This document shows positions 1 to 64,000 of a DNA stretch of 64,000 nucleotides, piece by piece. A program made the position numbers and the translations under genes. This DNA comes from an uncultured bacterium. Lineage in GTDB: Bacteria; Bacillota_I; Bacilli_A; RFN20; CAG-826. The stretch covers positions 325,376 through 389,375 of the forward strand of contig CASDYC010000001.1 of assembly GCA_949285665.1 (NCBI GenBank), given 5' to 3'. The notes beneath the pieces are model-generated. The model saw only the letters and a list, made by a program, of their open reading frames with translations, was not told the origin of the DNA and did no database searches. Every line of letters begins with the position of its first letter. Within the stretch, counting starts at the first letter, position 1.

Positions 1-508
1 CATTAATATTTGAAACTTCACTGACAAAAATAGATATACCAAAATCACCTAATTTTACAGTACTATCAGGAAGTAAATATATGTTTTGAGGTTTAACATC
101 TCTATGAATTATTCCACGAGTATGAAGTTCATCAAGAGCATCTAAAAGTTGGGAAATTATATAACAAGTTTCTTCTAAACCTAAATTTCTTTTTGTGTCA
201 ATTACATCCCTTAATGTTTGTCCATATAAAAATTCAGTGATCATGTATGGTAGTTGTTCTTTTGTTTTTCCATAATCATAAATTTTAATGATGTTATAAT
301 GATTTTGAATAACAGCAGCAATTTTAATTTCATATAAAAATCTTTGATACATTTCTTCTTTTGATTCGACATCATCTCTACAAATTTTAATAGCAACTTC
401 GTATTTGGAAATTGTATCTATCGCTTCATAAACATCGGCCATTCCGCCTTTTCCAATATATCTTTGAATATGATATCTATTTTGAAAAAGAGAACCTAAT
501 TCAATCAT
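1..508 (-). CDS. prkC: Hanks-type Ser/Thr protein kinase, N-terminal kinase domain only; the gene runs past the window start
   Basis: The reverse-strand translation from the ATG at 508 gives MIELGSLFQNRYHIQRYIGKGGMADVYEA...VAIKI...HRDVKPQNIYLLPDSTVKLGDFGISIFVSE. Glycine loop, VAIK, HRDxKPxN and DFG motifs are all present. Its start overlaps the stp stop (ATGATTGA), the conserved stp-prkC arrangement. Confidence 0.85.
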   Translation of the reverse strand, partial: MIELGSLFQNRYHIQRYIGKGGMADVYEAIDTISKYEVAIKICRDDVESKEEMYQRFLYEIKIAAVIQNHYNIIKIYDYGKTKEQLPYMITEFLYGQTLRDVIDTKRNLGLEETCYIISQLLDALDELHTRGIIHRDVKPQNIYLLPDSTVKLGDFGISIFVSEVSNIN

Positions 509-1247
509 TGTTTTCTCCTTCCCATAAAACAACAGCAATATTATCGCTTCCGCCGTTTTCATTAGCACAAGCAATTAATGTACTAGCTTTTTTGTCAATT
601 AATTCTTTTGTTCCAAGAATTGAAAAGATATCATTTTCTGATAAATTGTTATATAAACCATCAGAACATAATAAAATGTTTTGATTTTCATATTTATAAA
701 AATCATATGTTAAATTAATATATGGAAAAATTCCAATTGCATTTGTTAAAACGTGTCTTTTTGGATGAGTTTTCATTTCTTCTTTATTAATTTGACCATT
801 TTTATATAAATAATTTACATAAGTTTGATCTTCGGTCATTAATTTAATACTATTTTTGTTATAAAAATAGCATCTTGAATCTCCAACATTAATAATGCAT
901 AAAGTTTTGTTAATTATTAAAGCAGCAACAAGAGTTGTTCCCATATCTTTAAAATCTTTACTTTGAGCGTAATCATAAATTGTTTTGTTAATTTTTCTTA
1001 AAGTTTTTGAAAAGAAATTAATAATTTGTAACTTACAATAAAATTTAGAATGGTTTATAAAAGCATTTTTAAATTCATCAATAACGATTTTACTTGCAAA
1101 ATCTCCAGACTTATAGCCACCCATTCCATCACAAACGCATAATAAAATATCACCATTTGAATTTATGGTTGCAAGAGCGTTATCATCGCTTGTAATTCTA
1201 ATTCTTCCAGTATCAACCTTTGATACAAATCTACCTTTGTGTATCAC
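501..1247 (-). CDS. stp: PP2C-family Ser/Thr phosphatase
   Basis: CDGMGG and GGSDNI motifs with a DG...D metal-binding pattern. Sits between rlmN and prkC as in the Firmicutes operon. Confidence 0.85.
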   Translation of the reverse strand: MIHKGRFVSKVDTGRIRITSDDNALATINSNGDILLCVCDGMGGYKSGDFASKIVIDEFKNAFINHSKFYCKLQIINFFSKTLRKINKTIYDYAQSKDFKDMGTTLVAALIINKTLCIINVGDSRCYFYNKNSIKLMTEDQTYVNYLYKNGQINKEEMKTHPKRHVLTNAIGIFPYINLTYDFYKYENQNILLCSDGLYNNLSENDIFSILGTKELIDKKASTLIACANENGGSDNIAVVLWEGENND

Positions 1248-2286
1248 TTTTTACCTCTTTTGCTCTAAGTTGGCCACATGCAGCATCAATATCATCACCA
1301 AAACCTTTTCTAACAGTAACATTTATATTTTGTTTGTATAAATAATCATAAAATTTTCGTACATTTTGTTGTGGGGAAGTTTTAAATTTATTTTCCATAA
1401 CTTCATTATAAGGTATTAAGTTAACATATGCACATATACCTTTAATTAAATCAGTTAATTGTTTTGCACAATCAAGGGAATCATTTAAATCTTTAATTAA
1501 AATATATTCAAAAGTAACTCTTCTATTTGTCTTTTTTAAATAATATTTAACAGCATTCATTAATTCAGAAATATTATATGTTCGGTTAATAGGCATTATT
1601 TTTGATCTAATTTCATCATTTGGGGCGTGTAAAGATATAGCAAGATTTGTTTGTAATCCTTCATCTGCATATTTTCTAATTTTGTCAACAATTCCACAAG
1701 TTGAAACACTAATATGTCTTGCTCCAATTTCAAGAGCAAATGGAGAATTGCAAATTCTAATAAAATCCATTACATTGTCATAATTCAAAAATGGTTCCCC
1801 AGTTCCCATTACAACAATGTGAGTAATTTTTTCATTGTCACCTTCTTCTTTTAATATATCATTTAATAAAAGAACTTGACCAATAATTTCACTAACTCTT
1901 AATTCACGAGATTTTTTTAATAAACCACTTGCACAAAAACCACATTTCATGTCACATCCAATTTCACTTGAAACACATGCAACATTTCCATAAGTATATC
2001 TAATTAAGACAGTTTCAATTAAGTTTTCATCTTCTAATTCAACTAATAATTTGATTGTTCCATCTTTTGAAACTTGTTTTTTATAAATTGTTGGTTTTTT
2101 AATACAAAAATTTTCTTTTAATTTTTCTCTAAAAGCTTTTGATAAGTCAGTCATTTGGTCAAAATCAAAAACTTCTCTTTTATAAACCCATTGAAAAATT
2201 TGTTTAGCTTTAAAAGGTTTTTCACTAAATTCTTCTTGTAATAAATTTTCTAATTTTTTTAATTCAAAATCATAGATGTTATACAT
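1231..2286 (-). CDS. rlmN: 23S rRNA/tRNA A2503 C2-methyltransferase, radical SAM
   Basis: CxxxCxxC radical-SAM motif (CGFCASG) and a C-terminal Cys. Length and synteny fit rlmN. Confidence 0.9.
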   Translation of the reverse strand: MYNIYDFELKKLENLLQEEFSEKPFKAKQIFQWVYKREVFDFDQMTDLSKAFREKLKENFCIKKPTIYKKQVSKDGTIKLLVELEDENLIETVLIRYTYGNVACVSSEIGCDMKCGFCASGLLKKSRELRVSEIIGQVLLLNDILKEEGDNEKITHIVVMGTGEPFLNYDNVMDFIRICNSPFALEIGARHISVSTCGIVDKIRKYADEGLQTNLAISLHAPNDEIRSKIMPINRTYNISELMNAVKYYLKKTNRRVTFEYILIKDLNDSLDCAKQLTDLIKGICAYVNLIPYNEVMENKFKTSPQQNVRKFYDYLYKQNINVTVRKGFGDDIDAACGQLRAKEVKSDTQR

Positions 2287-2288
2287 TT

Positions 2289-3560
2289 TTATTTAATTCT
2301 TTTTAATATTGCATAATATCCAAAATTATTATCTTTTATTGTTGGGAAAATTGTATTTTCTTCAACTAAAGTAAATTCGACATTATTTTTCAAAAATTCT
2401 TCAATATTTTTTTCGTTTTCTTTCTTATCAAGTGTATATGTAAAATAAACTAAATATCCATCAACTTCAACATTTTTAGAAGCTTCTTGAATCATTTCTT
2501 TTTGTTTTTTAATAAATTCATTAATTTTATTATTATCAAAATTAATTATGTGCTCTGGAGAGATATAATAATATGAAAAATTACTTGATTCAGGTAATAA
2601 ATAAAATATATTAGCTTTCTTTGGAAGTCTTGCTTCAACTCCAGAGATTTCACATTGTTCATAGAAAATTTTATCAGTTTTATTTTTTCTAACATATTCT
2701 AAATTTTTTGATAATTTAGTAAAGTCACTTGAGAAAAACCCTAATAAATTTTCTTTATTATATGTTGCAAGAATTTCAAAAAACATACTTGTTTTTTCTT
2801 GGCTATAAAAAACAATTGTATCTTGCATATGCCATGGTACTTTTTTTAATAATAAGTCATTTAAATAATTTGTTTCATAAATTAAATGATCTTTTATATA
2901 AGGAATTTTCTTAAATGAAGCTTTACCGTTATAGCGATATAAATTTAGTTTATCATCAAAAACAAAATCTGGATTATTGTCAATATCTAATTTTGAAACA
3001 TCAAATAAATTATTTTTCTTACAATAAATATTATGTCTTGCATTTATTGCTTTGCATATCTTTAAACATTCTTTTTTAGAATATTGTTTATTCCACATTC
3101 TAATTAACCAAGTTGGAATGTTATATCTTGCTGAAAAATATAATTCATTTATCTCATTATTTAAGACATCTTCTAAAATAACATAAGGTGTTTTATCTAC
3201 GAAAAATGTTTTAAATTCATCAGGATTAATTTCTAATTTATTTTTTGCAAAAATATCATCGATTGTTTTTAAAACTTCGTCTTTTTCGTATCTTTTTGTA
3301 AAAAATAAATCAGTTAAACAATAAATTAATTCAAAATATGCAGGATTATCTTCTTTTAAATTAAATTTACGACTTAATGTTAATCTAAAAAACAAATAAT
3401 GTCTAACGGATGATGCAACAACGCTTATACAATTATTTTTTTCTTTGAATGAGAAATCTTTTAATTGAAAAATTTCTTCATTTGTCATTGTATAAAATTT
3501 AGCCTTATCAATTATAACTTTTTTTAAACAATTAGCTAAAAAATCATAATGTAATATCAT
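2289..3560 (-). CDS. RsmB/Sun-family 16S rRNA m5C methyltransferase homolog with degenerate catalytic motifs (probable pseudoenzyme)
   Basis: Occupies the rsmB position upstream of rlmN. The C-terminus GYLVYFTYTLDKKENE...GYYAILKRIK aligns with RsmB motif VI GGxLVYSTCSxxxEEN...GFFIAKLRK, but the TCS cysteine is replaced by TYT. The motif IV DAPCS region reads LLPESS. The SAM motif I DLCAAPGGKT is not recognisable. Confidence 0.55.
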   Translation of the reverse strand: MILHYDFLANCLKKVIIDKAKFYTMTNEEIFQLKDFSFKEKNNCISVVASSVRHYLFFRLTLSRKFNLKEDNPAYFELIYCLTDLFFTKRYEKDEVLKTIDDIFAKNKLEINPDEFKTFFVDKTPYVILEDVLNNEINELYFSARYNIPTWLIRMWNKQYSKKECLKICKAINARHNIYCKKNNLFDVSKLDIDNNPDFVFDDKLNLYRYNGKASFKKIPYIKDHLIYETNYLNDLLLKKVPWHMQDTIVFYSQEKTSMFFEILATYNKENLLGFFSSDFTKLSKNLEYVRKNKTDKIFYEQCEISGVEARLPKKANIFYLLPESSNFSYYYISPEHIINFDNNKINEFIKKQKEMIQEASKNVEVDGYLVYFTYTLDKKENEKNIEEFLKNNVEFTLVEENTIFPTIKDNNFGYYAILKRIK

Positions 3561-3562
3561 AA

Positions 3563-4012
3563 TTATTTTCCTACCTTATCTTTAAAATCTTTAAATGCAT
3601 CACCTGTATAAATATCGTCAATATTGTCATCATCTTCAAATTCATCATCTTCTTCAACAATATTTTTTTCTGTTAAGAATAATGGATATTCTTCATTTTT
3701 ATAAACATATTTTTCTTCTTGCAAATAATATGAATAAATAACTGTGACATGTATTGCAATATCTTTAAAATATTCGACAAGTAATTTAGAAATTTCTTTT
3801 TGAATTACTTGTAATCTTCTTAATAAAACAACTTTAATAACAATATTCCAAGTATTTTGTTCAACACCATCATGAACTAACAAACCTTCTGTTCCATAAA
3901 AATTAATTTCATCTTTACTAACTTCACAAACTTCAGAAAGCTTTGGTGTTAAATCTTTTGAAACTTGTCTTAATGAATATGGATCAATTCCAAATACTTC
4001 TACTAAAACCAT
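3563..4012 (-). CDS. Hypothetical 149-aa protein with an acidic C-terminal tail (EEDDEFEDDDNIDD)
   Basis: ORF coupled between priA and the rsmB-like gene, where def and fmt normally sit. No deformylase motifs (EGCLS, HExxH) are present. Confidence 0.4.
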   Translation of the reverse strand: MVLVEVFGIDPYSLRQVSKDLTPKLSEVCEVSKDEINFYGTEGLLVHDGVEQNTWNIVIKVVLLRRLQVIQKEISKLLVEYFKDIAIHVTVIYSYYLQEEKYVYKNEEYPLFLTEKNIVEEDDEFEDDDNIDDIYTGDAFKDFKDKVGK

Positions 4013-4073
4013 GATTACCTCTTATTCTTAAAATATTATAAATATTTTAAACAAAAAAACAAACACCAATATA

Positions 4074-6272
4074 TCAAAAAACTACTTTTATGTATAAATC
4101 TGTATTAGAAAATAAATCACTCCATTTATTTTTTATTAAATTTAATAAATCAATCATGTCTTTATTCAATTTTGTTTTTATAATTAATGATTTTTCAAAC
4201 TGTCTATTCATATATTTTGGTTTTGTTAAATAATAATAAAATGATTTTTGATTTGAAAATTTATTTAAGATTATTTTTAAAACTTCTCCGATATTTTCAT
4301 TTAAACGCTTATCATTAACATCTCTTAAAGAAATTTGATATATGTAAAAATATGGGGGAGTTTTAGAAATTAATCTATTTTTTAATTCAATTTCATAAAA
4401 TAATTCATAATTTTGATTTGCAGATGCTAAAATAATTGGATTTTTTGGGTTAATAGTTTGAATTATTCCATAACCAAAGTCTCCTTTTTCTCTACCGCTT
4501 CTTCCAATTGTTTGAGTAATTAAATTAAATATTTGTTCATTTGAATTGTATTGCTTATATGAAAAATAATCATCAATTCCAATAATTCCAACCATTCCAA
4601 TATTTTTAAAATCATGACCTTTTGAAATGATTGAAGTTCCAACTAAGATATCAATTTTATTTTCTTCAAATTCTTTAAAAATTTTAACTATCTTTTTTGT
4701 ACTATTTGAAGTTGAATCAATTGATTTAATTACATAATTTGGGAATATAAATTTCAATCGTTCTTCAATTTTTTCAAGACCATATGAATATTCATAAAAA
4801 GTTTTATTTCCACACGAAGTGCACTCAACTTCGTCTTTTTTATAATTTGTACCACAATGCTTGCAATAATAAATATCTTTTTGTTTTAAATATATTAAAT
4901 AATGATTACATTTTTTGCATTTTAAAATGGCATTACAATTTTCACATAATAATTTAGTCGAATATCCTTTTTTATTAAACAAAATAAAAGCTTTTTTATT
5001 TCTAATTGATATTGTTAATTTTAAGGCATTGATTAATTGTTTTGAAAATAAAACTGATTCTAATGATATATTATTTTTGTCACTCATGTTGACGATTTCA
5101 CACTTTGGATAATTTAAATTATTAAAATATCTTTCATCTAATGTTAATAAATTATAAATCCCTTTTTTTGCTTTTGCATATCGAATAATACTAGGGGTTG
5201 AAGAACCCATTAAAAATATACTATTATGAATTTCACTACGATGTTCAGCTATTTCAACTGCGTCATAATTAGGCATTTGATTCATATTTTTATAAGAATC
5301 TGAAAATTCTTCATCAACAATAATTAATCCAATATTTTGTAGTGGGGCAAAAACAGCTAAACCAGTTCCAAAAACAATTCTAATTTTATTTTCGCTAATT
5401 TTTAAATACTCATCATAAACTTTTGAATCAAGTTTAAAACCATTAATAAAACTTACTTGATCTTTGTATTTTTGATATAAAATACTTTCAATAAATGGAG
5501 TTAAATTAAATTCGGGAACTAAATATAAAACGTTTTTACCTTTAGAAATTACTTCATCAATTAATTTTAAATAAATTTCAGTTTTTCCACTTCCTGTAAC
5601 TCCTTTTAGAAGAATTTTTTTGTTTTTAGAATTTAAAATATCATCAAAAATTCGTTGCTGAAACTCACTTAAAACAAAATTAAAATCAAAAAACTCTGCA
5701 ATTCCTGAATATTTTTCCGTTTCTAATATTTCGGTTATTAAATTTTTCTTAATTAAAGAACTTAAAGTAGATTGATTTTTTATTTCGCTTTTTTTAATCT
5801 TTTTGTTTGGCGAATTATAAATTATATTTAAAATTTCTTTTTGTTTTTCTGTTATTTTTTTATTTTCATCCGGAAATTTATTAAAAATAACATACTTAAC
5901 TTTTTTTGATTCATTTGCATTTAATGATGAACTACTTGGTCTTATTTTTAGTGGCAAAATAATTTGAAGACACGAAATTAGACTGGCCACATATCTATAT
6001 GACATGTATTTTGCTAAATCGTATAATTCTTTAGAAATTATTGGAGATTTATCGATGATTTCAATAATACCTTTTAACTCATATGGTGTATAAAAATCAA
6101 AATTATCAACTTCTTTTACTTCATTAATAAAACCAATAATAAAAGATGTTTTAAATGGTATCTTAACTCTCATTCCAATTTGAGGTTTTAATTCGCCTTC
6201 ATAGGTATAATAAAAATTTTTATCTAATTCAAAAGCTTTGTATTCGACTAAAATACCTAAAATATATTTCAT
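4074..6272 (-). CDS. priA: Primosomal protein N' (PriA helicase)
   Basis: Walker A GVTGSGKT, a DEEF (DEEH-like) box, and a Cys-rich zinc-binding region (CENC..CKKC..CKHC..CTSC). 732 aa. Confidence 0.9.
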   Translation of the reverse strand: MKYILGILVEYKAFELDKNFYYTYEGELKPQIGMRVKIPFKTSFIIGFINEVKEVDNFDFYTPYELKGIIEIIDKSPIISKELYDLAKYMSYRYVASLISCLQIILPLKIRPSSSSLNANESKKVKYVIFNKFPDENKKITEKQKEILNIIYNSPNKKIKKSEIKNQSTLSSLIKKNLITEILETEKYSGIAEFFDFNFVLSEFQQRIFDDILNSKNKKILLKGVTGSGKTEIYLKLIDEVISKGKNVLYLVPEFNLTPFIESILYQKYKDQVSFINGFKLDSKVYDEYLKISENKIRIVFGTGLAVFAPLQNIGLIIVDEEFSDSYKNMNQMPNYDAVEIAEHRSEIHNSIFLMGSSTPSIIRYAKAKKGIYNLLTLDERYFNNLNYPKCEIVNMSDKNNISLESVLFSKQLINALKLTISIRNKKAFILFNKKGYSTKLLCENCNAILKCKKCNHYLIYLKQKDIYYCKHCGTNYKKDEVECTSCGNKTFYEYSYGLEKIEERLKFIFPNYVIKSIDSTSNSTKKIVKIFKEFEENKIDILVGTSIISKGHDFKNIGMVGIIGIDDYFSYKQYNSNEQIFNLITQTIGRSGREKGDFGYGIIQTINPKNPIILASANQNYELFYEIELKNRLISKTPPYFYIYQISLRDVNDKRLNENIGEVLKIILNKFSNQKSFYYYLTKPKYMNRQFEKSLIIKTKLNKDMIDLLNLIKNKWSDLFSNTDLYIKVVF

Positions 6273-6862
6273 TTATTGTTGTTGCTATTTAAAGAATAAA
6301 TTTTATCTTCAATTATATCTGCAATTTCTTTTGTAGTTACATCTAATTTATCGTTACAAACTACAAAATCATAATATTTACATGCACAAAATTCAGATTT
6401 TGCTTTATTTAATCGCTCTTCAATGATCATTGGGCTTTCAGTTCTTCTTGAAGTTATACGTTTTTTAATTTCTTCAATACTAGCAGTTAAAAATATTGAC
6501 ACAATATTATCGCCAACAAAATTACTCATTACTTGTTTTGCACCATTGACTTCAATTTCTAATAAAACATTAATTCCACTATCTAATAAATTAGAAACAT
6601 ATTCTTTTGGGGTTCCATAATAATTACCGACAAATGATTGATATTCTAAAAATTTACCATCTTTAATATTTTGCTCAAATGTTGGTCTATCAACAAAAAA
6701 GTAATCGATTCCATCGATTTCTTGAGCTCTTGGTTCTCTTGTGGTCATAGAAATAGAATAATGGAGGTTTAATTGAGGATATTTTTCCATTAACTCTTTT
6801 CTTATTGTACCTTTTCCAACACCACTTGGGCCACTAAGGATGACTAAAAGACCTTTTTTCAT
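6269..6862 (-). CDS. gmk: Guanylate kinase
   Basis: GPSGVGKGT P-loop, 197 aa, overlaps the priA start by 4 nt. Confidence 0.9.
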   Translation of the reverse strand: MKKGLLVILSGPSGVGKGTIRKELMEKYPQLNLHYSISMTTREPRAQEIDGIDYFFVDRPTFEQNIKDGKFLEYQSFVGNYYGTPKEYVSNLLDSGINVLLEIEVNGAKQVMSNFVGDNIVSIFLTASIEEIKKRITSRRTESPMIIEERLNKAKSEFCACKYYDFVVCNDKLDVTTKEIADIIEDKIYSLNSNNNK

Positions 6863-6968
6863 TTACAATATTATACAACAAATTAACAAAATAAATATAT
6901 TGATTTTAAAACAACTTATGTAAAAAAAGTGTTTTAAAATCTTATATTAAATTTATAATTAATATACG

Positions 6969-8351
6969 ATGTTAGATAAATTAGATTTTTTAAAATTACA
7001 AGTTAATAACATTAAAGAGACTTGTATTGATGACAAAATATATAAATTAGTTCTTATAAATAAAAATGAACTATATTTATTCATGTTAAAAACTAAAAAA
7101 ATTATACATATTTCTTTTAATTTTGTATTTCCATATATAAATATTGTTAATAAATTACCTGATTATAAAAAAGATGAAAATAATAATTTACAACTATTAA
7201 AAAAATATTTATTAAAAGCTACTATTCTAAATATCAAATTATTAAATAATGATAAAATCATTCGAATTCAAGCAAAAAAAGTAATGGAAGATTATGAAGT
7301 TTTAGATTTTTATATTTATTTAGAATTATTTTCTAATCATCCAAATCTAATTATTACTTCATTAGATAACAAAATTTTATTTGCAAGACACTACACTTCT
7401 TTAAACGCAGTTAGAATAATTAATAAAAATATGGAATATGAATTACCTCAAATTAATTCAAATCAAGTTATTAAAAAAGCATTTGATAGTGAAAATTTTA
7501 TTAAAAATTATGAATGTCAAATTCAACTAGACATTATTAAAAGCGATTTTAAAGATATGTTTAAACTTGTAAAAAATAAGATTAAACAATTAAATAAGAA
7601 AATAAACATATTAAATCAAACAATTTTAACAGATCAAAAATATGAAGCATATAAAAAAGCCGCTGATTATATTTATACAAATCTTGACGAAAATTTTGAT
7701 GAAATTTTAATTGATGGAATAAAGATAAATATAAATAAACAATATTCTTTAATTGAAAATGCCAATATCTTTTATAAAAAATATAAAAAAATGAAAACTG
7801 GAATTCAGATGAATAAAGAATTTTTGCAAGCCGCTCAAAATGAATTAGAATATTTTGAATATCTAAATGAGCAAATTACTAATAAGATGTTATCTTATAA
7901 TGATATTTTAGAAATCAATCTAGAATTAATTAAAAATAATTATTTAAAAAATAAAGATAACAAGAAAATTCAACCATCTTATTTACCTTATAAATATAGC
8001 GATGAAGAAATTGTTGTTTATTTTGGAAAAAATTATTTACAAAATAATTATTTAACGTTTGAAGTTGCAAATAAAAATGATTTATTTATTCATGTAAAAG
8101 ATTATCATGGCTCTCATGTTATACTTCCAAAACAATATATTAATAACAAAAATATTGAAAAATGCTGCAAAATAGCACTATTTTTATCAAATTTAACTCA
8201 AGGTGAATTAAACGTAGCCGAAGTTAGAAATGTTAAGAAAACAAATATAAAAGGTTTAGTTAATTTATTATCATACAAATCATATTATGTAAAAATAAAT
8301 GATACAGATGAAATTCAAAAAATAATTAGTAATTCAAAAAAAGTTAAGTAA
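6969..8351 (+). CDS. NFACT-family protein (RqcH/FbpA-like ribosome quality-control factor), shortened form
   Basis: A DUF814/NFACT-R-like segment (LFIHVKDYHGSHVILP) near the C-terminus and an N-terminal NFACT-N-like region. Diverges from gmk as yloA does in Bacillus. Confidence 0.6.
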   Translation: MLDKLDFLKLQVNNIKETCIDDKIYKLVLINKNELYLFMLKTKKIIHISFNFVFPYINIVNKLPDYKKDENNNLQLLKKYLLKATILNIKLLNNDKIIRIQAKKVMEDYEVLDFYIYLELFSNHPNLIITSLDNKILFARHYTSLNAVRIINKNMEYELPQINSNQVIKKAFDSENFIKNYECQIQLDIIKSDFKDMFKLVKNKIKQLNKKINILNQTILTDQKYEAYKKAADYIYTNLDENFDEILIDGIKININKQYSLIENANIFYKKYKKMKTGIQMNKEFLQAAQNELEYFEYLNEQITNKMLSYNDILEINLELIKNNYLKNKDNKKIQPSYLPYKYSDEEIVVYFGKNYLQNNYLTFEVANKNDLFIHVKDYHGSHVILPKQYINNKNIEKCCKIALFLSNLTQGELNVAEVRNVKKTNIKGLVNLLSYKSYYVKINDTDEIQKIISNSKKVK

Positions 8352-8352
8352 T

Positions 8353-9177
8353 ATGAAAGATTATATATTTCAAAAATTTAAAAAATTAATCGGTGTAAAT
8401 ATTAAGTCATATTCAAAAGATGATTTTGATACTTCTTTTGATACTTATATTATTAATGATGCTTATGTTGTTCGAAGCGGAAAAAAAATAAAAGATCCAT
8501 TATATTTTCCAAAATATGAGCAAGAAATTATTGATTTATTAAAAGATAAAAACATTAGTGAAAAAGTTTTATATTTTTCTAATATGAACGGCTTTAAAAT
8601 TTCAAGAGTAATTCATAAGTCAATTAAGAAAAATATATTAACAAATGTTGACATAACGAGACTTGCAAAACAATTAAAAAGATTGCACTCTTTTGAAGAT
8701 AAACCAAAAAGAGAGTTTGCATATTTTGAAAATATTAGCTCATTAAAGAAAAATATACCTATTGACCAATATATTGATCAAAAATATGAATCTGTTGTAA
8801 TTAGTAAAACTCTTATGCAATTTTTAGAAGATAAACATATCTTTTCGCATAATTATTTATTAAAAGAAAATATATGTTTCAGAAGTAATGAAATTAAATT
8901 TTTAAGATTTGATTTTTCAACTAGTAATTCTCCACTTTATGATCTGGCTTTTGTTAGTAATGAATATAATTTTTCAGATGATGTTTTAATTTTCTTTTTA
9001 AAAAAATATTTTGGACATACATTTAAAAAAAGATATATAAAAATGATCAAAATTTATCAAGAATATCAAAATATTTTAAATTATTATCATAATTTATATT
9101 TATTTATAAAAATTGGCGACATTAAATACCTAGACTTAGCTAGTAATTATAAGAAAAAAATTAACAATAAATTATAA
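8353..9177 (+). CDS. Phosphotransferase-family protein (choline/ethanolamine kinase, LicA-like)
   Basis: A Brenner-type motif (HNYLLKENI) and a kinase motif (FDFSTSNSPLYDLAF) typical of choline kinase/APH folds. Starts 1 nt after the previous stop. Confidence 0.55.
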   Translation: MKDYIFQKFKKLIGVNIKSYSKDDFDTSFDTYIINDAYVVRSGKKIKDPLYFPKYEQEIIDLLKDKNISEKVLYFSNMNGFKISRVIHKSIKKNILTNVDITRLAKQLKRLHSFEDKPKREFAYFENISSLKKNIPIDQYIDQKYESVVISKTLMQFLEDKHIFSHNYLLKENICFRSNEIKFLRFDFSTSNSPLYDLAFVSNEYNFSDDVLIFFLKKYFGHTFKKRYIKMIKIYQEYQNILNYYHNLYLFIKIGDIKYLDLASNYKKKINNKL

Positions 9178-9179
9178 AA

Positions 9180-9719
9180 TTATTTATTAAATTTATTATT
9201 GTATCTTTCAATTGATTCTTGAATTATTTTTTTAGCAACTTCACTATCATGAATTTCTTCTACTTCAACATCATTTAAGACTTCAAGTTGTTTATAAATT
9301 GAGAAAAAATGTTTTATTTCATCAACGATATGTTTTGGAAAATCCTTAATGTCTGTGTATAAGTTATAAAAAGGATCTTGTAAACATACAGCAATTATTT
9401 TTTCATCATCAGCTCCGTTATCATTCATAAATAAAACCCCAATTGGTTTACATTCAACAAGTGATAATGGAATAATTGGCTCTGAACAAAGAATTAAAAC
9501 ATCTAAAGGATCACCATCATTTGATAAAGTATTTGGAATAAATCCATAATTATGTGGATAAGATGTAGATGTTGATAAAATTCTATCCAATCTTAAAGCA
9601 CCAGTATCTTTATCAAGTTCGTATTTACATTTAGATCCTTTTGTTATTTCAACACAACCAAAAAATCTATTAGAAGAAATCTTTTTTGAATTACCAAGAT
9701 GCCATAAATTATTTTTCAT
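9180..9719 (-). CDS. ppa: Inorganic pyrophosphatase, family I
   Basis: DGDPLDVLIL signature, 179 aa. Confidence 0.9.
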   Translation of the reverse strand: MKNNLWHLGNSKKISSNRFFGCVEITKGSKCKYELDKDTGALRLDRILSTSTSYPHNYGFIPNTLSNDGDPLDVLILCSEPIIPLSLVECKPIGVLFMNDNGADDEKIIAVCLQDPFYNLYTDIKDFPKHIVDEIKHFFSIYKQLEVLNDVEVEEIHDSEVAKKIIQESIERYNNKFNK

Positions 9720-9761
9720 AACTTTATTATATGATTTTTATATCAAAAATTGAAATATTTA

Positions 9762-10970
9762 TTATTTTTCACGAATAAATTCTTGAAATTTCATAGCATC
9801 ATCAAGATTTTCAAATCTTCCCATAAAGAAAGTGTCACCCATTGCGTCGGAAATAGATTTTGGATATCTTCCATAATTTTTAATTTCGTTTTTATATTTT
9901 TCAAGAATTTCATCAAAACTATGTTTATAAGTTAATCTATCTCTTCTTGAAACAGACATTGAAAAATATTTTTCTTTAGTCATATCTTGACGATTTTCAT
10001 CATATGCAATCATATCAGCATATACATCATAAAATGAAACACTTGTAGCAATTGAAATTAAATCTGGTGTATATCCTCCAACTGGTCTCATATTAACTTC
10101 AAGTGGAATGAAATCATCTTTTTTACCTAATCCTCGGATATCTTTATTTAATCTAAAAAATTCAATATGGAAACATCTTGATTTAATATTAAAGGCTTTA
10201 ACAACTTTTTTTCCAATATTATCTAATCTTTGTGGAATTTTTTTAAATGTAAAATAAGCATCATCTAAATCTTCATGAACCATTTTATCAATAACTTCCA
10301 AATATTTATGAGATACTTTGAAAATAATTTCACCTTTTGAATTTGTAATTCCATCAAAAGAATAAATTGTTCCATCTATGTATTGTTCAAAAATATATTG
10401 ATGGTCATCTTTATATTCATAAAAATCTTGTAATTCTTTATCATTATTAATTTTGTGCGTCCCAGCAGCACCAACTCCAATATTTGGTTTGACAAAAATT
10501 GGATAACCAACTTGCTTTGCAAATTTTTGGGTACTTTCAAAATCATCACTTAAATGAAATTTAGCACATTTTACGCCGGCTTCTTGGAAATACTTTTTCA
10601 TTTCAGATTTAGCTTTGTATTTTAAAATATCAGAATGAAAAATTCCTGATCTAACATTAAACCACTCTCTTAATGTTGCATCTTCTTCTAACCAAAATTC
10701 ATTATTTGATTCAATCCAATCAATGTGTTGATATTTATCTTTATAATATTGAACACAGTTAATTAAATTATGCATATCAAATAATGAATAACATTGAATA
10801 TAATCAGTTAAAGCATTTTTAAGCTCTTCACTTAATTCGTGTGGATAAGCATCGCCTAAACCTAAAACATTTATATTTCTATTTTTTAAAGCTTGAGCAA
10901 ATCTATAATAAGTTGGTGGAAAATTTGGTGAAATCATCACGAAATTAATTTTATTGTTGTTATCTTGCAT
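9762..10970 (-). CDS. ATP-grasp domain ligase of unknown specificity
   Basis: The ATP-grasp core reads GYPIFVKPNIGVGAAGTHKI...EQYIDGTIYSFDGI. The true start is the ATG at 10970 (MQDNNNK), with AGGAGG 8 nt upstream embedded in the last atpC codons. The ORF-track start at 10991 is an artefact. Confidence 0.6.
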   Translation of the reverse strand: MQDNNNKINFVMISPNFPPTYYRFAQALKNRNINVLGLGDAYPHELSEELKNALTDYIQCYSLFDMHNLINCVQYYKDKYQHIDWIESNNEFWLEEDATLREWFNVRSGIFHSDILKYKAKSEMKKYFQEAGVKCAKFHLSDDFESTQKFAKQVGYPIFVKPNIGVGAAGTHKINNDKELQDFYEYKDDHQYIFEQYIDGTIYSFDGITNSKGEIIFKVSHKYLEVIDKMVHEDLDDAYFTFKKIPQRLDNIGKKVVKAFNIKSRCFHIEFFRLNKDIRGLGKKDDFIPLEVNMRPVGGYTPDLISIATSVSFYDVYADMIAYDENRQDMTKEKYFSMSVSRRDRLTYKHSFDEILEKYKNEIKNYGRYPKSISDAMGDTFFMGRFENLDDAMKFQEFIREK

Positions 10971-11376
10971 TAGAATTTCCTCCTTTAACACTAATTCTAT
11001 TTAATGCTTTTTTCAATTTTACTTCAGCATTACTTAATTCTTTGACAGTTTTTGCACTTAATATTAATTTTTCAGCATTTTGTTTTGCTTTAATTGCTCT
11101 TTCAATATCAATTTCTTCAACGCTTTCAATTGAAGATAATATTAAAATTGCCTCATTTTCTTTATGTTTAAATTCTAAAACACCATCAGAAATTGCAAAA
11201 TTCTTTTTTACTCCATTTTCAATTATTTTTAAATTAGAAATTTCAACATTACTAATCATATTTTCATGATTTGAATATATTCCAATTCGTCCATTAGGTG
11301 TTTTCAAAGACATTGATTGAATCATTGAATCATAATAATTTGTATATGGCGTGAATATTTTTAATCTAAATTCCAT
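10960..11376 (-). CDS. atpC: F0F1 ATP synthase epsilon subunit
   Basis: 138 aa at the end of the atp operon, with a typical N-terminal beta-sandwich sequence. Confidence 0.85.
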   Translation of the reverse strand: MEFRLKIFTPYTNYYDSMIQSMSLKTPNGRIGIYSNHENMISNVEISNLKIIENGVKKNFAISDGVLEFKHKENEAILILSSIESVEEIDIERAIKAKQNAEKLILSAKTVKELSNAEVKLKKALNRISVKGGNSNAR

Positions 11377-11378
11377 AA

Positions 11379-12788
<1,410 letters not shown>

Positions 12789-13655
12789 TTATTCTCCTTT
12801 TGAACTATTTGCTCCAGCTACAACTTCAATAATTTCAGAAGTAATGTTAGCTTGTCGAGCTTTATTAAATTTAATTTTAAATTCATTTGTAATTTCATTT
12901 GCATTGTTTGTAGCATTTTCCATCGCGTTTCTTCTTGATGCATATTCACAAACATTACTTTCTAATAATTTATTAAACAATAACGAATCAATATAATGAG
13001 GTAACATTTTATTTAAAACTTCATTAACATTTGGTTCAATTATTGGCTTAAATTCGAACTTTTCTTTATAATCTTCTAAATTAAATTCGAGAGGTAATAT
13101 TTTAATAATATCTGGCTTAAAAGTTAATGAGTTAATATATTTTGAATAAATTAACTTAACACTTTTGTATTTATTTCGTTTATAAATTTTGAAAATAAAA
13201 TGCCTCATATTTTTTACATTGTTATATGTAAAATTTAATAGTAACATTTTAAAATCATCATACATTTTGTTTTCAAAATTTTTAAAATGCATTATTCCTT
13301 TTTCTCCAATAACTAAAAGTTCATCGTCTTTTGTTAAAATATCTTCTAATTTTTTAAATATTTCAAAATTATATGAACCACATAAACCAAGTGTTGAAGA
13401 AACAATGATATATAAGTTTTTATTAGAATCGTATTGTTTTAAGCAATCTGGTAATTTATGACTTTTTAAATCATAATACGAAAGAGCTTTATAAAGAATA
13501 TCTTTCATTTGTTCATAATATAAATTGTTCGTATCAAAAAGGGATTTCAACCTTTTTAATTTAACACTAGCTACTAATTTCATAGCTTTGGTAATTTTTA
13601 AAGTTGAATCAATAGATTTTATTCTTGATTTAATTGATATTAAATTTCCATCCAT
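12789..13655 (-). CDS. atpG: F0F1 ATP synthase gamma subunit
   Basis: 288 aa between atpA and atpD, with the conserved gamma C-terminus ITxELxEIVxGA. Confidence 0.9.
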   Translation of the reverse strand: MDGNLISIKSRIKSIDSTLKITKAMKLVASVKLKRLKSLFDTNNLYYEQMKDILYKALSYYDLKSHKLPDCLKQYDSNKNLYIIVSSTLGLCGSYNFEIFKKLEDILTKDDELLVIGEKGIMHFKNFENKMYDDFKMLLLNFTYNNVKNMRHFIFKIYKRNKYKSVKLIYSKYINSLTFKPDIIKILPLEFNLEDYKEKFEFKPIIEPNVNEVLNKMLPHYIDSLLFNKLLESNVCEYASRRNAMENATNNANEITNEFKIKFNKARQANITSEIIEVVAGANSSKGE

Positions 13656-13658
13656 TAA

Positions 13659-15161
13659 TTAAAGTACCTTTTTAACCGTTGATACACATTCTTCAATTTC
13701 GTGTTTTAATTCATCATCTAACAAATAACCATTTTCTAATTTTTCATATATATCATTTTTTTGAGAATAAATATATTCAGAAATTCTTTTTAATGCTTTG
13801 TGAACATTTTCAACTTCAATATCATCTATTAATTTATTTTGAGCAATATAAATGTCAACAATTTCTTGAGATAAACTTAATGGAGAGTATTGTTTTTGCT
13901 TTAAAACTTCCATTAAAATAGAACCATGTTTTAATATATCCTTTGTAACTTTATCAAGGTCAGAACCAAATCTTGAAAATTCTAATAATTCTTGATAATT
14001 TGCTAATTCAATTTTCATTGAAGATGAAACTTCTTTCATTGATTTATATTGAGCTGCGCTTCCAACTCTTGAAACACTTAGTCCACTGTCAATTGCTGGT
14101 CTTTGACCTTTGTTAAATAGGTCGTTACTTAAAAAGATTTGACCATCGGTAATTGAAATAACATTTGTTGGAATATATGCACTAATATCACCAGCTTGAG
14201 TTTCAATAATTGGCAAAGCAGTTAAAGATCCACCTTTTAATTCGCTTTTTAAATGACACGCTCTTTCTAATAATCTTGAATGAATATAGAAAATATCGCC
14301 AGGATAAGCTTCTCTTCCAGGAGATCTTTTTAAAAGTAAACTTAAAGTTCTATAAGAAACTGCGTGTTTTGATAAATCATCATAAACAATTAAAACATCT
14401 TTACCTTGAAGCATCCAATGTTCGGCAATACTTGTTGCAGCATATGGAGCAATATAAAGTAATGGCGCACTTTCACTAGCACCTGCACAGACAACAGTTG
14501 TATATTTCATAGCACCAAATTCTTGTAATTTTTGTACTAATTGAGCAACAGTAGAATTTTTTTGTCCAATTGCAACATATACACAATATACGTTTTTGTC
14601 TTTTTGATTTAATATTGTATCGATTGCAATTGCTGTTTTCCCAGTTTGTCGGTCTCCAATAATTAATTCTCTTTGACCTTTTCCAATTGGAATCATTGAA
14701 TCTATTGCTTTAATTCCAGTTAATAATGGAGAATTAACACTCTCTCGATCCATAATTTTTGGAGCTGGCATTTCAATTGGACGATAAAATTTTGTTTTAA
14801 TTTCGCCTTTTCCATCAAGAGGTTGACCAATTGAATTAACAACTCTTCCTAATAATTCATCACCGACTGGAACTTCTACAACTTTGTTTGTTCTTTTAAC
14901 AACATCCCCTTCATGAATTAAACTATCTTTTCCAAGTAATACACAACCAACCGAATTTTCTTCTAAATTCATGACCATACCATAAACATCGTTTGGAAAA
15001 ATAAGTAATTCTGACATCATTACATTTTTTAAACCATAAATTTGAGCAATGCCATCTCCAATTGTAACAACTGTTCCAACATCGCCAACATCAATTTTAT
15101 CTTCGTAATTTTCAAGTTGTTTTTTTATTAAACCAGATAAAGCTTCGAGATTATCTATCAT
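13659..15161 (-). CDS. atpA: F0F1 ATP synthase alpha subunit
   Basis: GDRQTGKT P-loop, 500 aa. Confidence 0.95.
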
Positions 15162-15171
15162 ACTTTTTTCC

Positions 15172-15714
15172 TCACTTAATATTTTTAATTAAATTATCTT
15201 TAATAACATTCAATTTATTATTTAAAGAATAGTCATAAATTTGGTCTTCTATAATAATTTTTATCCCACCAATTAAATTTTTTTGATAAACTTGCCGAAA
15301 TTCAATTGGTTTATTGTATTTCTTTTTAAAAATTGTCTCAAGATTTAAAATTCTTTCTTCACTAAGTGTAAAAGGAGTGTAAATTTTACCTTCTAAAATT
15401 CCTTTTTCTCTATTATAAATATGCTTAAATTCACGATAAATTCGATGATAATATTTCATTACATTGTAATCAATTAAAATAAATGAAAAATAAGTTACAT
15501 ATTTATTAATTCTATCTTTAAAAACATTACTAAATACTTGTTTTTTTATTTCTTTTTCAATTAATGGAGAATCAAAAAATAATAGGAATTTTTCATTCTT
15601 ATCTAAAACATCTCTTACAAATTTTAAGCTAGTAAGAGTTTCATCAAGAATATTTAATTCTTTTCCAGCTTCAAATAAAGCAATTGAAAAATGAAATAAC
15701 TTATTTCTGATCAT
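15172..15714 (-). CDS. atpH: F0F1 ATP synthase delta subunit
   Basis: 180 aa; position in the operon. Confidence 0.75.
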
Positions 15715-16303
15715 TATTTTGATTTTCCTTATTTAATTTATTGATAAATTCATCAACTAATTTATCATTATCGTCTTGATTAACTTCTCTTTTTAATATT
15801 TCTTTACTTAAATCAAAACAGTTGTTAATAATTTGTTCGTTGATTTCTTTTTGCATATTTTCACGATTCTTTTTAAGTTCTTCGATTGATTGTTCTTGTC
15901 GTTCTTCAATCATTTTTTTAGTATCTTCCATCATCTTGTTTTGATTATCTAAGGCAACTTGTTGAGCTTTTGACAAAATTTCTCCTGCTTGTTTGTGAGC
16001 ATCTTGAATTTCTTCTTGAGCTTTATTTTTTGCCATATTCGCATCATCTAAAGCCTTTTTTGATTCTTGAATATTTTTTTCAATATAATCTTTTCTCTTT
16101 TCGAGTAATTTTTTAACTGGTTTATAGGCAAAAACAAAGACAATTAAAACCATGATTAAAAAGGCAATAATTGTTGAAATTGTAACCCAAATATTTGGCC
16201 ATAATTTATCTGGTATACTTTCAAATTCTTCACTAATTGCCGAACAAGAAGTAAGCAAAAAAGAATTGAATAAAATTAAAATTAGAAAGATTTTTTTCTT
16301 CAT
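15701..16303 (-). CDS. atpF: F0F1 ATP synthase b subunit with an N-terminal lipoprotein signal
   Basis: Signal peptide plus lipobox (LLTSC), then a transmembrane helix and a long charged coiled coil typical of subunit b. Confidence 0.8.
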   Translation of the reverse strand: MKKKIFLILILFNSFLLTSCSAISEEFESIPDKLWPNIWVTISTIIAFLIMVLIVFVFAYKPVKKLLEKRKDYIEKNIQESKKALDDANMAKNKAQEEIQDAHKQAGEILSKAQQVALDNQNKMMEDTKKMIEERQEQSIEELKKNRENMQKEINEQIINNCFDLSKEILKREVNQDDNDKLVDEFINKLNKENQNNDQK

Positions 16304-16306
16304 AAA

Positions 16307-16519
16307 TTACTTAACAAACCAAACCAAAATTCCAAGAACTAAAATGTAAATTGCGCAAGTTTCAACTAAAGCAGTACCAATAATTAAGGTGGTTCTAATA
16401 TGGCTTCCTGCTTCTGGATTTCTAGCAATTCCATCTAAAGCTTTAAATGTTCCAATAGCTTCACCAATACCAACGAGTGCTATTGCAAAACCAAATAATG
16501 CCATTGCAATGTATTCCAT
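16307..16519 (-). CDS. atpE: F0F1 ATP synthase c subunit
   Basis: 70-aa hairpin proteolipid with a conserved Glu (VETCAIY). Confidence 0.9.
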   Translation of the reverse strand: MEYIAMALFGFAIALVGIGEAIGTFKALDGIARNPEAGSHIRTTLIIGTALVETCAIYILVLGILVWFVK

Positions 16520-16537
16520 AAATTTCTCCTTTCTTTT

Positions 16538-17266
16538 TTATGCTAATTGCTCAGTTAGAAGCTTAGAATCTTCTTCGCTCTCCGGCGCTTCTTGAGCAAC
16601 ATTAACCATTGTTAACATAGTAAATACAGCCATCTGTATTAAACCATCAAATATATCAAAATATGCATGTAATAAAGGCGTAACTACAAATCCAAATGAA
16701 AAACTATCAGGTATTGAAAATGCTAAATAACAAATTGTAACTATACAATAACCGGCTAATGCATTGCCAAACAATCTGAAAGATAGTGAAAAAACTGGAG
16801 CCCACATTGATACTAAATTAATAGGTAAAAAGAATGGTAAAGGTTCAACATATCTTTTAAAATAACTCAAATGTTTAAATCTCATTGAAGTTATATGAAT
16901 TGCACCTAATGTGCATAAAGCAATTGCTAATGTAATTCCTAAATAAGTAAATGGATTTGGAAAACCTAAAAGTCCAATTATAAAACCAAACATGATAAAT
17001 AATCCGAGTCCTAAAACATACCCTCCGAAGTTTTTAAATTTTGATCCCATTAATTTAGATACTTGATTATCGACAAAACTTACTAATATTTCAGCAATAT
17101 TTAAAATACCTTTTGGTTTTTTAAGTGGATCAGCACGTTTTGCTTTAAAACCGATAATTAAAGACAAAATAATTACAATTAAAATTACAATTAAAGCAGA
17201 TATAAATTCGCCTGGTATTCTAAAACCAATAATGTTATCAATGTTAATACCACTAACTAAAAACAT
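16538..17266 (-). CDS. atpB: F0F1 ATP synthase a subunit
   Basis: Polytopic membrane protein with the conserved Arg of FRLFGN. Confidence 0.85.
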   Translation of the reverse strand: MFLVSGINIDNIIGFRIPGEFISALIVILIVIILSLIIGFKAKRADPLKKPKGILNIAEILVSFVDNQVSKLMGSKFKNFGGYVLGLGLFIMFGFIIGLLGFPNPFTYLGITLAIALCTLGAIHITSMRFKHLSYFKRYVEPLPFFLPINLVSMWAPVFSLSFRLFGNALAGYCIVTICYLAFSIPDSFSFGFVVTPLLHAYFDIFDGLIQMAVFTMLTMVNVAQEAPESEEDSKLLTEQLA

Positions 17267-17629
17267 CTACTCTAACCTCCATCTGATAACTATTATAATA
17301 TATATAATAGTTATTTCAATTATACTTGTAAAAATAAAGTAAATATCTTTATTGCAAAAATATAGATAACAAAAACAACAAACTAAACACAAAAATACTA
17401 AAAATAATCTTGACAAATTTAGTAAGATTAATGATCTTGAGTTAAAAAATTTATTTTCTAATTCAAAACTAACTACTAAAAAACTACCGAAAAATATACT
17501 AATTAAATAACAAATAATAAATTCAATTAAATATCCATAAAAAAATAATATAATTCCTGAAATTATAGCCAAAAGTATATTTATTGTACTAGTTAAAAAA
17601 TAGTACAAAATCTGTCTTTTTTTAGTCAT
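17267..17629 (-). CDS. atpI: ATP synthase protein I-like small membrane protein
   Basis: 120-aa hydrophobic first gene of the operon. Confidence 0.5.
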   Translation of the reverse strand: MTKKRQILYYFLTSTINILLAIISGIILFFYGYLIEFIICYLISIFFGSFLVVSFELENKFFNSRSLILLNLSRLFLVFLCLVCCFCYLYFCNKDIYFIFTSIIEITIIYIIIVIRWRLE

Positions 17630-17688
17630 TTTTTAGTAAAAACTCTGCAATTCCTTAATATTTTTTATTGATATGATTTATTACTAAC

Positions 17689-17718
17689 TTGAATGTTAAC
17701 AAATCACCTTGATATTAT
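17689..17718 (+). promoter_or_regulatory. Sigma-A-type promoter with extended -10 (TTGAAT, 18 nt, TGaTATTAT) for the downstream kinase-like gene
   Basis: Hexamers read directly from the sequence. AAGGAG RBS 9 nt before the ATG at 17814. Confidence 0.4.
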
Positions 17719-17813
17719 ACACCTTTTTCGATTATCTATTTAGTTGTTATTTTTCTCTATTTTTTTTATAATATAAACACGAATACATAATAAAAAAGGA
17801 GAATTATAATTTT

Positions 17814-19469
17814 ATGGCCTTTGAAGTAAAAATAGAAAATTATGGTGTTGATAAGAAAATAAGATCAAACAAATTAGCACTAATTGATTTAATTAGCGAT
17901 GAAGATAAAACTAAATATTTAGCTGCAAGAGTTAACAATAGATTAAGAGAATTAACTTATGAAATATATTATGATTGTACAGTTGATTTTCTTGATTTAA
18001 ATGATTATGATGCATGTTCGGTTTATGAGAGATCTTTAAGATATTTATTTTCGATGGCATGTAAATTATTATATCCAAATTTACAATTTAGAATGTCTTA
18101 TAGTGTTTCAAGATCAATTCAAGTAAAAGGTTTAAGTGGAGCTACTTTTTCTCTTGATATGGTTGCACAAATTGATAAAAAAATGAGAGAAATTGTTGAT
18201 GCTGATTACGAATTTAAAAAGGTAATTGCCCCAATTGATGAAGCAAAAGAAATTTATAAAAAATTTGGATATCAAGATAAAATTGAAATCTTAAAATATA
18301 GACCTGAAAATACTGTTCACTTCTATAATTGTAACGGTTATATGAACTATATGTATGGTATTATGGTTCCTTCAACTGGTTATTTAACTGATTATAAAAT
18401 TAGATTATATAGTGATGGAATAATTCTCCAATATCCTCGTAGTGAAGAAAAAGGAAAAATTCCTCCATTTATTGATGCACCAGTTTTTGGAAAAACATTA
18501 AATGAATCATTTAGATGGGGAAAATTAATCGGTGCAAACTCAATTGCAAAAATTAATGAATTCAAAGACTTTTATGGTGATATTGCTTTTGCAAATATTT
18601 GTGAAACAAGACATAATCATATGTTATCAGAAATTGGTCAAGCAATTGAAAATAATATTGATAATATCAAATTAATTTGTATTGCCGGACCATCATCAAG
18701 CGGAAAAACTACTTTTGCAAATAGATTAAGAATCGAACTTCTTTCTCGTGGTATTAAATCAATTAAAATTTCAATTGATGATTATTACAAACTTAAATCA
18801 GAAATTCCTCTTGGAGAAGATGGAAAACCAGATTTAGAAACGATTCATGCTTTAAATATTGAAAGATTTAATCATGATTTATTAAATTTAATTCAAGGAA
18901 AAACGGTAACTCTTCCTCATTTTAATTTTGAAACTGGAAAAATTGAAGACGGGAAAACAATTTCTGTTGAAAAAGATGAACCTATTATTATTGAAGGAAT
19001 TCATGCTTTAAATAATATGCTCACTTCTTCAATTGCAAATGAACAAAAATACAGAATTTATATTGCACCTCAAGCTCAAATTTATCTTGATGATCAAAAT
19101 CCAATGTCCTTGACAGATTTAAGATTATTAAGAAGATTGGTAAGAGATTATAAATTTAGAAATGCACCAGCTGAAGAAACTCTTTCCATGTGGCAAAATG
19201 TTAGAGCTGGTGAATTTAAATGGATTTATGATACTCAAGAAAATGCTGATTATGTATTTAATTCATTTTTACAATATGAATTATGTGTCATTAAAAAATA
19301 TGCAATGCCACTTTTAACTCAAATTCCAAAAGACAATGAGTATTTCCCAATGGCTGAAAGATTAATGAGATTATTAAAATACTTTGAAGACATGGATGAT
19401 AATGTCGTTCCAAACAATTCACTTATTAGAGAATTTATTGGTGGATCTGTTTATCAAAATGTTTTATGA
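17814..19469 (+). CDS. Uridine-kinase-family (PRK/URK P-loop) protein with a long N-terminal ThrRS/TGS-like extension
   Basis: Walker A AGPSSSGKTTFANRL in the C-terminal half. The 551-aa architecture resembles the long 'uridine kinase' proteins of Clostridia. Confidence 0.55.
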   Translation: MAFEVKIENYGVDKKIRSNKLALIDLISDEDKTKYLAARVNNRLRELTYEIYYDCTVDFLDLNDYDACSVYERSLRYLFSMACKLLYPNLQFRMSYSVSRSIQVKGLSGATFSLDMVAQIDKKMREIVDADYEFKKVIAPIDEAKEIYKKFGYQDKIEILKYRPENTVHFYNCNGYMNYMYGIMVPSTGYLTDYKIRLYSDGIILQYPRSEEKGKIPPFIDAPVFGKTLNESFRWGKLIGANSIAKINEFKDFYGDIAFANICETRHNHMLSEIGQAIENNIDNIKLICIAGPSSSGKTTFANRLRIELLSRGIKSIKISIDDYYKLKSEIPLGEDGKPDLETIHALNIERFNHDLLNLIQGKTVTLPHFNFETGKIEDGKTISVEKDEPIIIEGIHALNNMLTSSIANEQKYRIYIAPQAQIYLDDQNPMSLTDLRLLRRLVRDYKFRNAPAEETLSMWQNVRAGEFKWIYDTQENADYVFNSFLQYELCVIKKYAMPLLTQIPKDNEYFPMAERLMRLLKYFEDMDDNVVPNNSLIREFIGGSVYQNVL

Positions 19470-20578
19470 TTTGTTAATTTATAGTAAATTTCTTTTTCCT
19501 TATTATATATATTAACTAAAATATAATAATAAACTTTCCTCATTTTAAGGTATCTTTCTTTAAATTCTTTATTTTCATTTAGTGATAATAAATGACTTGA
19601 GAAAATTTGTTCAATTCTAAAAAATACTTCGTATAAAGAAATTAATGTTAGATGGAATAAAGATTGTTCATTTGAATAAATCATTAATGGTGAAGAATGG
19701 GCAATCTCACTACTATATTCATAAAGTTTTGAATAGTTTTCTAATCCGGCCATTTTTTCAACACCATCTCTAAAATTAAGTTTATAATTTTCTTCTAATT
19801 TAAATTCATCAATTGCCAATAAATATCCATATTCGATATATTTTTTCATGTCTTTTGATTTTAAATTATAAACTTTCATCTCTTTTTTGATCTCTTCAAA
19901 TATTTCATTAGTTTTGTCAGGATTTTTTATTAATTTTCGATAAGCTAAAGAATATGTTAAATGTTTTAAATAAGATGTAATAACTGGTTTTTTATATTTT
20001 ATTAAAATTCTTAAAACACATTCAGTCTCATGTAGTGTTCTCCAGGTAGAAAATGCTTCTGCTTCAAATCCATTTGTTAATAATTCTAGTGTGCATTTTG
20101 AAATCTTAATACATTTCATTAATACATCCGAAATTAAAGTTATAAATGGATTATTTTTTGAAAATTGTAAATTAACTTTATTCATGAAATTTAAATATAA
20201 AGTTAAAGTTGAAATAGATGGAGAAAATTTATTTGCAAAATATTTTTCATTTAAATCTATTTTTTCATTAGTTAGGTATTTATCTAAAGCAATTGATGAT
20301 AAAGCATCAAGAGAATCGCTATCATTATTAAATTTTAATATCTCTTCCTCAGATTTTCCTTGGACACAATAATTATATTCTGCATATAAATATAAGAAAA
20401 CAGCATAAGGATTTATATCACTAAAATTATCTGATACAGAGGTATCTACTTCGTTATTATAATAATCAATGATATTATTTAATAAATTATATAAAAAATC
20501 TTCATCATATAATGGATTTTGATTTATTCTTTTATAAAATATGTTAAATTCTTCCTTAGTTATCTTTTGTATTTTCAT
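19454..20578 (-). CDS. Hypothetical 374-aa protein; last gene of the addBA operon
   Basis: ATG at 20578 with GAGGT RBS. Overlaps the upstream gene by 23 nt. No recognisable motifs. Confidence 0.5.
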   Translation of the reverse strand: MKIQKITKEEFNIFYKRINQNPLYDEDFLYNLLNNIIDYYNNEVDTSVSDNFSDINPYAVFLYLYAEYNYCVQGKSEEEILKFNNDSDSLDALSSIALDKYLTNEKIDLNEKYFANKFSPSISTLTLYLNFMNKVNLQFSKNNPFITLISDVLMKCIKISKCTLELLTNGFEAEAFSTWRTLHETECVLRILIKYKKPVITSYLKHLTYSLAYRKLIKNPDKTNEIFEEIKKEMKVYNLKSKDMKKYIEYGYLLAIDEFKLEENYKLNFRDGVEKMAGLENYSKLYEYSSEIAHSSPLMIYSNEQSLFHLTLISLYEVFFRIEQIFSSHLLSLNENKEFKERYLKMRKVYYYILVNIYNKEKEIYYKLTNHKTF

Positions 20579-21206
20579 AAATTACCTCAATTTGAACTTT
20601 ATTCATTTTTGCATAATATTCTAAATCATTAAATAAATCTTCACTAATTTGTTTTGCTATATAAATTTTACTAACAATTGGTAAGAAGAAACAACCATTA
20701 ATTAATGCTTCATTTGCAAGAACAAAACAATAATCATCCTCATTTCCAATGCAACATAATTTAATTTGATTAACAACTTCTTCTAATTTATCATATTTAA
20801 TTTCTAAATCATCTTCGTTATGCATTTTATAAAAATTTGCTAATAAAGCACGATAACCTAATTCATCCAATTTATTAAAATCATATTCTACATAAAATGG
20901 AGCATCGTTTTTTAGGTTTATTTTTGTTTGAAAAATTGCAATATTATAATCTTCTAACAATAAATTTATTTTTTCTTTATTCTCAAACTTTCCAGTATAT
21001 TGAGGTTTTTTAAAAAATACAACATTATCAAATAAATGCTCTAAAAATGGATATCTCTTATTATTTCTTTCATCAACATAATAATCAAGGTTACCTGATC
21101 TAATTAATTTAACATTTAACCAATCTTTCTTTTTTAATAAAGCCTGATAAATTTTTCTTTCATCATCTGAAAATTCATCTTCTAAAATTTTAATATCTTC
21201 AAACAT
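20556..21206 (-). CDS. Hypothetical 216-aa protein, translationally coupled to addA
   Basis: ATG at 21206 with GGAGG RBS. Overlaps the addA stop. Confidence 0.5.
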   Translation of the reverse strand: MFEDIKILEDEFSDDERKIYQALLKKKDWLNVKLIRSGNLDYYVDERNNKRYPFLEHLFDNVVFFKKPQYTGKFENKEKINLLLEDYNIAIFQTKINLKNDAPFYVEYDFNKLDELGYRALLANFYKMHNEDDLEIKYDKLEEVVNQIKLCCIGNEDDYCFVLANEALINGCFFLPIVSKIYIAKQISEDLFNDLEYYAKMNKVQIEVIYENTKDN

Positions 21207-24200
21207 TTATATTTACCTCCTTGATTTTATTATCTAATATTGAAATTAATAAGGTTTTGCATGGTTTTTTGAATTTTTCTTGAATATATTTTTTATAAAT
21301 ACTTAATTGAGTTTTATATTCTTCATCATCAATATTTTTTAATTTATAATCAATTATCTTTACTTCATTTTCATCAGCTATTATTAAATCAACAAAGCCG
21401 TGAATATCTTGATTTTTATCATAAAATTCATATTCTTTATAAATTTGTGTATTTTTAAGATTGGAAAATATATCCAATCTTAAAAATTTGTCAATTACAT
21501 TTTTATAACGAGATTCATTAATAAAACTTGTATCTTTAGTTTTTAAATCGATTAATGATAATAAATTATGAATTTTACTACCTTCATCTAATTTACTTTG
21601 AATATCATTATCTATAAATTCAACATTTTTACTGCCTTTTTTATTAATAATTTCAGAAAATTTAATTTCTACATTATTAATCGTAATATTTTCAACATCT
21701 TTAGGTTTATCCTTATTTTTTAATTCTGATTTTAAATTTAATTCTAATTCTTTTTTATAAGAATTAGTGATCGGAACGATAAATTGATTTGCAAATTCAT
21801 TATCTATTTCATAATCATTTATATATTGTTTGATAAATGATAAAAAAGAACTATCTTTTACAATTTTTTCTTTTTTATCATTTTCCAAAGTAACGATATT
21901 ACATTGTTCTCTAGCTCTTGTAATTGCAACATAATATAGTCTTACAAGTTCGTTAATAATTTCATTTTTGTTATATTTTTTAATTAAATTAAAATAAAAT
22001 GAATGCTTTTTATTCTTGTTTCCAATTTCTATACCATATTTTTTATTGCTCATAAATTCAGCAATTTCTTTAGATTGCTTTATTTGAATTTGATTTGAAG
22101 CAATATCGATTATGTAAATAATTGGCCATTCTAAACCTTTTGATTTAAATATTGTCATCATGTTTACAGCATCTTCAACAGTATTTAAATACTCACTTTT
22201 AATATCATCATTATTTGATTTGAGGTAATCGAAAATTAAAATTAAATCATACAAATTTTTACCACTATCTTCAAATTCTCTTGTTAAATTATAAAAGTAT
22301 TCAATATTGTCAATATTTGTTAATGGATCAGAAATTCTAGGTAATTTTTCGATAAATTCAAATTTTTGTATTATATTTAAAACTAGTTGAGTTAAAGATA
22401 AATTATTATTTTTAAAATCTTCATATAATTCGATACATTTTTTAATAATTTCACTATCTAAATATGTATTATTTTTTAAATTATTATAAATTGTAGAATC
22501 ATTAATTTTTTCATCAGAAATTCTTTTTGTTTCGTTATTTTTTTCACTAGAATCATCTTTATTTTTTTTATATAAGTATGATCTTGCAATTGATAAATAG
22601 TATTCTTTTAATTTTATTTCACTTCTTGTATCTTCATCTTTGCTAAGTTCATATATTAAAGAAATAATCGATTTTAATACAACAATTGGCATTGAGACAT
22701 TAATATCTTGATCTTTATAATTAATAATTGGAACATGATATTTATTAAATACTTTTTCAATTCTATCAAAATATTTTTTTCTAGATGCAATAATACAAAA
22801 ATCGCTAAATTTAGCTTCTCTTAACGTTTTAGTATCCTTATCATAGACCATAAATCCTGAATTCATTTTTTTGATTATATCCTGACAAATAAAATAACCA
22901 TAACAATCTAATTTAGATTTAATATTATATATTTTTGCATAATCTTGCATTTTTAAAGAAATATTCAATAAATGAACTCCATAATGGTCTTCATGAGCAT
23001 AAATATTTTGATTATAAGCTGTTAATCCATATTCAATGTGATGATCATCTTTATAATTAATATTGTCATCTTTTTCAAATAAATGACCAAAAATTTTATT
23101 AACATCATCTAAAATTTGTTTTCTTGAACGAAAATTTTTGGTTAATTGTAAGGCTTGACCTTTGGCTTTTTCATTTTTAAAAACTATAAATTTGTTATTG
23201 AAAATATCACAATTTGCATTTCTAAAACTATAAATTGATTGTTTAACATCCCCAACACAATATACATTATTATTTGAAAATTTATTTATGAAAGCTTCTT
23301 GTATATCACTTGTATCTTGGTATTCATCAATTAAAATAAATTTAAAAGTATTAGTTAAATATGTTTTTACTTCTTTAAAATCTAATAATTTATATGAAAT
23401 TTTTGCAATATCATCAAAAGTAAATTTATTGATCATTTTTTTATAATCATCTAATTTATCATTTAATGTTTTTACAATATTTAAAAAGAATTCTAATGTT
23501 TCATTTTCGTCTTCAATAAATTTTAAATTATCATCTAATTTTAATGGATATCCAATATACTCATTAATAATCGCATTAAAATCAACTTTAAATTTATCAT
23601 TTAAAGCTTTATCAGTTTCTCCTAATCTCATTTCCTTTTTTTGAGCCGTAGGTCTTTTATGTTCATCTAAAAATTTAATATAATTTACAATATCTTTTCC
23701 AAAAAATTCATTTAGATAATATTTTTCCGCTTCTCTTAAATAATTTGTATTTTCAAAATGTACTTCTTCATTATTAAAACATCCATCATACATTTTTTTA
23801 ATTTTTGAAAAGAAATTGTTTACATAATCATTAAAATCTTTTTTTGCAGTTTCTTTTGTTTTATATAACAATTTAAAATCATATAAATATTTTTCTTTAT
23901 CGATGCTTTTATCTAAAAAATCTAAAGTATTATAAATAATTGTTTTGAAAATATTTAAATCTAAAAAACAATATTCTTTAAAATATTTTATAAATGTCTC
24001 ATCGTTTGAATCAATTTTTTCTTGAATTATTTTATCAAGTATTTCGTCTTTTTTAATTTTGAGATCTATTGGATTAATAATAGATATATTTGAATTCAAA
24101 TTTAATAAATATGAAAACTTTTTAAAAACAAATAATGTAAAGGAGTCAAAAGTTTGGACATGCGAAGTATTTATTTGATCTATAAATTCCCTTTTTACAT

Positions 24201-24444
24201 TATTATCTGATTTTAAAGTGCTAATTATTCTATTTTTCATTTCAAAAGCAGCACTATTTGTAAATGTTAAAACTAAAATATTTGATGGAAGAAGGTCGTG
24301 ATTTAAAAAGACGTCTTTTACTTTATTTGATAAGACATCAGTTTTACCTGAACCAGCCCCTGCGGAAACAATAATATTAGAACTATAAGCCCTAATTGCT
24401 GCTAATTGTTCATCTGTAAAATGCTTTTCACTCATCTTCTTCAT
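21199..24444 (-). CDS. addA: ATP-dependent helicase/nuclease subunit A (UvrD-like helicase plus C-terminal PD-(D/E)xK nuclease)
   Basis: Walker A AGAGSGKT at the N-terminus and a C-terminal nuclease motif (GFVDLIIADENEVKIIDYK). 1081 aa. Confidence 0.85.
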   Translation of the reverse strand: MKKMSEKHFTDEQLAAIRAYSSNIIVSAGAGSGKTDVLSNKVKDVFLNHDLLPSNILVLTFTNSAAFEMKNRIISTLKSDNNVKREFIDQINTSHVQTFDSFTLFVFKKFSYLLNLNSNISIINPIDLKIKKDEILDKIIQEKIDSNDETFIKYFKEYCFLDLNIFKTIIYNTLDFLDKSIDKEKYLYDFKLLYKTKETAKKDFNDYVNNFFSKIKKMYDGCFNNEEVHFENTNYLREAEKYYLNEFFGKDIVNYIKFLDEHKRPTAQKKEMRLGETDKALNDKFKVDFNAIINEYIGYPLKLDDNLKFIEDENETLEFFLNIVKTLNDKLDDYKKMINKFTFDDIAKISYKLLDFKEVKTYLTNTFKFILIDEYQDTSDIQEAFINKFSNNNVYCVGDVKQSIYSFRNANCDIFNNKFIVFKNEKAKGQALQLTKNFRSRKQILDDVNKIFGHLFEKDDNINYKDDHHIEYGLTAYNQNIYAHEDHYGVHLLNISLKMQDYAKIYNIKSKLDCYGYFICQDIIKKMNSGFMVYDKDTKTLREAKFSDFCIIASRKKYFDRIEKVFNKYHVPIINYKDQDINVSMPIVVLKSIISLIYELSKDEDTRSEIKLKEYYLSIARSYLYKKNKDDSSEKNNETKRISDEKINDSTIYNNLKNNTYLDSEIIKKCIELYEDFKNNNLSLTQLVLNIIQKFEFIEKLPRISDPLTNIDNIEYFYNLTREFEDSGKNLYDLILIFDYLKSNNDDIKSEYLNTVEDAVNMMTIFKSKGLEWPIIYIIDIASNQIQIKQSKEIAEFMSNKKYGIEIGNKNKKHSFYFNLIKKYNKNEIINELVRLYYVAITRAREQCNIVTLENDKKEKIVKDSSFLSFIKQYINDYEIDNEFANQFIVPITNSYKKELELNLKSELKNKDKPKDVENITINNVEIKFSEIINKKGSKNVEFIDNDIQSKLDEGSKIHNLLSLIDLKTKDTSFINESRYKNVIDKFLRLDIFSNLKNTQIYKEYEFYDKNQDIHGFVDLIIADENEVKIIDYKLKNIDDEEYKTQLSIYKKYIQEKFKKPCKTLLISILDNKIKEVNINV

Positions 24445-26908
24445 CCTCTATTGAAATATCATCATTTGCTTTTTTGTTTGAATCAGTCACATTATTATAC
24501 TGATTGTAGTCGTTTTTTCTAACATAACAAATGTTAGAAAAACTACAGTATGTACAAGGAGTATTTCTTTCATTATCTTTTTTAATTCTTATTGGAAAAA
24601 CATCAAACTTATAATTTTTTATATCTTCTATTTTATTTATAATAACTTGTTTTGTTAATTCTAATATATCGCTAATATTTTTCTCTGTTATTCCTTCATC
24701 ATTTTTGACTTGATGCATAGGATAAGATTTTAGTTTTTTAAAATAATCACTATTTAAACTCTTTTTAAATTCTTCTTCACTATTTAAAAAACCTGTAAAA
24801 TACATTTTATCTTTTTCTTTTTTAAGATCAATTACACCATCATCAATATATAATAAATTAGGATTTAAAAGTCTTGAAAAAGCAGCAAAACCTATTTCAT
24901 AGTTCATATAATAATTATTTGAAGTTACTAATAAAATATATGTTGGAAGTTGAATGTTAACTCCATAGCTTATCTCATCATAATCAAAAGCTTTTCCATT
25001 TGTTTTATAATCTAAAACATTTATATATTTTTGATTATTTATACTTGTTATTATTAAAGAATCAATTTTACCTTCAAAATCATAATCATCTAATTTAATT
25101 TTGAAATTTTTCTCATGAAAATCTTTAACATAGTTAATATTTTTCTTTATATCTAATAATACATCAATATAAGATTTAAAATTTTCGATAATTTTATCAC
25201 TTAAAATAAGTTCAATTTTATTTAAAAAATAATTATTTTTATTTTCTTCAACGCTTTTTTCTAAATTAAAATTATCTTTATAAACATTTTCTAAAACTTT
25301 ATGTAAAAAATTTCCAACTCTTATACTAAAATCATCGTTATTTTCATTTATCTTTAAAATATAAGTTAAATAATATGAAAATGGACAATTCGAAAATTTT
25401 TGAATTTGAGAAATTGAAAAGCTTTTTTCTTTTAATTCCTCGATTTTTTGCTCATTTTCCCAAATAAAATTATTTGTGTAATAATTTTTTTCTATAATGT
25501 TTGAATTATTATAAACGTTATAAAAAATCGAATTTTTATTAAATTTATCTTTCTCATTTTTTATAATACTAAATTTTAAATTTGCATCAATTGAAGAAAA
25601 ATCATTTTGTTCTTCTCTTTCTCTAATATATTCTTTTTCATTTAAATTAAGATCTTTAACAAAAAGTGATGGATAAATTCTTTCTCCGACGTGTTTTTTA
25701 TAATAAGAAATTAAACTAAAATTTCCAAATATTATAAAATTTTTAACTCTTTCATATTCTAGTTTATATAACTGGTATGAAGGATTTATATTATTTTCTT
25801 TTAATAATTTATCATCTAAAATGTTATCGTTTGTGAATTCTTTTGGAAAAACTCCTTGAACAAAATCTAATAAATAATATTCTTTATCTAATTTACAATC
25901 AATTTCATCATTTAAAATTTCAATACCTTTATTACCAACTTGTTCAATATTTATAGTAGATTGAAGAATTTGATTTAAAACATTAAAACCAAAATCAAAA
26001 TCGTAATTATTTAATTTATATTGATTAATAATTTTATTCACTTGTAATATATATTGATTAACAATTGGATATTTATTATTAGTGTCAAGATTTTTAGTTA
26101 CACTATATAAATAATTTAAATATCTCTTAACACAATTTATATTAAGCAAAGATGTTCTTTTTTTATAATAAAAATCTAAATTGTAAGCTTTTTTAAAGTA
26201 AGGTAAAAAGAAAGCAAGATTATCAATATTGCCAATTATCTTTATGTTATTTTCTAATTTTCTTTCGTTTTTAATTTTTATAACATCAACATTTTTATTT
26301 TCTTCATTATTATAAGTTTTAATATTTATTTCAGAAATTTTCTTAAATTTTTCTACAATTGAATTCATAACATATTCAAGTTGCTGAAAAATATTGTTAA
26401 AAACTACTACATTTTGTTTATCATTAGGTTTTAAAAAATCAAAAAACTCCGCAAAACCTAAATATTTTGCATTTAAATTATATTTTTTCGCTAGATAATT
26501 AATTTCAATATCATCCTTTAAATCAATAAAAATTAATTGTTTATTTTTAAAAGTTTGATTTGTATATTTATTTTCAATTAGTAAATTTTTATTTAATAAG
26601 TCACGTTTAATATTCAAAAATAACTGAAGATTTTCATCATTTGTTTCGTTTTTTTCTAATAAGTGAACAATATTTAAATATTTTTTAATCTTTAAATAAT
26701 CAAAAATATGTTTTTTATTCTTATTTGTTAATGATAATAAATAATTAATTGTTTCAGCATCATAATCAAAAGAAAAATATTTTTTAAAAGATGTAACATC
26801 ATAAAAAGTAAAAGAAATATAAGGATTTTTGTCTCTATAACTTAAAACTAAAGAATTACATTCTTTATTAGCAACTATTATATATTCAATACCTTTTTCT
26901 AAAATCAT
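24428..26908 (-). CDS. addB: Helicase/nuclease subunit B (AddB/RexB) with an Fe-S cluster nuclease domain
   Basis: C-terminal nuclease (VLDYKTN...QLPTYIL) flanked by Cys...CxxCx5C (CPFSYY...CTYCSFSNIC). No Walker A. Coupled upstream of addA. Confidence 0.75.
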   Translation of the reverse strand: MILEKGIEYIIVANKECNSLVLSYRDKNPYISFTFYDVTSFKKYFSFDYDAETINYLLSLTNKNKKHIFDYLKIKKYLNIVHLLEKNETNDENLQLFLNIKRDLLNKNLLIENKYTNQTFKNKQLIFIDLKDDIEINYLAKKYNLNAKYLGFAEFFDFLKPNDKQNVVVFNNIFQQLEYVMNSIVEKFKKISEINIKTYNNEENKNVDVIKIKNERKLENNIKIIGNIDNLAFFLPYFKKAYNLDFYYKKRTSLLNINCVKRYLNYLYSVTKNLDTNNKYPIVNQYILQVNKIINQYKLNNYDFDFGFNVLNQILQSTINIEQVGNKGIEILNDEIDCKLDKEYYLLDFVQGVFPKEFTNDNILDDKLLKENNINPSYQLYKLEYERVKNFIIFGNFSLISYYKKHVGERIYPSLFVKDLNLNEKEYIREREEQNDFSSIDANLKFSIIKNEKDKFNKNSIFYNVYNNSNIIEKNYYTNNFIWENEQKIEELKEKSFSISQIQKFSNCPFSYYLTYILKINENNDDFSIRVGNFLHKVLENVYKDNFNLEKSVEENKNNYFLNKIELILSDKIIENFKSYIDVLLDIKKNINYVKDFHEKNFKIKLDDYDFEGKIDSLIITSINNQKYINVLDYKTNGKAFDYDEISYGVNIQLPTYILLVTSNNYYMNYEIGFAAFSRLLNPNLLYIDDGVIDLKKEKDKMYFTGFLNSEEEFKKSLNSDYFKKLKSYPMHQVKNDEGITEKNISDILELTKQVIINKIEDIKNYKFDVFPIRIKKDNERNTPCTYCSFSNICYVRKNDYNQYNNVTDSNKKANDDISIEDEEDE

Positions 26909-26924
26909 TTTTATTCCCTTATTC

Positions 26925-28415
26925 TTATTTTGAATAATTTATTGCATTTTTGATGGCTTTTTTCCATCCATCATAAAGTTTTTCTCTTTTTTCTTCATCC
27001 ATTTTACAATAATATTCTTTTTTAATTTCATTTAATTTTTTAACTTCATCCAAAGATTTAAAAAATCCGGAATATAAGCCAGCTAAATATGCAGCTCCGG
27101 TTGAAGTCATTTCTAAATTATTGTCAACTTCTACTTTCATATTTAATAAATCAGCTTGAAATTGCATTAAATAATTATTTTCAGCTGCACCACCATCTGC
27201 TTTTAAAATATTAGTTTTAATTTTTGCGTCTTTATGCATGACATTAAAAACATCTTTAACTTGATATGCGATAGCTTCTAAACCGGCTTTTACAATATTT
27301 TTATAAGTTGTATTTTGACTAATATTATAAATTGTTCCTCTAACATCATCATTCCAATATGGAGTACCAAGTCCAACAAAAGCTGGAACAAAATAAACTT
27401 GTTGTTCGTCTTTTATTTCGTTTGCTAAATTTTCTGATTCACTTGCTGTTTCAATAACTTTTAAATTATCTCTTAACCATTTAATAACAGCACCACCAAC
27501 AAAGATACTTCCTTCTAAAACATAGCAATATTCATCTTTAATTTTCCATCCAATTGAAGTTAACAAACCTTTTTTTGAAAAAACTATGTTTTTACCAATA
27601 TTTAAAAGCATAAAACAGCCAGTACCATAGGTACATTTAAAATCACCTTTATTAAAACAGGCGTGTCCAAATAATGCAGCTTGTTGATCACCAATTACAG
27701 AAGTAATTTTTACTTTTGTATTAAAAAAGTCACTATATCCAAATAAACTACAAGAATCTTGTACTTTTGGTAACATATTTCTTTTAATATTAAATAAATT
27801 TAATAATTCATCATCATAATCAAAGGTATTTATATTATAAAGCATTGTTCTAGAAGCGTTTGAGACATCTGTTTTAAATTCTTTTTTATTAGTAAATCGA
27901 TAAATTAACCAAGAATCAATTGTTCCAATATAAACATTATTTTGTATATATGATTCAGGTAATTTTTTAACGTTTCTTAAATATTCTAAAATGAAAATCA
28001 TTTTTGAAGCACTAAAATAAGGATTAATTTTTAATCCAGTTTTCTTAAAAATAAATTCTTCTTTATCTAAAAATCTTTCGCAAATTTCATGAGATTGTCT
28101 TGATTGCCAGATTATGCAATTATATAAAGGTTCGCCAGTAAATTTATCAAACGCTACAACAGATTCTCTTTGATTTGTAATTCCAATACAATCTATATCA
28201 TTAAATGTTGTATTACTTTTAATTAAAACTTGGTTAATGCATTCAACTACACTCAACCAAATTTCTATTGAATCGGCTTCGATCCATCCACTTTTTGGCG
28301 TAATTAAATTAATCTCTCTAGAAGATTTTTCAATTATTTGACCATATTTATCAATTAATATTGCTCTTGAAGATGTCGTTCCTTGATCAATACTTAAAAT
28401 ATATTTTTTATTCAT
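26925..28415 (-). CDS. glpK: Glycerol kinase (FGGY family)
   Basis: The N-terminus ILSIDQGTTSSRAILID...GWIE matches the GlpK signature closely. Confidence 0.85.
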   Translation of the reverse strand: MNKKYILSIDQGTTSSRAILIDKYGQIIEKSSREINLITPKSGWIEADSIEIWLSVVECINQVLIKSNTTFNDIDCIGITNQRESVVAFDKFTGEPLYNCIIWQSRQSHEICERFLDKEEFIFKKTGLKINPYFSASKMIFILEYLRNVKKLPESYIQNNVYIGTIDSWLIYRFTNKKEFKTDVSNASRTMLYNINTFDYDDELLNLFNIKRNMLPKVQDSCSLFGYSDFFNTKVKITSVIGDQQAALFGHACFNKGDFKCTYGTGCFMLLNIGKNIVFSKKGLLTSIGWKIKDEYCYVLEGSIFVGGAVIKWLRDNLKVIETASESENLANEIKDEQQVYFVPAFVGLGTPYWNDDVRGTIYNISQNTTYKNIVKAGLEAIAYQVKDVFNVMHKDAKIKTNILKADGGAAENNYLMQFQADLLNMKVEVDNNLEMTSTGAAYLAGLYSGFFKSLDEVKKLNEIKKEYYCKMDEEKREKLYDGWKKAIKNAINYSK

Positions 28416-29176
28416 AAATTAAACAACTTAAGTAGATATTTTGCTGGTCCATCATTATTATTTGTATCACAAATATCAATGTCATTACCATTATAATGAA
28501 CATTATTATTTCCGACTAATACACCTTTTCCCGATTTTAAAAGCATTTCTAAATCATTAATATCATCACCAAACGAGATTACTTGCGCTAAACTAATTTT
28601 TTCAATTTTACAAAGTTCAAATAATCCATTATATTTGGAATCGCCAATATTATTTAATCTATAACATCCAGGTCTAGAATATGGAGTTAGTTGTAAAAAA
28701 TATTTAGCTACTTCTTTTTTAATTTTTTCTAATAGGTCATCAGAATGTTTAAAATAAATGTCAATTTTATAAGCAAAATCATTTGTATAAAAACTATAAT
28801 CAACTTTAATAAATGTATCTCTAACTAAACTTTGGTCATCAGAGTATCCTTTATCATAAGTTTGAACTGTAAAATGAATGTTATATTTTTTAAAAAATTT
28901 GATTAATTTATTTGTAAATTCTGGCGGTATTGGACTTTTAAATAATGTTTTAAATCGATTATTTAAAATTAAACTTCCGCCACCACAAATTGTATAATCA
29001 GGTTGAAATCTTCTAATAACATTCATTGTTTCACCATAACCTCTTGCAGTGTTATAGATAATTTTTTTACCGTTTTCACGAAGCTTTGTTAAAGCTTTAA
29101 ATGAAAAATCACTTATTTTTCTGTCATCATTTAACAATGTTCGATCTAAATCAAAAACTAAATATTCAAAATTCAT
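28412..29176 (-). CDS. HAD-superfamily hydrolase (Cof-type phosphatase)
   Basis: DxD motif FDLDRTLL at the N-terminus and a C-terminal GDxxND (GDDINDLEM). Confidence 0.75.
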   Translation of the reverse strand: MNFEYLVFDLDRTLLNDDRKISDFSFKALTKLRENGKKIIYNTARGYGETMNVIRRFQPDYTICGGGSLILNNRFKTLFKSPIPPEFTNKLIKFFKKYNIHFTVQTYDKGYSDDQSLVRDTFIKVDYSFYTNDFAYKIDIYFKHSDDLLEKIKKEVAKYFLQLTPYSRPGCYRLNNIGDSKYNGLFELCKIEKISLAQVISFGDDINDLEMLLKSGKGVLVGNNNVHYNGNDIDICDTNNNDGPAKYLLKLFNL

Positions 29177-29206
29177 ACACTAATATTTTAGCAAAATTAC
29201 ACCACC

Positions 29207-29235
29207 TTGAAATTTATTTTTAATTTAAATATAAT
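29207..29235 (+). promoter_or_regulatory. Consensus sigma-A promoter (TTGAAA, 17 nt, TATAAT) driving tRNA-Ala
   Basis: Perfect hexamers with 17-nt spacing, 10 nt upstream of the mature tRNA 5' end. Confidence 0.55.
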
Positions 29236-29245
29236 AAATATCGTC

Positions 29246-29321
29246 GGGCCTGTAGCTCAGTTGGTAGAGCGCCTCCATGGCATGGAGGAGGCAGCGAGTT
29301 CGATCCTCGTCAGGTCCACCA
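29246..29321 (+). tRNA. tRNA-Ala (anticodon GGC), CCA encoded
   Basis: Manual cloverleaf: acceptor GGGCCUG/CAGGUCC with G3:U70, anticodon arm CCUCC-AUGGCAU-GGAGG, T-arm GCGAG-UUCGAUC-CUCGU, discriminator A, CCA. Confidence 0.9.
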
Positions 29322-29365
29322 AAAAATTTTTTTTAAACTTTACAAAATACATTTAAATATTATTG

Positions 29366-30892
29366 ATGAAAGACGAATATTTTTATAATTTATACCAAAA
29401 AGATGGAACATACGAAACTTATTATTCTCTTTTTAAAAGTACGGCTAAATATTATGATAAAGTAACAAAAAAAGAAATGTATTTTAAAATAGTCAACTAT
29501 TTTAAAGAAGACCACGAACGAATATTGTATTTTTTAACTACTTCTTTAGTGAATTATTTAAAAAATTATGATAATAAAAAAGATAAAGAATTATCATCCA
29601 ATGATGATTTTATTAGATGCAAACTTTTTATAGAAGATTATATATACCAAGAAAAAAAAGAAATTTTAAATCCAGAATATGATTGGTTAATTTCATATAT
29701 TAAAAATAATTATTATAAAGCATTAGAAATTAGTGAATTTGTAGATTTTAATAAAGGTCTTCTTGATTTGTATGGAATTCTTACGAAAGAAGATATGTTT
29801 AAAATGTACAAAGATGCTTTCCCAGAATCAAAATTAAGTTTTAAAGAATACGATAAACAAATAACTAAATCTTATATTATTTTATTTGCGAATTATGGAA
29901 AAAAATATATCTATTATAAATGTATCGACAAACAATTTAATTTACGAAGGTATTTACAATCAATAAAAGATGCTTGCAAACATTATAATATTGTTGATTA
30001 TAAAAGATATTCTAAAGAACAAGTTCTTTCTTTTGCAAATAAATTTATGCTATTTCCAATAGAGATAGATGAGGATTCCTTTCAATTTTATTTAATATCT
30101 GATCATTCTCATTATTTTTCCTCACTTATGGATTTACCAGAACCAGATAGATTTTTTCAAGAAGAAAATGAAGATGAAAACGAAGATAAACTAAATGAGT
30201 ATTTACATATAAATTATAATACGCCTAAATGGCTATTAAAGGGTAATACGATTATCGACATAAAGGTATCTCAACATAATGATGAATTAGAAATTAATGA
30301 AGATATTAATGATGAAACAATATTTAAAGATAAAAATGAATATTTCAAATTTAAAAAATTAATTTGTGATTATTATGATTATTGTGCTAAAAAGATCATA
30401 CATAAAAAATTAAATCTTTATGATTTTGATAATGTCACAGGAAATGAAGAGGAAATAGTCGAACTTTTTGATAAAATAGCCGAAAAAAGCGATTATTATG
30501 TATCTTCGTTTATTAAAAGTGACGCAAGAATTTTAAATTATGATGATTATATTGTTTTAAATTCTTTAAGAGAATCAAGACGTTCATCTTATATAATTTT
30601 AGATATAAGCGAAGACGGTCTTATTCTTTTAGATTTTGAAAACGATGTACGTTTATTAGTAAAAGCTTTAGCGGTTCCATTTGTTGAATTATTCAAAACA
30701 AAAAATATATTAATTGATGTTACTTTAATTCCTTATAATGGAGTAATTACATACGATTCATTTTTACAACAAAACTTAATTGAAATGTCTCAAATTAATT
30801 TATCAAAAGATAAAATTGAAACTTATGATGAGTTGCAACTTTTGCAAACCGATGAAGAATTTTTAGAATTTTACAAAAATATTAAAAATTAA
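29366..30892 (+). CDS. Hypothetical 508-aa cytoplasmic protein next to tRNA-Ala
   Basis: Long intact ORF, very K/N/Y-rich, with no signal peptide or recognisable motif. The track start at 29363 is a TTG; the ATG is at 29366. Confidence 0.45.
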   Translation: MKDEYFYNLYQKDGTYETYYSLFKSTAKYYDKVTKKEMYFKIVNYFKEDHERILYFLTTSLVNYLKNYDNKKDKELSSNDDFIRCKLFIEDYIYQEKKEILNPEYDWLISYIKNNYYKALEISEFVDFNKGLLDLYGILTKEDMFKMYKDAFPESKLSFKEYDKQITKSYIILFANYGKKYIYYKCIDKQFNLRRYLQSIKDACKHYNIVDYKRYSKEQVLSFANKFMLFPIEIDEDSFQFYLISDHSHYFSSLMDLPEPDRFFQEENEDENEDKLNEYLHINYNTPKWLLKGNTIIDIKVSQHNDELEINEDINDETIFKDKNEYFKFKKLICDYYDYCAKKIIHKKLNLYDFDNVTGNEEEIVELFDKIAEKSDYYVSSFIKSDARILNYDDYIVLNSLRESRRSSYIILDISEDGLILLDFENDVRLLVKALAVPFVELFKTKNILIDVTLIPYNGVITYDSFLQQNLIEMSQINLSKDKIETYDELQLLQTDEEFLEFYKNIKN

Positions 30893-30902
30893 ACTATAAT
30901 TA

Positions 30903-31016
30903 TTAACTATAAATAAAAAAGAAAATCAAAAATAAAATTAAAAATGAAATAATTAAAAATATTCCAAAAATAATTAAATATTTCCACCAAGTCATCTTTT
31001 CAAAAAACTTTTTCAT
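30903..31016 (-). CDS. Putative 37-aa hydrophobic membrane peptide (MKKFFEKMTWWKYLIIFGIFLIISFLILFLIFFFIYS)
   Basis: Its ATG overlaps the TGA of the upstream 520-aa gene (ATGA). A single predicted TM helix. Below the ORF-track size cutoff. Confidence 0.3.
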   Translation of the reverse strand: MKKFFEKMTWWKYLIIFGIFLIISFLILFLIFFFIYS

Positions 31017-32575
31017 AAGTCAATTTTCCCATATGTCTCTTCATAATCAACATTTTTATCTAAATTTGGAATAATCATTTCTGGATTTTCACTTGGATCA
31101 TCATAATAAAAAGTTGAACTTCCATAACCTTTTGTTGGAACATTAGCACCAAATTTAGATTGTACTTCGTATTCTTCTCTTGTAATGTATTCAACAGGAT
31201 AAAAATCATTACTTAAAACCATTTTTAATCCAACTTTTGAAAAAATTGGAGCACCAACTTGTTGAATAATTGAAGAAGCACCCGGATAATCAGTTGTGCT
31301 TGTCATATATTTTGCATAATTATAAACACTACTTGGTGATAAGTTTAATGTCAAAATATAACCATCAGTAGTTTTTACAATTGCTGAATCAAATTTTTCA
31401 CCACAAATATCACTACTTTCATTTAACATATATGATGTATATAGTTGATAATTAATTAAATCAAATGGTTGAATTCCATAATCTAAAACATAATCACTGA
31501 TTGTAGTATCAACTTTTTGAGAATAATTAACGAAATCAGCTTTAAAATTACTTTCAACTTTATCACCATAAGAAAAATAAATTTCTAAATCATTATAATT
31601 ATCTTTATTTAAAATTCTTTGAGAATATTGAGCATTACTACTATATGAAATAACTTCTTTCATTAAATGATCATTATTTTTAATAAAACCAGTATTTGTA
31701 CTTTGAACATTTGTAATAAATGCAGCTGTTGATCGTGCTTCATTATAACTTTTAGCAAGATAATTTTCTTTTAAATTTTGAACTCTTAAAAAACTAATTC
31801 TTGCAAGATCAGCAATAGAAAACTTATTTAAAATTTCTTTGCTTGCTAAATTAATTTTTTCAATTTCACCATTATAATCATTTTCTAAAATTGATTGAAA
31901 TTCTGTATATTTATCATCTACAATCTCACCATCTTTTAAAAATTCTGGAAAAATCATTAAATCTTCACCATTTTCTGGTTTAAAAGTTCTAAAACTATAA
32001 CTTTCATCCTCATTATGGCAAAGAATAAATTCATTATTTATTAAAACTTTATTTAAATAATATCCATCGTATGGTTCAAATTCTAAATCAATTGTTCTAT
32101 AAGCGTGAACTTCTTTTTCTTCAAATTTTTCACCATTATAAAGTATTTTTGCTTCGCCGTTATATTCATTATCTTCTATATGAACGCTTACAAATTCATC
32201 TTTATCATAATCTTGAGAGCTAACTAATTTGTAAACTGGTTCAATTGTATTTTGACCTTCTTTTAAATTGAAATAAAAATACTTATCAGTATTTGGAATA
32301 TACTTTTGATCATTAATATTGACATAATCTAAAAAATATTTAGAACTTGATGAGGAAATTTTAAAGTCAATTTCTTGTCCAATTTCACCTTCATTTGAAC
32401 TTAGATTTATATCAAAATCATCATTTTCATTAATAACTAAAACCTTACATGGACTAATTTTACTAACTTCTTGTGGTTTTCGATACATAGTTCCAATAAA
32501 CCAGCCTGTAGTTCCACCAATTACAGTTCCTGCGAAAGCGGTTAATACACTAAAAATAATAGTTTCCTTTTTCAT
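31013..32575 (-). CDS. Hypothetical membrane-anchored extracytoplasmic protein (N-terminal TM/signal anchor)
   Basis: N-terminal hydrophobic helix (IIFSVLTAFAGTVIGGTTGWFIGTMY) followed by a 490-aa hydrophilic domain rich in Y/N/D/S. Confidence 0.5.
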   Translation of the reverse strand: MKKETIIFSVLTAFAGTVIGGTTGWFIGTMYRKPQEVSKISPCKVLVINENDDFDINLSSNEGEIGQEIDFKISSSSSKYFLDYVNINDQKYIPNTDKYFYFNLKEGQNTIEPVYKLVSSQDYDKDEFVSVHIEDNEYNGEAKILYNGEKFEEKEVHAYRTIDLEFEPYDGYYLNKVLINNEFILCHNEDESYSFRTFKPENGEDLMIFPEFLKDGEIVDDKYTEFQSILENDYNGEIEKINLASKEILNKFSIADLARISFLRVQNLKENYLAKSYNEARSTAAFITNVQSTNTGFIKNNDHLMKEVISYSSNAQYSQRILNKDNYNDLEIYFSYGDKVESNFKADFVNYSQKVDTTISDYVLDYGIQPFDLINYQLYTSYMLNESSDICGEKFDSAIVKTTDGYILTLNLSPSSVYNYAKYMTSTTDYPGASSIIQQVGAPIFSKVGLKMVLSNDFYPVEYITREEYEVQSKFGANVPTKGYGSSTFYYDDPSENPEMIIPNLDKNVDYEETYGKIDL

Positions 32576-32636
32576 GCTAAAATTTTACTAAAAATATAAG
32601 TAAAAAACAAATAAATTATGCAAAAGTTGATTATTT

Positions 32637-32667
32637 TTTTGAAAACTACAATATCTAGTTTTCAAAA
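32637..32667. repeat. Perfect hyphenated palindrome TTTTGAAAACTA-caatatc-TAGTTTTCAAAA in a divergent promoter region (candidate operator)
   Basis: 12-bp arms are exact reverse complements. Lies just upstream of the -35 of the lipoprotein promoter. Confidence 0.5.
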
Positions 32668-32675
32668 CTAAATGG

Positions 32676-32703
32676 TTTACAAATATTATATTTATAGTAT
32701 AAT
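32676..32703 (+). promoter_or_regulatory. Sigma-A promoter (TTTACA, 16 nt, TATAAT) for the lipoprotein gene
   Basis: Hexamers read from the sequence. GGAGG RBS 7 nt before the ATG at 32725. Confidence 0.45.
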
Positions 32704-32724
32704 GTTAGTGTTATGGAGGAAATT

Positions 32725-34698
32725 ATGAAAAATAAAAGAAATTTAGCTGTGTTGTTATTAACAGGAACAATGCTTTTAGGTGTAACATCATGCGGAGAAA
32801 CATCTTCTAGTTTAACAACACAAGGTGAAACTGACAAAAAATCAAGTATTGTAATATCAGATGGAATTGTTGGTGGAGAAGTTTCAGTTGTTGGCGATTT
32901 AACTGAAACAAATATTGGATCAGATATTACAATTACTGCTTTACCAGATTTTGGTTATGAATTATTAAACGTTACAGTTAACGGAAAAGTAATTGCTGGT
33001 ACATCTGACCAAACTTATTCTTATACAGTAGATAAAGAGATCACTCTAATTAATGCCAACTTTGAAAAAATTCAAGGAGAATCATTAGTCGAAATTAATG
33101 GCGATTCAAAAGTCGGAATTAATAAAACGATTCAATTAAGTGCTAATCTTTACGGAGCTGGAGGACAAGTAACTTGGGAATCGTCAAATAAAGAAAGAGC
33201 AACAGTTGATAAAAATGGTTTAGTTACTGGTATTAAAGCAGGATTTGTTCAAATTACAGCTACTTCTGTCTTAGATCCAGAAGCAACAGCAACTACTTCA
33301 GTATTTGTTATGCCAAAATATGTTGAAGATATGTTATCAACATTTGAAACTTATGATTATTCAAAAGGCGCAAATATTGCTGCTAGTATTGGTGTTCACT
33401 TAATGGGAAATGAAACACCAATGGCAATACCATTAAGTCTTGATTTACAATTTGATAAATCATTACAAGCTGCTGAATTATATAATAACTTAAAATTCCA
33501 TTTAAATATGGATCTATCAAATATTGGATTTATTTTAGGATTAGTTCCAAATGTTGGTGATTTATTAACTTCCGTTGGTCTTGATTGGAGCGTTGATTCA
33601 TTAAAAACTGCAACTAATGTAGATATTTATTCACTTCAACCAAACAAATTACAAACAACTGTTACAAGTAAATTAAATTCAACATTATATACATCAGAAT
33701 ATACAGAGGATTCTATTGGAAGATTGGCTGGAGAACTTGTTTTCTCGTTATTACCAACAATTTTAGGAATTTTACCATCTGATGGTAGTGATTCTTCAAC
33801 TAGTTTTGATTTAAATTCAATTCTTACTTTATTAGATTCAATTTTAATTTATGGAGAAAAAGCTGAAGATGGTATTTCTATATCTCCTATTATTATTGAA
33901 TTATTAAATACACAAATTTGGCCTTCTGTTTTAGATACTATTAAAACATCTGCAGGAGCAATGGGACCTTTAGCTTTAATGATGTTACCAGAAAGTATTA
34001 GTGAAGCAAGACTTATCTTTAATTATGATGAAAATAATAAATTTACAGGATTAAAATTAACAGTTAAAGGTTATTATTCTCACTCAGAAGATGAAAATCC
34101 AGAAGATTATAATAAGAGTTTTGTAACAATTACTTTAGATACACCAAAAGAAATGAGTAAAGATTTTGATACATTAGAAACAGAATTAAATCAAAAAATT
34201 GAAGAATATAATTCTGTACTTTCTTTAAAAAATGAATTTGCTGATGTTGAAAAATTTGTTGAAGACAATAAACTTTCTTCAACTTTTGAAAAAATTAAAA
34301 ATGAAGAATATATTGAAAAATTAACAAGTATTTGGCAAAGAGCTTATTCAAAAGAAGGATTATTTAGAGATACAACTGTAAGACCAATTGTTTCTTTAAA
34401 AATTATTGATCCTGAAACTCAAGCAGAAATGAGTGAAGATTTTACAATTTCTGCTGGAAAAACATATAACTACGAATTAACTTATTATGGTTTTCCAAGT
34501 GAAATTAATACAAATGAAATTACATTAAATTTCAAGAGTAACTATTTTAAATCAATTGACACGACAAATAAAACATTTACAACTGTTGATTCATTTGAAA
34601 ATGTCGATGAAAGTAATGTTACATTTACTGCAACATATACAACAAATACATCGTTTAAAATTGAAACTCCAACCTTTACATTTTTAACAGATTTATAA
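32725..34698 (+). CDS. Surface lipoprotein with a bacterial Ig-like (Big_2) domain
   Basis: Signal peptide plus lipobox LGVTSC. A Big_2-like segment (VTWESSNKERATVDKNGLVTGIKAGFVQITATS). The ORF-track start at 32713 is an RBS-embedded ATG. Confidence 0.7.
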   Translation: MKNKRNLAVLLLTGTMLLGVTSCGETSSSLTTQGETDKKSSIVISDGIVGGEVSVVGDLTETNIGSDITITALPDFGYELLNVTVNGKVIAGTSDQTYSYTVDKEITLINANFEKIQGESLVEINGDSKVGINKTIQLSANLYGAGGQVTWESSNKERATVDKNGLVTGIKAGFVQITATSVLDPEATATTSVFVMPKYVEDMLSTFETYDYSKGANIAASIGVHLMGNETPMAIPLSLDLQFDKSLQAAELYNNLKFHLNMDLSNIGFILGLVPNVGDLLTSVGLDWSVDSLKTATNVDIYSLQPNKLQTTVTSKLNSTLYTSEYTEDSIGRLAGELVFSLLPTILGILPSDGSDSSTSFDLNSILTLLDSILIYGEKAEDGISISPIIIELLNTQIWPSVLDTIKTSAGAMGPLALMMLPESISEARLIFNYDENNKFTGLKLTVKGYYSHSEDENPEDYNKSFVTITLDTPKEMSKDFDTLETELNQKIEEYNSVLSLKNEFADVEKFVEDNKLSSTFEKIKNEEYIEKLTSIWQRAYSKEGLFRDTTVRPIVSLKIIDPETQAEMSEDFTISAGKTYNYELTYYGFPSEINTNEITLNFKSNYFKSIDTTNKTFTTVDSFENVDESNVTFTATYTTNTSFKIETPTFTFLTDL

Positions 34699-34720
34699 TA
34701 ATAATTTATAAAGAGTAAAT

Positions 34721-34757
34721 AAAAACACTTCAATTGTCAAAATTGAAGTGTTTTTTT
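34721..34757. terminator. Bidirectional rho-independent terminator between convergent genes
   Basis: 15-bp perfect stem (AAAAACACTTCAATT/AATTGAAGTGTTTTT) with a 5-nt loop, flanked by T-runs on both strands. Confidence 0.75.
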
Positions 34758-34768
34758 ATCTATATTTT

Positions 34769-36235
34769 TTAGTTCTTGTTTTTTAAATATAATTGACGAT
34801 ATTGTTCAAATTTCTTTTGATAAATAATATGATTTTTTAAATTAGGCATATAAATATCTTTATCATGAACTAATTCATCACACGCTTCTTTTAAATATTT
34901 ATATTGTTTATCGCCATACATCGCAAGAATAATAGCACCAAGGGCACCACCATCAGAGGTTGAAATAGTTTTAATTTTAATTCCAAAAATGTCAGCTAAT
35001 AATTGCATCCATTTTTTATTTCTACTACCTCCACCAATAACTCTTGCTTCTTTAAAGTCAAGATTTAAATCTTTCATAATTGAAAAAACATCATATAAAG
35101 AATAAGAAATTCCTTCAACTACGGCTTTTGTCATATCTCCTCTTTTATATATGGCATTTAAATTTGCAAACATACCTTTGGCATTTGGATCATTAATTGG
35201 GGATCTTTCACCCATTAAATATGGTAAAAATAAGATATCATTCATATTATTAATGTCAACATTTTCAAATTCATCATCATAATTTTTGATATTTAAAACA
35301 TCTTTAAACCACCAATTAAGTGATCCTGCACAAGATAATGTGCAACCCATTAATAAAAATTTACCATTTGCATGTCTAAAGCTATGGATTCTTCCTAATT
35401 TATCATATGCATAATTATCAATGCTTGAAAATACGACACCAGAAGTTCCAAGAGAAATAAATAAATCATCATTTGAAATTGTTGCTGTTCCAATTGCACC
35501 AACTGCTTGATCTCCACCCCCAATTACAACTTTAGTTTTATTTGATAAACCACTTAATTTAGCAAATTCATCACTGACATTTCCTATAACATCATATGAA
35601 TTATAAATTACAGGTAATTGACTAGGATTAATTCCTAAAATGTCTAGCATTTTAATTGAGTAAACATTATTTTTTACATCAAAAAATAATGTTCCACTTA
35701 AATCAGATACATCACTTGCAAAAACTCCAGAAATTTTATAAGCAAGATAATCTTTTGGAAGCATTATCTTATTTATTTTTTTGAAATTTTCTGGTTCATT
35801 TTTTCTAAGCCATAAAATTTTTGGTGCAGTAAAACCACAAAGTGCGATATTTGATGTATATTCAATTAATTTATTTACACCAATTACTTTATTTAGATAA
35901 TCAACTTCTTTAACAGTTCTTGAATCATTCCATAAAATTGCTGGTCTAATAACTTTATCATTTTCATCTAAAACAACTAAGCCGTGCATTTGACCACAAA
36001 ATGATAAGCTTGCAACTTTTGATAAATCTACTTCTTTATTTAATCTTTTTAATACATTAATTAAGGCATTATACCAATCATCAGGATTTTGTTCAGTCCA
36101 ATTTTCATTAGGCATTAAAAGAGGGTAAGATTCACTCTCACTTAAAAGAATCTTACCCTTATAATCAGAAATGCTAACTTTTATAGATGAAGTTCCAAGG
36201 TCAATACCTAAATAATACTTGTCTATATTTTGCAT
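34769..36235 (-). CDS. xylB: Xylulokinase (FGGY family)
   Basis: N-terminal YLGIDLGTSSIK and FGGY C-terminal motifs. Directly downstream of xylA. The ATG is at 36235; the track start at 36253 is a TTG. Confidence 0.8.
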   Translation of the reverse strand: MQNIDKYYLGIDLGTSSIKVSISDYKGKILLSESESYPLLMPNENWTEQNPDDWYNALINVLKRLNKEVDLSKVASLSFCGQMHGLVVLDENDKVIRPAILWNDSRTVKEVDYLNKVIGVNKLIEYTSNIALCGFTAPKILWLRKNEPENFKKINKIMLPKDYLAYKISGVFASDVSDLSGTLFFDVKNNVYSIKMLDILGINPSQLPVIYNSYDVIGNVSDEFAKLSGLSNKTKVVIGGGDQAVGAIGTATISNDDLFISLGTSGVVFSSIDNYAYDKLGRIHSFRHANGKFLLMGCTLSCAGSLNWWFKDVLNIKNYDDEFENVDINNMNDILFLPYLMGERSPINDPNAKGMFANLNAIYKRGDMTKAVVEGISYSLYDVFSIMKDLNLDFKEARVIGGGSRNKKWMQLLADIFGIKIKTISTSDGGALGAIILAMYGDKQYKYLKEACDELVHDKDIYMPNLKNHIIYQKKFEQYRQLYLKNKN

Positions 36236-36242
36236 TTTCTTA

Positions 36243-37556
36243 TTATTTTCCAAACATTACTTCGTTTACAATAGTTTCTAAGTATTCTTGTCGACCACTT
36301 TCAACATTTATTTCATTATTATTTAAAGCATATTCTGCTAATTCTTTAAAATCAGTTGTGCCATCGACAATCTTTTTACCAATACCAGATTTATAAGAAT
36401 CATATCTATGATTTACAAAATCATCAATTCTTCCATCTTCGATTAATTTATATGCTAATCTTAAACCTAAAGCAAATGTATCCATACCAGCAATGTATGC
36501 TAATAAAATATCTTCTAATGTATTAGATGGTCTTCTAGTTTTAGCATCAAAGTTTAAACCACCATTTGTAAATCCGCCAGCTTTAATAACTTCATACATT
36601 GCATATAAAGCATTGTATACATCTGTTGGGAATTGGTCAGTATCCCAACCTAATAAATAATCGCCTTGGTTTGCATCAATACTACAAAATACACCATTAT
36701 CTCGAGCGACTCTTAATTCGTGTTGGAAAGTATGACCAGCAAGTGTAGCATGGTTTGCTTCAATATTAAGTTTAAAATCACCTAATAAACCATAAGTTCT
36801 TAAGAAGTTACAACAAGTTGCACTATCAAAATCATATTGATGTTTTGTTGGTTCTTTTGGTTTTGGTTCTAATAAATAATCACCTTTAAATCCAACACTT
36901 CTTCCATAATCTCTAGCCATTTTGAAAAATCTAGCTAAATTATCTTGTTCTAATTTCATGTTTGTATTTAAAAGTGTTTCATAACCCTCTCTTCCACCCC
37001 AAAATACATAAGCGGTTCCGCCAAGTCTAACATCTGCATCAATACATGCTTTAACTTTTGCAGCAGCAAGTGCAAATACATCAGCATTTGGAGAAGTTGC
37101 AGCGCCATTCATAAATACTTTATCACCAAAGTTATTAGCTGTTGACCATAATAATTTTTGAGAATGAGTTTCTTGTTTTTTAGCAAGATAATCAACCATA
37201 TGATTAAAATTAGCTAAAGTTTCTTTAAAATCTTTACCTTGTGGAGCAATATCAACATCATGGAAACAATAATAATCAATTGATAATTTGTCCATTAAAT
37301 CAAAAGCTAAATCTGCTTTTGCTTCATAAATTTTCATTGGATCTGTTTGTCCAAAGTTTTTATCTTCAGTTGGTCCGCCAAACATATCAACGCCACAATA
37401 ATCCATTGTATGCCACCATGAAAGAGCAAATTTTAAATGTTCTCTCATTTTTTTACCAGAAATTACTTCATCAGGATTATAAAATTTAAAACTGAATGGT
37501 TCTTTGCTAGTAGGACCTAAATATTCTACTTTTTTAATATCTTTATAACTTTTCAT
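36243..37556 (-). CDS. xylA: Xylose isomerase (class II)
   Basis: 437 aa with conserved blocks ([21 protein letters not shown], catalytic His/Asp). Confidence 0.9.
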
Positions 37557-37601
37557 TTTAATACTCCTTTCTTATTTAGTATTTTTGAAAAATTAGTATA
37601 T

Positions 37602-39638
37602 TTATTTTCTATTTTTCATGATGTTGTTTAATCTCTCATTTAATTTAGAATCGACAGCATCTTTTTCTTTTACAGCTTTTTCTTCTTCTTGCTTTTTAAG
37701 TTCAGCTTTTTCAGCTTTTAATTTTTCGTTTTCAGCAAGTTTTGTTTTTCTTAATTCTTCTTTTTCATGGTCTTTTTGAATTTGAATTACATATTGATCT
37801 TCTTTTTCTTTATCAACTTCTTGTTGTTTTAAAATTAATTCGTCCATTTTTGTTTGATAAATATTTAAATCAGATTTATATGTTTCTTCTAATTTTGCAC
37901 TTCTAACTTTAATATCTTCTTTTTCTTTATTAAATTTAGTAGTTTCTTTTTCAAATACATTATTTATTTTTATTTTTAAGCTTTCATCATCTGCATAATT
38001 TAAAGCAAAATTTTTTAAGTGTTCGATTTGCTTTAAGCTAACACCAAGTTCATTTTGAAGTTTAAGAATGAATTTCTTAGTTTCATATTCTTGTTTCATT
38101 TGATCAAGAATTAAATCTTTTTCATATGAATAATATAAATTTAATCTTGGTGCTACTTCTTCTTTTTTGTTTTTTAATAAATATGTATTATATTGTTTTA
38201 AGTTAAGTAATTTAGCTTTTTTATCATTAATTTCTTCATTTAATTTTTCATCCTTATCATGGACTTCACGATAAACTTTTGCTTTTTCAATTAAAACAAT
38301 ATATTTATTATTTAACTTCTTTAATATAGTTTCTTTTTGATCTAATAATTCATTAATCTTTTTAACAATTTCTTCCTCGCTTAATTTTGTTGAATGATTA
38401 ACTTTATTAATTTTATTTTCAAAATCTTTTTCAACTTTTTCAACTTTATTCTTATATTCTGCATCTAATAATAGATCTTTATTTGGTACATAAATAAGAT
38501 TGAATTTCTGTAAGAAATAAATTGCTTTATCTTTATCAAAATGTAAAACTTGAATTAAAATAGCAATAATTAAGATTGCACCTTTAATTGCATCATTTAA
38601 GAATGGGTTTAAATTTAAAGCAGAAATAATTTTATCAATTGTTTGGAAAGCGGCGATACCAAAGATAACACCAATAATACTACCTTTACCACCAGTCATT
38701 GCGATACCACCTAAGACAACAGCAGCGATTGCAGAAAGTTCATAAGAATTACCAGTTGAAGAAGTATCTAAGTTACCTCTTGAGGCAATATGTAAGAAAC
38801 CTGCAAATCCAACTAATGCACCAGCAATTGAAAATACAAGGGTTTTAATCCAATTAGATTTAATACCAACTAAGGTTGCAGCTTTTGGATTACTACCAAC
38901 AGCATAAATTTTTCTTCCAAATTTTGTATATTTAGTCATTAACCAAATTAATACAGCAACAAGAATAAATAAAATAGTTGGAAGGGTAATTGAAGCAAAT
39001 TGTACAGCACCTAATTCTCTAACCCAGTTATTTAATCCTGGTCCATAATTTAACATGTTTAAAATTGAACCATTAACCCAACTTGAAGTTTCAGCAGTTG
39101 TTCTTGTAACATCACCAATGTATTGAGCAAAGCTTCTAAAAATTAATGTTGTTGCAAGAGTAACGATGAATGATGGCATTTTAACAATACCAACAAAAAA
39201 TCCGTTAATAAATCCAAATAATAAACCAGTACCAATTGATACTAGTAAACACACAAAGAAGCCAAGAGCTGTGTTCCCAAGTGCGACAATTACGTTGTTA
39301 TATGCAATAATTGATATTGTAATCGATAAAGCATACATACTACCAACCGATAAATCGATCTCACCAAGAAGAACAATCAATCCCATACCTACGGCAACAA
39401 TTCCAATAAATATGGATGATGAGAAAATGTTTGTAAATAAATTCCAGTTAAAGTATCTAATGGTTGAAAGAATATAAATAACTAAAACTACTAAGAAAAT
39501 GTAAAGATAATTAGCTTTTGACCAGGTCTTTTTAAAGAAACCTTTTGTTGCTTTACCAAATTCTTTTCCAGTTATTCTTCTTTGGAATGTCTCGTTATTA
39601 CCATAAAAGGAATCAGTAATACTAAAAGGATTAGTCAT
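37602..39638 (-). CDS. CUT2-family sugar ABC transporter permease (XylH/RbsC-like) fused to a K/E-rich coiled-coil C-terminal tail of about 330 aa
   Basis: The N-terminal ~350 aa form a polytopic permease with an EAA-like loop region. Residues from ~350 to 678 are uninterrupted charged heptad-like sequence (EKVEKDFENKINK...KLKAEKAELKKQEEEK). Confidence 0.75.
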   Translation of the reverse strand: MTNPFSITDSFYGNNETFQRRITGKEFGKATKGFFKKTWSKANYLYIFLVVLVIYILSTIRYFNWNLFTNIFSSSIFIGIVAVGMGLIVLLGEIDLSVGSMYALSITISIIAYNNVIVALGNTALGFFVCLLVSIGTGLLFGFINGFFVGIVKMPSFIVTLATTLIFRSFAQYIGDVTRTTAETSSWVNGSILNMLNYGPGLNNWVRELGAVQFASITLPTILFILVAVLIWLMTKYTKFGRKIYAVGSNPKAATLVGIKSNWIKTLVFSIAGALVGFAGFLHIASRGNLDTSSTGNSYELSAIAAVVLGGIAMTGGKGSIIGVIFGIAAFQTIDKIISALNLNPFLNDAIKGAILIIAILIQVLHFDKDKAIYFLQKFNLIYVPNKDLLLDAEYKNKVEKVEKDFENKINKVNHSTKLSEEEIVKKINELLDQKETILKKLNNKYIVLIEKAKVYREVHDKDEKLNEEINDKKAKLLNLKQYNTYLLKNKKEEVAPRLNLYYSYEKDLILDQMKQEYETKKFILKLQNELGVSLKQIEHLKNFALNYADDESLKIKINNVFEKETTKFNKEKEDIKVRSAKLEETYKSDLNIYQTKMDELILKQQEVDKEKEDQYVIQIQKDHEKEELRKTKLAENEKLKAEKAELKKQEEEKAVKEKDAVDSKLNERLNNIMKNRK

Positions 39639-41130
39639 TGTTTTCTACCTCCGTTTTGTTTGCGCTTGTTGCATAATACATGACTTTTTCTTCGGTAACT
39701 TCGTCATGATTAAGAATTTTTTCTATTGTGCCGTGATAGAAAACGCAACACCTATCAGCACATTTCATAATTTCTGGAACTTCTAACGTATTGAAAATAA
39801 TTGTTTTTCCTTGTTCAGCAAGTTCAAGAAGTAATTTATAAATTTCAGCTTTTGCGCCGACATCAATACCTTGTGTTGGATTATCAAGTAATAATATATC
39901 TGCATTAGTCTTTAACCAACGACCAATAATGACTTTTTGTTGATTACCACCACTTAAAGAAACAAGTAAATCATTACTAGAATTTGCTTTTATATTTAAT
40001 TGTTTTTTATAATTTTCATATAAAATTCTTTCTTTTTTTGGTGAAAAACCAATTTTACCACTAATACTATTGGAAGCAACTGATGTGTTATCTAAAATAG
40101 TTAATGAATCAAAGACAGAATTTTCTTTTCTATTTGAAGGAACCATTCCAACTTTATCTTTCATAACTTTTTTAATAGATTTATTTGTTAGTTGGTTATC
40201 AAATGCAATAGCATCTCCACTATTTGACTTTACAACTCCAAACATTGCTTGCATCAATTCACTACTTCCAGCACCTTGAAGTCCAGTAAAACCAATAATT
40301 TCACCTTTTCTAACTTCTAAATTAACATCATGAAATCCAGGTCCACTGTAATTAACTAATTTTAAAACTACGTCGCCTAGTTCTCTTTTTCGATAATAAT
40401 CTTTATTATCATATCCCTCACCAACAATATCTTTTGTAATTTGTTCTGGAGTAGTATCGCTTATTTTTCCACTAGATATACAATAACCATTTCTTAAAAC
40501 TGTATATTCATCACATAATTTGAAAATTTCTGGCATTTTATGTGAAATAAATATGAAGGTTTTACCGTGTTTTTTGAGGTTATTGATTATATTAAAGAAG
40601 TGGTCAATTTCTTCATTAGACAAAGCTGTTGTAGGTTCATCTAAAATAAACAAATCAGCATTAGCAAATAACGCTTTTGAAATTTCAAGTAATTGCTTTT
40701 TACCAGTTGATAAATTGGCCACTAAATCATTCGCGTCGATATCAACACCTAATTCTTTGAAAAGATTATTTGACTTTTCAATCATAGTTTTTGAATCGAT
40801 AAATCCAAATTTTTTAATTTCCTTAGTTATAAATATATTTTCATATACTTTTAAGTCGTTAAATAAATTTATTTCTTGGTGAACAAATGCAACACCTAAT
40901 TTTTCAGCTGCATTAACATTTAAGTTTCCGGTTTCTTTACCATCTATTTTAATAACGCCAGAATCTAATTGATAAACACCACCTAAAATATTCATCAATG
41001 TCGATTTACCAGCGCCATTTTCACCAATTAAAGCATGAATTGTGCCTTTTTTAACTTTTAAGGAAACATTATGCAAAACTTGAACACCAAAGAATGATTT
41101 GTTAATGTTGATCATTTCAAGTTTGAGCAT
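39631..41130 (-). CDS. Sugar ABC transporter ATP-binding protein with two nucleotide-binding domains (XylG/RbsA-like)
   Basis: Two Walker A sites (GENGAGKST and GLQGAGSSE) and two LSGG signatures. 499 aa. Confidence 0.85.
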   Translation of the reverse strand: MLKLEMININKSFFGVQVLHNVSLKVKKGTIHALIGENGAGKSTLMNILGGVYQLDSGVIKIDGKETGNLNVNAAEKLGVAFVHQEINLFNDLKVYENIFITKEIKKFGFIDSKTMIEKSNNLFKELGVDIDANDLVANLSTGKKQLLEISKALFANADLFILDEPTTALSNEEIDHFFNIINNLKKHGKTFIFISHKMPEIFKLCDEYTVLRNGYCISSGKISDTTPEQITKDIVGEGYDNKDYYRKRELGDVVLKLVNYSGPGFHDVNLEVRKGEIIGFTGLQGAGSSELMQAMFGVVKSNSGDAIAFDNQLTNKSIKKVMKDKVGMVPSNRKENSVFDSLTILDNTSVASNSISGKIGFSPKKERILYENYKKQLNIKANSSNDLLVSLSGGNQQKVIIGRWLKTNADILLLDNPTQGIDVGAKAEIYKLLLELAEQGKTIIFNTLEVPEIMKCADRCCVFYHGTIEKILNHDEVTEEKVMYYATSANKTEVENND

Positions 41131-41228
41131 TCTCTTTTCCCTCCTTTTTTAATAAATTGGAGGTCATATTTCATTATGACCTCCAATAATTTAATCTTTA
41201 ATTTATTTTATTTAATGTTATCTTACAA

Positions 41229-42314
41229 TTAGAATCCAAGATCGTAGAATTCATCAACGTTATCTTTATCAACTACATCAACTGGAACAACGTGATCATG
41301 ATTAGCAATCTTTGTACCATCTTTTAAATATGTAAGCATATCATCAATACCAGTTTTGATCATTGATGGTGGATATGTAACATCAAAGAAGTCAACATCT
41401 GCAACGTATCTATCAAATTCAGCTTGTCTTTCGTGTTGTCCTTTAATGACATCATACATTTCTTGTAAACCACTGGATGATGCAATAACTTCAACAGCTG
41501 TACCAAATGCTGTTTTTTCTTCTTCTGTTAAACCTGAATCTGGATTAACTAAAGCCTCAAGAATACCCATTGAACATTCTGAGTCATGTGTAAAGACACA
41601 TCTATAACCTGCTAATGTATTATCTTCAGCATAAGCAGCTTTTAACCAAGAAATGAAGTTTTGAGAAGCAGTTGCTCTTGACCAACCAGTACTTGGAGTT
41701 TGATCCCAAGCTGCTGTAATTTGTTCTTGTGTCCATCCAGCTTCTTTTAATGCTGTTTGGAAACCATCGTTTCTAGCAAGTGGAACTGATGAGTTATCAC
41801 CAGGAATAACTAAAATCTTATCTTGTCCTGCTGTTAAATCATAATGATCAATGAAATATTCAGCTGTTAATTCACCAATCATTTCGTTATTTCCACGAAC
41901 ATCACCAACCCAGTAGTCACTTTCTTTAATAATTGTGCTATCTGTAATGACTCTATCAACGACGACGAATGGAATATTAGCGTTTGCTAATGCTTCAACA
42001 CCTGGTTTAGCACTTGCGTCCCAAGGAAGTGTAACAACACCAGCAACAGTGTCTTTTCTTGCGACTAAGTCTTCCATTTGTTGATTCATTTCTTCTGAAT
42101 TACCAGAAGTTTGGACGACGAAGTTATATTCATAATCGCCACTTTCTTTTAATTCATTAGCATAGTCTCTAGCGTTACTTAAAATAGCACCAGTCCAACC
42201 ATGGTCAGCACTTGGAACTAAGATAACTAAATCTTTTTCGCCGCCACCACATGAAGCTAATCCGACAACCATTGCAGCAACTGCTAATGTGCCAAATAAT
42301 TTTGTTTTTTTCAT
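41229..42314 (-). CDS. Sugar ABC transporter substrate-binding lipoprotein (type-I periplasmic binding fold, XylF/RbsB-like)
   Basis: Lipobox LASCGG. Composition rich in A/G/D/T, unlike neighbouring proteins. Sits before the ATPase and permease genes. Confidence 0.75.
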   Translation of the reverse strand: MKKTKLFGTLAVAAMVVGLASCGGGEKDLVILVPSADHGWTGAILSNARDYANELKESGDYEYNFVVQTSGNSEEMNQQMEDLVARKDTVAGVVTLPWDASAKPGVEALANANIPFVVVDRVITDSTIIKESDYWVGDVRGNNEMIGELTAEYFIDHYDLTAGQDKILVIPGDNSSVPLARNDGFQTALKEAGWTQEQITAAWDQTPSTGWSRATASQNFISWLKAAYAEDNTLAGYRCVFTHDSECSMGILEALVNPDSGLTEEEKTAFGTAVEVIASSSGLQEMYDVIKGQHERQAEFDRYVADVDFFDVTYPPSMIKTGIDDMLTYLKDGTKIANHDHVVPVDVVDKDNVDEFYDLGF

Positions 42315-42389
42315 AGAAATACTTTCCTCCTATTATTTTTTTATTTCTATATTAATGGTTTTCTTTAAGAATAACCAATAAAACCTTAA

Positions 42390-43538
42390 TTAATATTCAA
42401 CCCAAGTTCCCTTTTTAGCACTTTCAACCGCTTTATGGATAAATTTAACTCCATCAACACCATTTGAAACGTTTTGGAAATCTAGGTCTGCTTTTGTTAA
42501 TGTTTCACCATTTTTCTTCTTTAAAATTGTTGTGATAACATTACGATATATATTTGCAAAGGCAATTGTTAAACCTTCTGGATGTCCAACTGGAAGTCTT
42601 GATAAATTACCAGCATCATATTGTTTACTAACAGCTGAACCTCTAATCATAATTTGAGTTGCTCCATCAACTGGAGTGTAATGTAAGTAATCAGGATATT
42701 CTTGATTCCATTCAATTGCACCTTTGTCACCAAATACTCTAATAACTAAACCATTATAATGACCTAATGCAACTTGTGAACACCAAAGAGCTGCTCTAAC
42801 TCCACTATCATATTCAATGATCATATTTGAATTAAGATCAAGAGCCATGCCATAAGTATCAGTTGTTGCGATTAATCTTTTAATTTCAAATCCAGTTAAA
42901 TAGTGAACTAAATTTTCAGCATGTGTTCCAATATCGCCGATACAATTTGAAATTCCAGAATATTTTGGATCGCTTCTCCATACACTTAATGTTGTTGCTT
43001 TTTGATTCTTTGGATCAAGAGAAGAAACTAACCAGTCTTGAACATATTCAACATTGATTGAAACAATTTTTCCAATTTTTCCTTTTTCAATCATTTCTTT
43101 TGCAACTTTAACCATTGTATAACCAGTATATGTATAAGTAATTGCAAATACTAAGTTTCTTTCTTTAGCTATTTTTTCTAATTCAACAGCTTCTTCTTGT
43201 GTAAAACACAATGGTTTTTCACAAACAACATTAATATCATGAAGTAAAAATTCTTTAGCGATTTGATAATGTAAGAAATTTGGAGTACAAATTGATACAA
43301 AATCAATTTTATCTTCTCTTTGAGATTCTTTTTCAGCCATCTCTTTGTAATCTTTGTATGTTCTTGAAGGATCAACATTATAAGCTTCAGCTGTTTCTTT
43401 ACCTAGTTTTTCATCTGCTGAGAAACATCCAGCAACTAATTTTGCTCTTGTATCAAAATTAATAGCTTTTCTGTGAACTTCACCGATGAAAGCTTTTAAG
43501 TCTCCACCAACCATTCCATATCTTAATTGTTTAACCAT
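42390..43538 (-). CDS. Gfo/Idh/MocA-family NAD(P)-dependent oxidoreductase
   Basis: Rossmann fold near the N-terminus, a CEKP motif, and a C-terminal alpha/beta domain with a YVQDW/GDIGTH-type pattern. 382 aa. Confidence 0.8.
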   Translation of the reverse strand: MVKQLRYGMVGGDLKAFIGEVHRKAINFDTRAKLVAGCFSADEKLGKETAEAYNVDPSRTYKDYKEMAEKESQREDKIDFVSICTPNFLHYQIAKEFLLHDINVVCEKPLCFTQEEAVELEKIAKERNLVFAITYTYTGYTMVKVAKEMIEKGKIGKIVSINVEYVQDWLVSSLDPKNQKATTLSVWRSDPKYSGISNCIGDIGTHAENLVHYLTGFEIKRLIATTDTYGMALDLNSNMIIEYDSGVRAALWCSQVALGHYNGLVIRVFGDKGAIEWNQEYPDYLHYTPVDGATQIMIRGSAVSKQYDAGNLSRLPVGHPEGLTIAFANIYRNVITTILKKKNGETLTKADLDFQNVSNGVDGVKFIHKAVESAKKGTWVEY

Positions 43539-43577
43539 GTAATTTTCCTCTTTAATAAACTTTATTATTTATATTTA

Positions 43578-44576
43578 TTATTTTGTGTTTGAAATTGCAT
43601 CATCAAATTTTACGTTTGATGGTTCAAAGTCAACTTTTCTAACAAATGCACAAGCTTCAGTAGCACCAGAAATTCTTTCCATACCACTATCTTCCCATTC
43701 AACGGAGAGATTTCCATAATAATTATGTGCATTTAATACTCTAATAATTTCTTCAAAGTTTACATCACCATGACCAAGTGATCTAAAGTTCCAACCTCTT
43801 CTTAAATCACCAAAATCAATGTGTGAACCTAATAAACCAGTTCTTCCATCTAATCTGACTGCTGCGTCTTTCATGTGGATGTTATAAACTCTGTCAGCAA
43901 AATCATTTAAATAAACATGAGGGGTAACACCTTGCCATAATAAATGAGATGGATCAAATGTTAAACCAAATTCTGGTCTATCTTTAAATGTTTCAAGAAT
44001 ACGTTTTGCACTGTAATAGTCAAATGCAATTTCACCTGGGTGAACTTCTAATGCAAATTTAACCCCATTTTCTTTAAATACATCTAAAATTGGTAACCAA
44101 TCTTCTCTAACTTTTTTAAAACCTGCTTCAACCATTTCTTCTGGTGTTTGTGGGAAGCTATATAAATATCTCCAAATTGGTGAACCAGTAAATCCAGAAA
44201 TAACTTTAACACCTAATTTTTTAGCAACAACTGCTGCTTTTTTCATTGATTCAACAGCCCATGCGTGAATTTTTTCATGATCATTTGCACAACTTGCTGG
44301 TGCAAAATTATTTAATCTTGGATCATCTAAATCACTAACACATTGTCCAATAATATGTGTTGCAAGAACTGGTACAACTAAATCATATTTTTTTAGTGTA
44401 TCTTTAATAAATTTAATGTAATTTTCATCTTCGTATGCTTTATCTAAATCAAAAGCATTTCCCCAAACTGCTAACTCTAGACCATCATAGCCCATTTGTT
44501 TTGCGGTTTTACAAAGTTCTTCAAATGGTAAATCTGACCATTGACATGTAACTAAAGTAACTAATCTTTTTCCCAT
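43578..44576 (-). CDS. Xylose-isomerase-like TIM-barrel protein (sugar phosphate isomerase/epimerase, AP_endonuc_2 family)
   Basis: Metal-ligand pattern typical of the family (ALEVHPGE, HMKD, E...D). 332 aa. Confidence 0.75.
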   Translation of the reverse strand: MGKRLVTLVTCQWSDLPFEELCKTAKQMGYDGLELAVWGNAFDLDKAYEDENYIKFIKDTLKKYDLVVPVLATHIIGQCVSDLDDPRLNNFAPASCANDHEKIHAWAVESMKKAAVVAKKLGVKVISGFTGSPIWRYLYSFPQTPEEMVEAGFKKVREDWLPILDVFKENGVKFALEVHPGEIAFDYYSAKRILETFKDRPEFGLTFDPSHLLWQGVTPHVYLNDFADRVYNIHMKDAAVRLDGRTGLLGSHIDFGDLRRGWNFRSLGHGDVNFEEIIRVLNAHNYYGNLSVEWEDSGMERISGATEACAFVRKVDFEPSNVKFDDAISNTK

Positions 44577-44600
44577 TTATAAAATCCTCCTTATATTAAA

Positions 44601-45620
44601 TTAGTTATGTTGTGGAATAATACTTTCTTTTAGATAAATATTATTCTCATAAATTTTATCTTTAACATTACTTTCTTTAATTAAGTAATTAAATGCATTT
44701 TCAACTGATTTTAAACCTTGTGAGAATGCGTGTTGAGTTATTGTTGCAATAACTAAACCAGATTTTAATCCATCAACTACTTCTTTTGATTGGTCAACGG
44801 TAATAACATTTAAATCTTTATGTTTAGTCTCTTTTAATGCTTTTAATCCACCATTAATGCCGGCACCTAAATAACAAACAGCATCAACTTTTTTGGTATT
44901 AATTAGTTGTTTTGTAATATCGTAAGAAATTTGATCATTATCAAAATTTTCTTTAATAGTAGTTACTTTAATATTCTTATTTAGTACAGTTCTAAGACCT
45001 CTTAATCTCTCAATTTGACCAGAGTGTTCTAAACTTCCTAAAATAACAGCTATTTCTTTTTCTTCTTTTCTAAATAATACGTTGTAAATGTTTGCAGCTA
45101 GTGCACCGCAATTAAAATAATCACATCCAATAAAGCAAACTTTATTATTAACATCCAAATCAATATTAACAGCAATTTTTGGACATTGAAGTTCATTAAT
45201 TTTTTCACAAACTTTTGGATTATTTGGAGCCGTAACAATTAAAAAATCTAAATTTTCAGATTTTAATTCATCAACAGCTTTATATATTGTTTCAAAATTT
45301 AATAACTCAACTTCTTTAATAATAAATGTTAAACCATAGTCTTCATATTTTAAGATTCCATTTTTAATTCCATGTAAGACAAGATTAAAGAAATCATTAT
45401 TAATAGTTCCAATTATCACTCCGATATTAATGTTTCTTTTAGATGCAAGTCTTTTGGCGATAAAAGATTTTTCATAACCAGTGTCATGAATTACTTTTCT
45501 AATTCTTGCTTCGACATCTTTTTTAACTTTTCCTCTGTTGTTAATAACTCTATCAACAGTCCCTCTTGATGTTTGTGCCAATCTTGCAATCTCTTTAATT
45601 GTGACTTTTTGCTTTTCCAT
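44601..45620 (-). CDS. LacI-family transcriptional regulator, probably leaderless
   Basis: N-terminal HTH (VTIKEIARLAQTSRGTVDRVINN) and a C-terminal periplasmic-binding-protein-like sugar-binding domain. The ATG at 45620 lies 6 nt after a TATAAT with no SD. The track start at 45695 is a GTG inside the terminator hairpin. Confidence 0.75.
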   Translation of the reverse strand: MEKQKVTIKEIARLAQTSRGTVDRVINNRGKVKKDVEARIRKVIHDTGYEKSFIAKRLASKRNINIGVIIGTINNDFFNLVLHGIKNGILKYEDYGLTFIIKEVELLNFETIYKAVDELKSENLDFLIVTAPNNPKVCEKINELQCPKIAVNIDLDVNNKVCFIGCDYFNCGALAANIYNVLFRKEEKEIAVILGSLEHSGQIERLRGLRTVLNKNIKVTTIKENFDNDQISYDITKQLINTKKVDAVCYLGAGINGGLKALKETKHKDLNVITVDQSKEVVDGLKSGLVIATITQHAFSQGLKSVENAFNYLIKESNVKDKIYENNIYLKESIIPQHN

Positions 45621-45626
45621 ACAAGT

Positions 45627-45655
45627 ATTATAAATAAAAATGTAAACGCTTACAA
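45627..45655 (-). promoter_or_regulatory. Promoter (TTGTAA, 17 nt, TATAAT) for the LacI gene, overlapped by a cre-like palindrome
   Basis: Hexamers read on the minus strand; the -10 ends 6 nt before the ATG. Confidence 0.5.
45641..45654. promoter_or_regulatory. cre-like / LacI-family operator TGTAAACGCTTACA
   Basis: Matches the CcpA cre consensus TGWAANCGNTNWCA at every position. 13 of 14 positions are palindromic. Confidence 0.6.
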
Positions 45656-45660
45656 GAAAA

Positions 45661-45699
45661 ATGTGTGCGAGAACACAATTTTTTTGTTTTCGCACACAT
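45661..45699 (-). terminator. Rho-independent terminator after tRNA-Arg and polC
   Basis: 16/15-bp inverted repeat (ATGTGTGCGAGAACACAA ... TTGTTTTCGCACACAT) followed on the minus strand by TTTTTCTTG. Confidence 0.7.
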
Positions 45700-45737
45700 T
45701 TAATTACACATATATAAAAAAATTATTAACAATTTAA

Positions 45738-45814
45738 TGGCGCCCTAGATGCGACTCAAACGCACGACCTTTTTCTTAGGAGGAAAACGCTCTATTCAAC
45801 TGAGCTACTAGGGC
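45738..45814 (-). tRNA. tRNA-Arg (anticodon CCU), CCA encoded
   Basis: Manual fold of the reverse complement: acceptor GCCCUAG/CUAGGGC, D-arm GCUC..GAGC, anticodon arm UUUUC-CUCCUAA-GAAAA, T-arm GUGCG-UUUGAGU-CGCAU, discriminator G, CCA. Confidence 0.85.
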
Positions 45815-45823
45815 GTTTAATTT

Positions 45824-48800
45824 TTAAAAGAAATCAAATAGTGACATTTGTTCTCTTTCTTTTTCTGGTAAGTCTTTTAAAACTCCAAGTTCTTTAAAAA
45901 TAGAAATTTGTGTCTGAGTAATTTTACTTCTTTTTGAAAAGTCTTCAATTGAAACAAATTTCTTTTCGTTTCTGGCTTCAATTATTGATTCACTTGCAGC
46001 ATCACCAAGCCCATCAATTACCTTAAATGGTGGAATTAAGGCATTATTTTGTTTATCCATAACAAAATTAACTGCATCCGATTTATATAAATCAATGTTA
46101 GAAAATTTAAATCCTCGATCGTACATTTCAAGAGCTACAATTAGTGTTTTTTCAATTTCTTCATCAACTTTTGTGTATTCTTTTGAGTTTGCTTTTCTCA
46201 TTTCATTTAATTCATTCATTCTTTTAATTATAGCTTCTGGTCCTTTATACATTGCATTCCAATCAAATTTATCACACCTTACTGAAAAGAAACCGGCATA
46301 AAATTCAAGTGGATAATGAACTTTAAAATAAGCAACTCTTACTGCCATTGTAACATATGCAGTAGCGTGTGCTTTTGGGAATAAATATCTTATTTTTTTA
46401 CAAGATTCAATAAAATAATCAGGCACACCATGTGCTCTCATTTCTTTTTCGTCTTCTTCTGATAATGTTTTATCTTTTTTTCTAACTTTTTCCATAATAT
46501 TAAAGGACATTCTTGGATCCATATGATATTTTCCAATTAAAACAGTCATAATATCATCTCTACATCCGATAACTCCTCTAATATCACAAATATTTGAAGA
46601 AATTAAATTTTGAGCATTATTTCTCCAAACATTTTCACCATGAGATAAACCAGAAATAATTAATAAGCTTGCAAAATCTTTTGGCTTTGTTTCATCTAAC
46701 ATTCCTCTTACAAATTCAGTTCCAAATTCTGGAATTCCAAGAGCACCATTTTTAAGTTGTAAATAATTATGTTGTAATTTCAGTGCATCAGGAGATGAGA
46801 AAATTGATAAAGCAAGTTTATCGTTTAATGGTATATCTTCTAATTTTACCCCACTTATATCTCTTAAAAATTTCAAAGCTTGAGGATCAACATGTCCTAA
46901 TAAATCAAGTTTTAAAACATTATCGTGAATTGCTTCATATTCAAAATGAGTTGTTTTCCAAGTCGCAGTTATATCATCGGCTGGAAATTGAATTGGAGTA
47001 AAATCATAGACATCAAATTCTTTTGGAATAACTGCAATTCCTCCCGGATGTTGTCCAGTTGTCTTTTTAACATCTTTACACCCAACGCTTAAAAAGTCTA
47101 ATTTTTCTTGTCCAACAATATCAACTACCGAATTTTTATCTAATTTATAGCGTTTTTCAAAATAACCTTTTGCATATCCAAAGGCAGACTTATCAGCAAC
47201 TGTTGAAATGGTTCCGGCTCTAAAAACATTTTGTTCACCCAATAAAACTTTTGTATATTCATGAGCTCTACTTTGATAATCTGGTGGGAAATTTAAATCA
47301 ATATCTGGAACTTTATCAGCATTAAATCCTAAAAACGTTTCAAATGGAATATTTTGTCCATCTCCAACCATAACATGTCCACATTTTGGACATTTTTTAG
47401 TTGGTAAATCATATCCCGAAAAATATTCACTTCCTTCATATAATTCAAAATGTTTACAATTTGGACATCTATAATGTGGAGGTAGAGGATTAACTTCGGT
47501 GATATTTGCCATTGTTGCGACAAAACTTGATCCAACCGAACCTCTTGAGCCAACTATATAATCATCTTCATGAGTTTTTTTAATAATTTTATGAGCAATA
47601 TAATAAATAACAGCATATCCATTTGAAATAATACCGTTAAGTTCTTTTTCCAAACGTTCTTCATTTAATTTTGGTAATGGATCACCATATAAATTATGGG
47701 CAGTATTATAACAAATTTCTCTTAATAAATTTTCGCAATTTTCAATTGTTGGAGTATATAATTTATCTTTAATTGGATAAATTTCTTCACACATATCAGC
47801 AATTAAATTTGTATTCTTAATAACCCAATTATATGCATTCTCACTACTATATTTTTCAAATTCTTTTAACATTTCATCTGTGCTTCTAAAATATTGGTCT
47901 GGATTATCAAAATAGATATTTTTTTCTTCCATTCTTATTCTCTTGTCAGTATATAATGGATGAGCTGTTTTTCCAACACCTGCACTATAAACATAAACGT
48001 CTCTAAAAATTTTATCTTCTGGGTTTAAATAATGAACATCTCCTGTTGCTACTATTAATTTATTTTGATTATTTGCTTCTTTAATGATGTTATTAAGAAT
48101 TAAATTTAATCTTTCATCATCATCGATAGTGTGAACATTAATTAAAAATTCATAATTTGTATGTGGTTGAATTTCAATAAAATCATAAAATGAAATAGCT
48201 TTTTTTAATTTTTCTTTGCTTAATAACATGGAGCTTTGAAAAACTTCACCATTAAAACAAGCACTTCCTAAAATTAAATTATCTCTATATTTTTCTAATA
48301 AACTTCTTGGAACTGTTGGATATCTTCCCAAATATTTAATGTGAGCATCTGAAACAATTTTATATAAATCTTTTAACCCTTTAGCATTTTTGCATAATAC
48401 ATTAACGTGCATTTCAGATGATAACTTATAATGGGCTTGGCTTTTTTCAAGTTTTTCTAGTTGATTAAAATGTTTATAACCCATTTTGTTTAATTTATCT
48501 AAAAATACACTCCATGCTTTTGATAAAACTTCAGCATCATAATCCGCTCTATGAGCACTTGTTTTTTTGTATTCAATTTTGTATCTATGACAAACATTGC
48601 CTAAACTATGACCGGTATATTCTGGATTTAAAAATCTTGATAAAGCAAGTGTATCAACACCAACATTTTTTAAATCTTCATTTTTACAATCTTGTAAAGC
48701 TTTATTTAAAAAACCAAAGTCAAATTCTAAGTTATGAGAAACTAAAACGCAACCATCAATAAATTTCATAATTTCATCAATAACTTCATTAATTTTTGGC

Positions 48801-50323
48801 TTATCATCAAGCATTTCTTGCGTAATATTAGTAAGTTGGGTCGTAAATTTTGAAATTTTAATTCCAGGATTTATTAAAATATCTTTTCTTTCAATAACTA
48901 ATCCATTTTTAATTTTAACAGCACCAAATTCAATAATTTTATCAAACTGGATTGATAATCCGGTTGTTTCAAGGTCAAATACAACGTATGTTTCATTTTC
49001 TAATAAGTTATTATTAGGGTTAAAACATCCTTTAAAATAATCTTCAACCATATAGACTTCGCAACCATATAAAATTTTAATTCCATATTTCTTAGATGCT
49101 TTTTGTGCAGCTGGAAAAGCTTGAACTACACCATGATCTGTTAAAGCAATGGCTTTATGTCCCATATTTTTGGCAGTTTGACAAAATTCATCTATTGTAT
49201 TAACAGCATCCATTGCAGACATTTTTGTATGAAGATGAAGTTCAACTCTTTTTTCTCCTTCATATTTATCTTCTCTTAACGGATAATTTCCATCGACTAC
49301 TAAAGAGTTAACCCTAATTACAATTGCATTATTATTAAATTTATTTATTCTAGTAAAACCAGTAAATCTTATATGATTTTTATATTTTAATGATTCTAAA
49401 AATTCTTCGCTAAAATTTTTACCAACATTAATTTCAATATATTTTGATTCTTCATTATCGTTAACTAAAATTGTATAAATTTTATTTCCTCTAATTTCTC
49501 TATCTTTAATAGAATATATATAACCAGAAGACATTACAGCCATTTTTTCTTGTTTAATATCTTTTAAACTTAGAGGAATATAATTTCTACTAGTATCTAA
49601 TCCTTCAAATAATTTTTCATGAATTTTTAATTGATTACTAATATATTCTTCGCTTTCTTTTGTAATTTCTTTATCATAATTTTCAAGAATATCATTAGAA
49701 AATTCACTAACTTCTTCTTCACTATCTGTGTACTCTTGACTTAATTCTTCTTCATTTTGGTATTCTTGTTGATAATAATCACTTAAATCTTGTTCATAAA
49801 ATGAATCTTCTTCATTTTCAAAAGAATTGTCATCTAATTCATTGTCATTATTATTAGTTTGATTATTTTCATTTAAAATTAAGTCTTCATCATTTTTTTT
49901 ATTTAAAATAATATTAATTTTTGGATAATTAATAAAATCTAATAAAGAATTAAAATCATTAATTCTATTATTAAATTCTTTAATTTTATCATTTGGAATA
50001 TTTTCAATAACTAAATTATTGTCTAAAAAATTAATGCTAATATTATCTTTAATATCTTCAATAAAATCTTTTAATAAAATTAAAATATCATCATTTGAAA
50101 TTTTATTATTATACGAAAACGATAATTGATATTTATAATTTGTAATATTATTTAATTTATCAATAAAATAGTTTAATAAATCTAAATCCCATTTTGAATT
50201 TTTTTGTATATAAAAACAAAAAGTACCAGTTAAATCTTTACTGGTTTTTACAATATCAAAATCAAAATCTTCAAGATTGTCAATTTGAATTGAATTCAAA
50301 AATCTTTTTGTTACATCTCTCAT
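45824..50323 (-). CDS. polC: DNA polymerase III alpha subunit, PolC type (PHP, OB, 3'-5' exonuclease and polymerase domains)
   Basis: 1499 aa with an exonuclease motif (FDLETTGL) and the PolC zinc-finger region (CPNCKH...CPKCGH). Confidence 0.95.
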   Translation of the reverse strand: MRDVTKRFLNSIQIDNLEDFDFDIVKTSKDLTGTFCFYIQKNSKWDLDLLNYFIDKLNNITNYKYQLSFSYNNKISNDDILILLKDFIEDIKDNISINFLDNNLVIENIPNDKIKEFNNRINDFNSLLDFINYPKINIILNKKNDEDLILNENNQTNNNDNELDDNSFENEEDSFYEQDLSDYYQQEYQNEEELSQEYTDSEEEVSEFSNDILENYDKEITKESEEYISNQLKIHEKLFEGLDTSRNYIPLSLKDIKQEKMAVMSSGYIYSIKDREIRGNKIYTILVNDNEESKYIEINVGKNFSEEFLESLKYKNHIRFTGFTRINKFNNNAIVIRVNSLVVDGNYPLREDKYEGEKRVELHLHTKMSAMDAVNTIDEFCQTAKNMGHKAIALTDHGVVQAFPAAQKASKKYGIKILYGCEVYMVEDYFKGCFNPNNNLLENETYVVFDLETTGLSIQFDKIIEFGAVKIKNGLVIERKDILINPGIKISKFTTQLTNITQEMLDDKPKINEVIDEIMKFIDGCVLVSHNLEFDFGFLNKALQDCKNEDLKNVGVDTLALSRFLNPEYTGHSLGNVCHRYKIEYKKTSAHRADYDAEVLSKAWSVFLDKLNKMGYKHFNQLEKLEKSQAHYKLSSEMHVNVLCKNAKGLKDLYKIVSDAHIKYLGRYPTVPRSLLEKYRDNLILGSACFNGEVFQSSMLLSKEKLKKAISFYDFIEIQPHTNYEFLINVHTIDDDERLNLILNNIIKEANNQNKLIVATGDVHYLNPEDKIFRDVYVYSAGVGKTAHPLYTDKRIRMEEKNIYFDNPDQYFRSTDEMLKEFEKYSSENAYNWVIKNTNLIADMCEEIYPIKDKLYTPTIENCENLLREICYNTAHNLYGDPLPKLNEERLEKELNGIISNGYAVIYYIAHKIIKKTHEDDYIVGSRGSVGSSFVATMANITEVNPLPPHYRCPNCKHFELYEGSEYFSGYDLPTKKCPKCGHVMVGDGQNIPFETFLGFNADKVPDIDLNFPPDYQSRAHEYTKVLLGEQNVFRAGTISTVADKSAFGYAKGYFEKRYKLDKNSVVDIVGQEKLDFLSVGCKDVKKTTGQHPGGIAVIPKEFDVYDFTPIQFPADDITATWKTTHFEYEAIHDNVLKLDLLGHVDPQALKFLRDISGVKLEDIPLNDKLALSIFSSPDALKLQHNYLQLKNGALGIPEFGTEFVRGMLDETKPKDFASLLIISGLSHGENVWRNNAQNLISSNICDIRGVIGCRDDIMTVLIGKYHMDPRMSFNIMEKVRKKDKTLSEEDEKEMRAHGVPDYFIESCKKIRYLFPKAHATAYVTMAVRVAYFKVHYPLEFYAGFFSVRCDKFDWNAMYKGPEAIIKRMNELNEMRKANSKEYTKVDEEIEKTLIVALEMYDRGFKFSNIDLYKSDAVNFVMDKQNNALIPPFKVIDGLGDAASESIIEARNEKKFVSIEDFSKRSKITQTQISIFKELGVLKDLPEKEREQMSLFDFF

Positions 50324-52437
50324 ACAAATAACATTACAATATCTTTAATAAAAATAACACCAATTAATAAAAATAAGAAACCTAATCCAATATATTCGAC
50401 AATTTTTCTAACTTTTGAATTAATTTTTCTTCTTGAAATTCCCTCATAACAGGCAACAACAATATGCCAACCATCTAATCCTGGAATTGGAATTAAATTA
50501 ATAATTGCTAAATTAACAGAAATTAATCCCCACATTGAAATATAAACTGAAAACGGATTATTTTCTAAAATTGTGGCGGATTGAGCAAGAATGGCAATTG
50601 GTCCTCCAAGATCTCCCCAAGTATTTGGATTAGTAAATAAGCTTCCAAGAGAGGTAAAAATTGCAGTTGTTCCACTTACCCAATTTTCTCCAGCAACTTG
50701 AAAAGCTTCGCTTTTAAGCCATCTTTGATAATGAGTAAATGATACATTTAATCCTAAATCATTTGATCCAGTTTTATTAACATAAGAAATATTTGTGCTT
50801 ACAAATTCATGTCTATTATATTTTGGATTTTCGACGAAAATATTTTCATCACTTGGTTTTGCATTTTCTTTTAAAGGTTGTAAAACTGAAAAACCAATAT
50901 TAGAATTTGGATTTATAACTGCTCCAACCAAAATAAAATTGGCTTGTAAATCAATATCATCTAATTTTAATTCAGAAATATTTTTTTCAGATTTTTTTTC
51001 AACTAATTCTTCTTGATAAGTTTTTTCAGAAAGTAATTTTATTTCTTGATTATTAATAAATTTATCGTTTTCAGTATTTGGATCATATCTAAATAAATTG
51101 TAATTTTTAATTTCTTTTCCATTAACAGTAACTGTTTTATAAATTTGATCATCAAGGGTTAAATTATTAATACTTGTAAAAGTATTATTCATTGTTAGAA
51201 CATAAGAATCTTCACCAATTTTAATATCATGAGCAATAATGTATTTTCCATTTTCGGAACTTGAGCCACTTAAAACATAGAAAAATGGATCAGGATTATT
51301 TTTCTTATCTTCTTCACTTAAAAATGAAAATGCTTTATTATCCAAAAATTCTTTATATTCATTATTTAAGTCTTTATTTAAATATGTTAATTTAGAACCT
51401 AAATTATTTGTAATTTGAACTTCATTTGAATTAGAAACCAATCTTGAAGTAACCATATCATAAGGAAAACAACCAGCAGATATTAAATATAAGACATAGC
51501 CTAGAATAAAATTCATTATTATTCCAGCTGACATTACTATTATTTTCTTTGGATGAGAAATTGATTCAAGGCTTCTTCTTTTTGGCATTGAATTTTCATC
51601 AACTTTATTAATAACTTCACTTTCTTTAATTAAAAATTCATCAATGGTAATTTCATTTCTAATCAATTTATCAATTCGTGATTTTTTTAAAGTAGAATAA
51701 TCTCCATAATATTTATTAATAAGATTATTAATTGCATTTTCTTTATTTCCTTTGGCTTTGTTTAGAGCTTTAATTTTTATATTTTGAATATTTATATCAA
51801 AATAATTATTAAAAAATTCAACTTCGGTGACTTTTTTATCTAAATAATCATAAATTCCAAGTCTATTAACAAAATCATATTCTTTTTTAGTTTTATTTTT
51901 GTAATATTCAACAACTTTATTTATATCATTTTTATATTTTTTTAATAATTTTTGTTCTTTTTTATAAATCTTTCTTTTTGTTAAATCTGCAACATCAAAA
52001 TAATCACCAAGGGATTTATCAAAATCAGTTTGATTATTATTAACATCATTTATATCTTCATTTAAAGAATTTATATCATCATCATTTTTAAAAACAACAT
52101 CACTTTTTACCTCTAAATTATTAATATCATCACTTTTATTTGAATCTTTTTTAACTTCTTCTTTATTTTGTTCTTCTTTTTTATTTTTTGTATTATCTTG
52201 ATTATCTTCATCTTCTCCATACATTGAAACATAGCCGCCTAATGGAATAACTCCAATACAAAAATATGTTTCAGCAAATTTAGATTTTCTTCTTACAATT
52301 TTTTTACCAAATCCAATGGAATATTCAAAACAATAAACTTTAAATATTTTTGCAGCAATAAAATGTCCTAATTCATGTAATGAAATTAAAAGACATAAAC
52401 CAATTATAAATAAAATAATAACTAATATAATTTCCAA
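50320..52437 (-). CDS. rseP: RIP metalloprotease (site-2 protease RseP/RasP) with a large low-complexity insertion
   Basis: HELGH in TM1, the GGYVSM re-entrant motif, and the C-terminal NLIPIPGLDGWH. At 705 aa it is far longer than the usual ~420. Confidence 0.8.
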   Translation of the reverse strand: MEIILVIILFIIGLCLLISLHELGHFIAAKIFKVYCFEYSIGFGKKIVRRKSKFAETYFCIGVIPLGGYVSMYGEDEDNQDNTKNKKEEQNKEEVKKDSNKSDDINNLEVKSDVVFKNDDDINSLNEDINDVNNNQTDFDKSLGDYFDVADLTKRKIYKKEQKLLKKYKNDINKVVEYYKNKTKKEYDFVNRLGIYDYLDKKVTEVEFFNNYFDINIQNIKIKALNKAKGNKENAINNLINKYYGDYSTLKKSRIDKLIRNEITIDEFLIKESEVINKVDENSMPKRRSLESISHPKKIIVMSAGIIMNFILGYVLYLISAGCFPYDMVTSRLVSNSNEVQITNNLGSKLTYLNKDLNNEYKEFLDNKAFSFLSEEDKKNNPDPFFYVLSGSSSENGKYIIAHDIKIGEDSYVLTMNNTFTSINNLTLDDQIYKTVTVNGKEIKNYNLFRYDPNTENDKFINNQEIKLLSEKTYQEELVEKKSEKNISELKLDDIDLQANFILVGAVINPNSNIGFSVLQPLKENAKPSDENIFVENPKYNRHEFVSTNISYVNKTGSNDLGLNVSFTHYQRWLKSEAFQVAGENWVSGTTAIFTSLGSLFTNPNTWGDLGGPIAILAQSATILENNPFSVYISMWGLISVNLAIINLIPIPGLDGWHIVVACYEGISRRKINSKVRKIVEYIGLGFLFLLIGVIFIKDIVMLFV

Positions 52438-52457
52438 AAAAGCACCCTCTAAACTTT

Positions 52458-53615
52458 CTATTTTTTAATTAAATTTAATAACATTTTTCTAACTTCATCA
52501 TTGGTTTTTATTATATCATTTAATGATGGATTTTTGATATATTTTGCATGATTCATTGCATAAAAAATTAATTTTTGTATATCTAAAAATTCAATTTCAT
52601 TATTCATAAATTTATCAACCGCAAAATCATTTGCAGCATTAACAATAGCACCTAAATTACCTTTTTTATTTAAAATTTCATAACCAATATTTAATATTTT
52701 ATTTTGATATTCATTTGGTTTATAAAATTCTAATTTATTAACATTATATATATTAAAATCAATATTAGTCTTAACTCTTTTATTTTTGTTTAAAGCATAT
52801 GAAATTGGAATTTTCATGTCTTTTTCACCAAAATCAAATAAATATGTGTCATCAATTAATTTAATCATTGAATGAACATATGATTGAGGATGAATAAGAA
52901 CTTTTATTTTATTTTTGGATAAATTAAATAAATATGACGCTTCAACAATCTCAAAAGCTTTATTTAAAAGAGTTGCTGAATCGATTGTAATTTTATTTCC
53001 CATGTTCCAAGATGGATGATTAAGTGCATCTTGAAGCTTTACAAATTCTAATTCATCTTCACTTTTATCTTTAAAAGGTCCACCAGAACAAGTTATTACA
53101 ACTTCTTTTAAATTATTTCTATTTCCTTTTAATAATTTTTCAATGGCGACATGTTCTGAATCAATCGGATATAATTTAGACTTTGATTTTTTTAATGTAT
53201 CCTTAAATAAATCTAGACCAACAACAATACTTTCTTTATTAGCAAGTGCTAAATCTTTATTTAAATTTAAAATTTCAAAAGTTGGTTTCACACCCACAAA
53301 TCCAACAAGTGAATTAATATAAATATCAGAATTTGCATCTTTAATTAATTTATCCAAATCATTTTCACAATAAAAATTAATATTTTTATAATTATTTTGA
53401 AAATAATTAAAATAATCTTTATTTAAAAAATAAACATATTTAATAGAATTAAAATCATTTAATATTTCTTTTAAATATTCAATATTATTACCAACAGAAA
53501 CTGCAATTAATTTATATTTAATAATGCCTTCTTTTAATAATTCTATACACTTTTGACCAATGTTTCCGCTAGCTCCTAAAATAGTTAAGCTTTTCATTAA
53601 TTTAAAAACCACCAT
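52458..53615 (-). CDS. dxr: 1-deoxy-D-xylulose 5-phosphate reductoisomerase
   Basis: N-terminal NADPH motif (ILGASGNIGQK) and a conserved C-terminal domain. The start could equally be the ATG at 53597, which overlaps the cdsA stop as TAATG. Confidence 0.8.
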   Translation of the reverse strand: MVVFKLMKSLTILGASGNIGQKCIELLKEGIIKYKLIAVSVGNNIEYLKEILNDFNSIKYVYFLNKDYFNYFQNNYKNINFYCENDLDKLIKDANSDIYINSLVGFVGVKPTFEILNLNKDLALANKESIVVGLDLFKDTLKKSKSKLYPIDSEHVAIEKLLKGNRNNLKEVVITCSGGPFKDKSEDELEFVKLQDALNHPSWNMGNKITIDSATLLNKAFEIVEASYLFNLSKNKIKVLIHPQSYVHSMIKLIDDTYLFDFGEKDMKIPISYALNKNKRVKTNIDFNIYNVNKLEFYKPNEYQNKILNIGYEILNKKGNLGAIVNAANDFAVDKFMNNEIEFLDIQKLIFYAMNHAKYIKNPSLNDIIKTNDEVRKMLLNLIKK

Positions 53616-54718
53616 CCGTTAGTCATAAATGTTAATAAACAACTTGTTGTAATAAACGCAAATAATACAGAATCAAGCCTATCTAAGACTCCACCATGTC
53701 CTGGAATAATACGAGAAAAATCTTTAATTTGGAAATTTCTTTTAATCGCTGAAAAAGCAAAATCTCCAACATTCCCAACAATTGGAAGAGCAATTGCAAG
53801 AATTAAAACATTATACCAATGTTCAAAATCTAAAACTCCTGGTAAGATATCATAACCTCCAGCTGAACATGAAAAAGCAAATATTAAACAACAAATTATT
53901 GAAATAAAAATTCCTCCAAAAAAACCTTCCCAAGTTTTTTTTGGTGAAATTCTTTCATTAATTCGGTGTTTTCCAAATAAAACACCAACAAAATATGCAC
54001 CAATGTCGTTTAACATTGATCCGATTAAAACAAATATAAATAAGAACGATGAATAAGCATAACTTCCATAACTTTGATCAAAAAAGAAATCATGACTTAT
54101 ACTTTCACCACCTTGTACATAATTATTAGCATAATCTGCAAATGGAATAAATCTTACAAAGAACATACTTTGAAAACCTAATCCAATTAAAATTGACATT
54201 GTAAAGAAATAACAAACATCTTTAAATGAAAAGTTTTCATTTGTAATACATGCCACAAAGAATATTAAAAATGATAAAGCAATCATTATAATTGACAAAT
54301 TTAACCCATCAATCATACCATTTGTAGTGTGTGTAAATCCTATCGAAAACAAATTAAAATTATAAAATAAGAAATAATCATTATTTAATTTTTCTAACAC
54401 TTTTGGACCATCATTTATTGCGTTTTTTATAAATCCCCAATAAATAAAGGATAAAGTTACAACATAAAAGAAAATATACAGCAAAATAGGCACATTTTTC
54501 TCTTTCGGTGCGATTGAAATTTCATAAATTGCAAATAATGCAAGTAAAGAAATTAAAACAAAATATGCCCAACCTCCAATAAAAACACATGGTAAACAAA
54601 TGCAAAGTAAAACTATTGAAGTAATAATTCTAGTTACCATGTTTTTTTCAGTTGATTTTGATAATTGATTAGTTTCAATTAAATTTTTTCTTTTTATTTT
54701 CTTTTCTTTATTTATCAT
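53597..54718 (-). CDS. cdsA: Phosphatidate cytidylyltransferase (CdsA), longer than typical
   Basis: C-terminal CTP-transferase signature (KTWEGFFGGI...GHGGVLDRLDS). Polytopic. Confidence 0.8.
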   Translation of the reverse strand: MINKEKKIKRKNLIETNQLSKSTEKNMVTRIITSIVLLCICLPCVFIGGWAYFVLISLLALFAIYEISIAPKEKNVPILLYIFFYVVTLSFIYWGFIKNAINDGPKVLEKLNNDYFLFYNFNLFSIGFTHTTNGMIDGLNLSIIMIALSFLIFFVACITNENFSFKDVCYFFTMSILIGLGFQSMFFVRFIPFADYANNYVQGGESISHDFFFDQSYGSYAYSSFLFIFVLIGSMLNDIGAYFVGVLFGKHRINERISPKKTWEGFFGGIFISIICCLIFAFSCSAGGYDILPGVLDFEHWYNVLILAIALPIVGNVGDFAFSAIKRNFQIKDFSRIIPGHGGVLDRLDSVLFAFITTSCLLTFMTNGWWFLN

Positions 54719-55425
54719 AGTCCACCAAATCTACGTATTCTCTTATTATATATATTAATACATTCGTGTAAATCTTTAATGCTAAATTCAGGCCAATATT
54801 TTCCTACAAAAATAAATTCAGCATATGCAAGTTGATAAAGTAAAAAATTAGAAATTCTTTCTTCACCACTTGTTCGAATTAATAAATCTACATCAGGTAA
54901 ATCTTTTGTATATAAATAATTTTTAAAACTTATTTCATTAATATCGTTTAAATTAATTTTATTATTTATAACATCATTTGTTATATTTTTACAAGCATTT
55001 ACAATATCATCTCTTCCACCATAATTTAAACATATATTAAAAACCATTTTATTAAAATTTTTAGTTTTATTTAAAGATTCATTAATTATTTTTTGAATAT
55101 CAATTGGTAATTTTGAAATATCACCGGAAATATTTATCATAATTTCTTTTTTAATAAATTCATCGATATTCTTTTTAAAAAAAGTTTCAATATATTTAAA
55201 TAGATGATCTATTTCATCTTTTGGTCGATTCCAATTTTCCGTTGAAAAACAAAACATTGATACACAAAATATATCTAATTTATAAGCTTCTCTTAATATT
55301 TTAATGATATTTAAAACACCTTTATAATGACCATAAAATCGAGGCTTTCCTTTACTTTTAGCCCATCTCCCATTTCCATCCATTATAATGGCAAGATGTT
55401 TTAAATTTTTTGTATCAACCTTCAT
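54715..55425 (-). CDS. uppS: Undecaprenyl diphosphate synthase
   Basis: HLAIIMDGNGRWA motif, 236 aa. Confidence 0.9.
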   Translation of the reverse strand: MKVDTKNLKHLAIIMDGNGRWAKSKGKPRFYGHYKGVLNIIKILREAYKLDIFCVSMFCFSTENWNRPKDEIDHLFKYIETFFKKNIDEFIKKEIMINISGDISKLPIDIQKIINESLNKTKNFNKMVFNICLNYGGRDDIVNACKNITNDVINNKINLNDINEISFKNYLYTKDLPDVDLLIRTSGEERISNFLLYQLAYAEFIFVGKYWPEFSIKDLHECINIYNKRIRRFGGL

Positions 55426-55427
55426 GA

Positions 55428-55973
55428 TTATAAACTCATGATATCGTTTGTCTTTTCTTTTGTTAAATTATCAATCTCAAGAACAATTTCGTCTGTTACT
55501 TTTTGAATTTCTTTTTCAATTCTTTCTTCTAAATCTTCACTATATTCTTCAGATTTTTTAAGTTTATCAACAAATTCTCTTCTTACATTTCTAACAGCAA
55601 CTTTTGCTTCTTCAGCAAAACTTTTTGCTTTCTTTGATAATTCTTTTCTTTTATCTTCAGTTAATGCTGGAATAATAATTCTAATACAATCTCCATCATT
55701 AATTGGATTTAAATGTTGATCACTTGCAGCAATTGCACTATAAACAGCTTTCATATCGCCTTTATCATAAGGTTTTACGAGTAATTGATTTGGTTCAGGA
55801 GTTGTAATTGCACAAATTTGATTAATTGGCATTCTATCTCCATAATAATCAGCTTCAATTTTATTTAATAAAGCAGCATTTGCACGACCAGTTCTTAATG
55901 TATTAAATGATTCTTTTAAATTTAATACACATTTGTTCATTCTATCCTTACATGATAATGTTAATTCATCCAT
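55428..55973 (-). CDS. frr: Ribosome recycling factor
   Basis: 181 aa, characteristic charged helical bundle, conserved position. Confidence 0.9.
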   Translation of the reverse strand: MDELTLSCKDRMNKCVLNLKESFNTLRTGRANAALLNKIEADYYGDRMPINQICAITTPEPNQLLVKPYDKGDMKAVYSAIAASDQHLNPINDGDCIRIIIPALTEDKRKELSKKAKSFAEEAKVAVRNVRREFVDKLKKSEEYSEDLEERIEKEIQKVTDEIVLEIDNLTKEKTNDIMSL

Positions 55974-55985
55974 ATTATTTTCTCC

Positions 55986-56711
55986 TTAAAAACTTTCTCT
56001 TATTATTGTACCAATATTTTCGCCATCAATCACTTTTTTAAAATTATTTAAATCATCCATTGAAAAAACTCTAATTTCAATTTTTTGATTTAACATCATT
56101 GCAACCGCTGTATGATCCATAACTCCGAGATTCTTTTTATACAGATCTTCAAAAGTAATTTTATCAATTAATTTTGCATCTTTATACTTAGTTGGATCTT
56201 TATCAAATACACCTTCAACACCATTTTTTGCCATTAAAATTGCATCAGCATTAATTTCAATAGCTCTTAGAGTTGCGGTTGTATCAGTTGTAAAATAAGG
56301 GTTTCCAGTTCCGCCTGCAAATATAGTTACCATTCCTTTTTCAAGATGTGAAATTGCTTTTCTTCGAATATATTTTTCACAAACGGCATCTACTTCAATA
56401 CTTGACATTACTCTACACTCAACTCCAATATTTTCAAGTGCACTTTGTAATGCTAAAGAGTTAATAATTGTTCCAAGCATTCCCATGTAATCAGCAACTG
56501 AATGTTCAATTCCAATTTCAGAAGCTAATTTACCTCTAAAAATATTGCCAGCTCCAATTACAACAGCTACTTGAATTCCAGCTTTTGTTAATAATTGGAT
56601 TGCTTCAGCAACCTTATTTAATAAAACAGAATCAATAATTGTTTGTTCTTTTTTATTTTTTAATGCTTCTCCAGATAATTTTAATACAACTCTTTTATAT
56701 TTCATAAACAC
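55986..56711 (-). CDS. pyrH: UMP kinase
   Basis: KLSGEAL and the GAGN motif family. 241 aa. Confidence 0.9.
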   Translation of the reverse strand: MFMKYKRVVLKLSGEALKNKKEQTIIDSVLLNKVAEAIQLLTKAGIQVAVVIGAGNIFRGKLASEIGIEHSVADYMGMLGTIINSLALQSALENIGVECRVMSSIEVDAVCEKYIRRKAISHLEKGMVTIFAGGTGNPYFTTDTTATLRAIEINADAILMAKNGVEGVFDKDPTKYKDAKLIDKITFEDLYKKNLGVMDHTAVAMMLNQKIEIRVFSMDDLNNFKKVIDGENIGTIIRESF

Positions 56712-56769
56712 ACCCTTATATTATTTTAATAAAAAAGGTGCAAGATTTGCACCTTTTAAAAATAAATAA

Positions 56770-57645
56770 TTACTTATTTGCTTCTTTCATTACTTCTTCT
56801 GCGAAGTTGTCACTTCTTTTTTCAAGACCTTCACCAACTTGATATCTTACGAATTTCAAAACAGAATTGCCTTTTTCTTTTAAGACTTCTTTAACTGTTT
56901 TGCTATCATCTAATAAATATTTTTGTTCAAGTAAGACTTGTTCAGAAAGTGATTTATTGACTTTACCTTCAACAATTTTTCTTAAAGCAGCTTCTGGTTT
57001 ATCTTTAAGTTTTTCTTCATTTTTAGCAGCTTCAAATTGAATCGCAGTTTCTTTTTCAAGAACTTCTTGAGGAATATCTTCTTTAGCAATATAAAGTGGG
57101 CTATTAGCAGCAATCGACATTGCAAGACCTTTTGCTAATTCTTCATCTTCTTTTTCTAAAATTACTAAAGTAGAAATTTTACCTTTCATATGAATGTATG
57201 TTCCAACACCTCTTCCAGGTTCAACATCAATTAATTCATATCTTCTAAAATCAAGTTTTTCACCTAATTTAATTGTTGCATCATTAAATAAATCTTTAAC
57301 TGCATCTTTACAGCAATTAATACAATGAATTTCACGTTGTAAAATTGCATCAGCAGAATCTTTAACTAATTTTTTAAATGCATCAGAATTTGCAACAAAA
57401 TCAGTTTCACAATTGATTTCAAAAATTAAAGCTTTACGTTGTAGAGCATCAAAAGTAACATAAGTTGCACCTTCAGCAGCAATTCTTGATGCTTTTTTTG
57501 CAGCTTTTGCGATACCTTTTTCTCTTAACCAATCAATAGCTTTTTCAATATCACAATTTGTTTCTTCTAGTGCTTTTTTACAATCCATCATTCCAGCACC
57601 AGTTCTTTCTCTTAAGACTTTGATTTGTTCAATCATGCTTGACAT
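56770..57645 (-). CDS. tsf: Elongation factor Ts
   Basis: The N-terminal UBA-like region (LRERTGAGMMDCKKAL) is diagnostic. Confidence 0.9.
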   Translation of the reverse strand: MSSMIEQIKVLRERTGAGMMDCKKALEETNCDIEKAIDWLREKGIAKAAKKASRIAAEGATYVTFDALQRKALIFEINCETDFVANSDAFKKLVKDSADAILQREIHCINCCKDAVKDLFNDATIKLGEKLDFRRYELIDVEPGRGVGTYIHMKGKISTLVILEKEDEELAKGLAMSIAANSPLYIAKEDIPQEVLEKETAIQFEAAKNEEKLKDKPEAALRKIVEGKVNKSLSEQVLLEQKYLLDDSKTVKEVLKEKGNSVLKFVRYQVGEGLEKRSDNFAEEVMKEANK

Positions 57646-57651
57646 ATAAGT

Positions 57652-58689
57652 TTATTCTCCTTTTTCTTCTTCGCCTTGTTGTTCTAAAACTTCTTCAGCA
57701 GGTGCTTCAGCTTCTTCTACAACAGGTTTTTCTTTTGGTTCTTTTTTATTTTCCTTAGCTTCAGCCATATGTTTTTCGTATGCTTCTTTTCTTAATCTTT
57801 TTTGTTCTCTAATAGCAGCAAGACGTGCAGCATTTTCTTTTTCAACTAATTTAATAGCTTCTTTCATTGTTAAATCTTCTTCTGCACTCTTAATATGAGC
57901 AACTTCTGGTTGACCACCTTTTGCTTCAACAATAGCATCAGCTAAAATTTGTAATAAGATTTTAACAGATTTAATTGCATCATCATTTCCAGGGATTACA
58001 TAATCAATTCCATCTGGATCTGAATTTGTATCAACAATTGCAAAGACTGGAATACCAACTTTTCTTGCTTCTCTAATAGCGTTATATTCAACACTTGGAT
58101 CAACAACTACGATAGCATTAGGAATTTTTCTCATTTCTTTAATACCATCAAAGTTCTTTCTTAATTTATCCATTTCTTTATGGATTAAACTAATTTCTTT
58201 CTTTGTTCCAGCTGTTAATGTACCATCAGCATCTTGTTGTTCTAAATCTTTTAAATATTTAATTCTTGATTGAATAACTTTAAAGTTAGTTAATGTTCCA
58301 CCTAACCATCTGTTATTTACATAAAATGAACCACTTCTTAATGCTTCTTCTTCAACGATTGGTCCAACTTGTTGTTTAGTTCCAACAAATAAAACTTTTC
58401 CGCCAGCTAAAACGATATTTTTTAAAGCTTCATAAGCTTGATTTAATGCTTCAACTGTTTTTGATAAATTAATGATGTAAATTTTATTTCTTGCATCAAA
58501 AATGTATGGTTTCATTTTTGGATTCCATTTTCTTGTTTGATGACCTAAATGTACACCATTTTCTAATAATTTTCTTAATGTAATTAATGGTGTGTTTGGA
58601 TCAAATAATGATTCCATTGTTTGAGTCTCAGCTTCACTAGGAGTCTCAGTACTAGTCTTTACTTCTTGTTCTTTTAATTCTTCACTCAT
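57652..58689 (-). CDS. rpsB: 30S ribosomal protein S2, with N- and C-terminal extensions (acidic C-terminal tail)
   Basis: GVHLGHQTRKWNPKM core. The true start is the ATG at 58689 (MSEEL), with GGAGG 9 nt upstream. The track start at 58704 is the ATG inside the RBS. Confidence 0.85.
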   Translation of the reverse strand: MSEELKEQEVKTSTETPSEAETQTMESLFDPNTPLITLRKLLENGVHLGHQTRKWNPKMKPYIFDARNKIYIINLSKTVEALNQAYEALKNIVLAGGKVLFVGTKQQVGPIVEEEALRSGSFYVNNRWLGGTLTNFKVIQSRIKYLKDLEQQDADGTLTAGTKKEISLIHKEMDKLRKNFDGIKEMRKIPNAIVVVDPSVEYNAIREARKVGIPVFAIVDTNSDPDGIDYVIPGNDDAIKSVKILLQILADAIVEAKGGQPEVAHIKSAEEDLTMKEAIKLVEKENAARLAAIREQKRLRKEAYEKHMAEAKENKKEPKEKPVVEEAEAPAEEVLEQQGEEEKGE

Positions 58690-58841
58690 TTTAAAAACCT
58701 CCAATTTGTTTTGCCTCCGCTATTTCTAACAAATCCCCCACTAAAAAGAACAATTGAATTTAATGGACTAGGGATTTGAATCCATAGCGTGCGTATTTGC
58801 TTTCTAAAAGCAATTTATTATATATTATTTTATAATATATA

Positions 58842-59753
58842 TCAAGATTTCTTCTTTATTTTGCCTCTTGGATGAAAGGCTCTAAATTGATTTATCATCG
58901 CTTCAGTTGTTGTATGAGTATAAATTTGAGTAGTATTTATCGATTCGTGACCTAATAATTCTTGTATTAATCTTAAATCTGCTCCACCTTCCAATAAATG
59001 TGTTGCAAAAGTATGACGCAAAGTATGAGGATGAAGTGAAATAAAAGTTCCTGTTTTTTCTGATATTTTTTTAATAATATATTCAACACCTCTTGTAGAA
59101 AGTCTTTTTCCTTTATTGTCTAAAAATAAAGCATTTGTTTTTTCAGTTCTTTTTTTAAGTAATTCTTTTCTTAAAGTGTCAATATAGCGAATAATTACAT
59201 CTTTTGCACTTTGAGAAAATGGAACTATTCTTTCTTTTTTTCCTTTACCAAAAACTCTAATGTATCGGTTTTTGTAGTCTAAATCTTGAACATTTAGACT
59301 ACAAAGTTCACTAACTCTCATTCCGCTTGAATATAATAATTCCAAAATTGCTTGATCTCTTAAAGCCAATTTATCCGTTCTTTTTAAATTCGCATCAAAA
59401 AGAGCGTTTACTTCTTTTAAAAATAAAACTTTTGGATATTTGATTTCAGGTTTTGCAGTTTTAACGTTTAAAAAAGGATTTGTTTTAACATAATCTTCTT
59501 TCATTAAAAAACGATAAAAGTGTCTTATAGCCGCTACTTTTCTTTTAAGTGATCTTTTTGAAATATTTTTATCATATAAAGTTTTAAAAAATGAAATAAT
59601 ATCATCTTTTGAAATATTATCTAAATTTAACTCATTATCTTTTAGAAAGTCTAAATACTGTGAAACATCTTTTTTATATGATTTAACTGTGTAATCAGAA
59701 TAATTTTTTAAATATTTAAGATATAAAACAAATTCATCTAATTCATTTTTCAT
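58842..59753 (-). CDS. xerC: Tyrosine recombinase XerC/XerD family
   Basis: C-terminal catalytic box (HTLRHTFATHLL...LGHESINTTQIYTH). Overlaps the trmFO stop. Confidence 0.85.
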   Translation of the reverse strand: MKNELDEFVLYLKYLKNYSDYTVKSYKKDVSQYLDFLKDNELNLDNISKDDIISFFKTLYDKNISKRSLKRKVAAIRHFYRFLMKEDYVKTNPFLNVKTAKPEIKYPKVLFLKEVNALFDANLKRTDKLALRDQAILELLYSSGMRVSELCSLNVQDLDYKNRYIRVFGKGKKERIVPFSQSAKDVIIRYIDTLRKELLKKRTEKTNALFLDNKGKRLSTRGVEYIIKKISEKTGTFISLHPHTLRHTFATHLLEGGADLRLIQELLGHESINTTQIYTHTTTEAMINQFRAFHPRGKIKKKS

Positions 59754-61033
59754 AAATTTAATTCCTTCTTAAATTCTATTATTGAATTTATTGACTCATT
59801 TGCTTTTTCTAACTTATTTTTCTTATTAACACCATACATTATTCCAAAATTTGCATTCATAGGCGAAAAATTTTTACCATTTCCATTAGTAATGTAAAAA
59901 ATTAAACTATAAAGCATTGTATTTTTTGGAAAAGCTAAATCAATATTGTTTATTTTTTGATATAACTTAATTGCGGCATATAAACCACAAGCGGCACTTT
60001 CAACATAGCCTTCAACTCCAGCTAATTGTCCTGCAAAAATTAAATTTGAATTTGTTTTTAGTGATAAATCTTCATTTAATAATACTGGAGAATTAATGTA
60101 TGTATTTCTATGCATCAATCCATATCTAACAAATTCAGCGTTTTCTAAACCCGGGATCATAGAAAAAACTCTTTTTTGTTCTCCATAAGTTAGGTTAGTT
60201 TGAAAACCAACTAAGTTATATAAATCGCCCAACAAATTATCTTGTCTTAATTGAACAACAGCATATGGTTTTGGATATTTTTCGGTTTCTAACCCTTTTG
60301 GTTTTAAAGGTCCATATCTTAAAGTATCTATTCCTCTTTTTGCTAATACTTCAATTGGCATACAACCTTCAAAATAGTTTTTATCAAAATTATGAACCAT
60401 TGCCAATTTTGCATTTATTAATTCATTATAAAAATTCAAATACTCCTCTTTTGTAAAAGGGCAATTTATATAAGAATCATCACCTTGATCATATCTTGCT
60501 TTTTTATACGCAGTATCCATATTTATGGAATCTTTTAAAATTAATGGGGCACTTGCATCAAAAAAGAATAAGTTGTCTTGCTTAGTTATTTCTTTTATTT
60601 TTTTAACTAACTTATCACTTGTTAAAGGACCAGTACAAATTAAATAAATTCCATCTTCATTAAAATTTTCAATTTCTTGATTTATAATTTCGATATTTTT
60701 ATTATTTTTTATTTTATCTGTTATATATTTTGCAAAATTATCCCTATCCACACTTAAAGCGTTCCCACTAGGAACTTCATTTTTTAAAGCTGATTCCATA
60801 ATTATTGAATCAAGATTTTTTAATTCTTCTTTTAATAAACCACAAGCATTATCTAAACTTTTTGATTTTAAAGAATTTGAACAAACAAGCTCACCTAAAA
60901 AATCTGTATGATGAGCCCCCGTATTTTTTAAAGGTCTCATTTCATATAGTTTTACTTTAATACTGTGATTGGCAAGAAAGTTAGCAGCCTCACAACCGGC
61001 AAGACCGCCACCAATAATATTAATTTTTATCAT
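59750..61033 (-). CDS. trmFO: Methylenetetrahydrofolate-tRNA-(uracil54-C5)-methyltransferase (FADH2-dependent)
   Basis: N-terminal FAD fold (IIGGGLAGCEAA), 427 aa. Conserved position after topA. Confidence 0.85.
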   Translation of the reverse strand: MIKINIIGGGLAGCEAANFLANHSIKVKLYEMRPLKNTGAHHTDFLGELVCSNSLKSKSLDNACGLLKEELKNLDSIIMESALKNEVPSGNALSVDRDNFAKYITDKIKNNKNIEIINQEIENFNEDGIYLICTGPLTSDKLVKKIKEITKQDNLFFFDASAPLILKDSINMDTAYKKARYDQGDDSYINCPFTKEEYLNFYNELINAKLAMVHNFDKNYFEGCMPIEVLAKRGIDTLRYGPLKPKGLETEKYPKPYAVVQLRQDNLLGDLYNLVGFQTNLTYGEQKRVFSMIPGLENAEFVRYGLMHRNTYINSPVLLNEDLSLKTNSNLIFAGQLAGVEGYVESAACGLYAAIKLYQKINNIDLAFPKNTMLYSLIFYITNGNGKNFSPMNANFGIMYGVNKKNKLEKANESINSIIEFKKELNL

Positions 61034-63020
61034 CAGTGTCTATTTTATCATTTTCTTGAAATTTTTCATCAATAGATTGAGTAAATCGACACTTTGGAAA
61101 ATTAGAACAAGCGATGAATTCACCTTTTTTGCCAGTTCTATAAACTAATTCACCACCACATTTTGGGCATTTTTGTCCAACATATCTTATTTCTTTTTTC
61201 TCTCTTGGTTGGAGTGGTTGAACATATCTACATTCTGGGAAATTAGAACATGCAATAAATTCACCATATCTTGATTTTCTAATAACTAAATCACCACCAC
61301 ATTTTGGGCATTTTTCACCTGTTTTTACAGGTTCTGGTTTTTGAATTAAGAATTTTGGTTCTTTCTTAAATTCTTCTATTTCATTAACAAATTTTGAATA
61401 AAAATCATTTAACATTTCGACTCTTGAAGAAGATCCAGCCTGTATATTATCTAAATCTTTTTCCATTGACGCTGTATATCCAATATTTACTAAATCAGCA
61501 AAATTAGCTTCTAAAAATTTTGAAGTCAACATACCTTGTTCAGTTGGATATAAAATACCTTTTTTAGATGTTACATATCCTCTTGTTAATAAAATTTGGA
61601 TTGTACTTGCATAGGTTGATGGTCTTCCAATACCTTCTTCTTCCATTAATTTAACAACTTTTGCTTCACTATATCTTGGAGAAGGTTTTGTTTGTTCTTC
61701 GTTCATTATTTTACTAGCGATTTGTAATTTTGAGTTTTCATTTAAATCCTTATAGTTTTTGTTTGGTTTTTCATCATCTAAAACAATACTATAACCTTTA
61801 AAAACTACTTCGCTTTTTTCAATTTTAAAATCAACATCATTACTTGATAATGTTATTGTTTTTACATTTTCAACTTTATCGCTCATTAATGAAGCTTGAG
61901 CTCTTTCATAAATTAATTTATAAAGTTGATATTCTTTTCTACTTAAATATTTTTTTAATGATTCTGGAGTTCGATGGTTTCCAGTTGGTCTTATTGCTTC
62001 GTGAGCTTCTTGAGCATTTTGAACATGTTTAGTGGATTTTTCACCACTAAAATATTTTTCGCCATATTTTTCAATAATAAAATTTTTAGCTCTTTCTACA
62101 TAAGATTTAGATAATTTTGTTGAGTCAGTTCTCATATATGTAATTAAGCCAACTAAACCATCATCTGTTTCAACACCTTCGTATAATTTTTGAGCAATTA
62201 ATGAAGTTTCTTTTGTTGAAAATTTAAATTTATTAAATGCTTCTTGTTGTAAAGTGCTTGTTGTAAATGGTTCTTTTGATTTTGTAATTCTTTGTTTTTC
62301 TTGAGTGTTTGAAACGATTAATTCATTGCCTAAATTTGCCAATATTTCATCGGCTAAATTTTTATCAAATATTTTATCAATCTTTTTTCCTTTATAAGAA
62401 TCGACATCCAATTCTAAACCATCTTCTGTCTTAATACTTATTACATAATAGGTTTGAGGAACAAAATCTAATATTTCTTTTTCATGATTACAAATTAATC
62501 TTAATGTGACACTTTGAACTCTCCCAGCTGACTTTGAATTAATCCATCTTCTTGTAATTTTTGATAAATCAAAGCCAATAATTCTATCAATTATTCTTCT
62601 TGTTTCTTGGCTTGATACTAAATTCATATCAATTGTTCGAGGATTTTCAATTGCATAAGAAATAGAATCTCTTGTAATTTCATGAAATTCTAATCTTTTT
62701 GTTGTTTTAATATCAAGGTTTAAAACAGAGGCAAGGTGCCATGCTATTGCTTCCCCTTCACGATCAGGATCGGTTGCAAGAATTACTTCTTCAGCTTTTT
62801 TTGCATCTTTTTTTAATTCTTTAACAACATTTTTCTTATCTTTATTTATTTCATAAATTGGAATAAATCCATTTTCAATATCAACTCCATAGCCATTTTT
62901 ACCTTTTATAGCTAAATCACGAATATGTCCAATTGAGGCAACTACATCATAATCATCGCCTAAATATCTTTTAAGTGTGTGAGTTTTTGTTGGAGATTCT
63001 ACTATTACTAATTTCATCAA
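61020..63020 (-). CDS. topA: DNA topoisomerase I
   Basis: TOPRIM N-terminus, active-site region, and two C-terminal Zn-ribbons (CPKCGG...C..C). Confidence 0.9.
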   Translation of the reverse strand: MMKLVIVESPTKTHTLKRYLGDDYDVVASIGHIRDLAIKGKNGYGVDIENGFIPIYEINKDKKNVVKELKKDAKKAEEVILATDPDREGEAIAWHLASVLNLDIKTTKRLEFHEITRDSISYAIENPRTIDMNLVSSQETRRIIDRIIGFDLSKITRRWINSKSAGRVQSVTLRLICNHEKEILDFVPQTYYVISIKTEDGLELDVDSYKGKKIDKIFDKNLADEILANLGNELIVSNTQEKQRITKSKEPFTTSTLQQEAFNKFKFSTKETSLIAQKLYEGVETDDGLVGLITYMRTDSTKLSKSYVERAKNFIIEKYGEKYFSGEKSTKHVQNAQEAHEAIRPTGNHRTPESLKKYLSRKEYQLYKLIYERAQASLMSDKVENVKTITLSSNDVDFKIEKSEVVFKGYSIVLDDEKPNKNYKDLNENSKLQIASKIMNEEQTKPSPRYSEAKVVKLMEEEGIGRPSTYASTIQILLTRGYVTSKKGILYPTEQGMLTSKFLEANFADLVNIGYTASMEKDLDNIQAGSSSRVEMLNDFYSKFVNEIEEFKKEPKFLIQKPEPVKTGEKCPKCGGDLVIRKSRYGEFIACSNFPECRYVQPLQPREKKEIRYVGQKCPKCGGELVYRTGKKGEFIACSNFPKCRFTQSIDEKFQENDKIDTDDKN

Positions 63021-63116
63021 AAAAGTCCTTTTCTTTAATTCGTTATAATTTTAAGGGAAAAAAAGAAAATTACAATACAGTAAAATTCGATTTTTTATAA
63101 ATAAAAAATCATTTTT

Positions 63117-63941
63117 TTAGTTTTTATAATAATACAAAATATCATCTACATTTCTTATTAAATCAGCCCCATCTTTTATTAAATCATTACATAAAGAACA
63201 AGAATTAATATTACTTGGAACACACAAAACATCTCTTGAATTTTCTAAAGCATACCTAACAGTCATTGATGTTCCACTTGATTGTTCTCCTTCAATTACA
63301 AGTAAACATTTAGAAAATACTGCAATTAAACGATTTCTAAAAGCAAAATTATCATGGCTTACTTGTGTATCATTTGGATATTCAGATATAATTAATCCTT
63401 TATTTTTTATATCCTCATATAAATTATAATTTTCTTTTGGATAACAATTATCAATTCCTGATGCTAAAACAGCAATTGTTTTAATTCCATTTTTTAAACT
63501 TGCTTTGTGAGCAATTGAATCAATTCCATGAGCAAATCCAGAAATAATATTTATATTTTTTCCAGATAAATCATTTATTAATTCATTACAAACTTGTCTT
63601 CCGTATAAAGTATTATCTCTTTTGCCAACAACCGATAAATTTAAATTGTTATCCTTAATTAAATTTAAATCCCCATAATAAAATAAAGCAAATGGTGGTT
63701 TTATCATCTGTTTTAAAAAATTTGGATAATCAGGATCTAGTAGAGTTACATATTTTGATTTAATAGATTTTTTCATCTCTTCAAAATCATAATTCTCTGG
63801 TATTTTTTCTCTACTTTTTATCGCATCAAAAATTTCTTTCCATGAACCTTTATATTTTAATGTAAAATAAAGTACAACTTCTTGTGCAGTCATTTTTCTC
63901 CTCCTAATAAATAAGTCGAGGTAAAAATAACTTTTTTCCAA
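63117..63941 (-). CDS. dprA: DNA processing protein DprA (Smf)
   Basis: Rossmann-like DprA core (ISGFAHGIDSIAH...FAFRNRLIA...EGEQSSGTSMT). Confidence 0.8.
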   Translation of the reverse strand: MEKSYFYLDLFIRRRKMTAQEVVLYFTLKYKGSWKEIFDAIKSREKIPENYDFEEMKKSIKSKYVTLLDPDYPNFLKQMIKPPFALFYYGDLNLIKDNNLNLSVVGKRDNTLYGRQVCNELINDLSGKNINIISGFAHGIDSIAHKASLKNGIKTIAVLASGIDNCYPKENYNLYEDIKNKGLIISEYPNDTQVSHDNFAFRNRLIAVFSKCLLVIEGEQSSGTSMTVRYALENSRDVLCVPSNINSCSLCNDLIKDGADLIRNVDDILYYYKN

Positions 63942-64000
63942 AATTTTTACATATTTTTTATTGGAGTATAAGTTTTTCGATGAATATTTTTAATATAACC

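What the first reader, a model, noticed from the sequence alone, without database searches (positions are those of the whole stretch)
19454..21206. Two unknown genes translationally coupled to the end of the addB-addA (rexBA) operon
Four genes are chained by overlaps: addB/addA by 17 nt, addA/orf216 by 8 nt, orf216/orf374 by 23 nt. The two ORFs are 216 and 374 aa, and each has its own strong RBS. Neither has detectable nucleotide-binding, nuclease or other familiar motifs, and neither is part of any AddAB system I know. Tight coupling to a recombination and anti-phage helicase-nuclease suggests accessory or regulatory subunits, or a small defence/immunity add-on.
Basis: seen in the sequence. 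Interest (0 to 1): 0.55.

Follow-up and report, generated by a model that had tools for sequence, protein, structure and literature searches.

The report
DUF5677 gene pair trailing addBA
The two genes after addB-addA are real and conserved, but they are not AddAB subunits: one is a lineage-wide DUF5677 protein kept even where addBA has been deleted, and the other is its optional small partner, so the finding is an ordinary operon-tail arrangement in a very compact genome.

Summary
Observation confirmed. On the minus strand, addB-like (24428-26908), addA-like (21199-24444), orf216 (20556-21206) and orf374 (19454-20578) overlap by 17, 8 and 23 nt, and both ORFs have Shine-Dalgarno sites. Such overlaps are normal here: 15 of 40 same-strand junctions in the window overlap.

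orf374 is a Pfam DUF5677 protein with over 1288 full-length homologs, found in 440 species-level genomes of uncultured gut Bacilli (RFN20/CAG-826 type). Across 80 species loci the synteny is glpK-[addB-addA]-[orf216]-DUF5677, convergent with a PRK-like gene. addA is upstream in 39 loci. In 38 loci glpK is upstream and addBA is absent, with addB remnants in some. A tree implies at least 8 gains or losses of addBA.

DUF5677 is strongly constrained (dN/dS 0.045, against 0.16-0.21 for AddAB). Outside this lineage, DUF5677 genes sit in prophages and defence or mobile islands.

orf216 belongs to a small family (81 clusters) with no conserved catalytic residues and a weak Tpt1/DarT-like fold. It always lies directly upstream of DUF5677, with or without addBA.

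Best reading: an autonomous DUF5677 module, with orf216 as its optional partner, carried in the addBA operon tail. The biochemical function remains unknown. Low to moderate interest.

The parts
24428..26908 (-). addB-like gene (826 aa): C-terminal PD-(D/E)XK nuclease with a C...CxxCx5C cysteine motif; the N-terminal part has no Pfam hit
   Evidence: PDDEXK_1 83 bits; TIGR02773 C-terminal match; cysteines read from the translation
21199..24444 (-). addA-like gene (1081 aa): UvrD-type helicase plus C-terminal PD-(D/E)XK nuclease
   Evidence: UvrD-helicase 160 bits; TIGR02785 addA_Gpos 319 bits, below the equivalog cutoff
20556..21206 (-). orf216: small alpha/beta protein of a narrow family, always directly upstream of the DUF5677 gene; putative partner of orf374
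21215..21222 (-). Shine-Dalgarno AAGGAGGT of orf216, inside the 3' end of addA
   Evidence: read
19454..20578 (-). orf374: lineage ortholog of Pfam DUF5677, an all-helical soluble protein
19676..20125 (-). DUF5677 domain (aa 152-301) of orf374
   Evidence: PF18928, 53.6 bits; core shared with phage/MGE DUF5677 proteins over aa 117-304
20027..20044 (-). codons for the invariant W179-R-T-L-H-E184 motif, the family-wide signature WR[ST]LHE
   Evidence: codons checked
19688..19699 (-). codons for the H294-S-S-P297 motif, the family-wide signature HxSP
   Evidence: codons checked
20584..20588 (-). Shine-Dalgarno GAGGT of orf374, inside the 3' end of orf216
   Evidence: read
26925..28415 (-). glpK (FGGY kinase), conserved upstream anchor of the syntenic block; directly precedes DUF5677 in genomes without addBA
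17814..19469 (+). 551-aa PRK/uridine-kinase-like gene, conserved convergent downstream neighbour; its 3' end overlaps that of orf374 by 16 nt

Best explanation
orf374 and orf216 form an autonomous module centred on the DUF5677 protein. The module sits at the tail of the addBA operon for reasons of history and genome compaction, not as part of the AddAB enzyme.

Shown:
- orf374 is the vertically inherited ortholog of Pfam DUF5677 in a large clade of small-genome uncultured gut Bacilli (RFN20/CAG-826 type).
- It occupies a fixed site: glpK-[addB-addA]-[orf216]-DUF5677, convergent with a PRK-like gene.
- It evolves about as slowly as the flanking housekeeping genes.
- It stays intact where addBA has been deleted in situ.
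- orf216 is found only immediately upstream of the DUF5677 gene, usually overlapping it, whether or not addBA is present. It has no conserved catalytic residues.

Inferred:
- The DUF5677 protein is a self-sufficient single-chain enzyme or ligand-binding protein. Its pocket would be built from the invariant WR[ST]LHE and HxSP motifs, which it shares with phage- and island-borne DUF5677 proteins.
- orf216 is a stoichiometric, translationally coupled partner or regulator of the DUF5677 protein, dispensable in most species.
- The ancestral state was co-transcription with addBA. This hints at a nucleic-acid or foreign-DNA related activity that does not require AddAB.

The substrate and chemistry are unknown.
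For: - DUF5677 membership: (38 of 38 relatives match).
- Breadth: over 1288 full-length homologs and 440 species genomes.
- Synteny over 80 species loci: addA upstream in 39, glpK upstream without addBA in 38, unresolved in 3.
- Metagenome examples of all four layouts.
- addB N-terminal remnant between glpK and DUF5677 in L070 (jackhmmer 5e-34, blastp 1e-19), and a weaker one in L043/L050.
- NJ tree with parsimony: at least 8 changes of addBA state and 3 of orf216.
- Constraint: dN/dS is 0.045 for DUF5677 and 0.11 for orf216, against 0.21 for AddA, 0.16 for AddB, 0.018 for GlpK and 0.012 for PRK. Median cross-species identity is 45% for DUF5677, 51% for GlpK, 30% for AddA and 24% for AddB.
- orf216 is always followed by DUF5677 in loci retrieved through orf216 itself.
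- A stand-alone orf216-DUF5677 pair with a divergent upstream gene occurs in L100.
- The orf216/DUF5677 overlap is conserved in most loci.
- The orf216 family has only K26 invariant.
- Overlaps are the norm in this window.
- Motifs are shared with phage/MGE DUF5677 proteins (hhalign probability 98.7).
Against: - The loci were retrieved through DUF5677 itself, so genomes that lost both DUF5677 and addBA are invisible.
- I could not scan whole genomes, so addAB elsewhere in the 'addBA-less' genomes is not formally excluded. The in situ remnants argue against relocation.
- No physical evidence exists for an orf216-DUF5677 complex.
- The link to addBA in half of the species could still reflect a shared pathway.
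Confidence: 0.65

Rival explanations
1. Accessory or regulatory subunits of AddAB. On this view orf216 and/or orf374 bind the helicase-nuclease and modulate end processing, Chi response or RecA loading.
For: Four-gene overlap chain with strong ribosome-binding sites. addA lies directly upstream of DUF5677 (gap 2-140 nt) or of orf216 in 39 of 77 resolvable species loci. The same chain occurs in distant relatives with 36% identity for orf216. addBA is probably ancestral at this site.
Against: 38 of 77 loci keep an intact, conserved DUF5677 gene with no addBA. addB remnants show in situ loss, and the tree implies at least 8 state changes. DUF5677 evolves far more slowly than AddA or AddB, which is unexpected for co-evolving subunits. 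orf216 is absent from 30 of 39 addBA-containing loci and present in some addBA-less ones. glpK-DUF5677 junctions are just as tight (3-97 nt), so tight spacing is not specific to addA. DUF5677 relatives elsewhere are stand-alone genes with no addAB nearby.
Confidence: 0.1
2. A domesticated defence or immunity effector. On this view the DUF5677 protein is an anti-phage or anti-MGE enzyme, possibly HEPN-like, fixed in the chromosome next to the anti-phage AddAB nuclease, with orf216 as its sensor or inhibitor.
For: DUF5677 genes outside this lineage lie in several mobile or defence contexts. These are Bacillus phage SPR; an SPbeta-like prophage next to AimR/AimP, an integrase and DndB; beside an integrase; and among transposases, an AAA_23 ATPase and HsdR. 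The domain is enriched next to serine recombinases in defence islands (bioRxiv 10.1101/2025.10.07.681051). The MGE-type proteins have an invariant R-x4-H (RWRSLHE) at the start of a long helix, which is HEPN-like.
Against: This lineage's copy is syntenic and vertically inherited in 440 species, with dN/dS 0.045. That is unlike patchy, fast-evolving defence genes. There are no PADLOC hits for orf374, orf216 or 33 MGE-type DUF5677 proteins, no Pfam HEPN hit and no HEPN structure among the Foldseek PDB matches. The first Arg of the R-x4-H is T, V or A in this clade. The DUF5677 ORF tested in that preprint was not among those giving phage defence.
Confidence: 0.17
3. orf216 is an ADP-ribosyltransferase-fold enzyme (DarT/Tpt1-like) and DUF5677 is its antidote or partner, in the manner of a toxin-antitoxin pair.
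For: The only non-trivial Foldseek PDB matches of the orf216 model are yeast Tpt1 (7yw4: E 1.4e-3, probability 1.0, TM 0.65 normalised to the target) and DarT/DarTG (7omw, 7omy, 7yk3: E 0.07-0.5).
Against: TM normalised to the query is only 0.37-0.39, with rmsd 5-11 A. No Arg or His is invariant in the 15-member alignment, and across 69 members only K26 is invariant. There is therefore no H-Y-E or R-S-E triad and no Tpt1 R-H-R-R tetrad. There is no Pfam hit to the Tpt1 or DarT families. The BFVD matches are all uncharacterised proteins. DUF5677 occurs without orf216 in 67 of 77 resolvable loci, so the two are not an obligate pair.
Confidence: 0.05

Closest known systems
Pfam DUF5677 (PF18928), uncharacterised family
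   Same: orf374 scores above the gathering threshold and shares the WR[ST]LHE and HxSP motifs and a core of about 180 aa with phage/MGE members. It is a stand-alone protein of about 370 aa, like Bacillus phage SPR spr_109.
   Different: The N-terminal ~115 aa and C-terminal ~70 aa are specific to this clade. The first Arg of the MGE-type RWRSLHE is not kept. The gene is a fixed, syntenic, strongly constrained chromosomal gene in at least 440 species rather than patchy island cargo. In some species it has a dedicated upstream partner, orf216.
AddAB (RexAB) helicase-nuclease operons with extra distal genes, e.g. Bacillus subtilis addB-addA-sbcD-sbcC (from general knowledge)
   Same: Extra genes are co-transcribed downstream of addA.
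   Different: The extra genes here are not SbcCD-like, have no nuclease or ATPase motifs, and persist after addBA deletion.
RecD as third subunit of RecBCD (from general knowledge)
   Different: The two ORFs have no helicase or P-loop domain and no obligate co-occurrence with addAB.
Tpt1/KptA and DarT (ADP-ribosyltransferase fold)
   Same: Weak global fold resemblance of the orf216 model.
   Different: No catalytic residues are conserved and there is no sequence-profile match.
DUF4909 (PF16253; PDB 4LQZ, uncharacterised protein)
   Same: Residues 28-81 of the close orf216 subfamily align with 4lqz_A (E 8.6e-4). Nine of 15 members give sub-threshold Pfam hits.
   Different: The scores are below the Pfam cutoff (18.8 against 25). 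The signal disappears with the 69-member profile. It covers only a quarter of the protein.

Membership tests
Pfam DUF5677 (orf374) | Match to the PF18928 HMM above the gathering score | tested here: met
   53.6 bits against 27.1 over aa 152-301. 38 of 38 aligned relatives match.
Pfam DUF5677 (orf374) | Family-wide conserved motifs WR[ST]LHE and HxSP | tested here: met
   W179-E184 and H294-P297 are invariant in 38 orthologs. They align with invariant W151-E156 and H275 of 33 phage/MGE members.
AddAB holoenzyme component (orf216, orf374) | Obligate genomic co-occurrence with addA/addB | tested here: not met
   38 of 77 resolvable species loci have DUF5677 without adjacent addBA, and addB remnants show in situ loss. 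orf216 occurs without addBA in L001, L025 and L100. Whole genomes could not be scanned.
AddAB holoenzyme component (orf216, orf374) | Physical association with AddA/AddB | not testable with these tools
   The structure-prediction cap (2 jobs) was used on the monomers, and no experiments were possible.
AddAB (the two upstream genes) | AddA has an SF1 UvrD helicase and a C-terminal PD-(D/E)XK nuclease. AddB has a C-terminal PD-(D/E)XK nuclease with an Fe-S cysteine motif. | tested here: met
   Pfam and NCBIfam hits. The GAGSGKT motif, the DYK nuclease motifs and the C...CxxCx5C motif were read. Equivalog cutoffs are not reached, so the proteins are divergent.
ADP-ribosyltransferase fold, DarT/Tpt1 type (orf216) | ART-like fold | tested here: inconclusive
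ADP-ribosyltransferase fold, DarT/Tpt1 type (orf216) | Conserved catalytic residues (H-Y-E or R-S-E triad; Tpt1 R-H-R-R) | tested here: not met
   No Arg or His is among the invariant columns of the 15-member alignment. Only K26 is invariant across 69 members.
DUF4909 (orf216 N-terminal part) | Match to PF16253 above the gathering score | tested here: not met
   18.8 bits against 25. Best member E-value is 4.5e-5. The signal is lost with the wider profile.
HEPN superfamily (orf374) | R-x4-6-H motif at a helix start in a four-helix HEPN fold | tested here: not met
   This clade has T/V/A-W-R-T-L-H, so the first Arg is absent. There are no HEPN Pfam hits and no HEPN structures among the Foldseek matches. 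MGE-type members do carry R-x4-H.
Known anti-phage defence systems (PADLOC) | Match to any PADLOC-DB protein model | tested here: not met
   No hits for orf216 or orf374. No consistent hits for 33 MGE-type DUF5677 proteins.
Type II toxin-antitoxin pair (orf216 + orf374) | The two genes always occur together | tested here: not met
   DUF5677 lacks orf216 in 67 of 77 resolvable loci. orf216 was never seen without DUF5677.

The most novel reading that the evidence does not exclude
A phage/MGE-type DUF5677 effector was domesticated at the end of the addBA operon in the ancestor of the RFN20/CAG-826 gut Bacilli. It became an indispensable, AddAB-independent enzyme acting on nucleic acids or on a nucleotide-derived ligand. 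orf216, a catalytically degenerate Tpt1/DarT-like fold, serves as its lineage-specific sensor or regulator. That would make this locus the first route to a function for the whole DUF5677 family.
Probability: 0.12. Interest if true: 0.55.

Novelty: new member of a known kind. Interest (0 to 1): 0.3.

Why it matters
This result removes a tempting but wrong annotation of 'new AddAB subunits'.

It documents repeated in situ loss of AddAB in a large clade of reduced-genome gut Bacilli.

It also shows that a DUF5677 protein is a strongly constrained core gene in at least 440 uncultured species, although elsewhere the family is cargo of prophages and defence islands. That contrast, together with the shared WR[ST]LHE/HxSP motifs, gives concrete mutagenesis targets for a family with no known function.

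orf216 defines a small partner family that is absent from Pfam.

None of this is surprising enough to change current views of double-strand-break repair or phage defence.

Tried and rejected
- Foldseek against the PDB for orf374 gave only noise (best E 0.5).
- The BFVD search for orf216 gave only uncharacterised viral proteins with TM about 0.4.
- PDB sequence-profile searches found nothing for orf374 or for MGE-type DUF5677.
- The 4LQZ/DUF4909 match of orf216 vanished with the wider 69-sequence profile.
- PHROGs gave only an unannotated family for orf374 (phrog_27456, E 9e-7).
- The idea that phage SPR spr_108 (218 aa) plus spr_109 (373 aa) is the same two-gene module was rejected, because spr_108 shows no similarity to orf216 by BLASTP or hhalign.
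- The idea that the ORFs left between glpK and DUF5677 in addBA-less loci are divergent orf216 genes was rejected. They do not match the orf216 profile, and the L070 one is an addB N-terminal remnant. No addA remnant was found.
- The promoter and terminator scan was uninformative at 20% GC: 108 promoter-like sites against 118 expected.
- My initial assumption that the lineage is GTDB order RF39 was wrong. The named relatives are assigned to RFN20/CAG-826 (PMC8035907).
Full report
**1. Observation**

On the minus strand the window carries four chained genes:
- an addB-like gene, 24428..26908 (826 aa)
- an addA-like gene, 21199..24444 (1081 aa)
- orf216, 20556..21206
- orf374, 19454..20578

The overlaps are exactly 17, 8 and 23 nt. 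The addA stop and the orf216 start share ATGTTTGA. AAGGAGGT lies 8 nt upstream of the orf216 ATG, and GAGGT lies 5 nt upstream of the orf374 ATG (sequence).

AddA has UvrD-helicase and PD-(D/E)XK domains. AddB has a C-terminal PD-(D/E)XK domain with a C...CxxCx5C cysteine motif. Both are divergent and score below the NCBIfam equivalog cutoffs.

GC content is 19-22% across all four genes, with no compositional break.

The overlap chain is not exceptional for this genome. Of 40 same-strand junctions in the window, 15 overlap, 25 are 10 nt or less apart, and about 96% of the window is coding.

**2. Are the ORFs real genes?**

Yes.
- orf216 has 15 word-indexed homologs (35-99% identity) and 81 clusters at 50% identity among 1.84 billion representatives.
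- orf374 has more than 1288 homologs, nearly all 360-390 aa.
- AF2 models are confident. orf374 has pLDDT 87.5 and is all-helical. orf216 has pLDDT 89.1, pTM 0.84 and is alpha/beta.
- The window was compared with a 98%-identical MAG (L012, uncultured Bacilli bacterium BRZ_FB__bin55). dN/dS values are:

| Gene | dN/dS |
|---|---|
| PRK | 0.012 |
| GlpK | 0.018 |
| orf374 | 0.045 |
| orf216 | 0.11 |
| AddB | 0.16 |
| AddA | 0.21 |

**3. What orf374 is**

orf374 is a member of Pfam DUF5677 (PF18928). It scores 53.6 bits against a cutoff of 27.1, over aa 152-301, and all 38 aligned relatives match. Public records call the relatives 'DUF5677 domain-containing protein [Bacilli bacterium]'.

The alignment of 38 orthologs has 60 invariant columns. 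These include GFExEAFSxWRTLHExEC, LKSKDxKxxIEYG, KxNFRDG, YExSSEIAHSSP and FFRxE.

No solved structure is related by sequence or by Foldseek. PADLOC gives no hits. PHROGs gives only an unannotated family.

**4. Genomic context across species**

A scan of one genome per GTDB species found relatives in 440 genomes. The named relatives, Ca. Alectryobacillus and Ca. Enteromonas/Alloenteromonas, are assigned to GTDB order RFN20, family CAG-826, with genomes of 1.2-1.8 Mb (PMC8035907).

I classified the 80 best loci by tblastn and profile HMMs. The layout is always glpK-[addB-addA]-[orf216]-DUF5677, usually convergent with the same 551-aa PRK-like gene.

| Upstream layout | Loci |
|---|---|
| addA upstream, no orf216 | 30 |
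| addA and orf216 upstream | 9 |
| glpK directly upstream, no addBA, no orf216 | 37 |
| glpK-orf216-DUF5677, no addBA | 1 |
| unresolved | 3 |

All four layouts were also seen in independent metagenome contigs.

Junctions are tight in every layout. addA to DUF5677 is 2-140 nt, and glpK to DUF5677 is 3-97 nt. Tight spacing is therefore not specific to addA.

**5. Loss of addBA in situ**

In L070 the 855-nt space between glpK and DUF5677 holds a 265-aa ORF. Its first ~150 residues are an AddB N-terminus (jackhmmer 5e-34; blastp 1e-19 to AddB residues 1-170). L043 and L050 have a weaker 182-aa remnant (E 1e-4 to 2e-3).

A neighbour-joining tree of concatenated DUF5677 and PRK proteins from 57 loci needs at least 8 changes of addBA state and 3 of orf216. 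The tree is distance-based and midpoint-rooted, so these are rough minimum counts.

Median identity to the window proteins across species is:

| Protein | Median identity |
|---|---|
| PRK | 57% |
| GlpK | 51% |
| DUF5677 | 45% |
| orf216 | 31% |
| AddA | 30% |
| AddB | 24% |

The DUF5677 figure is biased upward, because the loci were selected through DUF5677.

Together these results show that the DUF5677 gene is maintained under strong selection without adjacent addBA. That contradicts a role purely as an AddAB subunit.

Two caveats apply. I could not scan whole genomes for a second addAB. Genomes that lost DUF5677 are invisible to this survey.

**6. orf216**

orf216 is present in 11 of the 80 species loci, always directly upstream of DUF5677 and usually overlapping it.

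The same holds in loci retrieved through orf216 itself, where there is no DUF5677 selection bias. DUF5677 follows in all resolvable cases (L001-L005, L092-L100, L108-L110).

Three loci have the pair without addBA: L001, L025 and L100. In L100 the upstream gene is on the other strand, so the pair stands as its own unit.

Across 69 family members only K26 is invariant. L11, A22, F65 and Y118 are at least 90% conserved, and W29 and N124 are at 88%. No Arg or His is among the invariant columns of the 15-member alignment, and none appears among the columns conserved at 60% or more in the 69-member one.

The only non-trivial Foldseek matches in the PDB are yeast Tpt1 (7yw4: E 1.4e-3, TM 0.39 by query and 0.65 by target) and DarT/DarTG (E 0.07-0.5, TM about 0.37). 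This is a lead to an ADP-ribosyltransferase-like fold. It is weak, it has no profile hit to the Tpt1 or DarT families, and no catalytic residues are conserved.

A short N-terminal similarity to DUF4909/4LQZ does not survive a wider profile. BFVD matches are uncharacterised.

I infer that orf216 is a non-enzymatic partner or regulator of the DUF5677 protein. The basis is strict gene order and conserved translational coupling. It is not a demonstrated interaction.

**7. The wider DUF5677 family**

tblastn found a DUF5677 protein (spr_109, 373 aa) in Bacillus phage SPR and another on a Spirosoma plasmid next to an IS4 transposase.

Homologs of spr_109 are patchy in Bacillus and other phyla. They lie in these contexts:
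- in an SPbeta-like prophage near AimR/AimP, an integrase and DndB
- beside an integrase
- among transposases, an AAA_23 ATPase and a type I HsdR

A preprint found DUF5677 enriched next to serine recombinases in defence islands. The DUF5677 ORF it tested was not among those that gave phage defence (bioRxiv 10.1101/2025.10.07.681051).

Profile-profile comparison aligns the gut-Bacilli clade with the MGE type over aa 117-304 (probability 98.7). The shared motifs are GF..A...WR[ST]LHE, GW and HxSP. The N- and C-terminal parts differ.

The MGE type has an invariant RWRSLHE, which reads as R-x4-H and is HEPN-like. This clade has T, V or A in place of the first Arg. No HEPN family or PADLOC model is matched.

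The conserved Arg, His and Glu cluster suggests a catalytic or ligand-binding site that both types retain. Its chemistry is unknown.

**8. Verdict**

The two genes are best explained as an autonomous DUF5677 module, with orf216 as an optional partner. The module is ancestrally located at the tail of the addBA operon in a compact genome, and it is retained after repeated in situ deletion of addBA.

A defence-related origin is plausible from the contexts of the wider family. This copy behaves like a core gene.

orf374 is a new member of a known but uncharacterised family, and orf216 belongs to a small uncatalogued family. Interest is low to moderate.

Noticed in passing
window 19454-19469: The convergent PRK-like gene (17814..19469, +) and orf374 (19454..20578, -) overlap by 16 nt at their 3' ends. 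This leaves no intergenic room for terminators, and none was detected.
   Followed up: partly
window 24428-26908; L004, L006, L108, L109: AddB in this lineage is short (769-826 aa, against ~1160 positions in the Gram-positive AddB model TIGR02773). Only the C-terminal nuclease and cysteine region is recognisable. AddA and AddB evolve much faster than their neighbours: 24-30% identity across species, and dN/dS 0.16-0.21.
   Followed up: partly
L070:9143-9937; L043 and L050:9300-9845: ORFs of 265 and 182 aa lie between glpK and the DUF5677 gene. They are decayed N-terminal remnants of addB, direct traces of in situ loss of the helicase-nuclease.
   Followed up: yes
L085:7649-9929; L088:6503-7889: In two Enteromonas-type genomes, 1.4-2.3 kb holding small hydrophobic ORFs, some on the opposite strand, is inserted between addA and the DUF5677 gene. 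This breaks the usual adjacency.
   Followed up: no
L101:3001-4831 (Bacillus phage SPR spr_108/spr_109): The phage DUF5677 gene (373 aa) is preceded by a 218-aa gene, the same sizes as orf216 and orf374. spr_108 shows no detectable similarity to orf216.
   Followed up: yes
window 21467-21494 (minus strand): A TTGACA-16-TATATT promoter-like site (11 of 12 matches) lies inside the 3' end of addA, about 260 nt upstream of orf216. It could give addBA-independent transcription of the pair. Such matches are at chance frequency in this AT-rich DNA.
   Followed up: no
protein P0242 (633 aa): One DUF5677 homolog is fused to NTPase_1 (PF03266) and DUF2478 (PF10649) domains. This is the only domain fusion seen in the family.
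   Followed up: no
window 17814-19469 and all related loci: A 551-aa protein has a C-terminal PRK/uridine-kinase domain (aa 287-484) and a long N-terminal region without a Pfam hit. It is the most conserved gene of the block, at 48-85% identity.
   Followed up: no
window 29246-29318: This is the only Rfam match in the whole 64-kb window: one tRNA gene on the + strand, just upstream of the block that contains glpK and addBA.
   Followed up: no

Follow-up and report, generated by a model that had tools for sequence, protein, structure and literature searches.

Importers of the CUT2 family of ABC transporters (like RbsABC, XylFGH, AraFGH, MglABC, or GguAB) combine a membrane subunit containing a BPD_transp_2 domain with a single ATPase of ~500 aa that carries two nucleotide-binding domains (NBDs) in tandem and with a Peripla_BP_4 binding protein, and they are encoded in sugar-catabolic operons. 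The permeases act as dimers, are ~320–400 aa long, and end shortly after the last transmembrane (TM) helix. To our knowledge, the regulatory domains known in ABC importers sit on the ATPase subunit: those of MalK, MetN (C2), and ModC belong to the NBD, where they bind ligands or partner proteins, and most of them are rich in beta structure. It has been described that an extra cytoplasmic domain of the ATPase, located below the transporter, modulates the transport cycle of ABC importers (PMC10710835).

Extensions at the cytoplasmic end of the permease itself are found in other transporters. In the case of ProP and BetP, which are osmolyte systems of the MFS and BCCT types, the chain continues beyond the last TM helix into a charged, helical cytoplasmic extension; that of ProP forms an antiparallel coiled coil, and the C-terminal helical domains of both toggle between membrane-bound and coiled-coil states (PMC10710835). 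Furthermore, we have found that CUT2 permeases of some Mollicutes (Spiroplasma sp. SV19, Mycoplasmopsis agassizii, and Mycoplasma iguanae; P0074, P0085, and P0094), which are reduced AT-rich lineages related to the bacterium studied here, carry on their cytoplasmic N-terminus a charged (K/Q/N-rich), apparently helical extension of ~260 aa.

Here we describe a locus, found in a window of 64,000 nucleotides (the whole stretch of DNA that was analysed), that has all the components of a CUT2 importer mentioned above, but in which the permease continues for 312 additional residues predicted to be cytoplasmic.

Results

The permease and its operon

The permease gene was read as one unbroken frame encoding 678 aa, and its start overlaps the stop of the ATPase gene by 8 nt (Table 1). 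The Pfam BPD_transp_2 match (PF02653; E = 8.5e-39) spans residues 69–359 and profile positions 3–268 of 269. It therefore ends at residue 359 of 678, in agreement with a sequence-only reading of this DNA, which had proposed a CUT2-type permease that is unusually long and ends in an extended charged, helical tail in the cytoplasm. According to this match and to the partner genes of the operon, the gene product is the membrane subunit of a CUT2 ABC sugar importer (TC 3.A.1.2), although it scored below every NCBIfam equivalog cut-off (GguB, the best, 157 bits vs. 450; AraH, 145 vs. 378; MglC, 141 vs. 386; RbsC, 125 vs. 398; no XylH model is listed).

A PDB sequence search with the membrane domain gave no matches, and Foldseek placed its predicted model nearest to the type II importers HI1470/1, BtuC, and PsaC (2nq2, 2qi9, 1l7v, and 7kyp; probability 1.00, TMt 0.48–0.55). 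The permease is thus predicted to have the BtuC-like type II fold, with 10 TM helices and both termini inside, as the termini of BtuC are cytoplasmic. The K+R count was 15 inside and 1 outside, and this 15:1 positive-inside bias, together with the 10 TM helices and the type II fold, predicts that the C-terminal tail is cytoplasmic. The N-terminal segment is basic (8 K/R), has a beta-hairpin predicted by AF2 at residues 6–21, and is conserved in clade A of the family.

The locus contains only one permease gene, and the length of the ATPase is ordinary for CUT2. The upstream order LacI/TIM barrel/oxidoreductase is also present in four related loci (L017, L018, L020, and L021). Because XylA and XylB, encoded downstream, both score above curated cut-offs, the transported monosaccharide is presumed to be xylose. 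The operon is a xylose utilisation operon, in an uncultured AT-rich member of the RFN20-type gut Bacilli. RFN20 is a relative of the Mycoplasmatales and is probably wall-less; peptidoglycan deficiency has been predicted for the related family CAG-826 (PMC8035907, PMC10868615).

Table 1. Features of the tailed permease gene and of its operon (positions in the window).
Feature	Residues	Position	Strand	Basis and remarks
Permease with tail, CDS	1–678	37602..39638	(-)	678 aa, stop codon 37602-37604; single ORF, sequence read directly
N-terminal cytoplasmic segment	1–43	39510..39638	(-)	AF2 secondary structure, positive-inside count
Membrane domain	44–366	38541..39509	(-)	BPD_transp_2/CUT2 type, 10 helices
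Whole tail	367–678	37605-38540	(-)	
Membrane-proximal module of tail	367–465	38244..38540	(-)	Family alignment; dN/dS 0.034
Middle of tail	466–620	37779..38243	(-)	AF2 amphipathic helices; sequence and length variable
Near-pure K/E helix	621–665	37644..37778	(-)	ER/K, single-alpha-helix-like composition
C-terminal motif	666–678	37605..37643	(-)	Amphipathic, basic; family alignment
Tandem-NBD ABC ATPase, partner of the permease		39631..41130	(-)	499 aa; two Pfam ABC_tran matches; NCBIfam AraG/AlsA/XylG-like
Lipoprotein substrate-binding protein		41229..42314	(-)	Peripla_BP_4; lipobox LASC
Conserved upstream operon genes		42390..45695	(-)	NCBIfam
Gfo/Idh/MocA oxidoreductase		42390-43538	(-)	NCBIfam
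Xylose-isomerase-like TIM barrel		43578-44576	(-)	NCBIfam
LacI-family regulator		44601-45695	(-)	NCBIfam
Xylose isomerase XylA, downstream		36243-37556	(-)	NCBIfam TIGR02630, 671.8 bits vs. cut-off 533
Xylulokinase XylB, downstream		34769-36253	(-)	NCBIfam TIGR01312, 528.5 bits vs. cut-off 380

Composition and predicted structure of the tail

The tail measures ~305–312 aa, somewhat less than the ~330 aa first estimated, and is rich in K (20%), E (14.5%), L (12.5%), and N (9%). With 69 K+R and 65 D+E in 312 aa it is nearly neutral yet densely charged, and it holds the most charged 80-aa stretch of the window (0.53 KEDR, all ORFs of at least 150 aa compared). No hydrophobic segment was found in it, as had been expected from the letters: the maximal 19-residue Kyte-Doolittle mean is 0.28, vs. 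more than 1.9 in the membrane helices. Other parts of that description held less well. Only residues 621–665 are almost pure K/E (14 K+R and 14 D+E, 28 of 45 residues charged, 13% hydrophobic), whereas most of the tail has 32–37% hydrophobic residues, as in a folded helical bundle. The tail had been called uninterrupted and heptad-like, but the heptad a/d score of the single sequence is just z = 2.1 above shuffles, only 2% of the scoring windows exceed 0.6, and the helices are broken at P385, P497, G532, and ~547–551.

In the family alignment, five of five long helices are amphipathic with periods of 3.5–3.75 residues (nominally significant in 4 of 5, permutation p<0.05); the period of the central 75-residue helix is exactly 3.50, and that of the others 3.6–3.75. 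AF2 modelled the tail alone as a short N-terminal helix followed by six helices (pLDDT 91.7, pTM 0.70). According to this model the fold is predicted to be a helical bundle and not one continuous coiled coil, the packing of the helices being deduced from the pTM and the helix lengths. The membrane-proximal module is made up of a short helix, a loop (PNKD), a helix of 28 aa, and the beginning of the 75-aa helix; residues 621–665 are predicted to be helical with pLDDT 57–74 in the full-length model.

The GC content of the tail (21.0%; 19–21% in the region, where it is the lowest) is well below that of the membrane part (30.8%) and of the whole window (25.1%). The values estimated by hand, 25% and 40%, were both too high. 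The gap recurs in all AT-rich homologues and comes mainly from codon position 2 (0.125 in the tail vs. 0.387 in the membrane part), so that it reflects the K/E/N/I/L composition of the protein.

A small family under purifying selection

The tail matched no described domain. Pfam searches (E up to 10) with the query and with all 18 aligned tails gave no consistent family, and PDB sequence searches, run with this tail alone or with the profile, returned only noise (a 71-aa 'Competence protein', E = 0.08; Nop58, E = 0.02). Foldseek against the PDB found nothing below E = 0.59, with TM at most 0.30; the weak, non-significant neighbours were spectrin repeats, BAR/F-BAR domains, and SMC coiled coils. 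An exhaustive HMMER search of 1.84 billion representatives with the tail profile yielded 15 clusters (50% identity), and all of the inspected matches were CUT2 permeases with the tail, or what appear to be pieces of such proteins. The tail is therefore as unusual as the sequence-only reading had suggested. This search revealed no clear stand-alone tail gene, the tail-only matches looking like fragments of tailed permeases. The Mollicute N-terminal extensions were considered as possible homologues and rejected (hhalign probability 1.5%; unmatched by the tail HMM), so that the likeness is convergent at best.

Full-length homologues amount to ~35 clusters at 90% identity, with 610–680 aa and covering 86–100% of the query, and the tail ranges across the family from 163 to 311 aa. 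Thus, it defines a small CUT2 subfamily. A tail common in this permease family would have refuted the sequence-only reading, and this is half the case: within a narrow subfamily the tail is the rule, but CUT2 permeases in general lack it, and so do some close orthologues.

Independent metagenome-assembled genomes (MAGs) at 92%, 62%, and 52–53% identity contain the fused ORF without interruption and within the same operon, which settles the doubt about a frameshift. The tail can be aligned between members that are only 32–35% identical overall and 18–25% within the tail, which indicates that it is old. Y446 and A453 are invariant, and L391, L431, L432, I450, and L670 nearly so. Most conserved columns are hydrophobic positions of the core, and no ligand-binding or catalytic site is evident. 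The C-terminal motif, L..RL..I(I/L/M)K.RK, is found in both long- and short-tailed members.

Comparison of the window with locus L001 gave a dN/dS of 0.23 for the whole tail, 0.034 for residues 371–465, 0.32 for 466–560, and 0.50 for 561–678, against 0.055 for the membrane domain. The tail is therefore real, conserved, and under purifying selection; its membrane-proximal ~100 residues are as constrained as the transporter core, and its distal half is fast-evolving.

Short-tailed and tail-less relatives show which parts can be missing. A short-tailed variant of 519 aa (14 members, equal length) keeps the proximal module; the C-terminal motif is clearly present in the related short-tailed P0021 and P0024, but the C-terminus of P0022, a protein of this variant, resembles it only roughly. 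P0037 (387 aa) has no tail, lies in an identical operon (LacI-TIM-GFO-SBP-ATPase-permease-XylA-XylB), and clusters with the tailed clade B with 99.5% bootstrap. The tail is thus dispensable in an orthologous operon, and so it is accessory. XylA and XylB are encoded directly downstream in most members; in P0007 xylAB are not adjacent and the tail is retained.

Discussion

We propose that the protein is a CUT2 permease whose subfamily-specific helical tail serves as an accessory domain that acts in cis, next to the ATPase, in docking or regulation, a reading to which we give about an even chance. As CUT2 permeases are dimeric and the locus has a single permease gene, there would be two tails per transporter, hanging alongside the tandem-NBD ATPase. 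They would be accessory, so that translocation as such could proceed without them. Contacts of the proximal module and the C-terminal motif, either with the ATPase or coupling region or with one another across the dimer, would stabilise or gate the complex, while the spacer between them, variable in length and first amphipathic and then ER/K-like, would set their reach. The regulatory or docking role that we infer resembles that of the MalK regulatory domain, MetN C2, and ModC, which are modulating cytoplasmic domains; however, the tail is located on the membrane subunit and is all-helical, and Pfam, PDB-sequence, and Foldseek searches revealed no resemblance to them in sequence or fold. That close orthologues have lost the tail is also compatible with a role that has nothing to do with the ATPase and is weakly beneficial or lineage-specific. 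The fast evolution of the distal half and the lack of an evident ligand-binding or catalytic site likewise count against our reading.

It is possible, but rather unlikely, that the tails form intermolecular coiled coils, within or between transporters, and so bring the importer into oligomers or clusters or form a cytoskeleton- or BAR-like scaffold at the membrane of wall-less cells. The long amphipathic helices, among them the 75-residue helix with its exact 3.50 period, are consistent with this, as are the kinds of protein found as weak Foldseek neighbours, the predicted peptidoglycan deficiency of CAG-826 (PMC8035907, PMC10868615), and the analogous charged helical extension at the opposite cytoplasmic end of the Mollicute permeases. 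However, every one of those Foldseek matches is non-significant, the heptad signal of the single sequence is weak, and the tail is limited to one transporter family, unlike a general scaffold protein. Moreover, the AF2 monomer already satisfies the hydrophobic faces of the helices (pTM 0.70), although monomer mode may fold genuine intermolecular coiled coils back on themselves. A broader proposal, in which the tail would be an undescribed sensor or gate (responding to ionic strength, crowding, or the membrane) or a scaffold between transporters, and would restrain or localise the uptake of sugar in gut Bacilli without a wall, convergent with the Mollicute N-terminal extensions, we consider unlikely.

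By analogy with the C-terminal domains of ProP and BetP and with the charged regions of OpuA, the tail could specifically sense ionic strength, crowding, or osmotic state and gate sugar import, which would be useful to a wall-less cell such as this lineage is predicted to be (PMC10868615). Its dense, balanced charge (69 K+R, 65 D+E) would suit this function, and the basic amphipathic C-terminal motif could bind anionic lipid. We find this quite doubtful, since the substrate appears to be a catabolic sugar and no osmolyte, given the XylA and XylB of the operon; the tail also exceeds the ProP coiled coil, and likewise the BetP extension, about six-fold in length. In addition, Pfam and PDB-sequence searches revealed no homology to any osmosensory domain, the ProP C-terminal domain included.

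A third proposal, that the tail is a docking platform for XylA, XylB, the Gfo/MocA oxidoreductase, or the TIM-barrel protein in a transport metabolon, would explain the strictly conserved order LacI-TIM barrel-oxidoreductase-SBP-ATPase-permease and the xylAB genes that immediately follow in most members. It is very unlikely, as the tail-less orthologue has the same enzymes alongside and, conversely, P0007 keeps its tail although xylAB are not adjacent.

The low GC content of the tail, the fast evolution and variable length of its distal half, and its loss or absence in close orthologues could also be taken as signs of a functionless, neutral low-complexity sequence grown by AT-biased drift in a reduced genome. 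This is highly improbable and has been largely refuted by the selection and conservation data: the dN/dS is 0.23 over the whole tail and 0.034 in its proximal third, the motifs are kept between distant members, and the predicted fold is confident. Furthermore, the GC deficit at codon position 2 is a matter of amino-acid composition, no other ORF of the window has a comparable stretch, and a homologue in a 52%-GC locus retains a 271-aa tail with a GC content of 50%. This homologue, the codon-position effect, and the age of the tail also speak against the suggestion, made in the sequence-only reading and essentially the same as this one, that the tail arose or expanded within this AT-rich host. 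Finally, a frameshift or assembly error joining a separate downstream gene, or an extracellular tail, for which only the unusual length speaks, can be practically dismissed, given that the fused ORF and its operon are the same in five independent MAGs, that the frame is the same in L001, L002, L004, L005, L017, and L018, that the HMMER search gave no clearly stand-alone tail gene, and that the topology points to a cytoplasmic C-terminus.

We found nothing relevant in the literature on tailed CUT2 permeases and, as far as we could find, a large, conserved, folded cytoplasmic domain on a CUT2 membrane subunit is apparently undescribed. If the tail gates, stabilises, or localises the transporter, it would represent a new regulatory architecture. 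If it is instead a weakly selected structural add-on, it would still be a clean case in which a domain was gained and lost while the rest of the operon stayed invariant, and if the sensor or scaffold proposal were true it would point to a general solution for importer regulation in cells without a wall. Gating, stabilisation, or localisation by the tail, if true, would moreover give access to the physiology of the uncultured, probably wall-less, Mycoplasmatales-related gut Bacilli of RFN20.

Results

The C-terminal tail of the permease is a real and conserved, previously uncharacterised element. The same fused ORF is found in uncultured Bacilli MAGs of the genome collection (92% identity in L001, 62% in L002 and 52-53% in L004 and L005) and also in Candidatus Alectryobacillus merdavium (L003), where it is cut by the contig end. 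The homologous ORFs are continuous and their synteny is identical to that of the window. The distant members P0018 (37%) and P0007 (43%) likewise lie within clusters encoding the LacI regulator, TIM barrel, oxidoreductase, binding protein, ATPase and permease. The sequence-only reading had allowed for a frameshift, but the same continuous fusion in independent MAGs confirms the reading frame and, with the identical synteny, rules out an artefact.

Orthologues were found, as that reading had suggested looking for, both with and without the tail. The protein search returned ∼35 tailed clusters (90% identity) of 610-680 aa covering 86-100% of the query. P0037 lacks the tail, and a short variant of 519 aa is also real, because 14 cluster members have this same length. 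An exhaustive search of 1.84 billion representative proteins with a profile built from 18 tails matched only 15 of them, each at E<=1e-10. All those inspected were tailed CUT2 permeases or apparent fragments thereof, with no clearly stand-alone tail, other host protein or Mollicute match. A PDB sequence search with the tail gave no matches, and the Pfam match of the permease (BPD_transp_2) extends only over residues 69-359, the last ∼312 residues matching no Pfam family at E up to 10.

Features of the permease operon and other ORFs, in window positions
Feature	Position	Strand	Remarks
ORF	29363-30892	+	∼510-520 aa
ORF	31013-32575	-	∼510-520 aa; begins with a hydrophobic helix
Lipoprotein, Big_2 and InlB B-repeat-like domains	32713-34698	+	661 aa; convergent, adjoins the xylose operon
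Xylulokinase (XylB)	34769-36253		downstream of permease; above NCBIfam curated cut-off
Xylose isomerase (XylA)	36243-37556		downstream of permease; above NCBIfam curated cut-off
Permease with tail	37602-39638	-	single uninterrupted 678-codon reading frame
Predicted N-terminal cytoplasmic beta-hairpin	39576-39638	-	permease residues 1-21; NPFxxxDxYFKNGExFxR
Tandem-NBD ABC ATPase	39631-41130	-	499 aa; stop overlaps permease start by 8 nt
Lipoprotein sugar-binding protein	41229-42314		upstream of permease; lipobox LASC
Gfo/Idh/MocA oxidoreductase, xylose-isomerase-like TIM barrel (AP_endonuc_2) and LacI regulator	42390-45695	-	further upstream
LacI-family regulator	44601-45695	-	listed GTG start probably too far upstream
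Site-2 protease (Peptidase_M50, RseP-like)	50320-52437	-	705 aa

The regulator, TIM barrel and oxidoreductase always precede the transporter (window, L017, L018, L020 and L021), whereas adjacency of XylA and XylB is not constant, so the true substrate may be a xyloside, or a sugar requiring an oxidation and isomerisation step, instead of free xylose. In the operon of another tail-less relative, P0041 (L021, 6464-7984), the ATPase is split into genes of 247 and 252 aa and a fucose-isomerase-like protein, not XylA, is encoded downstream of the kinase. The LacI-family match of the window's regulator starts at an internal Met around residue 26-30, and its orthologues have 336-345 aa.

The tail consists of 20% K, 14.5% E, 12.5% L and 9% N, and is the most charged stretch among window ORFs >=150 aa. 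Its length is ∼305-312 aa, not the ∼330 first given. It does lack a hydrophobic segment, the highest 19-residue Kyte-Doolittle mean being 0.28, but it does not appear to form a heptad array without interruptions: the a/d score of the single sequence lies only 2.1 SD over shuffles, helix breakers are present, and the hydrophobic share is 32-37% across most of the tail, only residues 621-665 being almost purely K/E. Elsewhere in the window, the 221-position Pfam profile of the site-2 protease is stretched across residues 10-691, implying a very large insertion with a charged stretch around residues 83-163 (0.46 KEDR) inside it; the two ORFs of ∼510-520 aa gave no Pfam match at E<=1e-4.

Three parts can be told apart in the tail by conservation, dN/dS and variation in length. 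The proximal module (residues 367-465; LQKxxLxYxPNKDLxLE...LLDExE...KYxxLIxxAK) has a dN/dS against L001 of 0.034, the membrane domain being at 0.055. The variable middle and distal tail have values of 0.32-0.50, total tail length ranging from 163 to 311 aa in the family, and an ER/K-like helix (residues 621-665) closes this part. The C-terminal motif RLxxI(I/L)KxRK is retained even in short-tailed members. Y446 and A453 are invariant in the alignment and L391, L431, L432, I450 and L670 nearly so. At the other end of the protein, the predicted beta-hairpin is conserved among the tailed proteins of clade A and missing from clade B and from relatives without a tail; it could pack on the tail or on the ATPase.

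The AF2 model of the tail alone (pLDDT 91.7, pTM 0.70) has a short N-terminal helix followed by six helices of 28, 75, 31, 12, 60 and 65 residues; in the full-length model (pLDDT 79) the helices of the tail score 80-92, apart from the last one (57-74). At family level, hydrophobic periodicity is 3.5-3.75 in all five long helices (3.50 in the central one) and nominally significant in four of them (permutation p<0.05). AF2 models the tail alone as a fold-back helical bundle, with putative packing, and not as a single long rod. Foldseek against the PDB returned only generic long-helix proteins (E>=0.59, TM<=0.30).

Ten helices make up the membrane domain, whose predicted inside loops contain 15 K/R against 1 outside, and its model matches the fold of the type II importers HI1470/1, BtuC and PsaC (probability 1.0, TMt ∼0.5), whose termini are cytoplasmic. 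Both features argue for a cytoplasmic tail and refute an extracellular one. As the permease gene is single, each transporter should, by CUT2 architecture, contain two permease copies and thus two tails.

Discussion

The sequence-only observation stands after numerical corrections; its evolutionary inference from GC does not. The tail is indeed lower in GC than the membrane part, at 21.0% and 30.8% (window 25.1%) and not 25% and 40%. However, the deficit lies at codon position 2 (0.125 vs 0.387) and reflects K/E/N/I/L codons. The same offset is present in all AT-rich homologues, and at the 52%-GC locus L018 the homologous tail is kept at 50.4% GC (membrane part 52.3%). An origin or expansion within an AT-rich host is therefore not supported, and the tail is old and not a product of host base composition.

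P0037 (387 aa) stops 41 residues past the membrane domain in an operon identical to the tailed ones, where 32 nt separate its stop from the start of xylA. Neighbour-joining analysis of the membrane domain places the tail-less group with tailed clade B in 99.5% of 200 bootstraps and gives 0% support to the split grouping all tailed proteins. The tail was thus lost on at least one occasion, or else transferred between clades. It is accessory, and transport itself does not need it.

The best reading is that the tail is an accessory domain on the cytoplasmic side, restricted to this lineage. The proximal module and the C-terminal motif, which are its conserved ends, would dock either onto the cytoplasmic machinery of the transporter or onto one another, with the middle as a spacer, which would make the tail a putative element for regulation or stabilisation in cis; in known ABC importers, domains of this kind are carried by the ATPase (PMC10710835). 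As rivals, the tails could act as an inter-transporter scaffold, could sense ionic strength or osmotic state by analogy with ProP and BetP, or could form a metabolon platform. Neutral expansion is largely refuted, and an artefactual or extracellular tail is refuted.

This accessory domain occurs in Candidatus Alectryobacillus, which is placed in GTDB order RFN20, family CAG-826 (PMC8035907). Peptidoglycan deficiency is predicted for CAG-826, and the Mycoplasmatales are relatives of RFN20 (PMC10868615). Translated with table 11, the window has ORFs of up to 1499 aa, and so follows the standard code. Related CUT2 permeases of true Mollicutes (P0074, P0085 and P0094, from Spiroplasma sp. SV19, Mycoplasmopsis agassizii and Mycoplasma iguanae) carry instead a ∼260-aa charged, K/Q/N-rich extension at the N-terminus, the opposite cytoplasmic end, and its homology with the tail was rejected (hhalign probability 1.5%). 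The two extensions may represent convergent accretion in reduced, AT-rich lineages.

Follow-up and report, generated by a model that had tools for sequence, protein, structure and literature searches.

The operon described here suggests that a known non-hydrolytic sugar pathway has a pentose branch which is not yet described. It lies on the minus strand of the window, by which we mean the whole 64,000-nucleotide stretch of DNA that was analysed, and it reads in the order LacI regulator, TIM-barrel protein, Gfo/Idh/MocA oxidoreductase, CUT2 ABC importer (SBP, ATPase and permease), XylA and XylB. We put the chance at about even that the TIM barrel and the oxidoreductase supply XylA and XylB with D-xylose, made either from a C3-oxidised, xylo-configured compound of monosaccharide size or, by way of an intermediate of this sort, from a small xyloside. 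The route of oxidation, elimination, hydration and reduction for glycosidic bond breakage was worked out only in 2020-2024, so far for gluco-, manno- and glucurono-configured substrates only, and the operon ties its hydratase/reductase half to the formation of xylulose 5-phosphate and to a binding-protein family of its own. The features concerned are the following.

45627..45655, minus strand: promoter-like site TTGTAA-17-TATAAT, a putative promoter
45641-45654: cre/LacI-operator-like palindrome TGTAAGCGTTTACA (exact match), overlapping the promoter-like site
44601..45620, minus strand: LacI-family regulator, 339 aa from the ATG at 45620 (PF00356 and PF13407)
43578..44576, minus strand: TIM-barrel protein of the SCO6571/AtHYD subfamily, 332 aa, cytoplasmic (PF01261, 7e-37)
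42390..43538, minus strand: Gfo/Idh/MocA oxidoreductase of the 3v5n type, 382 aa, cytoplasmic (PF01408/PF22725/PF02894)
41229..42314, minus strand: lipoprotein SBP of the CUT2 ABC importer (PF13407)
41156..41187, no strand assigned: perfect 13-bp stem-loop between the SBP and ATPase genes, with a presumed role in the mRNA
39631..41130, minus strand: double-cassette ABC ATPase of the monosaccharide (CUT2) type (PF00005 twice)
37602..39638, minus strand: CUT2 permease (BPD_transp_2 at residues about 30-370)
36243..37556, minus strand: xylose isomerase XylA, class II (TIGR02630, 671.8 bits against a cutoff of 533)
34769..36253, minus strand: xylulokinase XylB, starting at TTG 36253 (36235 in the MAG gene call; TIGR01312, 528.5 bits against a cutoff of 380)
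34721..34755, no strand assigned: bidirectional terminator-like hairpin with a 15-bp stem and a T tract, closing the operon

The gene identities and the operon layout given in an earlier note on this DNA were borne out, with every ORF found at exactly the coordinates claimed and Pfam and NCBIfam matches that agree. The genes overlap or are separated by gaps of 24-98 bp, and the sole T-tract terminator-like hairpin on the operon strand lies directly past xylB. Because of this compact layout, co-transcription of all eight genes is plausible, and the earlier statement that the pair is co-transcribed with xylAB is retained at that strength. The remaining window content is a housekeeping backbone, with a few ORFs lacking a Pfam match. 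In agreement with the note, none of the iol, lgd or dgp accessory families was found among the scanned ORFs elsewhere in the 64-kb window, where the scan covered ORFs of at least 150 aa.

The TIM-barrel protein is a member of the AtHYD/SCO6571 subfamily, with a full-length likeness in sequence and fold clearly above that to other PF01261 enzymes. In the PDB it matched 2zds (SCO6571; 7.9e-101) and, over residues 19-327, the 2-hydroxy-3-keto-glucal hydratase AtHYD (8ro4; 7e-49), while the next match was at 3.8e-6. The AF2 model (pLDDT 82) gave TM-scores of 0.84 to 2zds and 0.82 to 8ro4, against at most 0.64 to all others in the top 50; UlaE, DTE, YcjR and IolE likewise stayed at or below 0.64. 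With about 50% identity to SCO6571 and about 30% to AtHYD, the protein falls in the SCO6571/2zds subclade, which is sister to that of AtHYD. An alignment of 14 proteins from both subclades contained 42 invariant columns, including E177, H179, D208, H211, K236, D237 and E295, and by analogy with the superfamily the invariant residues would form an Mn2+ site. We predict that the TIM barrel is a metal-dependent 2-hydroxy-3-keto-glycal hydratase, and possibly a lyase in addition.

The oxidoreductase belongs to the 3v5n type, as seen from its full-length homology and its adjacency to a hydratase-type TIM barrel. Its PDB matches were headed by 3v5n (42% identity, 1.6e-94), followed by 7d5m (1e-69) and 3dty (5e-65). 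A full-length alignment with the A. tumefaciens enzyme 'Gfo Oxo', which itself shares 61% identity with 3v5n, gave 39% identity (6e-85). K108-P109 and D202/H206 are invariant, and the genes for the two enzymes lie side by side in the window as well as in 28 of 80 GTDB loci. The oxidoreductase is predicted to be an NAD(H)-dependent 3-keto-sugar reductase/dehydrogenase acting at C3 of the sugar. The closest solved structures of the pair, SCO6571 (2zds) and S. meliloti 3v5n, yielded no functional characterisation in PDB names or the searchable literature.

A characterised counterpart of the pair is found in the glycoside-utilisation locus of A. tumefaciens, which consists of GlycDH, AtOGE, AtHYD (PDB 8ro4) and a Gfo oxidoreductase (Bitter et al. 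2023, PMC10628242). There, glucose is formed from 3-keto-phlorizin when the Gfo enzyme acts with AtOGE, AtHYD and NADH, and AtHYD itself did not cleave 3-keto-phlorizin (PMC10628242). Both window proteins are full-length homologues of their A. tumefaciens counterparts, the genes are likewise adjacent and the proteins cytoplasmic, and the presumed chemistry is the same, in that a 2-hydroxy-3-keto-glycal would be hydrated and the product then reduced at C3 with NADH. Unlike the A. tumefaciens locus, the window has no FAD glycoside 3-dehydrogenase or OGE-type lyase, has a CUT2 importer and XylA/XylB, and carries a TIM barrel of the sister subclade; its product is presumably a pentose rather than glucose. 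AtHYD and its 3-keto-glucose-reducing Gfo partner are the nearest characterised relatives, which the earlier note overlooked, and the pair is therefore a member of a recently characterised module. The earlier view of a 3-keto-sugar type of route is upheld. The earlier interpretation was thus partly right: the enzyme pair is already known in kind, and the new part is its context with an importer and XylA/XylB, which we found described nowhere. As far as could be checked in the searchable literature, the earlier statement that this set of genes matches none of the characterised pathways holds, and we found no paper there tying these enzymes to xylulokinase or 3-keto-xylose.

The systems to which the pair had originally been likened (IolG/IolE-IolI, LgdA/LgdB1 and DgpA/DgpBC) all proved remote, with NCBIfam scores far under cutoff and PDB E-values no better than 1e-20 in the case of the oxidoreductase and of 8e-4 for the TIM barrel against IolE. 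The levoglucosan pathway of Bacillus smithii consists of LgdA, LgdB1, LgdB2 and LgdC; LgdB2 is an Mn2+-dependent hydratase of about 325 aa that is also a weak lyase and adjoins the Gfo-family reductase LgdC (Kuritani et al. 2020, PMC7676230). The lgd locus shares the logic of oxidation, elimination, hydration and reduction, and a LacI regulator and an ABC importer are encoded there as well. However, the window oxidoreductase is no LgdA equivalog (NF052479, a partial match of 104 bits against a cutoff of 650; LGDH structure 6a3f, 1.7e-20 over 143 residues), LgdB1 is absent from the window, there being no second TIM barrel, and XylAB from the lgd locus; LgdB2 and LgdC were compared by description only. 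The broad-specificity 3-keto pathway of Bacteroides and Alistipes, encoded by BT2156-2160 and AL1-AL4 (Nasseri et al., bioRxiv 2024.03.25.586180), resembles the proposed route in its C3 oxidation by a Gfo/Idh/MocA enzyme, recycled via 3-keto sugar reduction, and in metal-dependent lyase/hydratases of dual activity. It differs in being periplasmic, in its DUF1080 lyase/hydratase and in its substrates, which are di- and oligosaccharides and thioglycosides, and the sequence relation is remote (BT_2158 family, 42 bits against a cutoff of 750). As for C-glycoside deglycosylation, DgpA structures matched the oxidoreductase at 2e-7 to 2e-6 only, and the search returned no DgpB/C-like match and no DUF6379.

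Downstream of the pair, XylA and XylB reach the equivalog level for xylose catabolism, but the binding protein is not of the XylF type. No NCBIfam SBP model, that for XylF included, matched the SBP, and its sole PDB relative was 4joq (2.8e-17, partial). It does share its N-terminal motif ADHGWTG with the SBPs encoded beside the same enzyme pair in alpha-proteobacteria. Its identity to the SBPs of Pseudosulfitobacter and Azospirillum is 22-27%, and an SBP subfamily with the motif A(D/T)HGW(T/A)G accompanies the TIM/Gfo pair in both phyla. The top NCBIfam matches of the ATPase were AraG, AlsA and XylG, all under cutoff.

From the gene identities, the homology to the characterised pair and the conserved linkage, all of which are observed, we infer the following activities, pentose configuration and substrate for the host. 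The ABC importer would take up a xylo-configured compound of monosaccharide size, and the cytoplasmic TIM barrel and oxidoreductase would act on C3-keto pyranose intermediates. The TIM barrel would hydrate a 2-hydroxy-3-keto-glycal at its C1=C2 double bond, and it may also form this glycal by beta-elimination from a 3-keto-glycoside. The oxidoreductase would then reduce the resulting 3-keto-aldose at C3 with NADH. XylA and XylB would in turn isomerise and phosphorylate the product, most likely D-xylose, which gives xylulose 5-phosphate. In a first version of this scheme, oxidation would have taken place outside the cell, and the importer would bring in a 3-keto-pentose or the corresponding glycal. 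In a second version, a small xyloside or an anhydro-pentose would be imported and first oxidised at C3 by the same oxidoreductase, so that the route would be redox-neutral and would need no oxygen. LgdB2 (PMC7676230) and the AL/BT enzymes (bioRxiv 2024.03.25.586180) are precedents for a single TIM barrel that performs both elimination and hydration, and a single Gfo enzyme is likewise known to perform both C3 oxidation and 3-keto reduction (bioRxiv 2024.03.25.586180).

Several observations count against this proposal. The window proteins share no more than about 30-39% identity with the characterised enzymes, and at such values the substrate and even the reaction type can change in both superfamilies. 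The characterised pair makes glucose, not xylose. No glycoside 3-dehydrogenase or oxidase (GMC/FAD or LgdA/DgpA type) and no dedicated lyase (OGE, LgdB1, DUF1080 or CGD) is present in the operon or was detected in the 64-kb window. A four-step locus with both a 3-dehydrogenase/oxidase and a lyase is thus not seen in the window, while relatives in other phyla have both. The failure of AtHYD to cleave 3-keto-phlorizin argues against the second version for the AtHYD subclade. The first version is weakened since free 3-keto-pentoses, like 3-keto-xylose and 3-keto-xylosides, returned no report in the searchable literature. We regard as tentative, and as less likely than not, the further-reaching reading that the oxidative, non-Koshland '3-keto' sugar pathway has in this operon its first branch for a pentose, namely xylose. 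In one form of this reading, two enzymes would suffice to release D-xylose from small xylosides or anhydro-pentoses within the cell, by a redox-neutral, oxygen-independent route. In the other, gut Bacillota would scavenge C3-oxidised pentoses or glycals that neighbouring bacteria release. The scavenging form, if true, would amount to cross-feeding on oxidised sugars by gut Bacillota.

The operon is highly conserved in many Bacillota of the gut and the environment, among them Oscillospiraceae, Flavonifractor (such as the cultured F. porci P01024) and Acholeplasmataceae, and occurs in rearranged forms in rhizobia and roseobacters. In many Bacillota the identical eight-gene block is present with differing flanks and in loci of 25-59% GC. 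Other arrangements are Gfo-TIM-ABC-XylA in Halanaerobiales and LacI-xylA-TIM-Gfo-CUT2 ABC in Pseudosulfitobacter, while in S. meliloti (LacI-xylB-xylA-AtHYD orthologue-3v5n) the 3v5n protein is encoded beside an AtHYD orthologue and xylA-xylB, the pair being LZK74_31645 and LZK74_31650 of CP090106.1. Lentihominibacter and an uncultured Bacilli MAG have unrelated isomerases in place of XylA and keep a kinase above the XylB equivalog cutoff. This linkage to xylulokinase across phyla, even with non-orthologous isomerases in place of XylA, supports the earlier suggestion that a xylose-related compound of monosaccharide size is funnelled to XylA/XylB. The xylAB linkage is frequent but not universal, which also weighs against the proposal: it is absent in Blautia schinkii, Epulonipiscium and many Planctomycetota, and one relative lies within an iol cluster. 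Deinococcus and Novosphingobium loci that carry a GMC glycoside oxidase, a lyase and a Gfo enzyme have, at the hydratase position, 2zds-type TIM barrels 44-47% identical to that of the window. The partners of 2zds-type TIM barrels in Deinococcus, Novosphingobium and Arthrobacter were rejected as orthologues of the window oxidoreductase (24-27% identity), and the Arthrobacter-type partner belongs to the 4h3v/LGDH clade. In Pseudoalteromonas, an MFS transporter gene separates a cytoplasmic Gfo and TIM pair from signal-peptide-bearing DUF1080, GMC dehydrogenase and small TIM proteins. The Deinococcus, Novosphingobium and Pseudoalteromonas contexts speak for the proposed function, as does the shared occurrence of the pair and its SBP subfamily. 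Identification of the substrate would extend the pathway to pentoses, would give a function to thousands of genes annotated just as 'sugar phosphate isomerase/epimerase' or 'Gfo/Idh/MocA oxidoreductase', and would explain the orphan crystal structures 2zds and 3v5n.

Conceivably, the operon could be an ordinary D-xylose operon, in which the ABC importer brings in D-xylose and the TIM/Gfo pair is a co-regulated accessory for gluco-configured 3-keto sugars or glycals, like that of A. tumefaciens, or for a reactive by-product, rather than acting upstream of XylA. The operon does resemble a canonical xylFGH-xylAB system in its true XylA and XylB equivalogs and its CUT2-type importer, and the glucose-forming activity of the characterised pair would fit as well. 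So would the divergent ROK-family regulator of the Acholeplasmataceae operon, from a family that includes the Firmicute XylR, and the S. meliloti pair, which sits beside xylAB without a transporter and adjoins a GH1 beta-glucosidase gene. We nevertheless consider this explanation unlikely. The canonical system lacks the two added enzymes between regulator and transporter, a position that the pair invariably takes within the operon, and the SBP is not XylF but a member of its own subfamily, present with the pair even without xylAB (Azospirillum, Blautia schinkii). Moreover, retention of xylulokinase while the isomerase is displaced is a better fit to a dedicated route.

Quite improbable is an epimerase system like YcjS/YcjR of E. 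coli, by which L-arabinose, D-lyxose or D-ribose would be oxidised at C3, inverted at C2 or C4 by the TIM barrel via an enediolate, and reduced to D-xylose. The YcjQ/YcjR/YcjS system likewise combines a Gfo/Idh/MocA 3-dehydrogenase with a PF01261 TIM barrel acting alpha to the C3 keto group, where deprotonation is a step common to hydratases and lyases. After 2zds and 8ro4, the nearest folds (TM 0.6-0.64) are those of epimerases from the same superfamily, namely the 3-keto-glucoside 4-epimerase YcjR and ketose 3-epimerases. A CUT2 importer would suit a free pentose, and reversible dehydration and rehydration might scramble C2. In contrast, the TIM barrel is far nearer to AtHYD than to YcjR, a distant structural neighbour (TM 0.64, about 17% identity) without a sequence match; the window lacks the Zn-dehydrogenase YcjQ, and there is no direct evidence of epimerase activity within the AtHYD/SCO6571 subfamily.

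An inositol-type dehydrogenase with an inosose isomerase or dehydratase (IolG/IolW with IolE/IolI-like) is very improbable: although 3v5n and 3dty group with scyllo-inositol dehydrogenase in a published tree, the iol cluster of Paracoccus alcaliphilus contains a pair 42% identical to that of the window and the TIM barrel shows weak IolE matches, the scores for IolG (TIGR04380, 52 bits against 355) and IolE (TIGR04379, 52 against 290) are far under cutoff, no iol genes (iolB, iolC, iolD and iolJ included) were found among the scanned ORFs of the window, and inositol catabolism has no need of XylA/XylB.

Some minor features of the operon deserve mention. The mechanical ORF of the LacI regulator reaches GTG 45695, while the MAG gene call and homologues have 332-339 aa; the regulator reached no NCBIfam equivalog cutoff. 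The -10 hexamer of the promoter-like site ends 6 nt ahead of the LacI ATG, and the operon transcript may therefore be leaderless. For the palindrome TGTAAGCGTTTACA, 0.39 chance matches are expected at up to 2 mismatches. The palindrome was not found upstream of homologous operons, and we do not propose it as an operator of the whole operon family. GC content rises to 0.31-0.32 across the TIM/Gfo pair, and recent horizontal acquisition was considered; the operon genes, however, differ little in GC3 (0.12-0.18) from the housekeeping genes (0.08-0.11), so base composition gives no evidence of such a transfer. The permease carries a K/E-rich, coiled-coil-like C-terminal extension of about 300 aa. 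Finally, the stem-loop between the SBP and ATPase genes may be an intra-operon element that stabilises the mRNA or acts as an attenuator.

Both open reading frames of the pair, the TIM barrel and the oxidoreductase, coincided exactly with the positions given in the earlier note, and its recognition of an operon consisting of a LacI regulator, the pair, a CUT2 ABC importer and XylA/XylB on one strand held as well. The features are as follows.

44601-45620, minus strand: LacI-family regulator, in a same-strand array with the pair
43578-44576, minus strand: xylose-isomerase-like TIM barrel, 332 aa (PF01261, 7e-37)
42390-43538, minus strand: Gfo/Idh/MocA oxidoreductase, 382 aa (open reading frame and family assignment)
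minus strand: SBP (binding protein, a lipoprotein), double-cassette ATPase and BPD_transp_2 permease, of the monosaccharide (CUT2) ABC type
minus strand: XylA (NCBIfam equivalog cutoff passed, 672 vs. 533 bits)
minus strand: XylB (NCBIfam equivalog cutoff passed, 528 vs. 380 bits)
34721-34755: strong hairpin and T tract, 3′ of xylB

Since the intergenic distances in the operon are 24-98 bp or the genes overlap, a promoter-like site precedes the LacI gene and a hairpin with T tract follows xylB, it is plausible from the sequence that the whole array forms one transcript. The -10 hexamer TATAAT (45632-45627, minus strand) ends 6 nt ahead of the LacI ATG (45620), so that the mRNA of the regulator and operon may be leaderless. 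A cre-like palindrome, TGTAAGCGTTTACA, overlaps the -35 hexamer at 45654-45641 (minus strand); a search ahead of the homologous operons at nine other loci did not reveal it. A perfect 13-bp stem-loop (41156-41187) lies between the SBP and ATPase genes, where such structures are often present when the binding protein is made in excess. The permease carries a K/E-rich, coiled-coil-like C-terminal extension of ~300 aa (37602-38498, minus strand; GC 21%); the homologue at locus L003 (646 aa) has a similar tail, and those at L103 (408 aa) and L109 (332 aa) have none.

The operon, whose GC3 matches that of the genome, stands immediately behind a tRNA, as an insertion into what is otherwise a backbone of housekeeping genes. 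This tRNA-Arg(CCT) gene (45738-45814, minus strand) is located between polC and the operon and is followed by an 11-bp-stem hairpin (AATGTGTGCGA...TCGCACACATT). The remaining window is of Bacilli type, with dprA-topA-trmFO-xerC, rpsB-tsf-pyrH-frr-uppS-cdsA-dxr-rseP-polC, F-ATPase, addAB, priA and glpK, and belongs to a 25%-GC MAG with the standard genetic code.

A genome-neighbourhood search revealed that the eight-gene block from LacI to XylB recurs with entirely different flanks in other metagenomic and isolate genomes, including Oscillospiraceae and Flavonifractor porci. At these loci, with a GC content of 30-59%, identity to the window proteins is 72-82% for the TIM barrels and 62-80% for the oxidoreductases. 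In an Acholeplasmataceae MAG, the seven genes that follow the regulator are the same, with a divergent ROK regulator replacing LacI. Rearranged versions were found in a Halanaerobiales MAG (Gfo-TIM-ABC-XylA), in Pseudosulfitobacter (LacI-xylA-TIM-Gfo-CUT2 ABC) and in S. meliloti, where LacI-xylB-xylA is followed, in this order, by an orthologue of the A. tumefaciens hydratase AtHYD (2.4e-181 to its structure, 8ro4), the oxidoreductase of structure 3v5n itself and a GH1 protein. The sequence CP090106.1 (L016, 3,222,273-3,241,415) is labelled 'plasmid pSymB', yet it is 3.7 Mb long and contains xylAB; it is probably the S. meliloti chromosome, mislabelled.

A FucI/AraA-fold isomerase takes the place of XylA in Lentihominibacter, as does a RhaI/actinobacterial-XylA-like TIM barrel in one MAG of an uncultured Bacilli member; the neighbouring kinases pass the XylB equivalog cutoff (565 and 581 vs. 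380 bits). That the isomerase can be displaced and the xylulokinase is kept argues that the pair delivers an aldopentose, which is then isomerised to D-xylulose. That the operon serves ordinary xylose use and the pair is an accessory to it, as XylA and XylB by themselves might suggest, is rather unlikely. The SBPs beside the pair, in Bacillota as in alpha-proteobacteria, have A(D/T)HGW(T/A)G as a common motif near the N terminus and did not match the NCBIfam XylF models, so the transporter seems dedicated to the substrate of the pair and not a standard importer of xylose. Not all relatives show the linkage to xylAB: in Blautia schinkii the pair occurs with the ABC system but without xylAB, in Epulonipiscium only the pair is present, and many Planctomycetota have the TIM barrel alone.

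In PDB searches, the TIM barrel matched SCO6571 (2zds) at 7.9e-101 and, over its whole length, 8ro4 at 7e-49, the latter entry being named '2-hydroxy-3-keto-glucal hydratase AtHYD from A. tumefaciens'. Its AlphaFold model (pLDDT 82) gave TM scores of 0.84 to 2zds and 0.82 to 8ro4. The other top-50 structures, including UlaE, ketose 3-epimerases, YcjR and IolE, scored at most 0.64, and conversion of another pentose to xylose by an epimerase system like YcjS/YcjR is accordingly improbable, even though YcjR is among these structures. Across 14 aligned TIM barrels that represent both subclades, 42 columns are invariant, including the Glu/His/Asp/Lys/Glu set expected for the superfamily metal site. 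The oxidoreductase was closest to 3v5n, a S. meliloti structural-genomics protein (1.6e-94), followed by 7d5m/7d5n and 3dty; the (E/D)KP lysine and the GDIGTH histidine are retained across the oxidoreductases. The relatives named in the earlier note proved remote. With NCBIfam models, the oxidoreductase reached 104 bits for levoglucosan dehydrogenase (cutoff 650), 52 for IolG (cutoff 355) and 42 for the BT_2158 family (cutoff 750), and in the PDB it matched LGDH (6a3f) over a fragment at 1.7e-20 and DgpA at about 1e-7; the TIM barrel reached 52 bits for IolE (cutoff 290; 8e-4 in the PDB). An inositol-type pair is very improbable: one Paracoccus pair is located in an iol cluster, but none of the scanned open reading frames of the 64-kb window proved to be an iol, lgd or dgp gene, as the earlier note had observed for iol and lgd accessory genes.

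Bitter et al. (2023, PMC10628242) described an A. tumefaciens operon for a glycoside 3-dehydrogenase, the lyase AtOGE, AtHYD and a 'Gfo oxidoreductase'. AtOGE, AtHYD and Gfo with NADH converted 3-keto-phlorizin to glucose. The step from 2-hydroxy-3-keto-glucal to 3-keto-glucose, a hydration, was attributed to AtHYD, which did not cleave 3-keto-phlorizin, and the last, reductive step to Gfo. The Gfo sequence, machine-read with a few errors from Supplementary Table 6 of that paper, is 61% identical to 3v5n and, over its full length, 39% identical to the window oxidoreductase (6e-85). With ~30% identity between the TIM barrel and AtHYD, the window proteins are homologues of this tested adjacent pair and, judged by sequence, add new members to a module whose characterisation dates from 2020-2024. 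In the earlier note, the 3-keto-sugar type of chemistry had been recognised correctly, while the orphan status of the pair had been overstated.

The context of relatives supports this assignment. TIM barrels of the 2zds type, 44-47% identical to that of the window, hold the hydratase position in Deinococcus aetherius (GH3, GMC oxidase, small TIM barrel, Gfo enzyme) and Novosphingobium (GMC oxidase, MFS transporter, a DUF6379 protein and 'xylose isomerase' forming a C-glycoside-lyase-like pair, Gfo enzyme); the Gfo enzymes beside them belong to other types (24-27% identity). Pseudoalteromonas encodes a 3v5n-type Gfo together with a TIM barrel of the AtHYD type, neither with a signal peptide, adjoining an MFS transporter. 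On the far side of the transporter are DUF1080, a small TIM barrel and a GMC dehydrogenase with its small subunit; signal peptides were seen in DUF1080, the small TIM barrel and the GMC small subunit. This layout implies transport of an oxidised sugar across the membrane to the pair. By direct reading, neither window protein has a signal peptide. Among 80 species-level loci that encode a TIM barrel of the 2zds type, a 3v5n-type Gfo was adjacent in 28; an LGDH/4h3v-type Gfo occurred in 10, a CUT2 ATPase in 18, a DUF1080 protein in 7 and an OGE-like TIM barrel in 4.

We infer the activities, the pentose configuration and the substrate of the operon as follows. A monosaccharide-sized, xylo-configured compound would be imported by the ABC system; the TIM barrel would hydrate a 2-hydroxy-3-keto-glycal, which it may also make by elimination, to a 3-keto-aldopentose; the oxidoreductase would reduce this at C3 with NADH, and XylA and XylB would complete the route. 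The compound could already be oxidised at import, a version disfavoured because our literature search found no report of free 3-keto-pentoses. Alternatively, a small xyloside or anhydro-pentose could first be oxidised by the oxidoreductase, which would be recycled in the last step. Both halves of this second version have precedent, since LgdB2 and the AL/BT enzymes combine elimination and hydration, and AL3/BT3 oxidises glycosides and also reduces 3-keto sugars; it is disfavoured by the failure of AtHYD to cleave 3-keto-phlorizin. A redox-neutral route would suit an anaerobe. The most novel interpretation, which we consider less likely than not, is a pentose branch of the 3-keto pathway, acting as a two-enzyme non-Koshland xylosidase or in the scavenging of oxidised sugars. 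The undescribed pathway proposed in the earlier note stands in part: in the literature that we could search, no paper describes the conserved coupling of the pair to a dedicated CUT2 importer, xylose isomerase and xylulokinase, but the enzymes belong to the known module.

Two further loci contain the same type of pair. On the A. tumefaciens plasmid pAtCFBP6626a (L018, 3886-12234), a ROK regulator, a small TIM barrel, a CUT2 importer with an inserted Gfo gene and an ABM monooxygenase are followed by an AtHYD-type TIM barrel and a 3v5n-type Gfo, which is another uncharacterised architecture. In an Oscillospiraceae MAG (L029, 6309-14026), the pair lacks transporter and xylAB and lies between transposase genes of the Mutator-family, rve and IS110 types, which suggests that it can move as a unit. 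In the window, a 661-aa Big_2/InlB-repeat lipoprotein gene (32713-34698), convergent with xylB, adjoins two open reading frames of ~510-520 aa without a Pfam match (29363-30892, plus strand; 31013-32575, minus strand).
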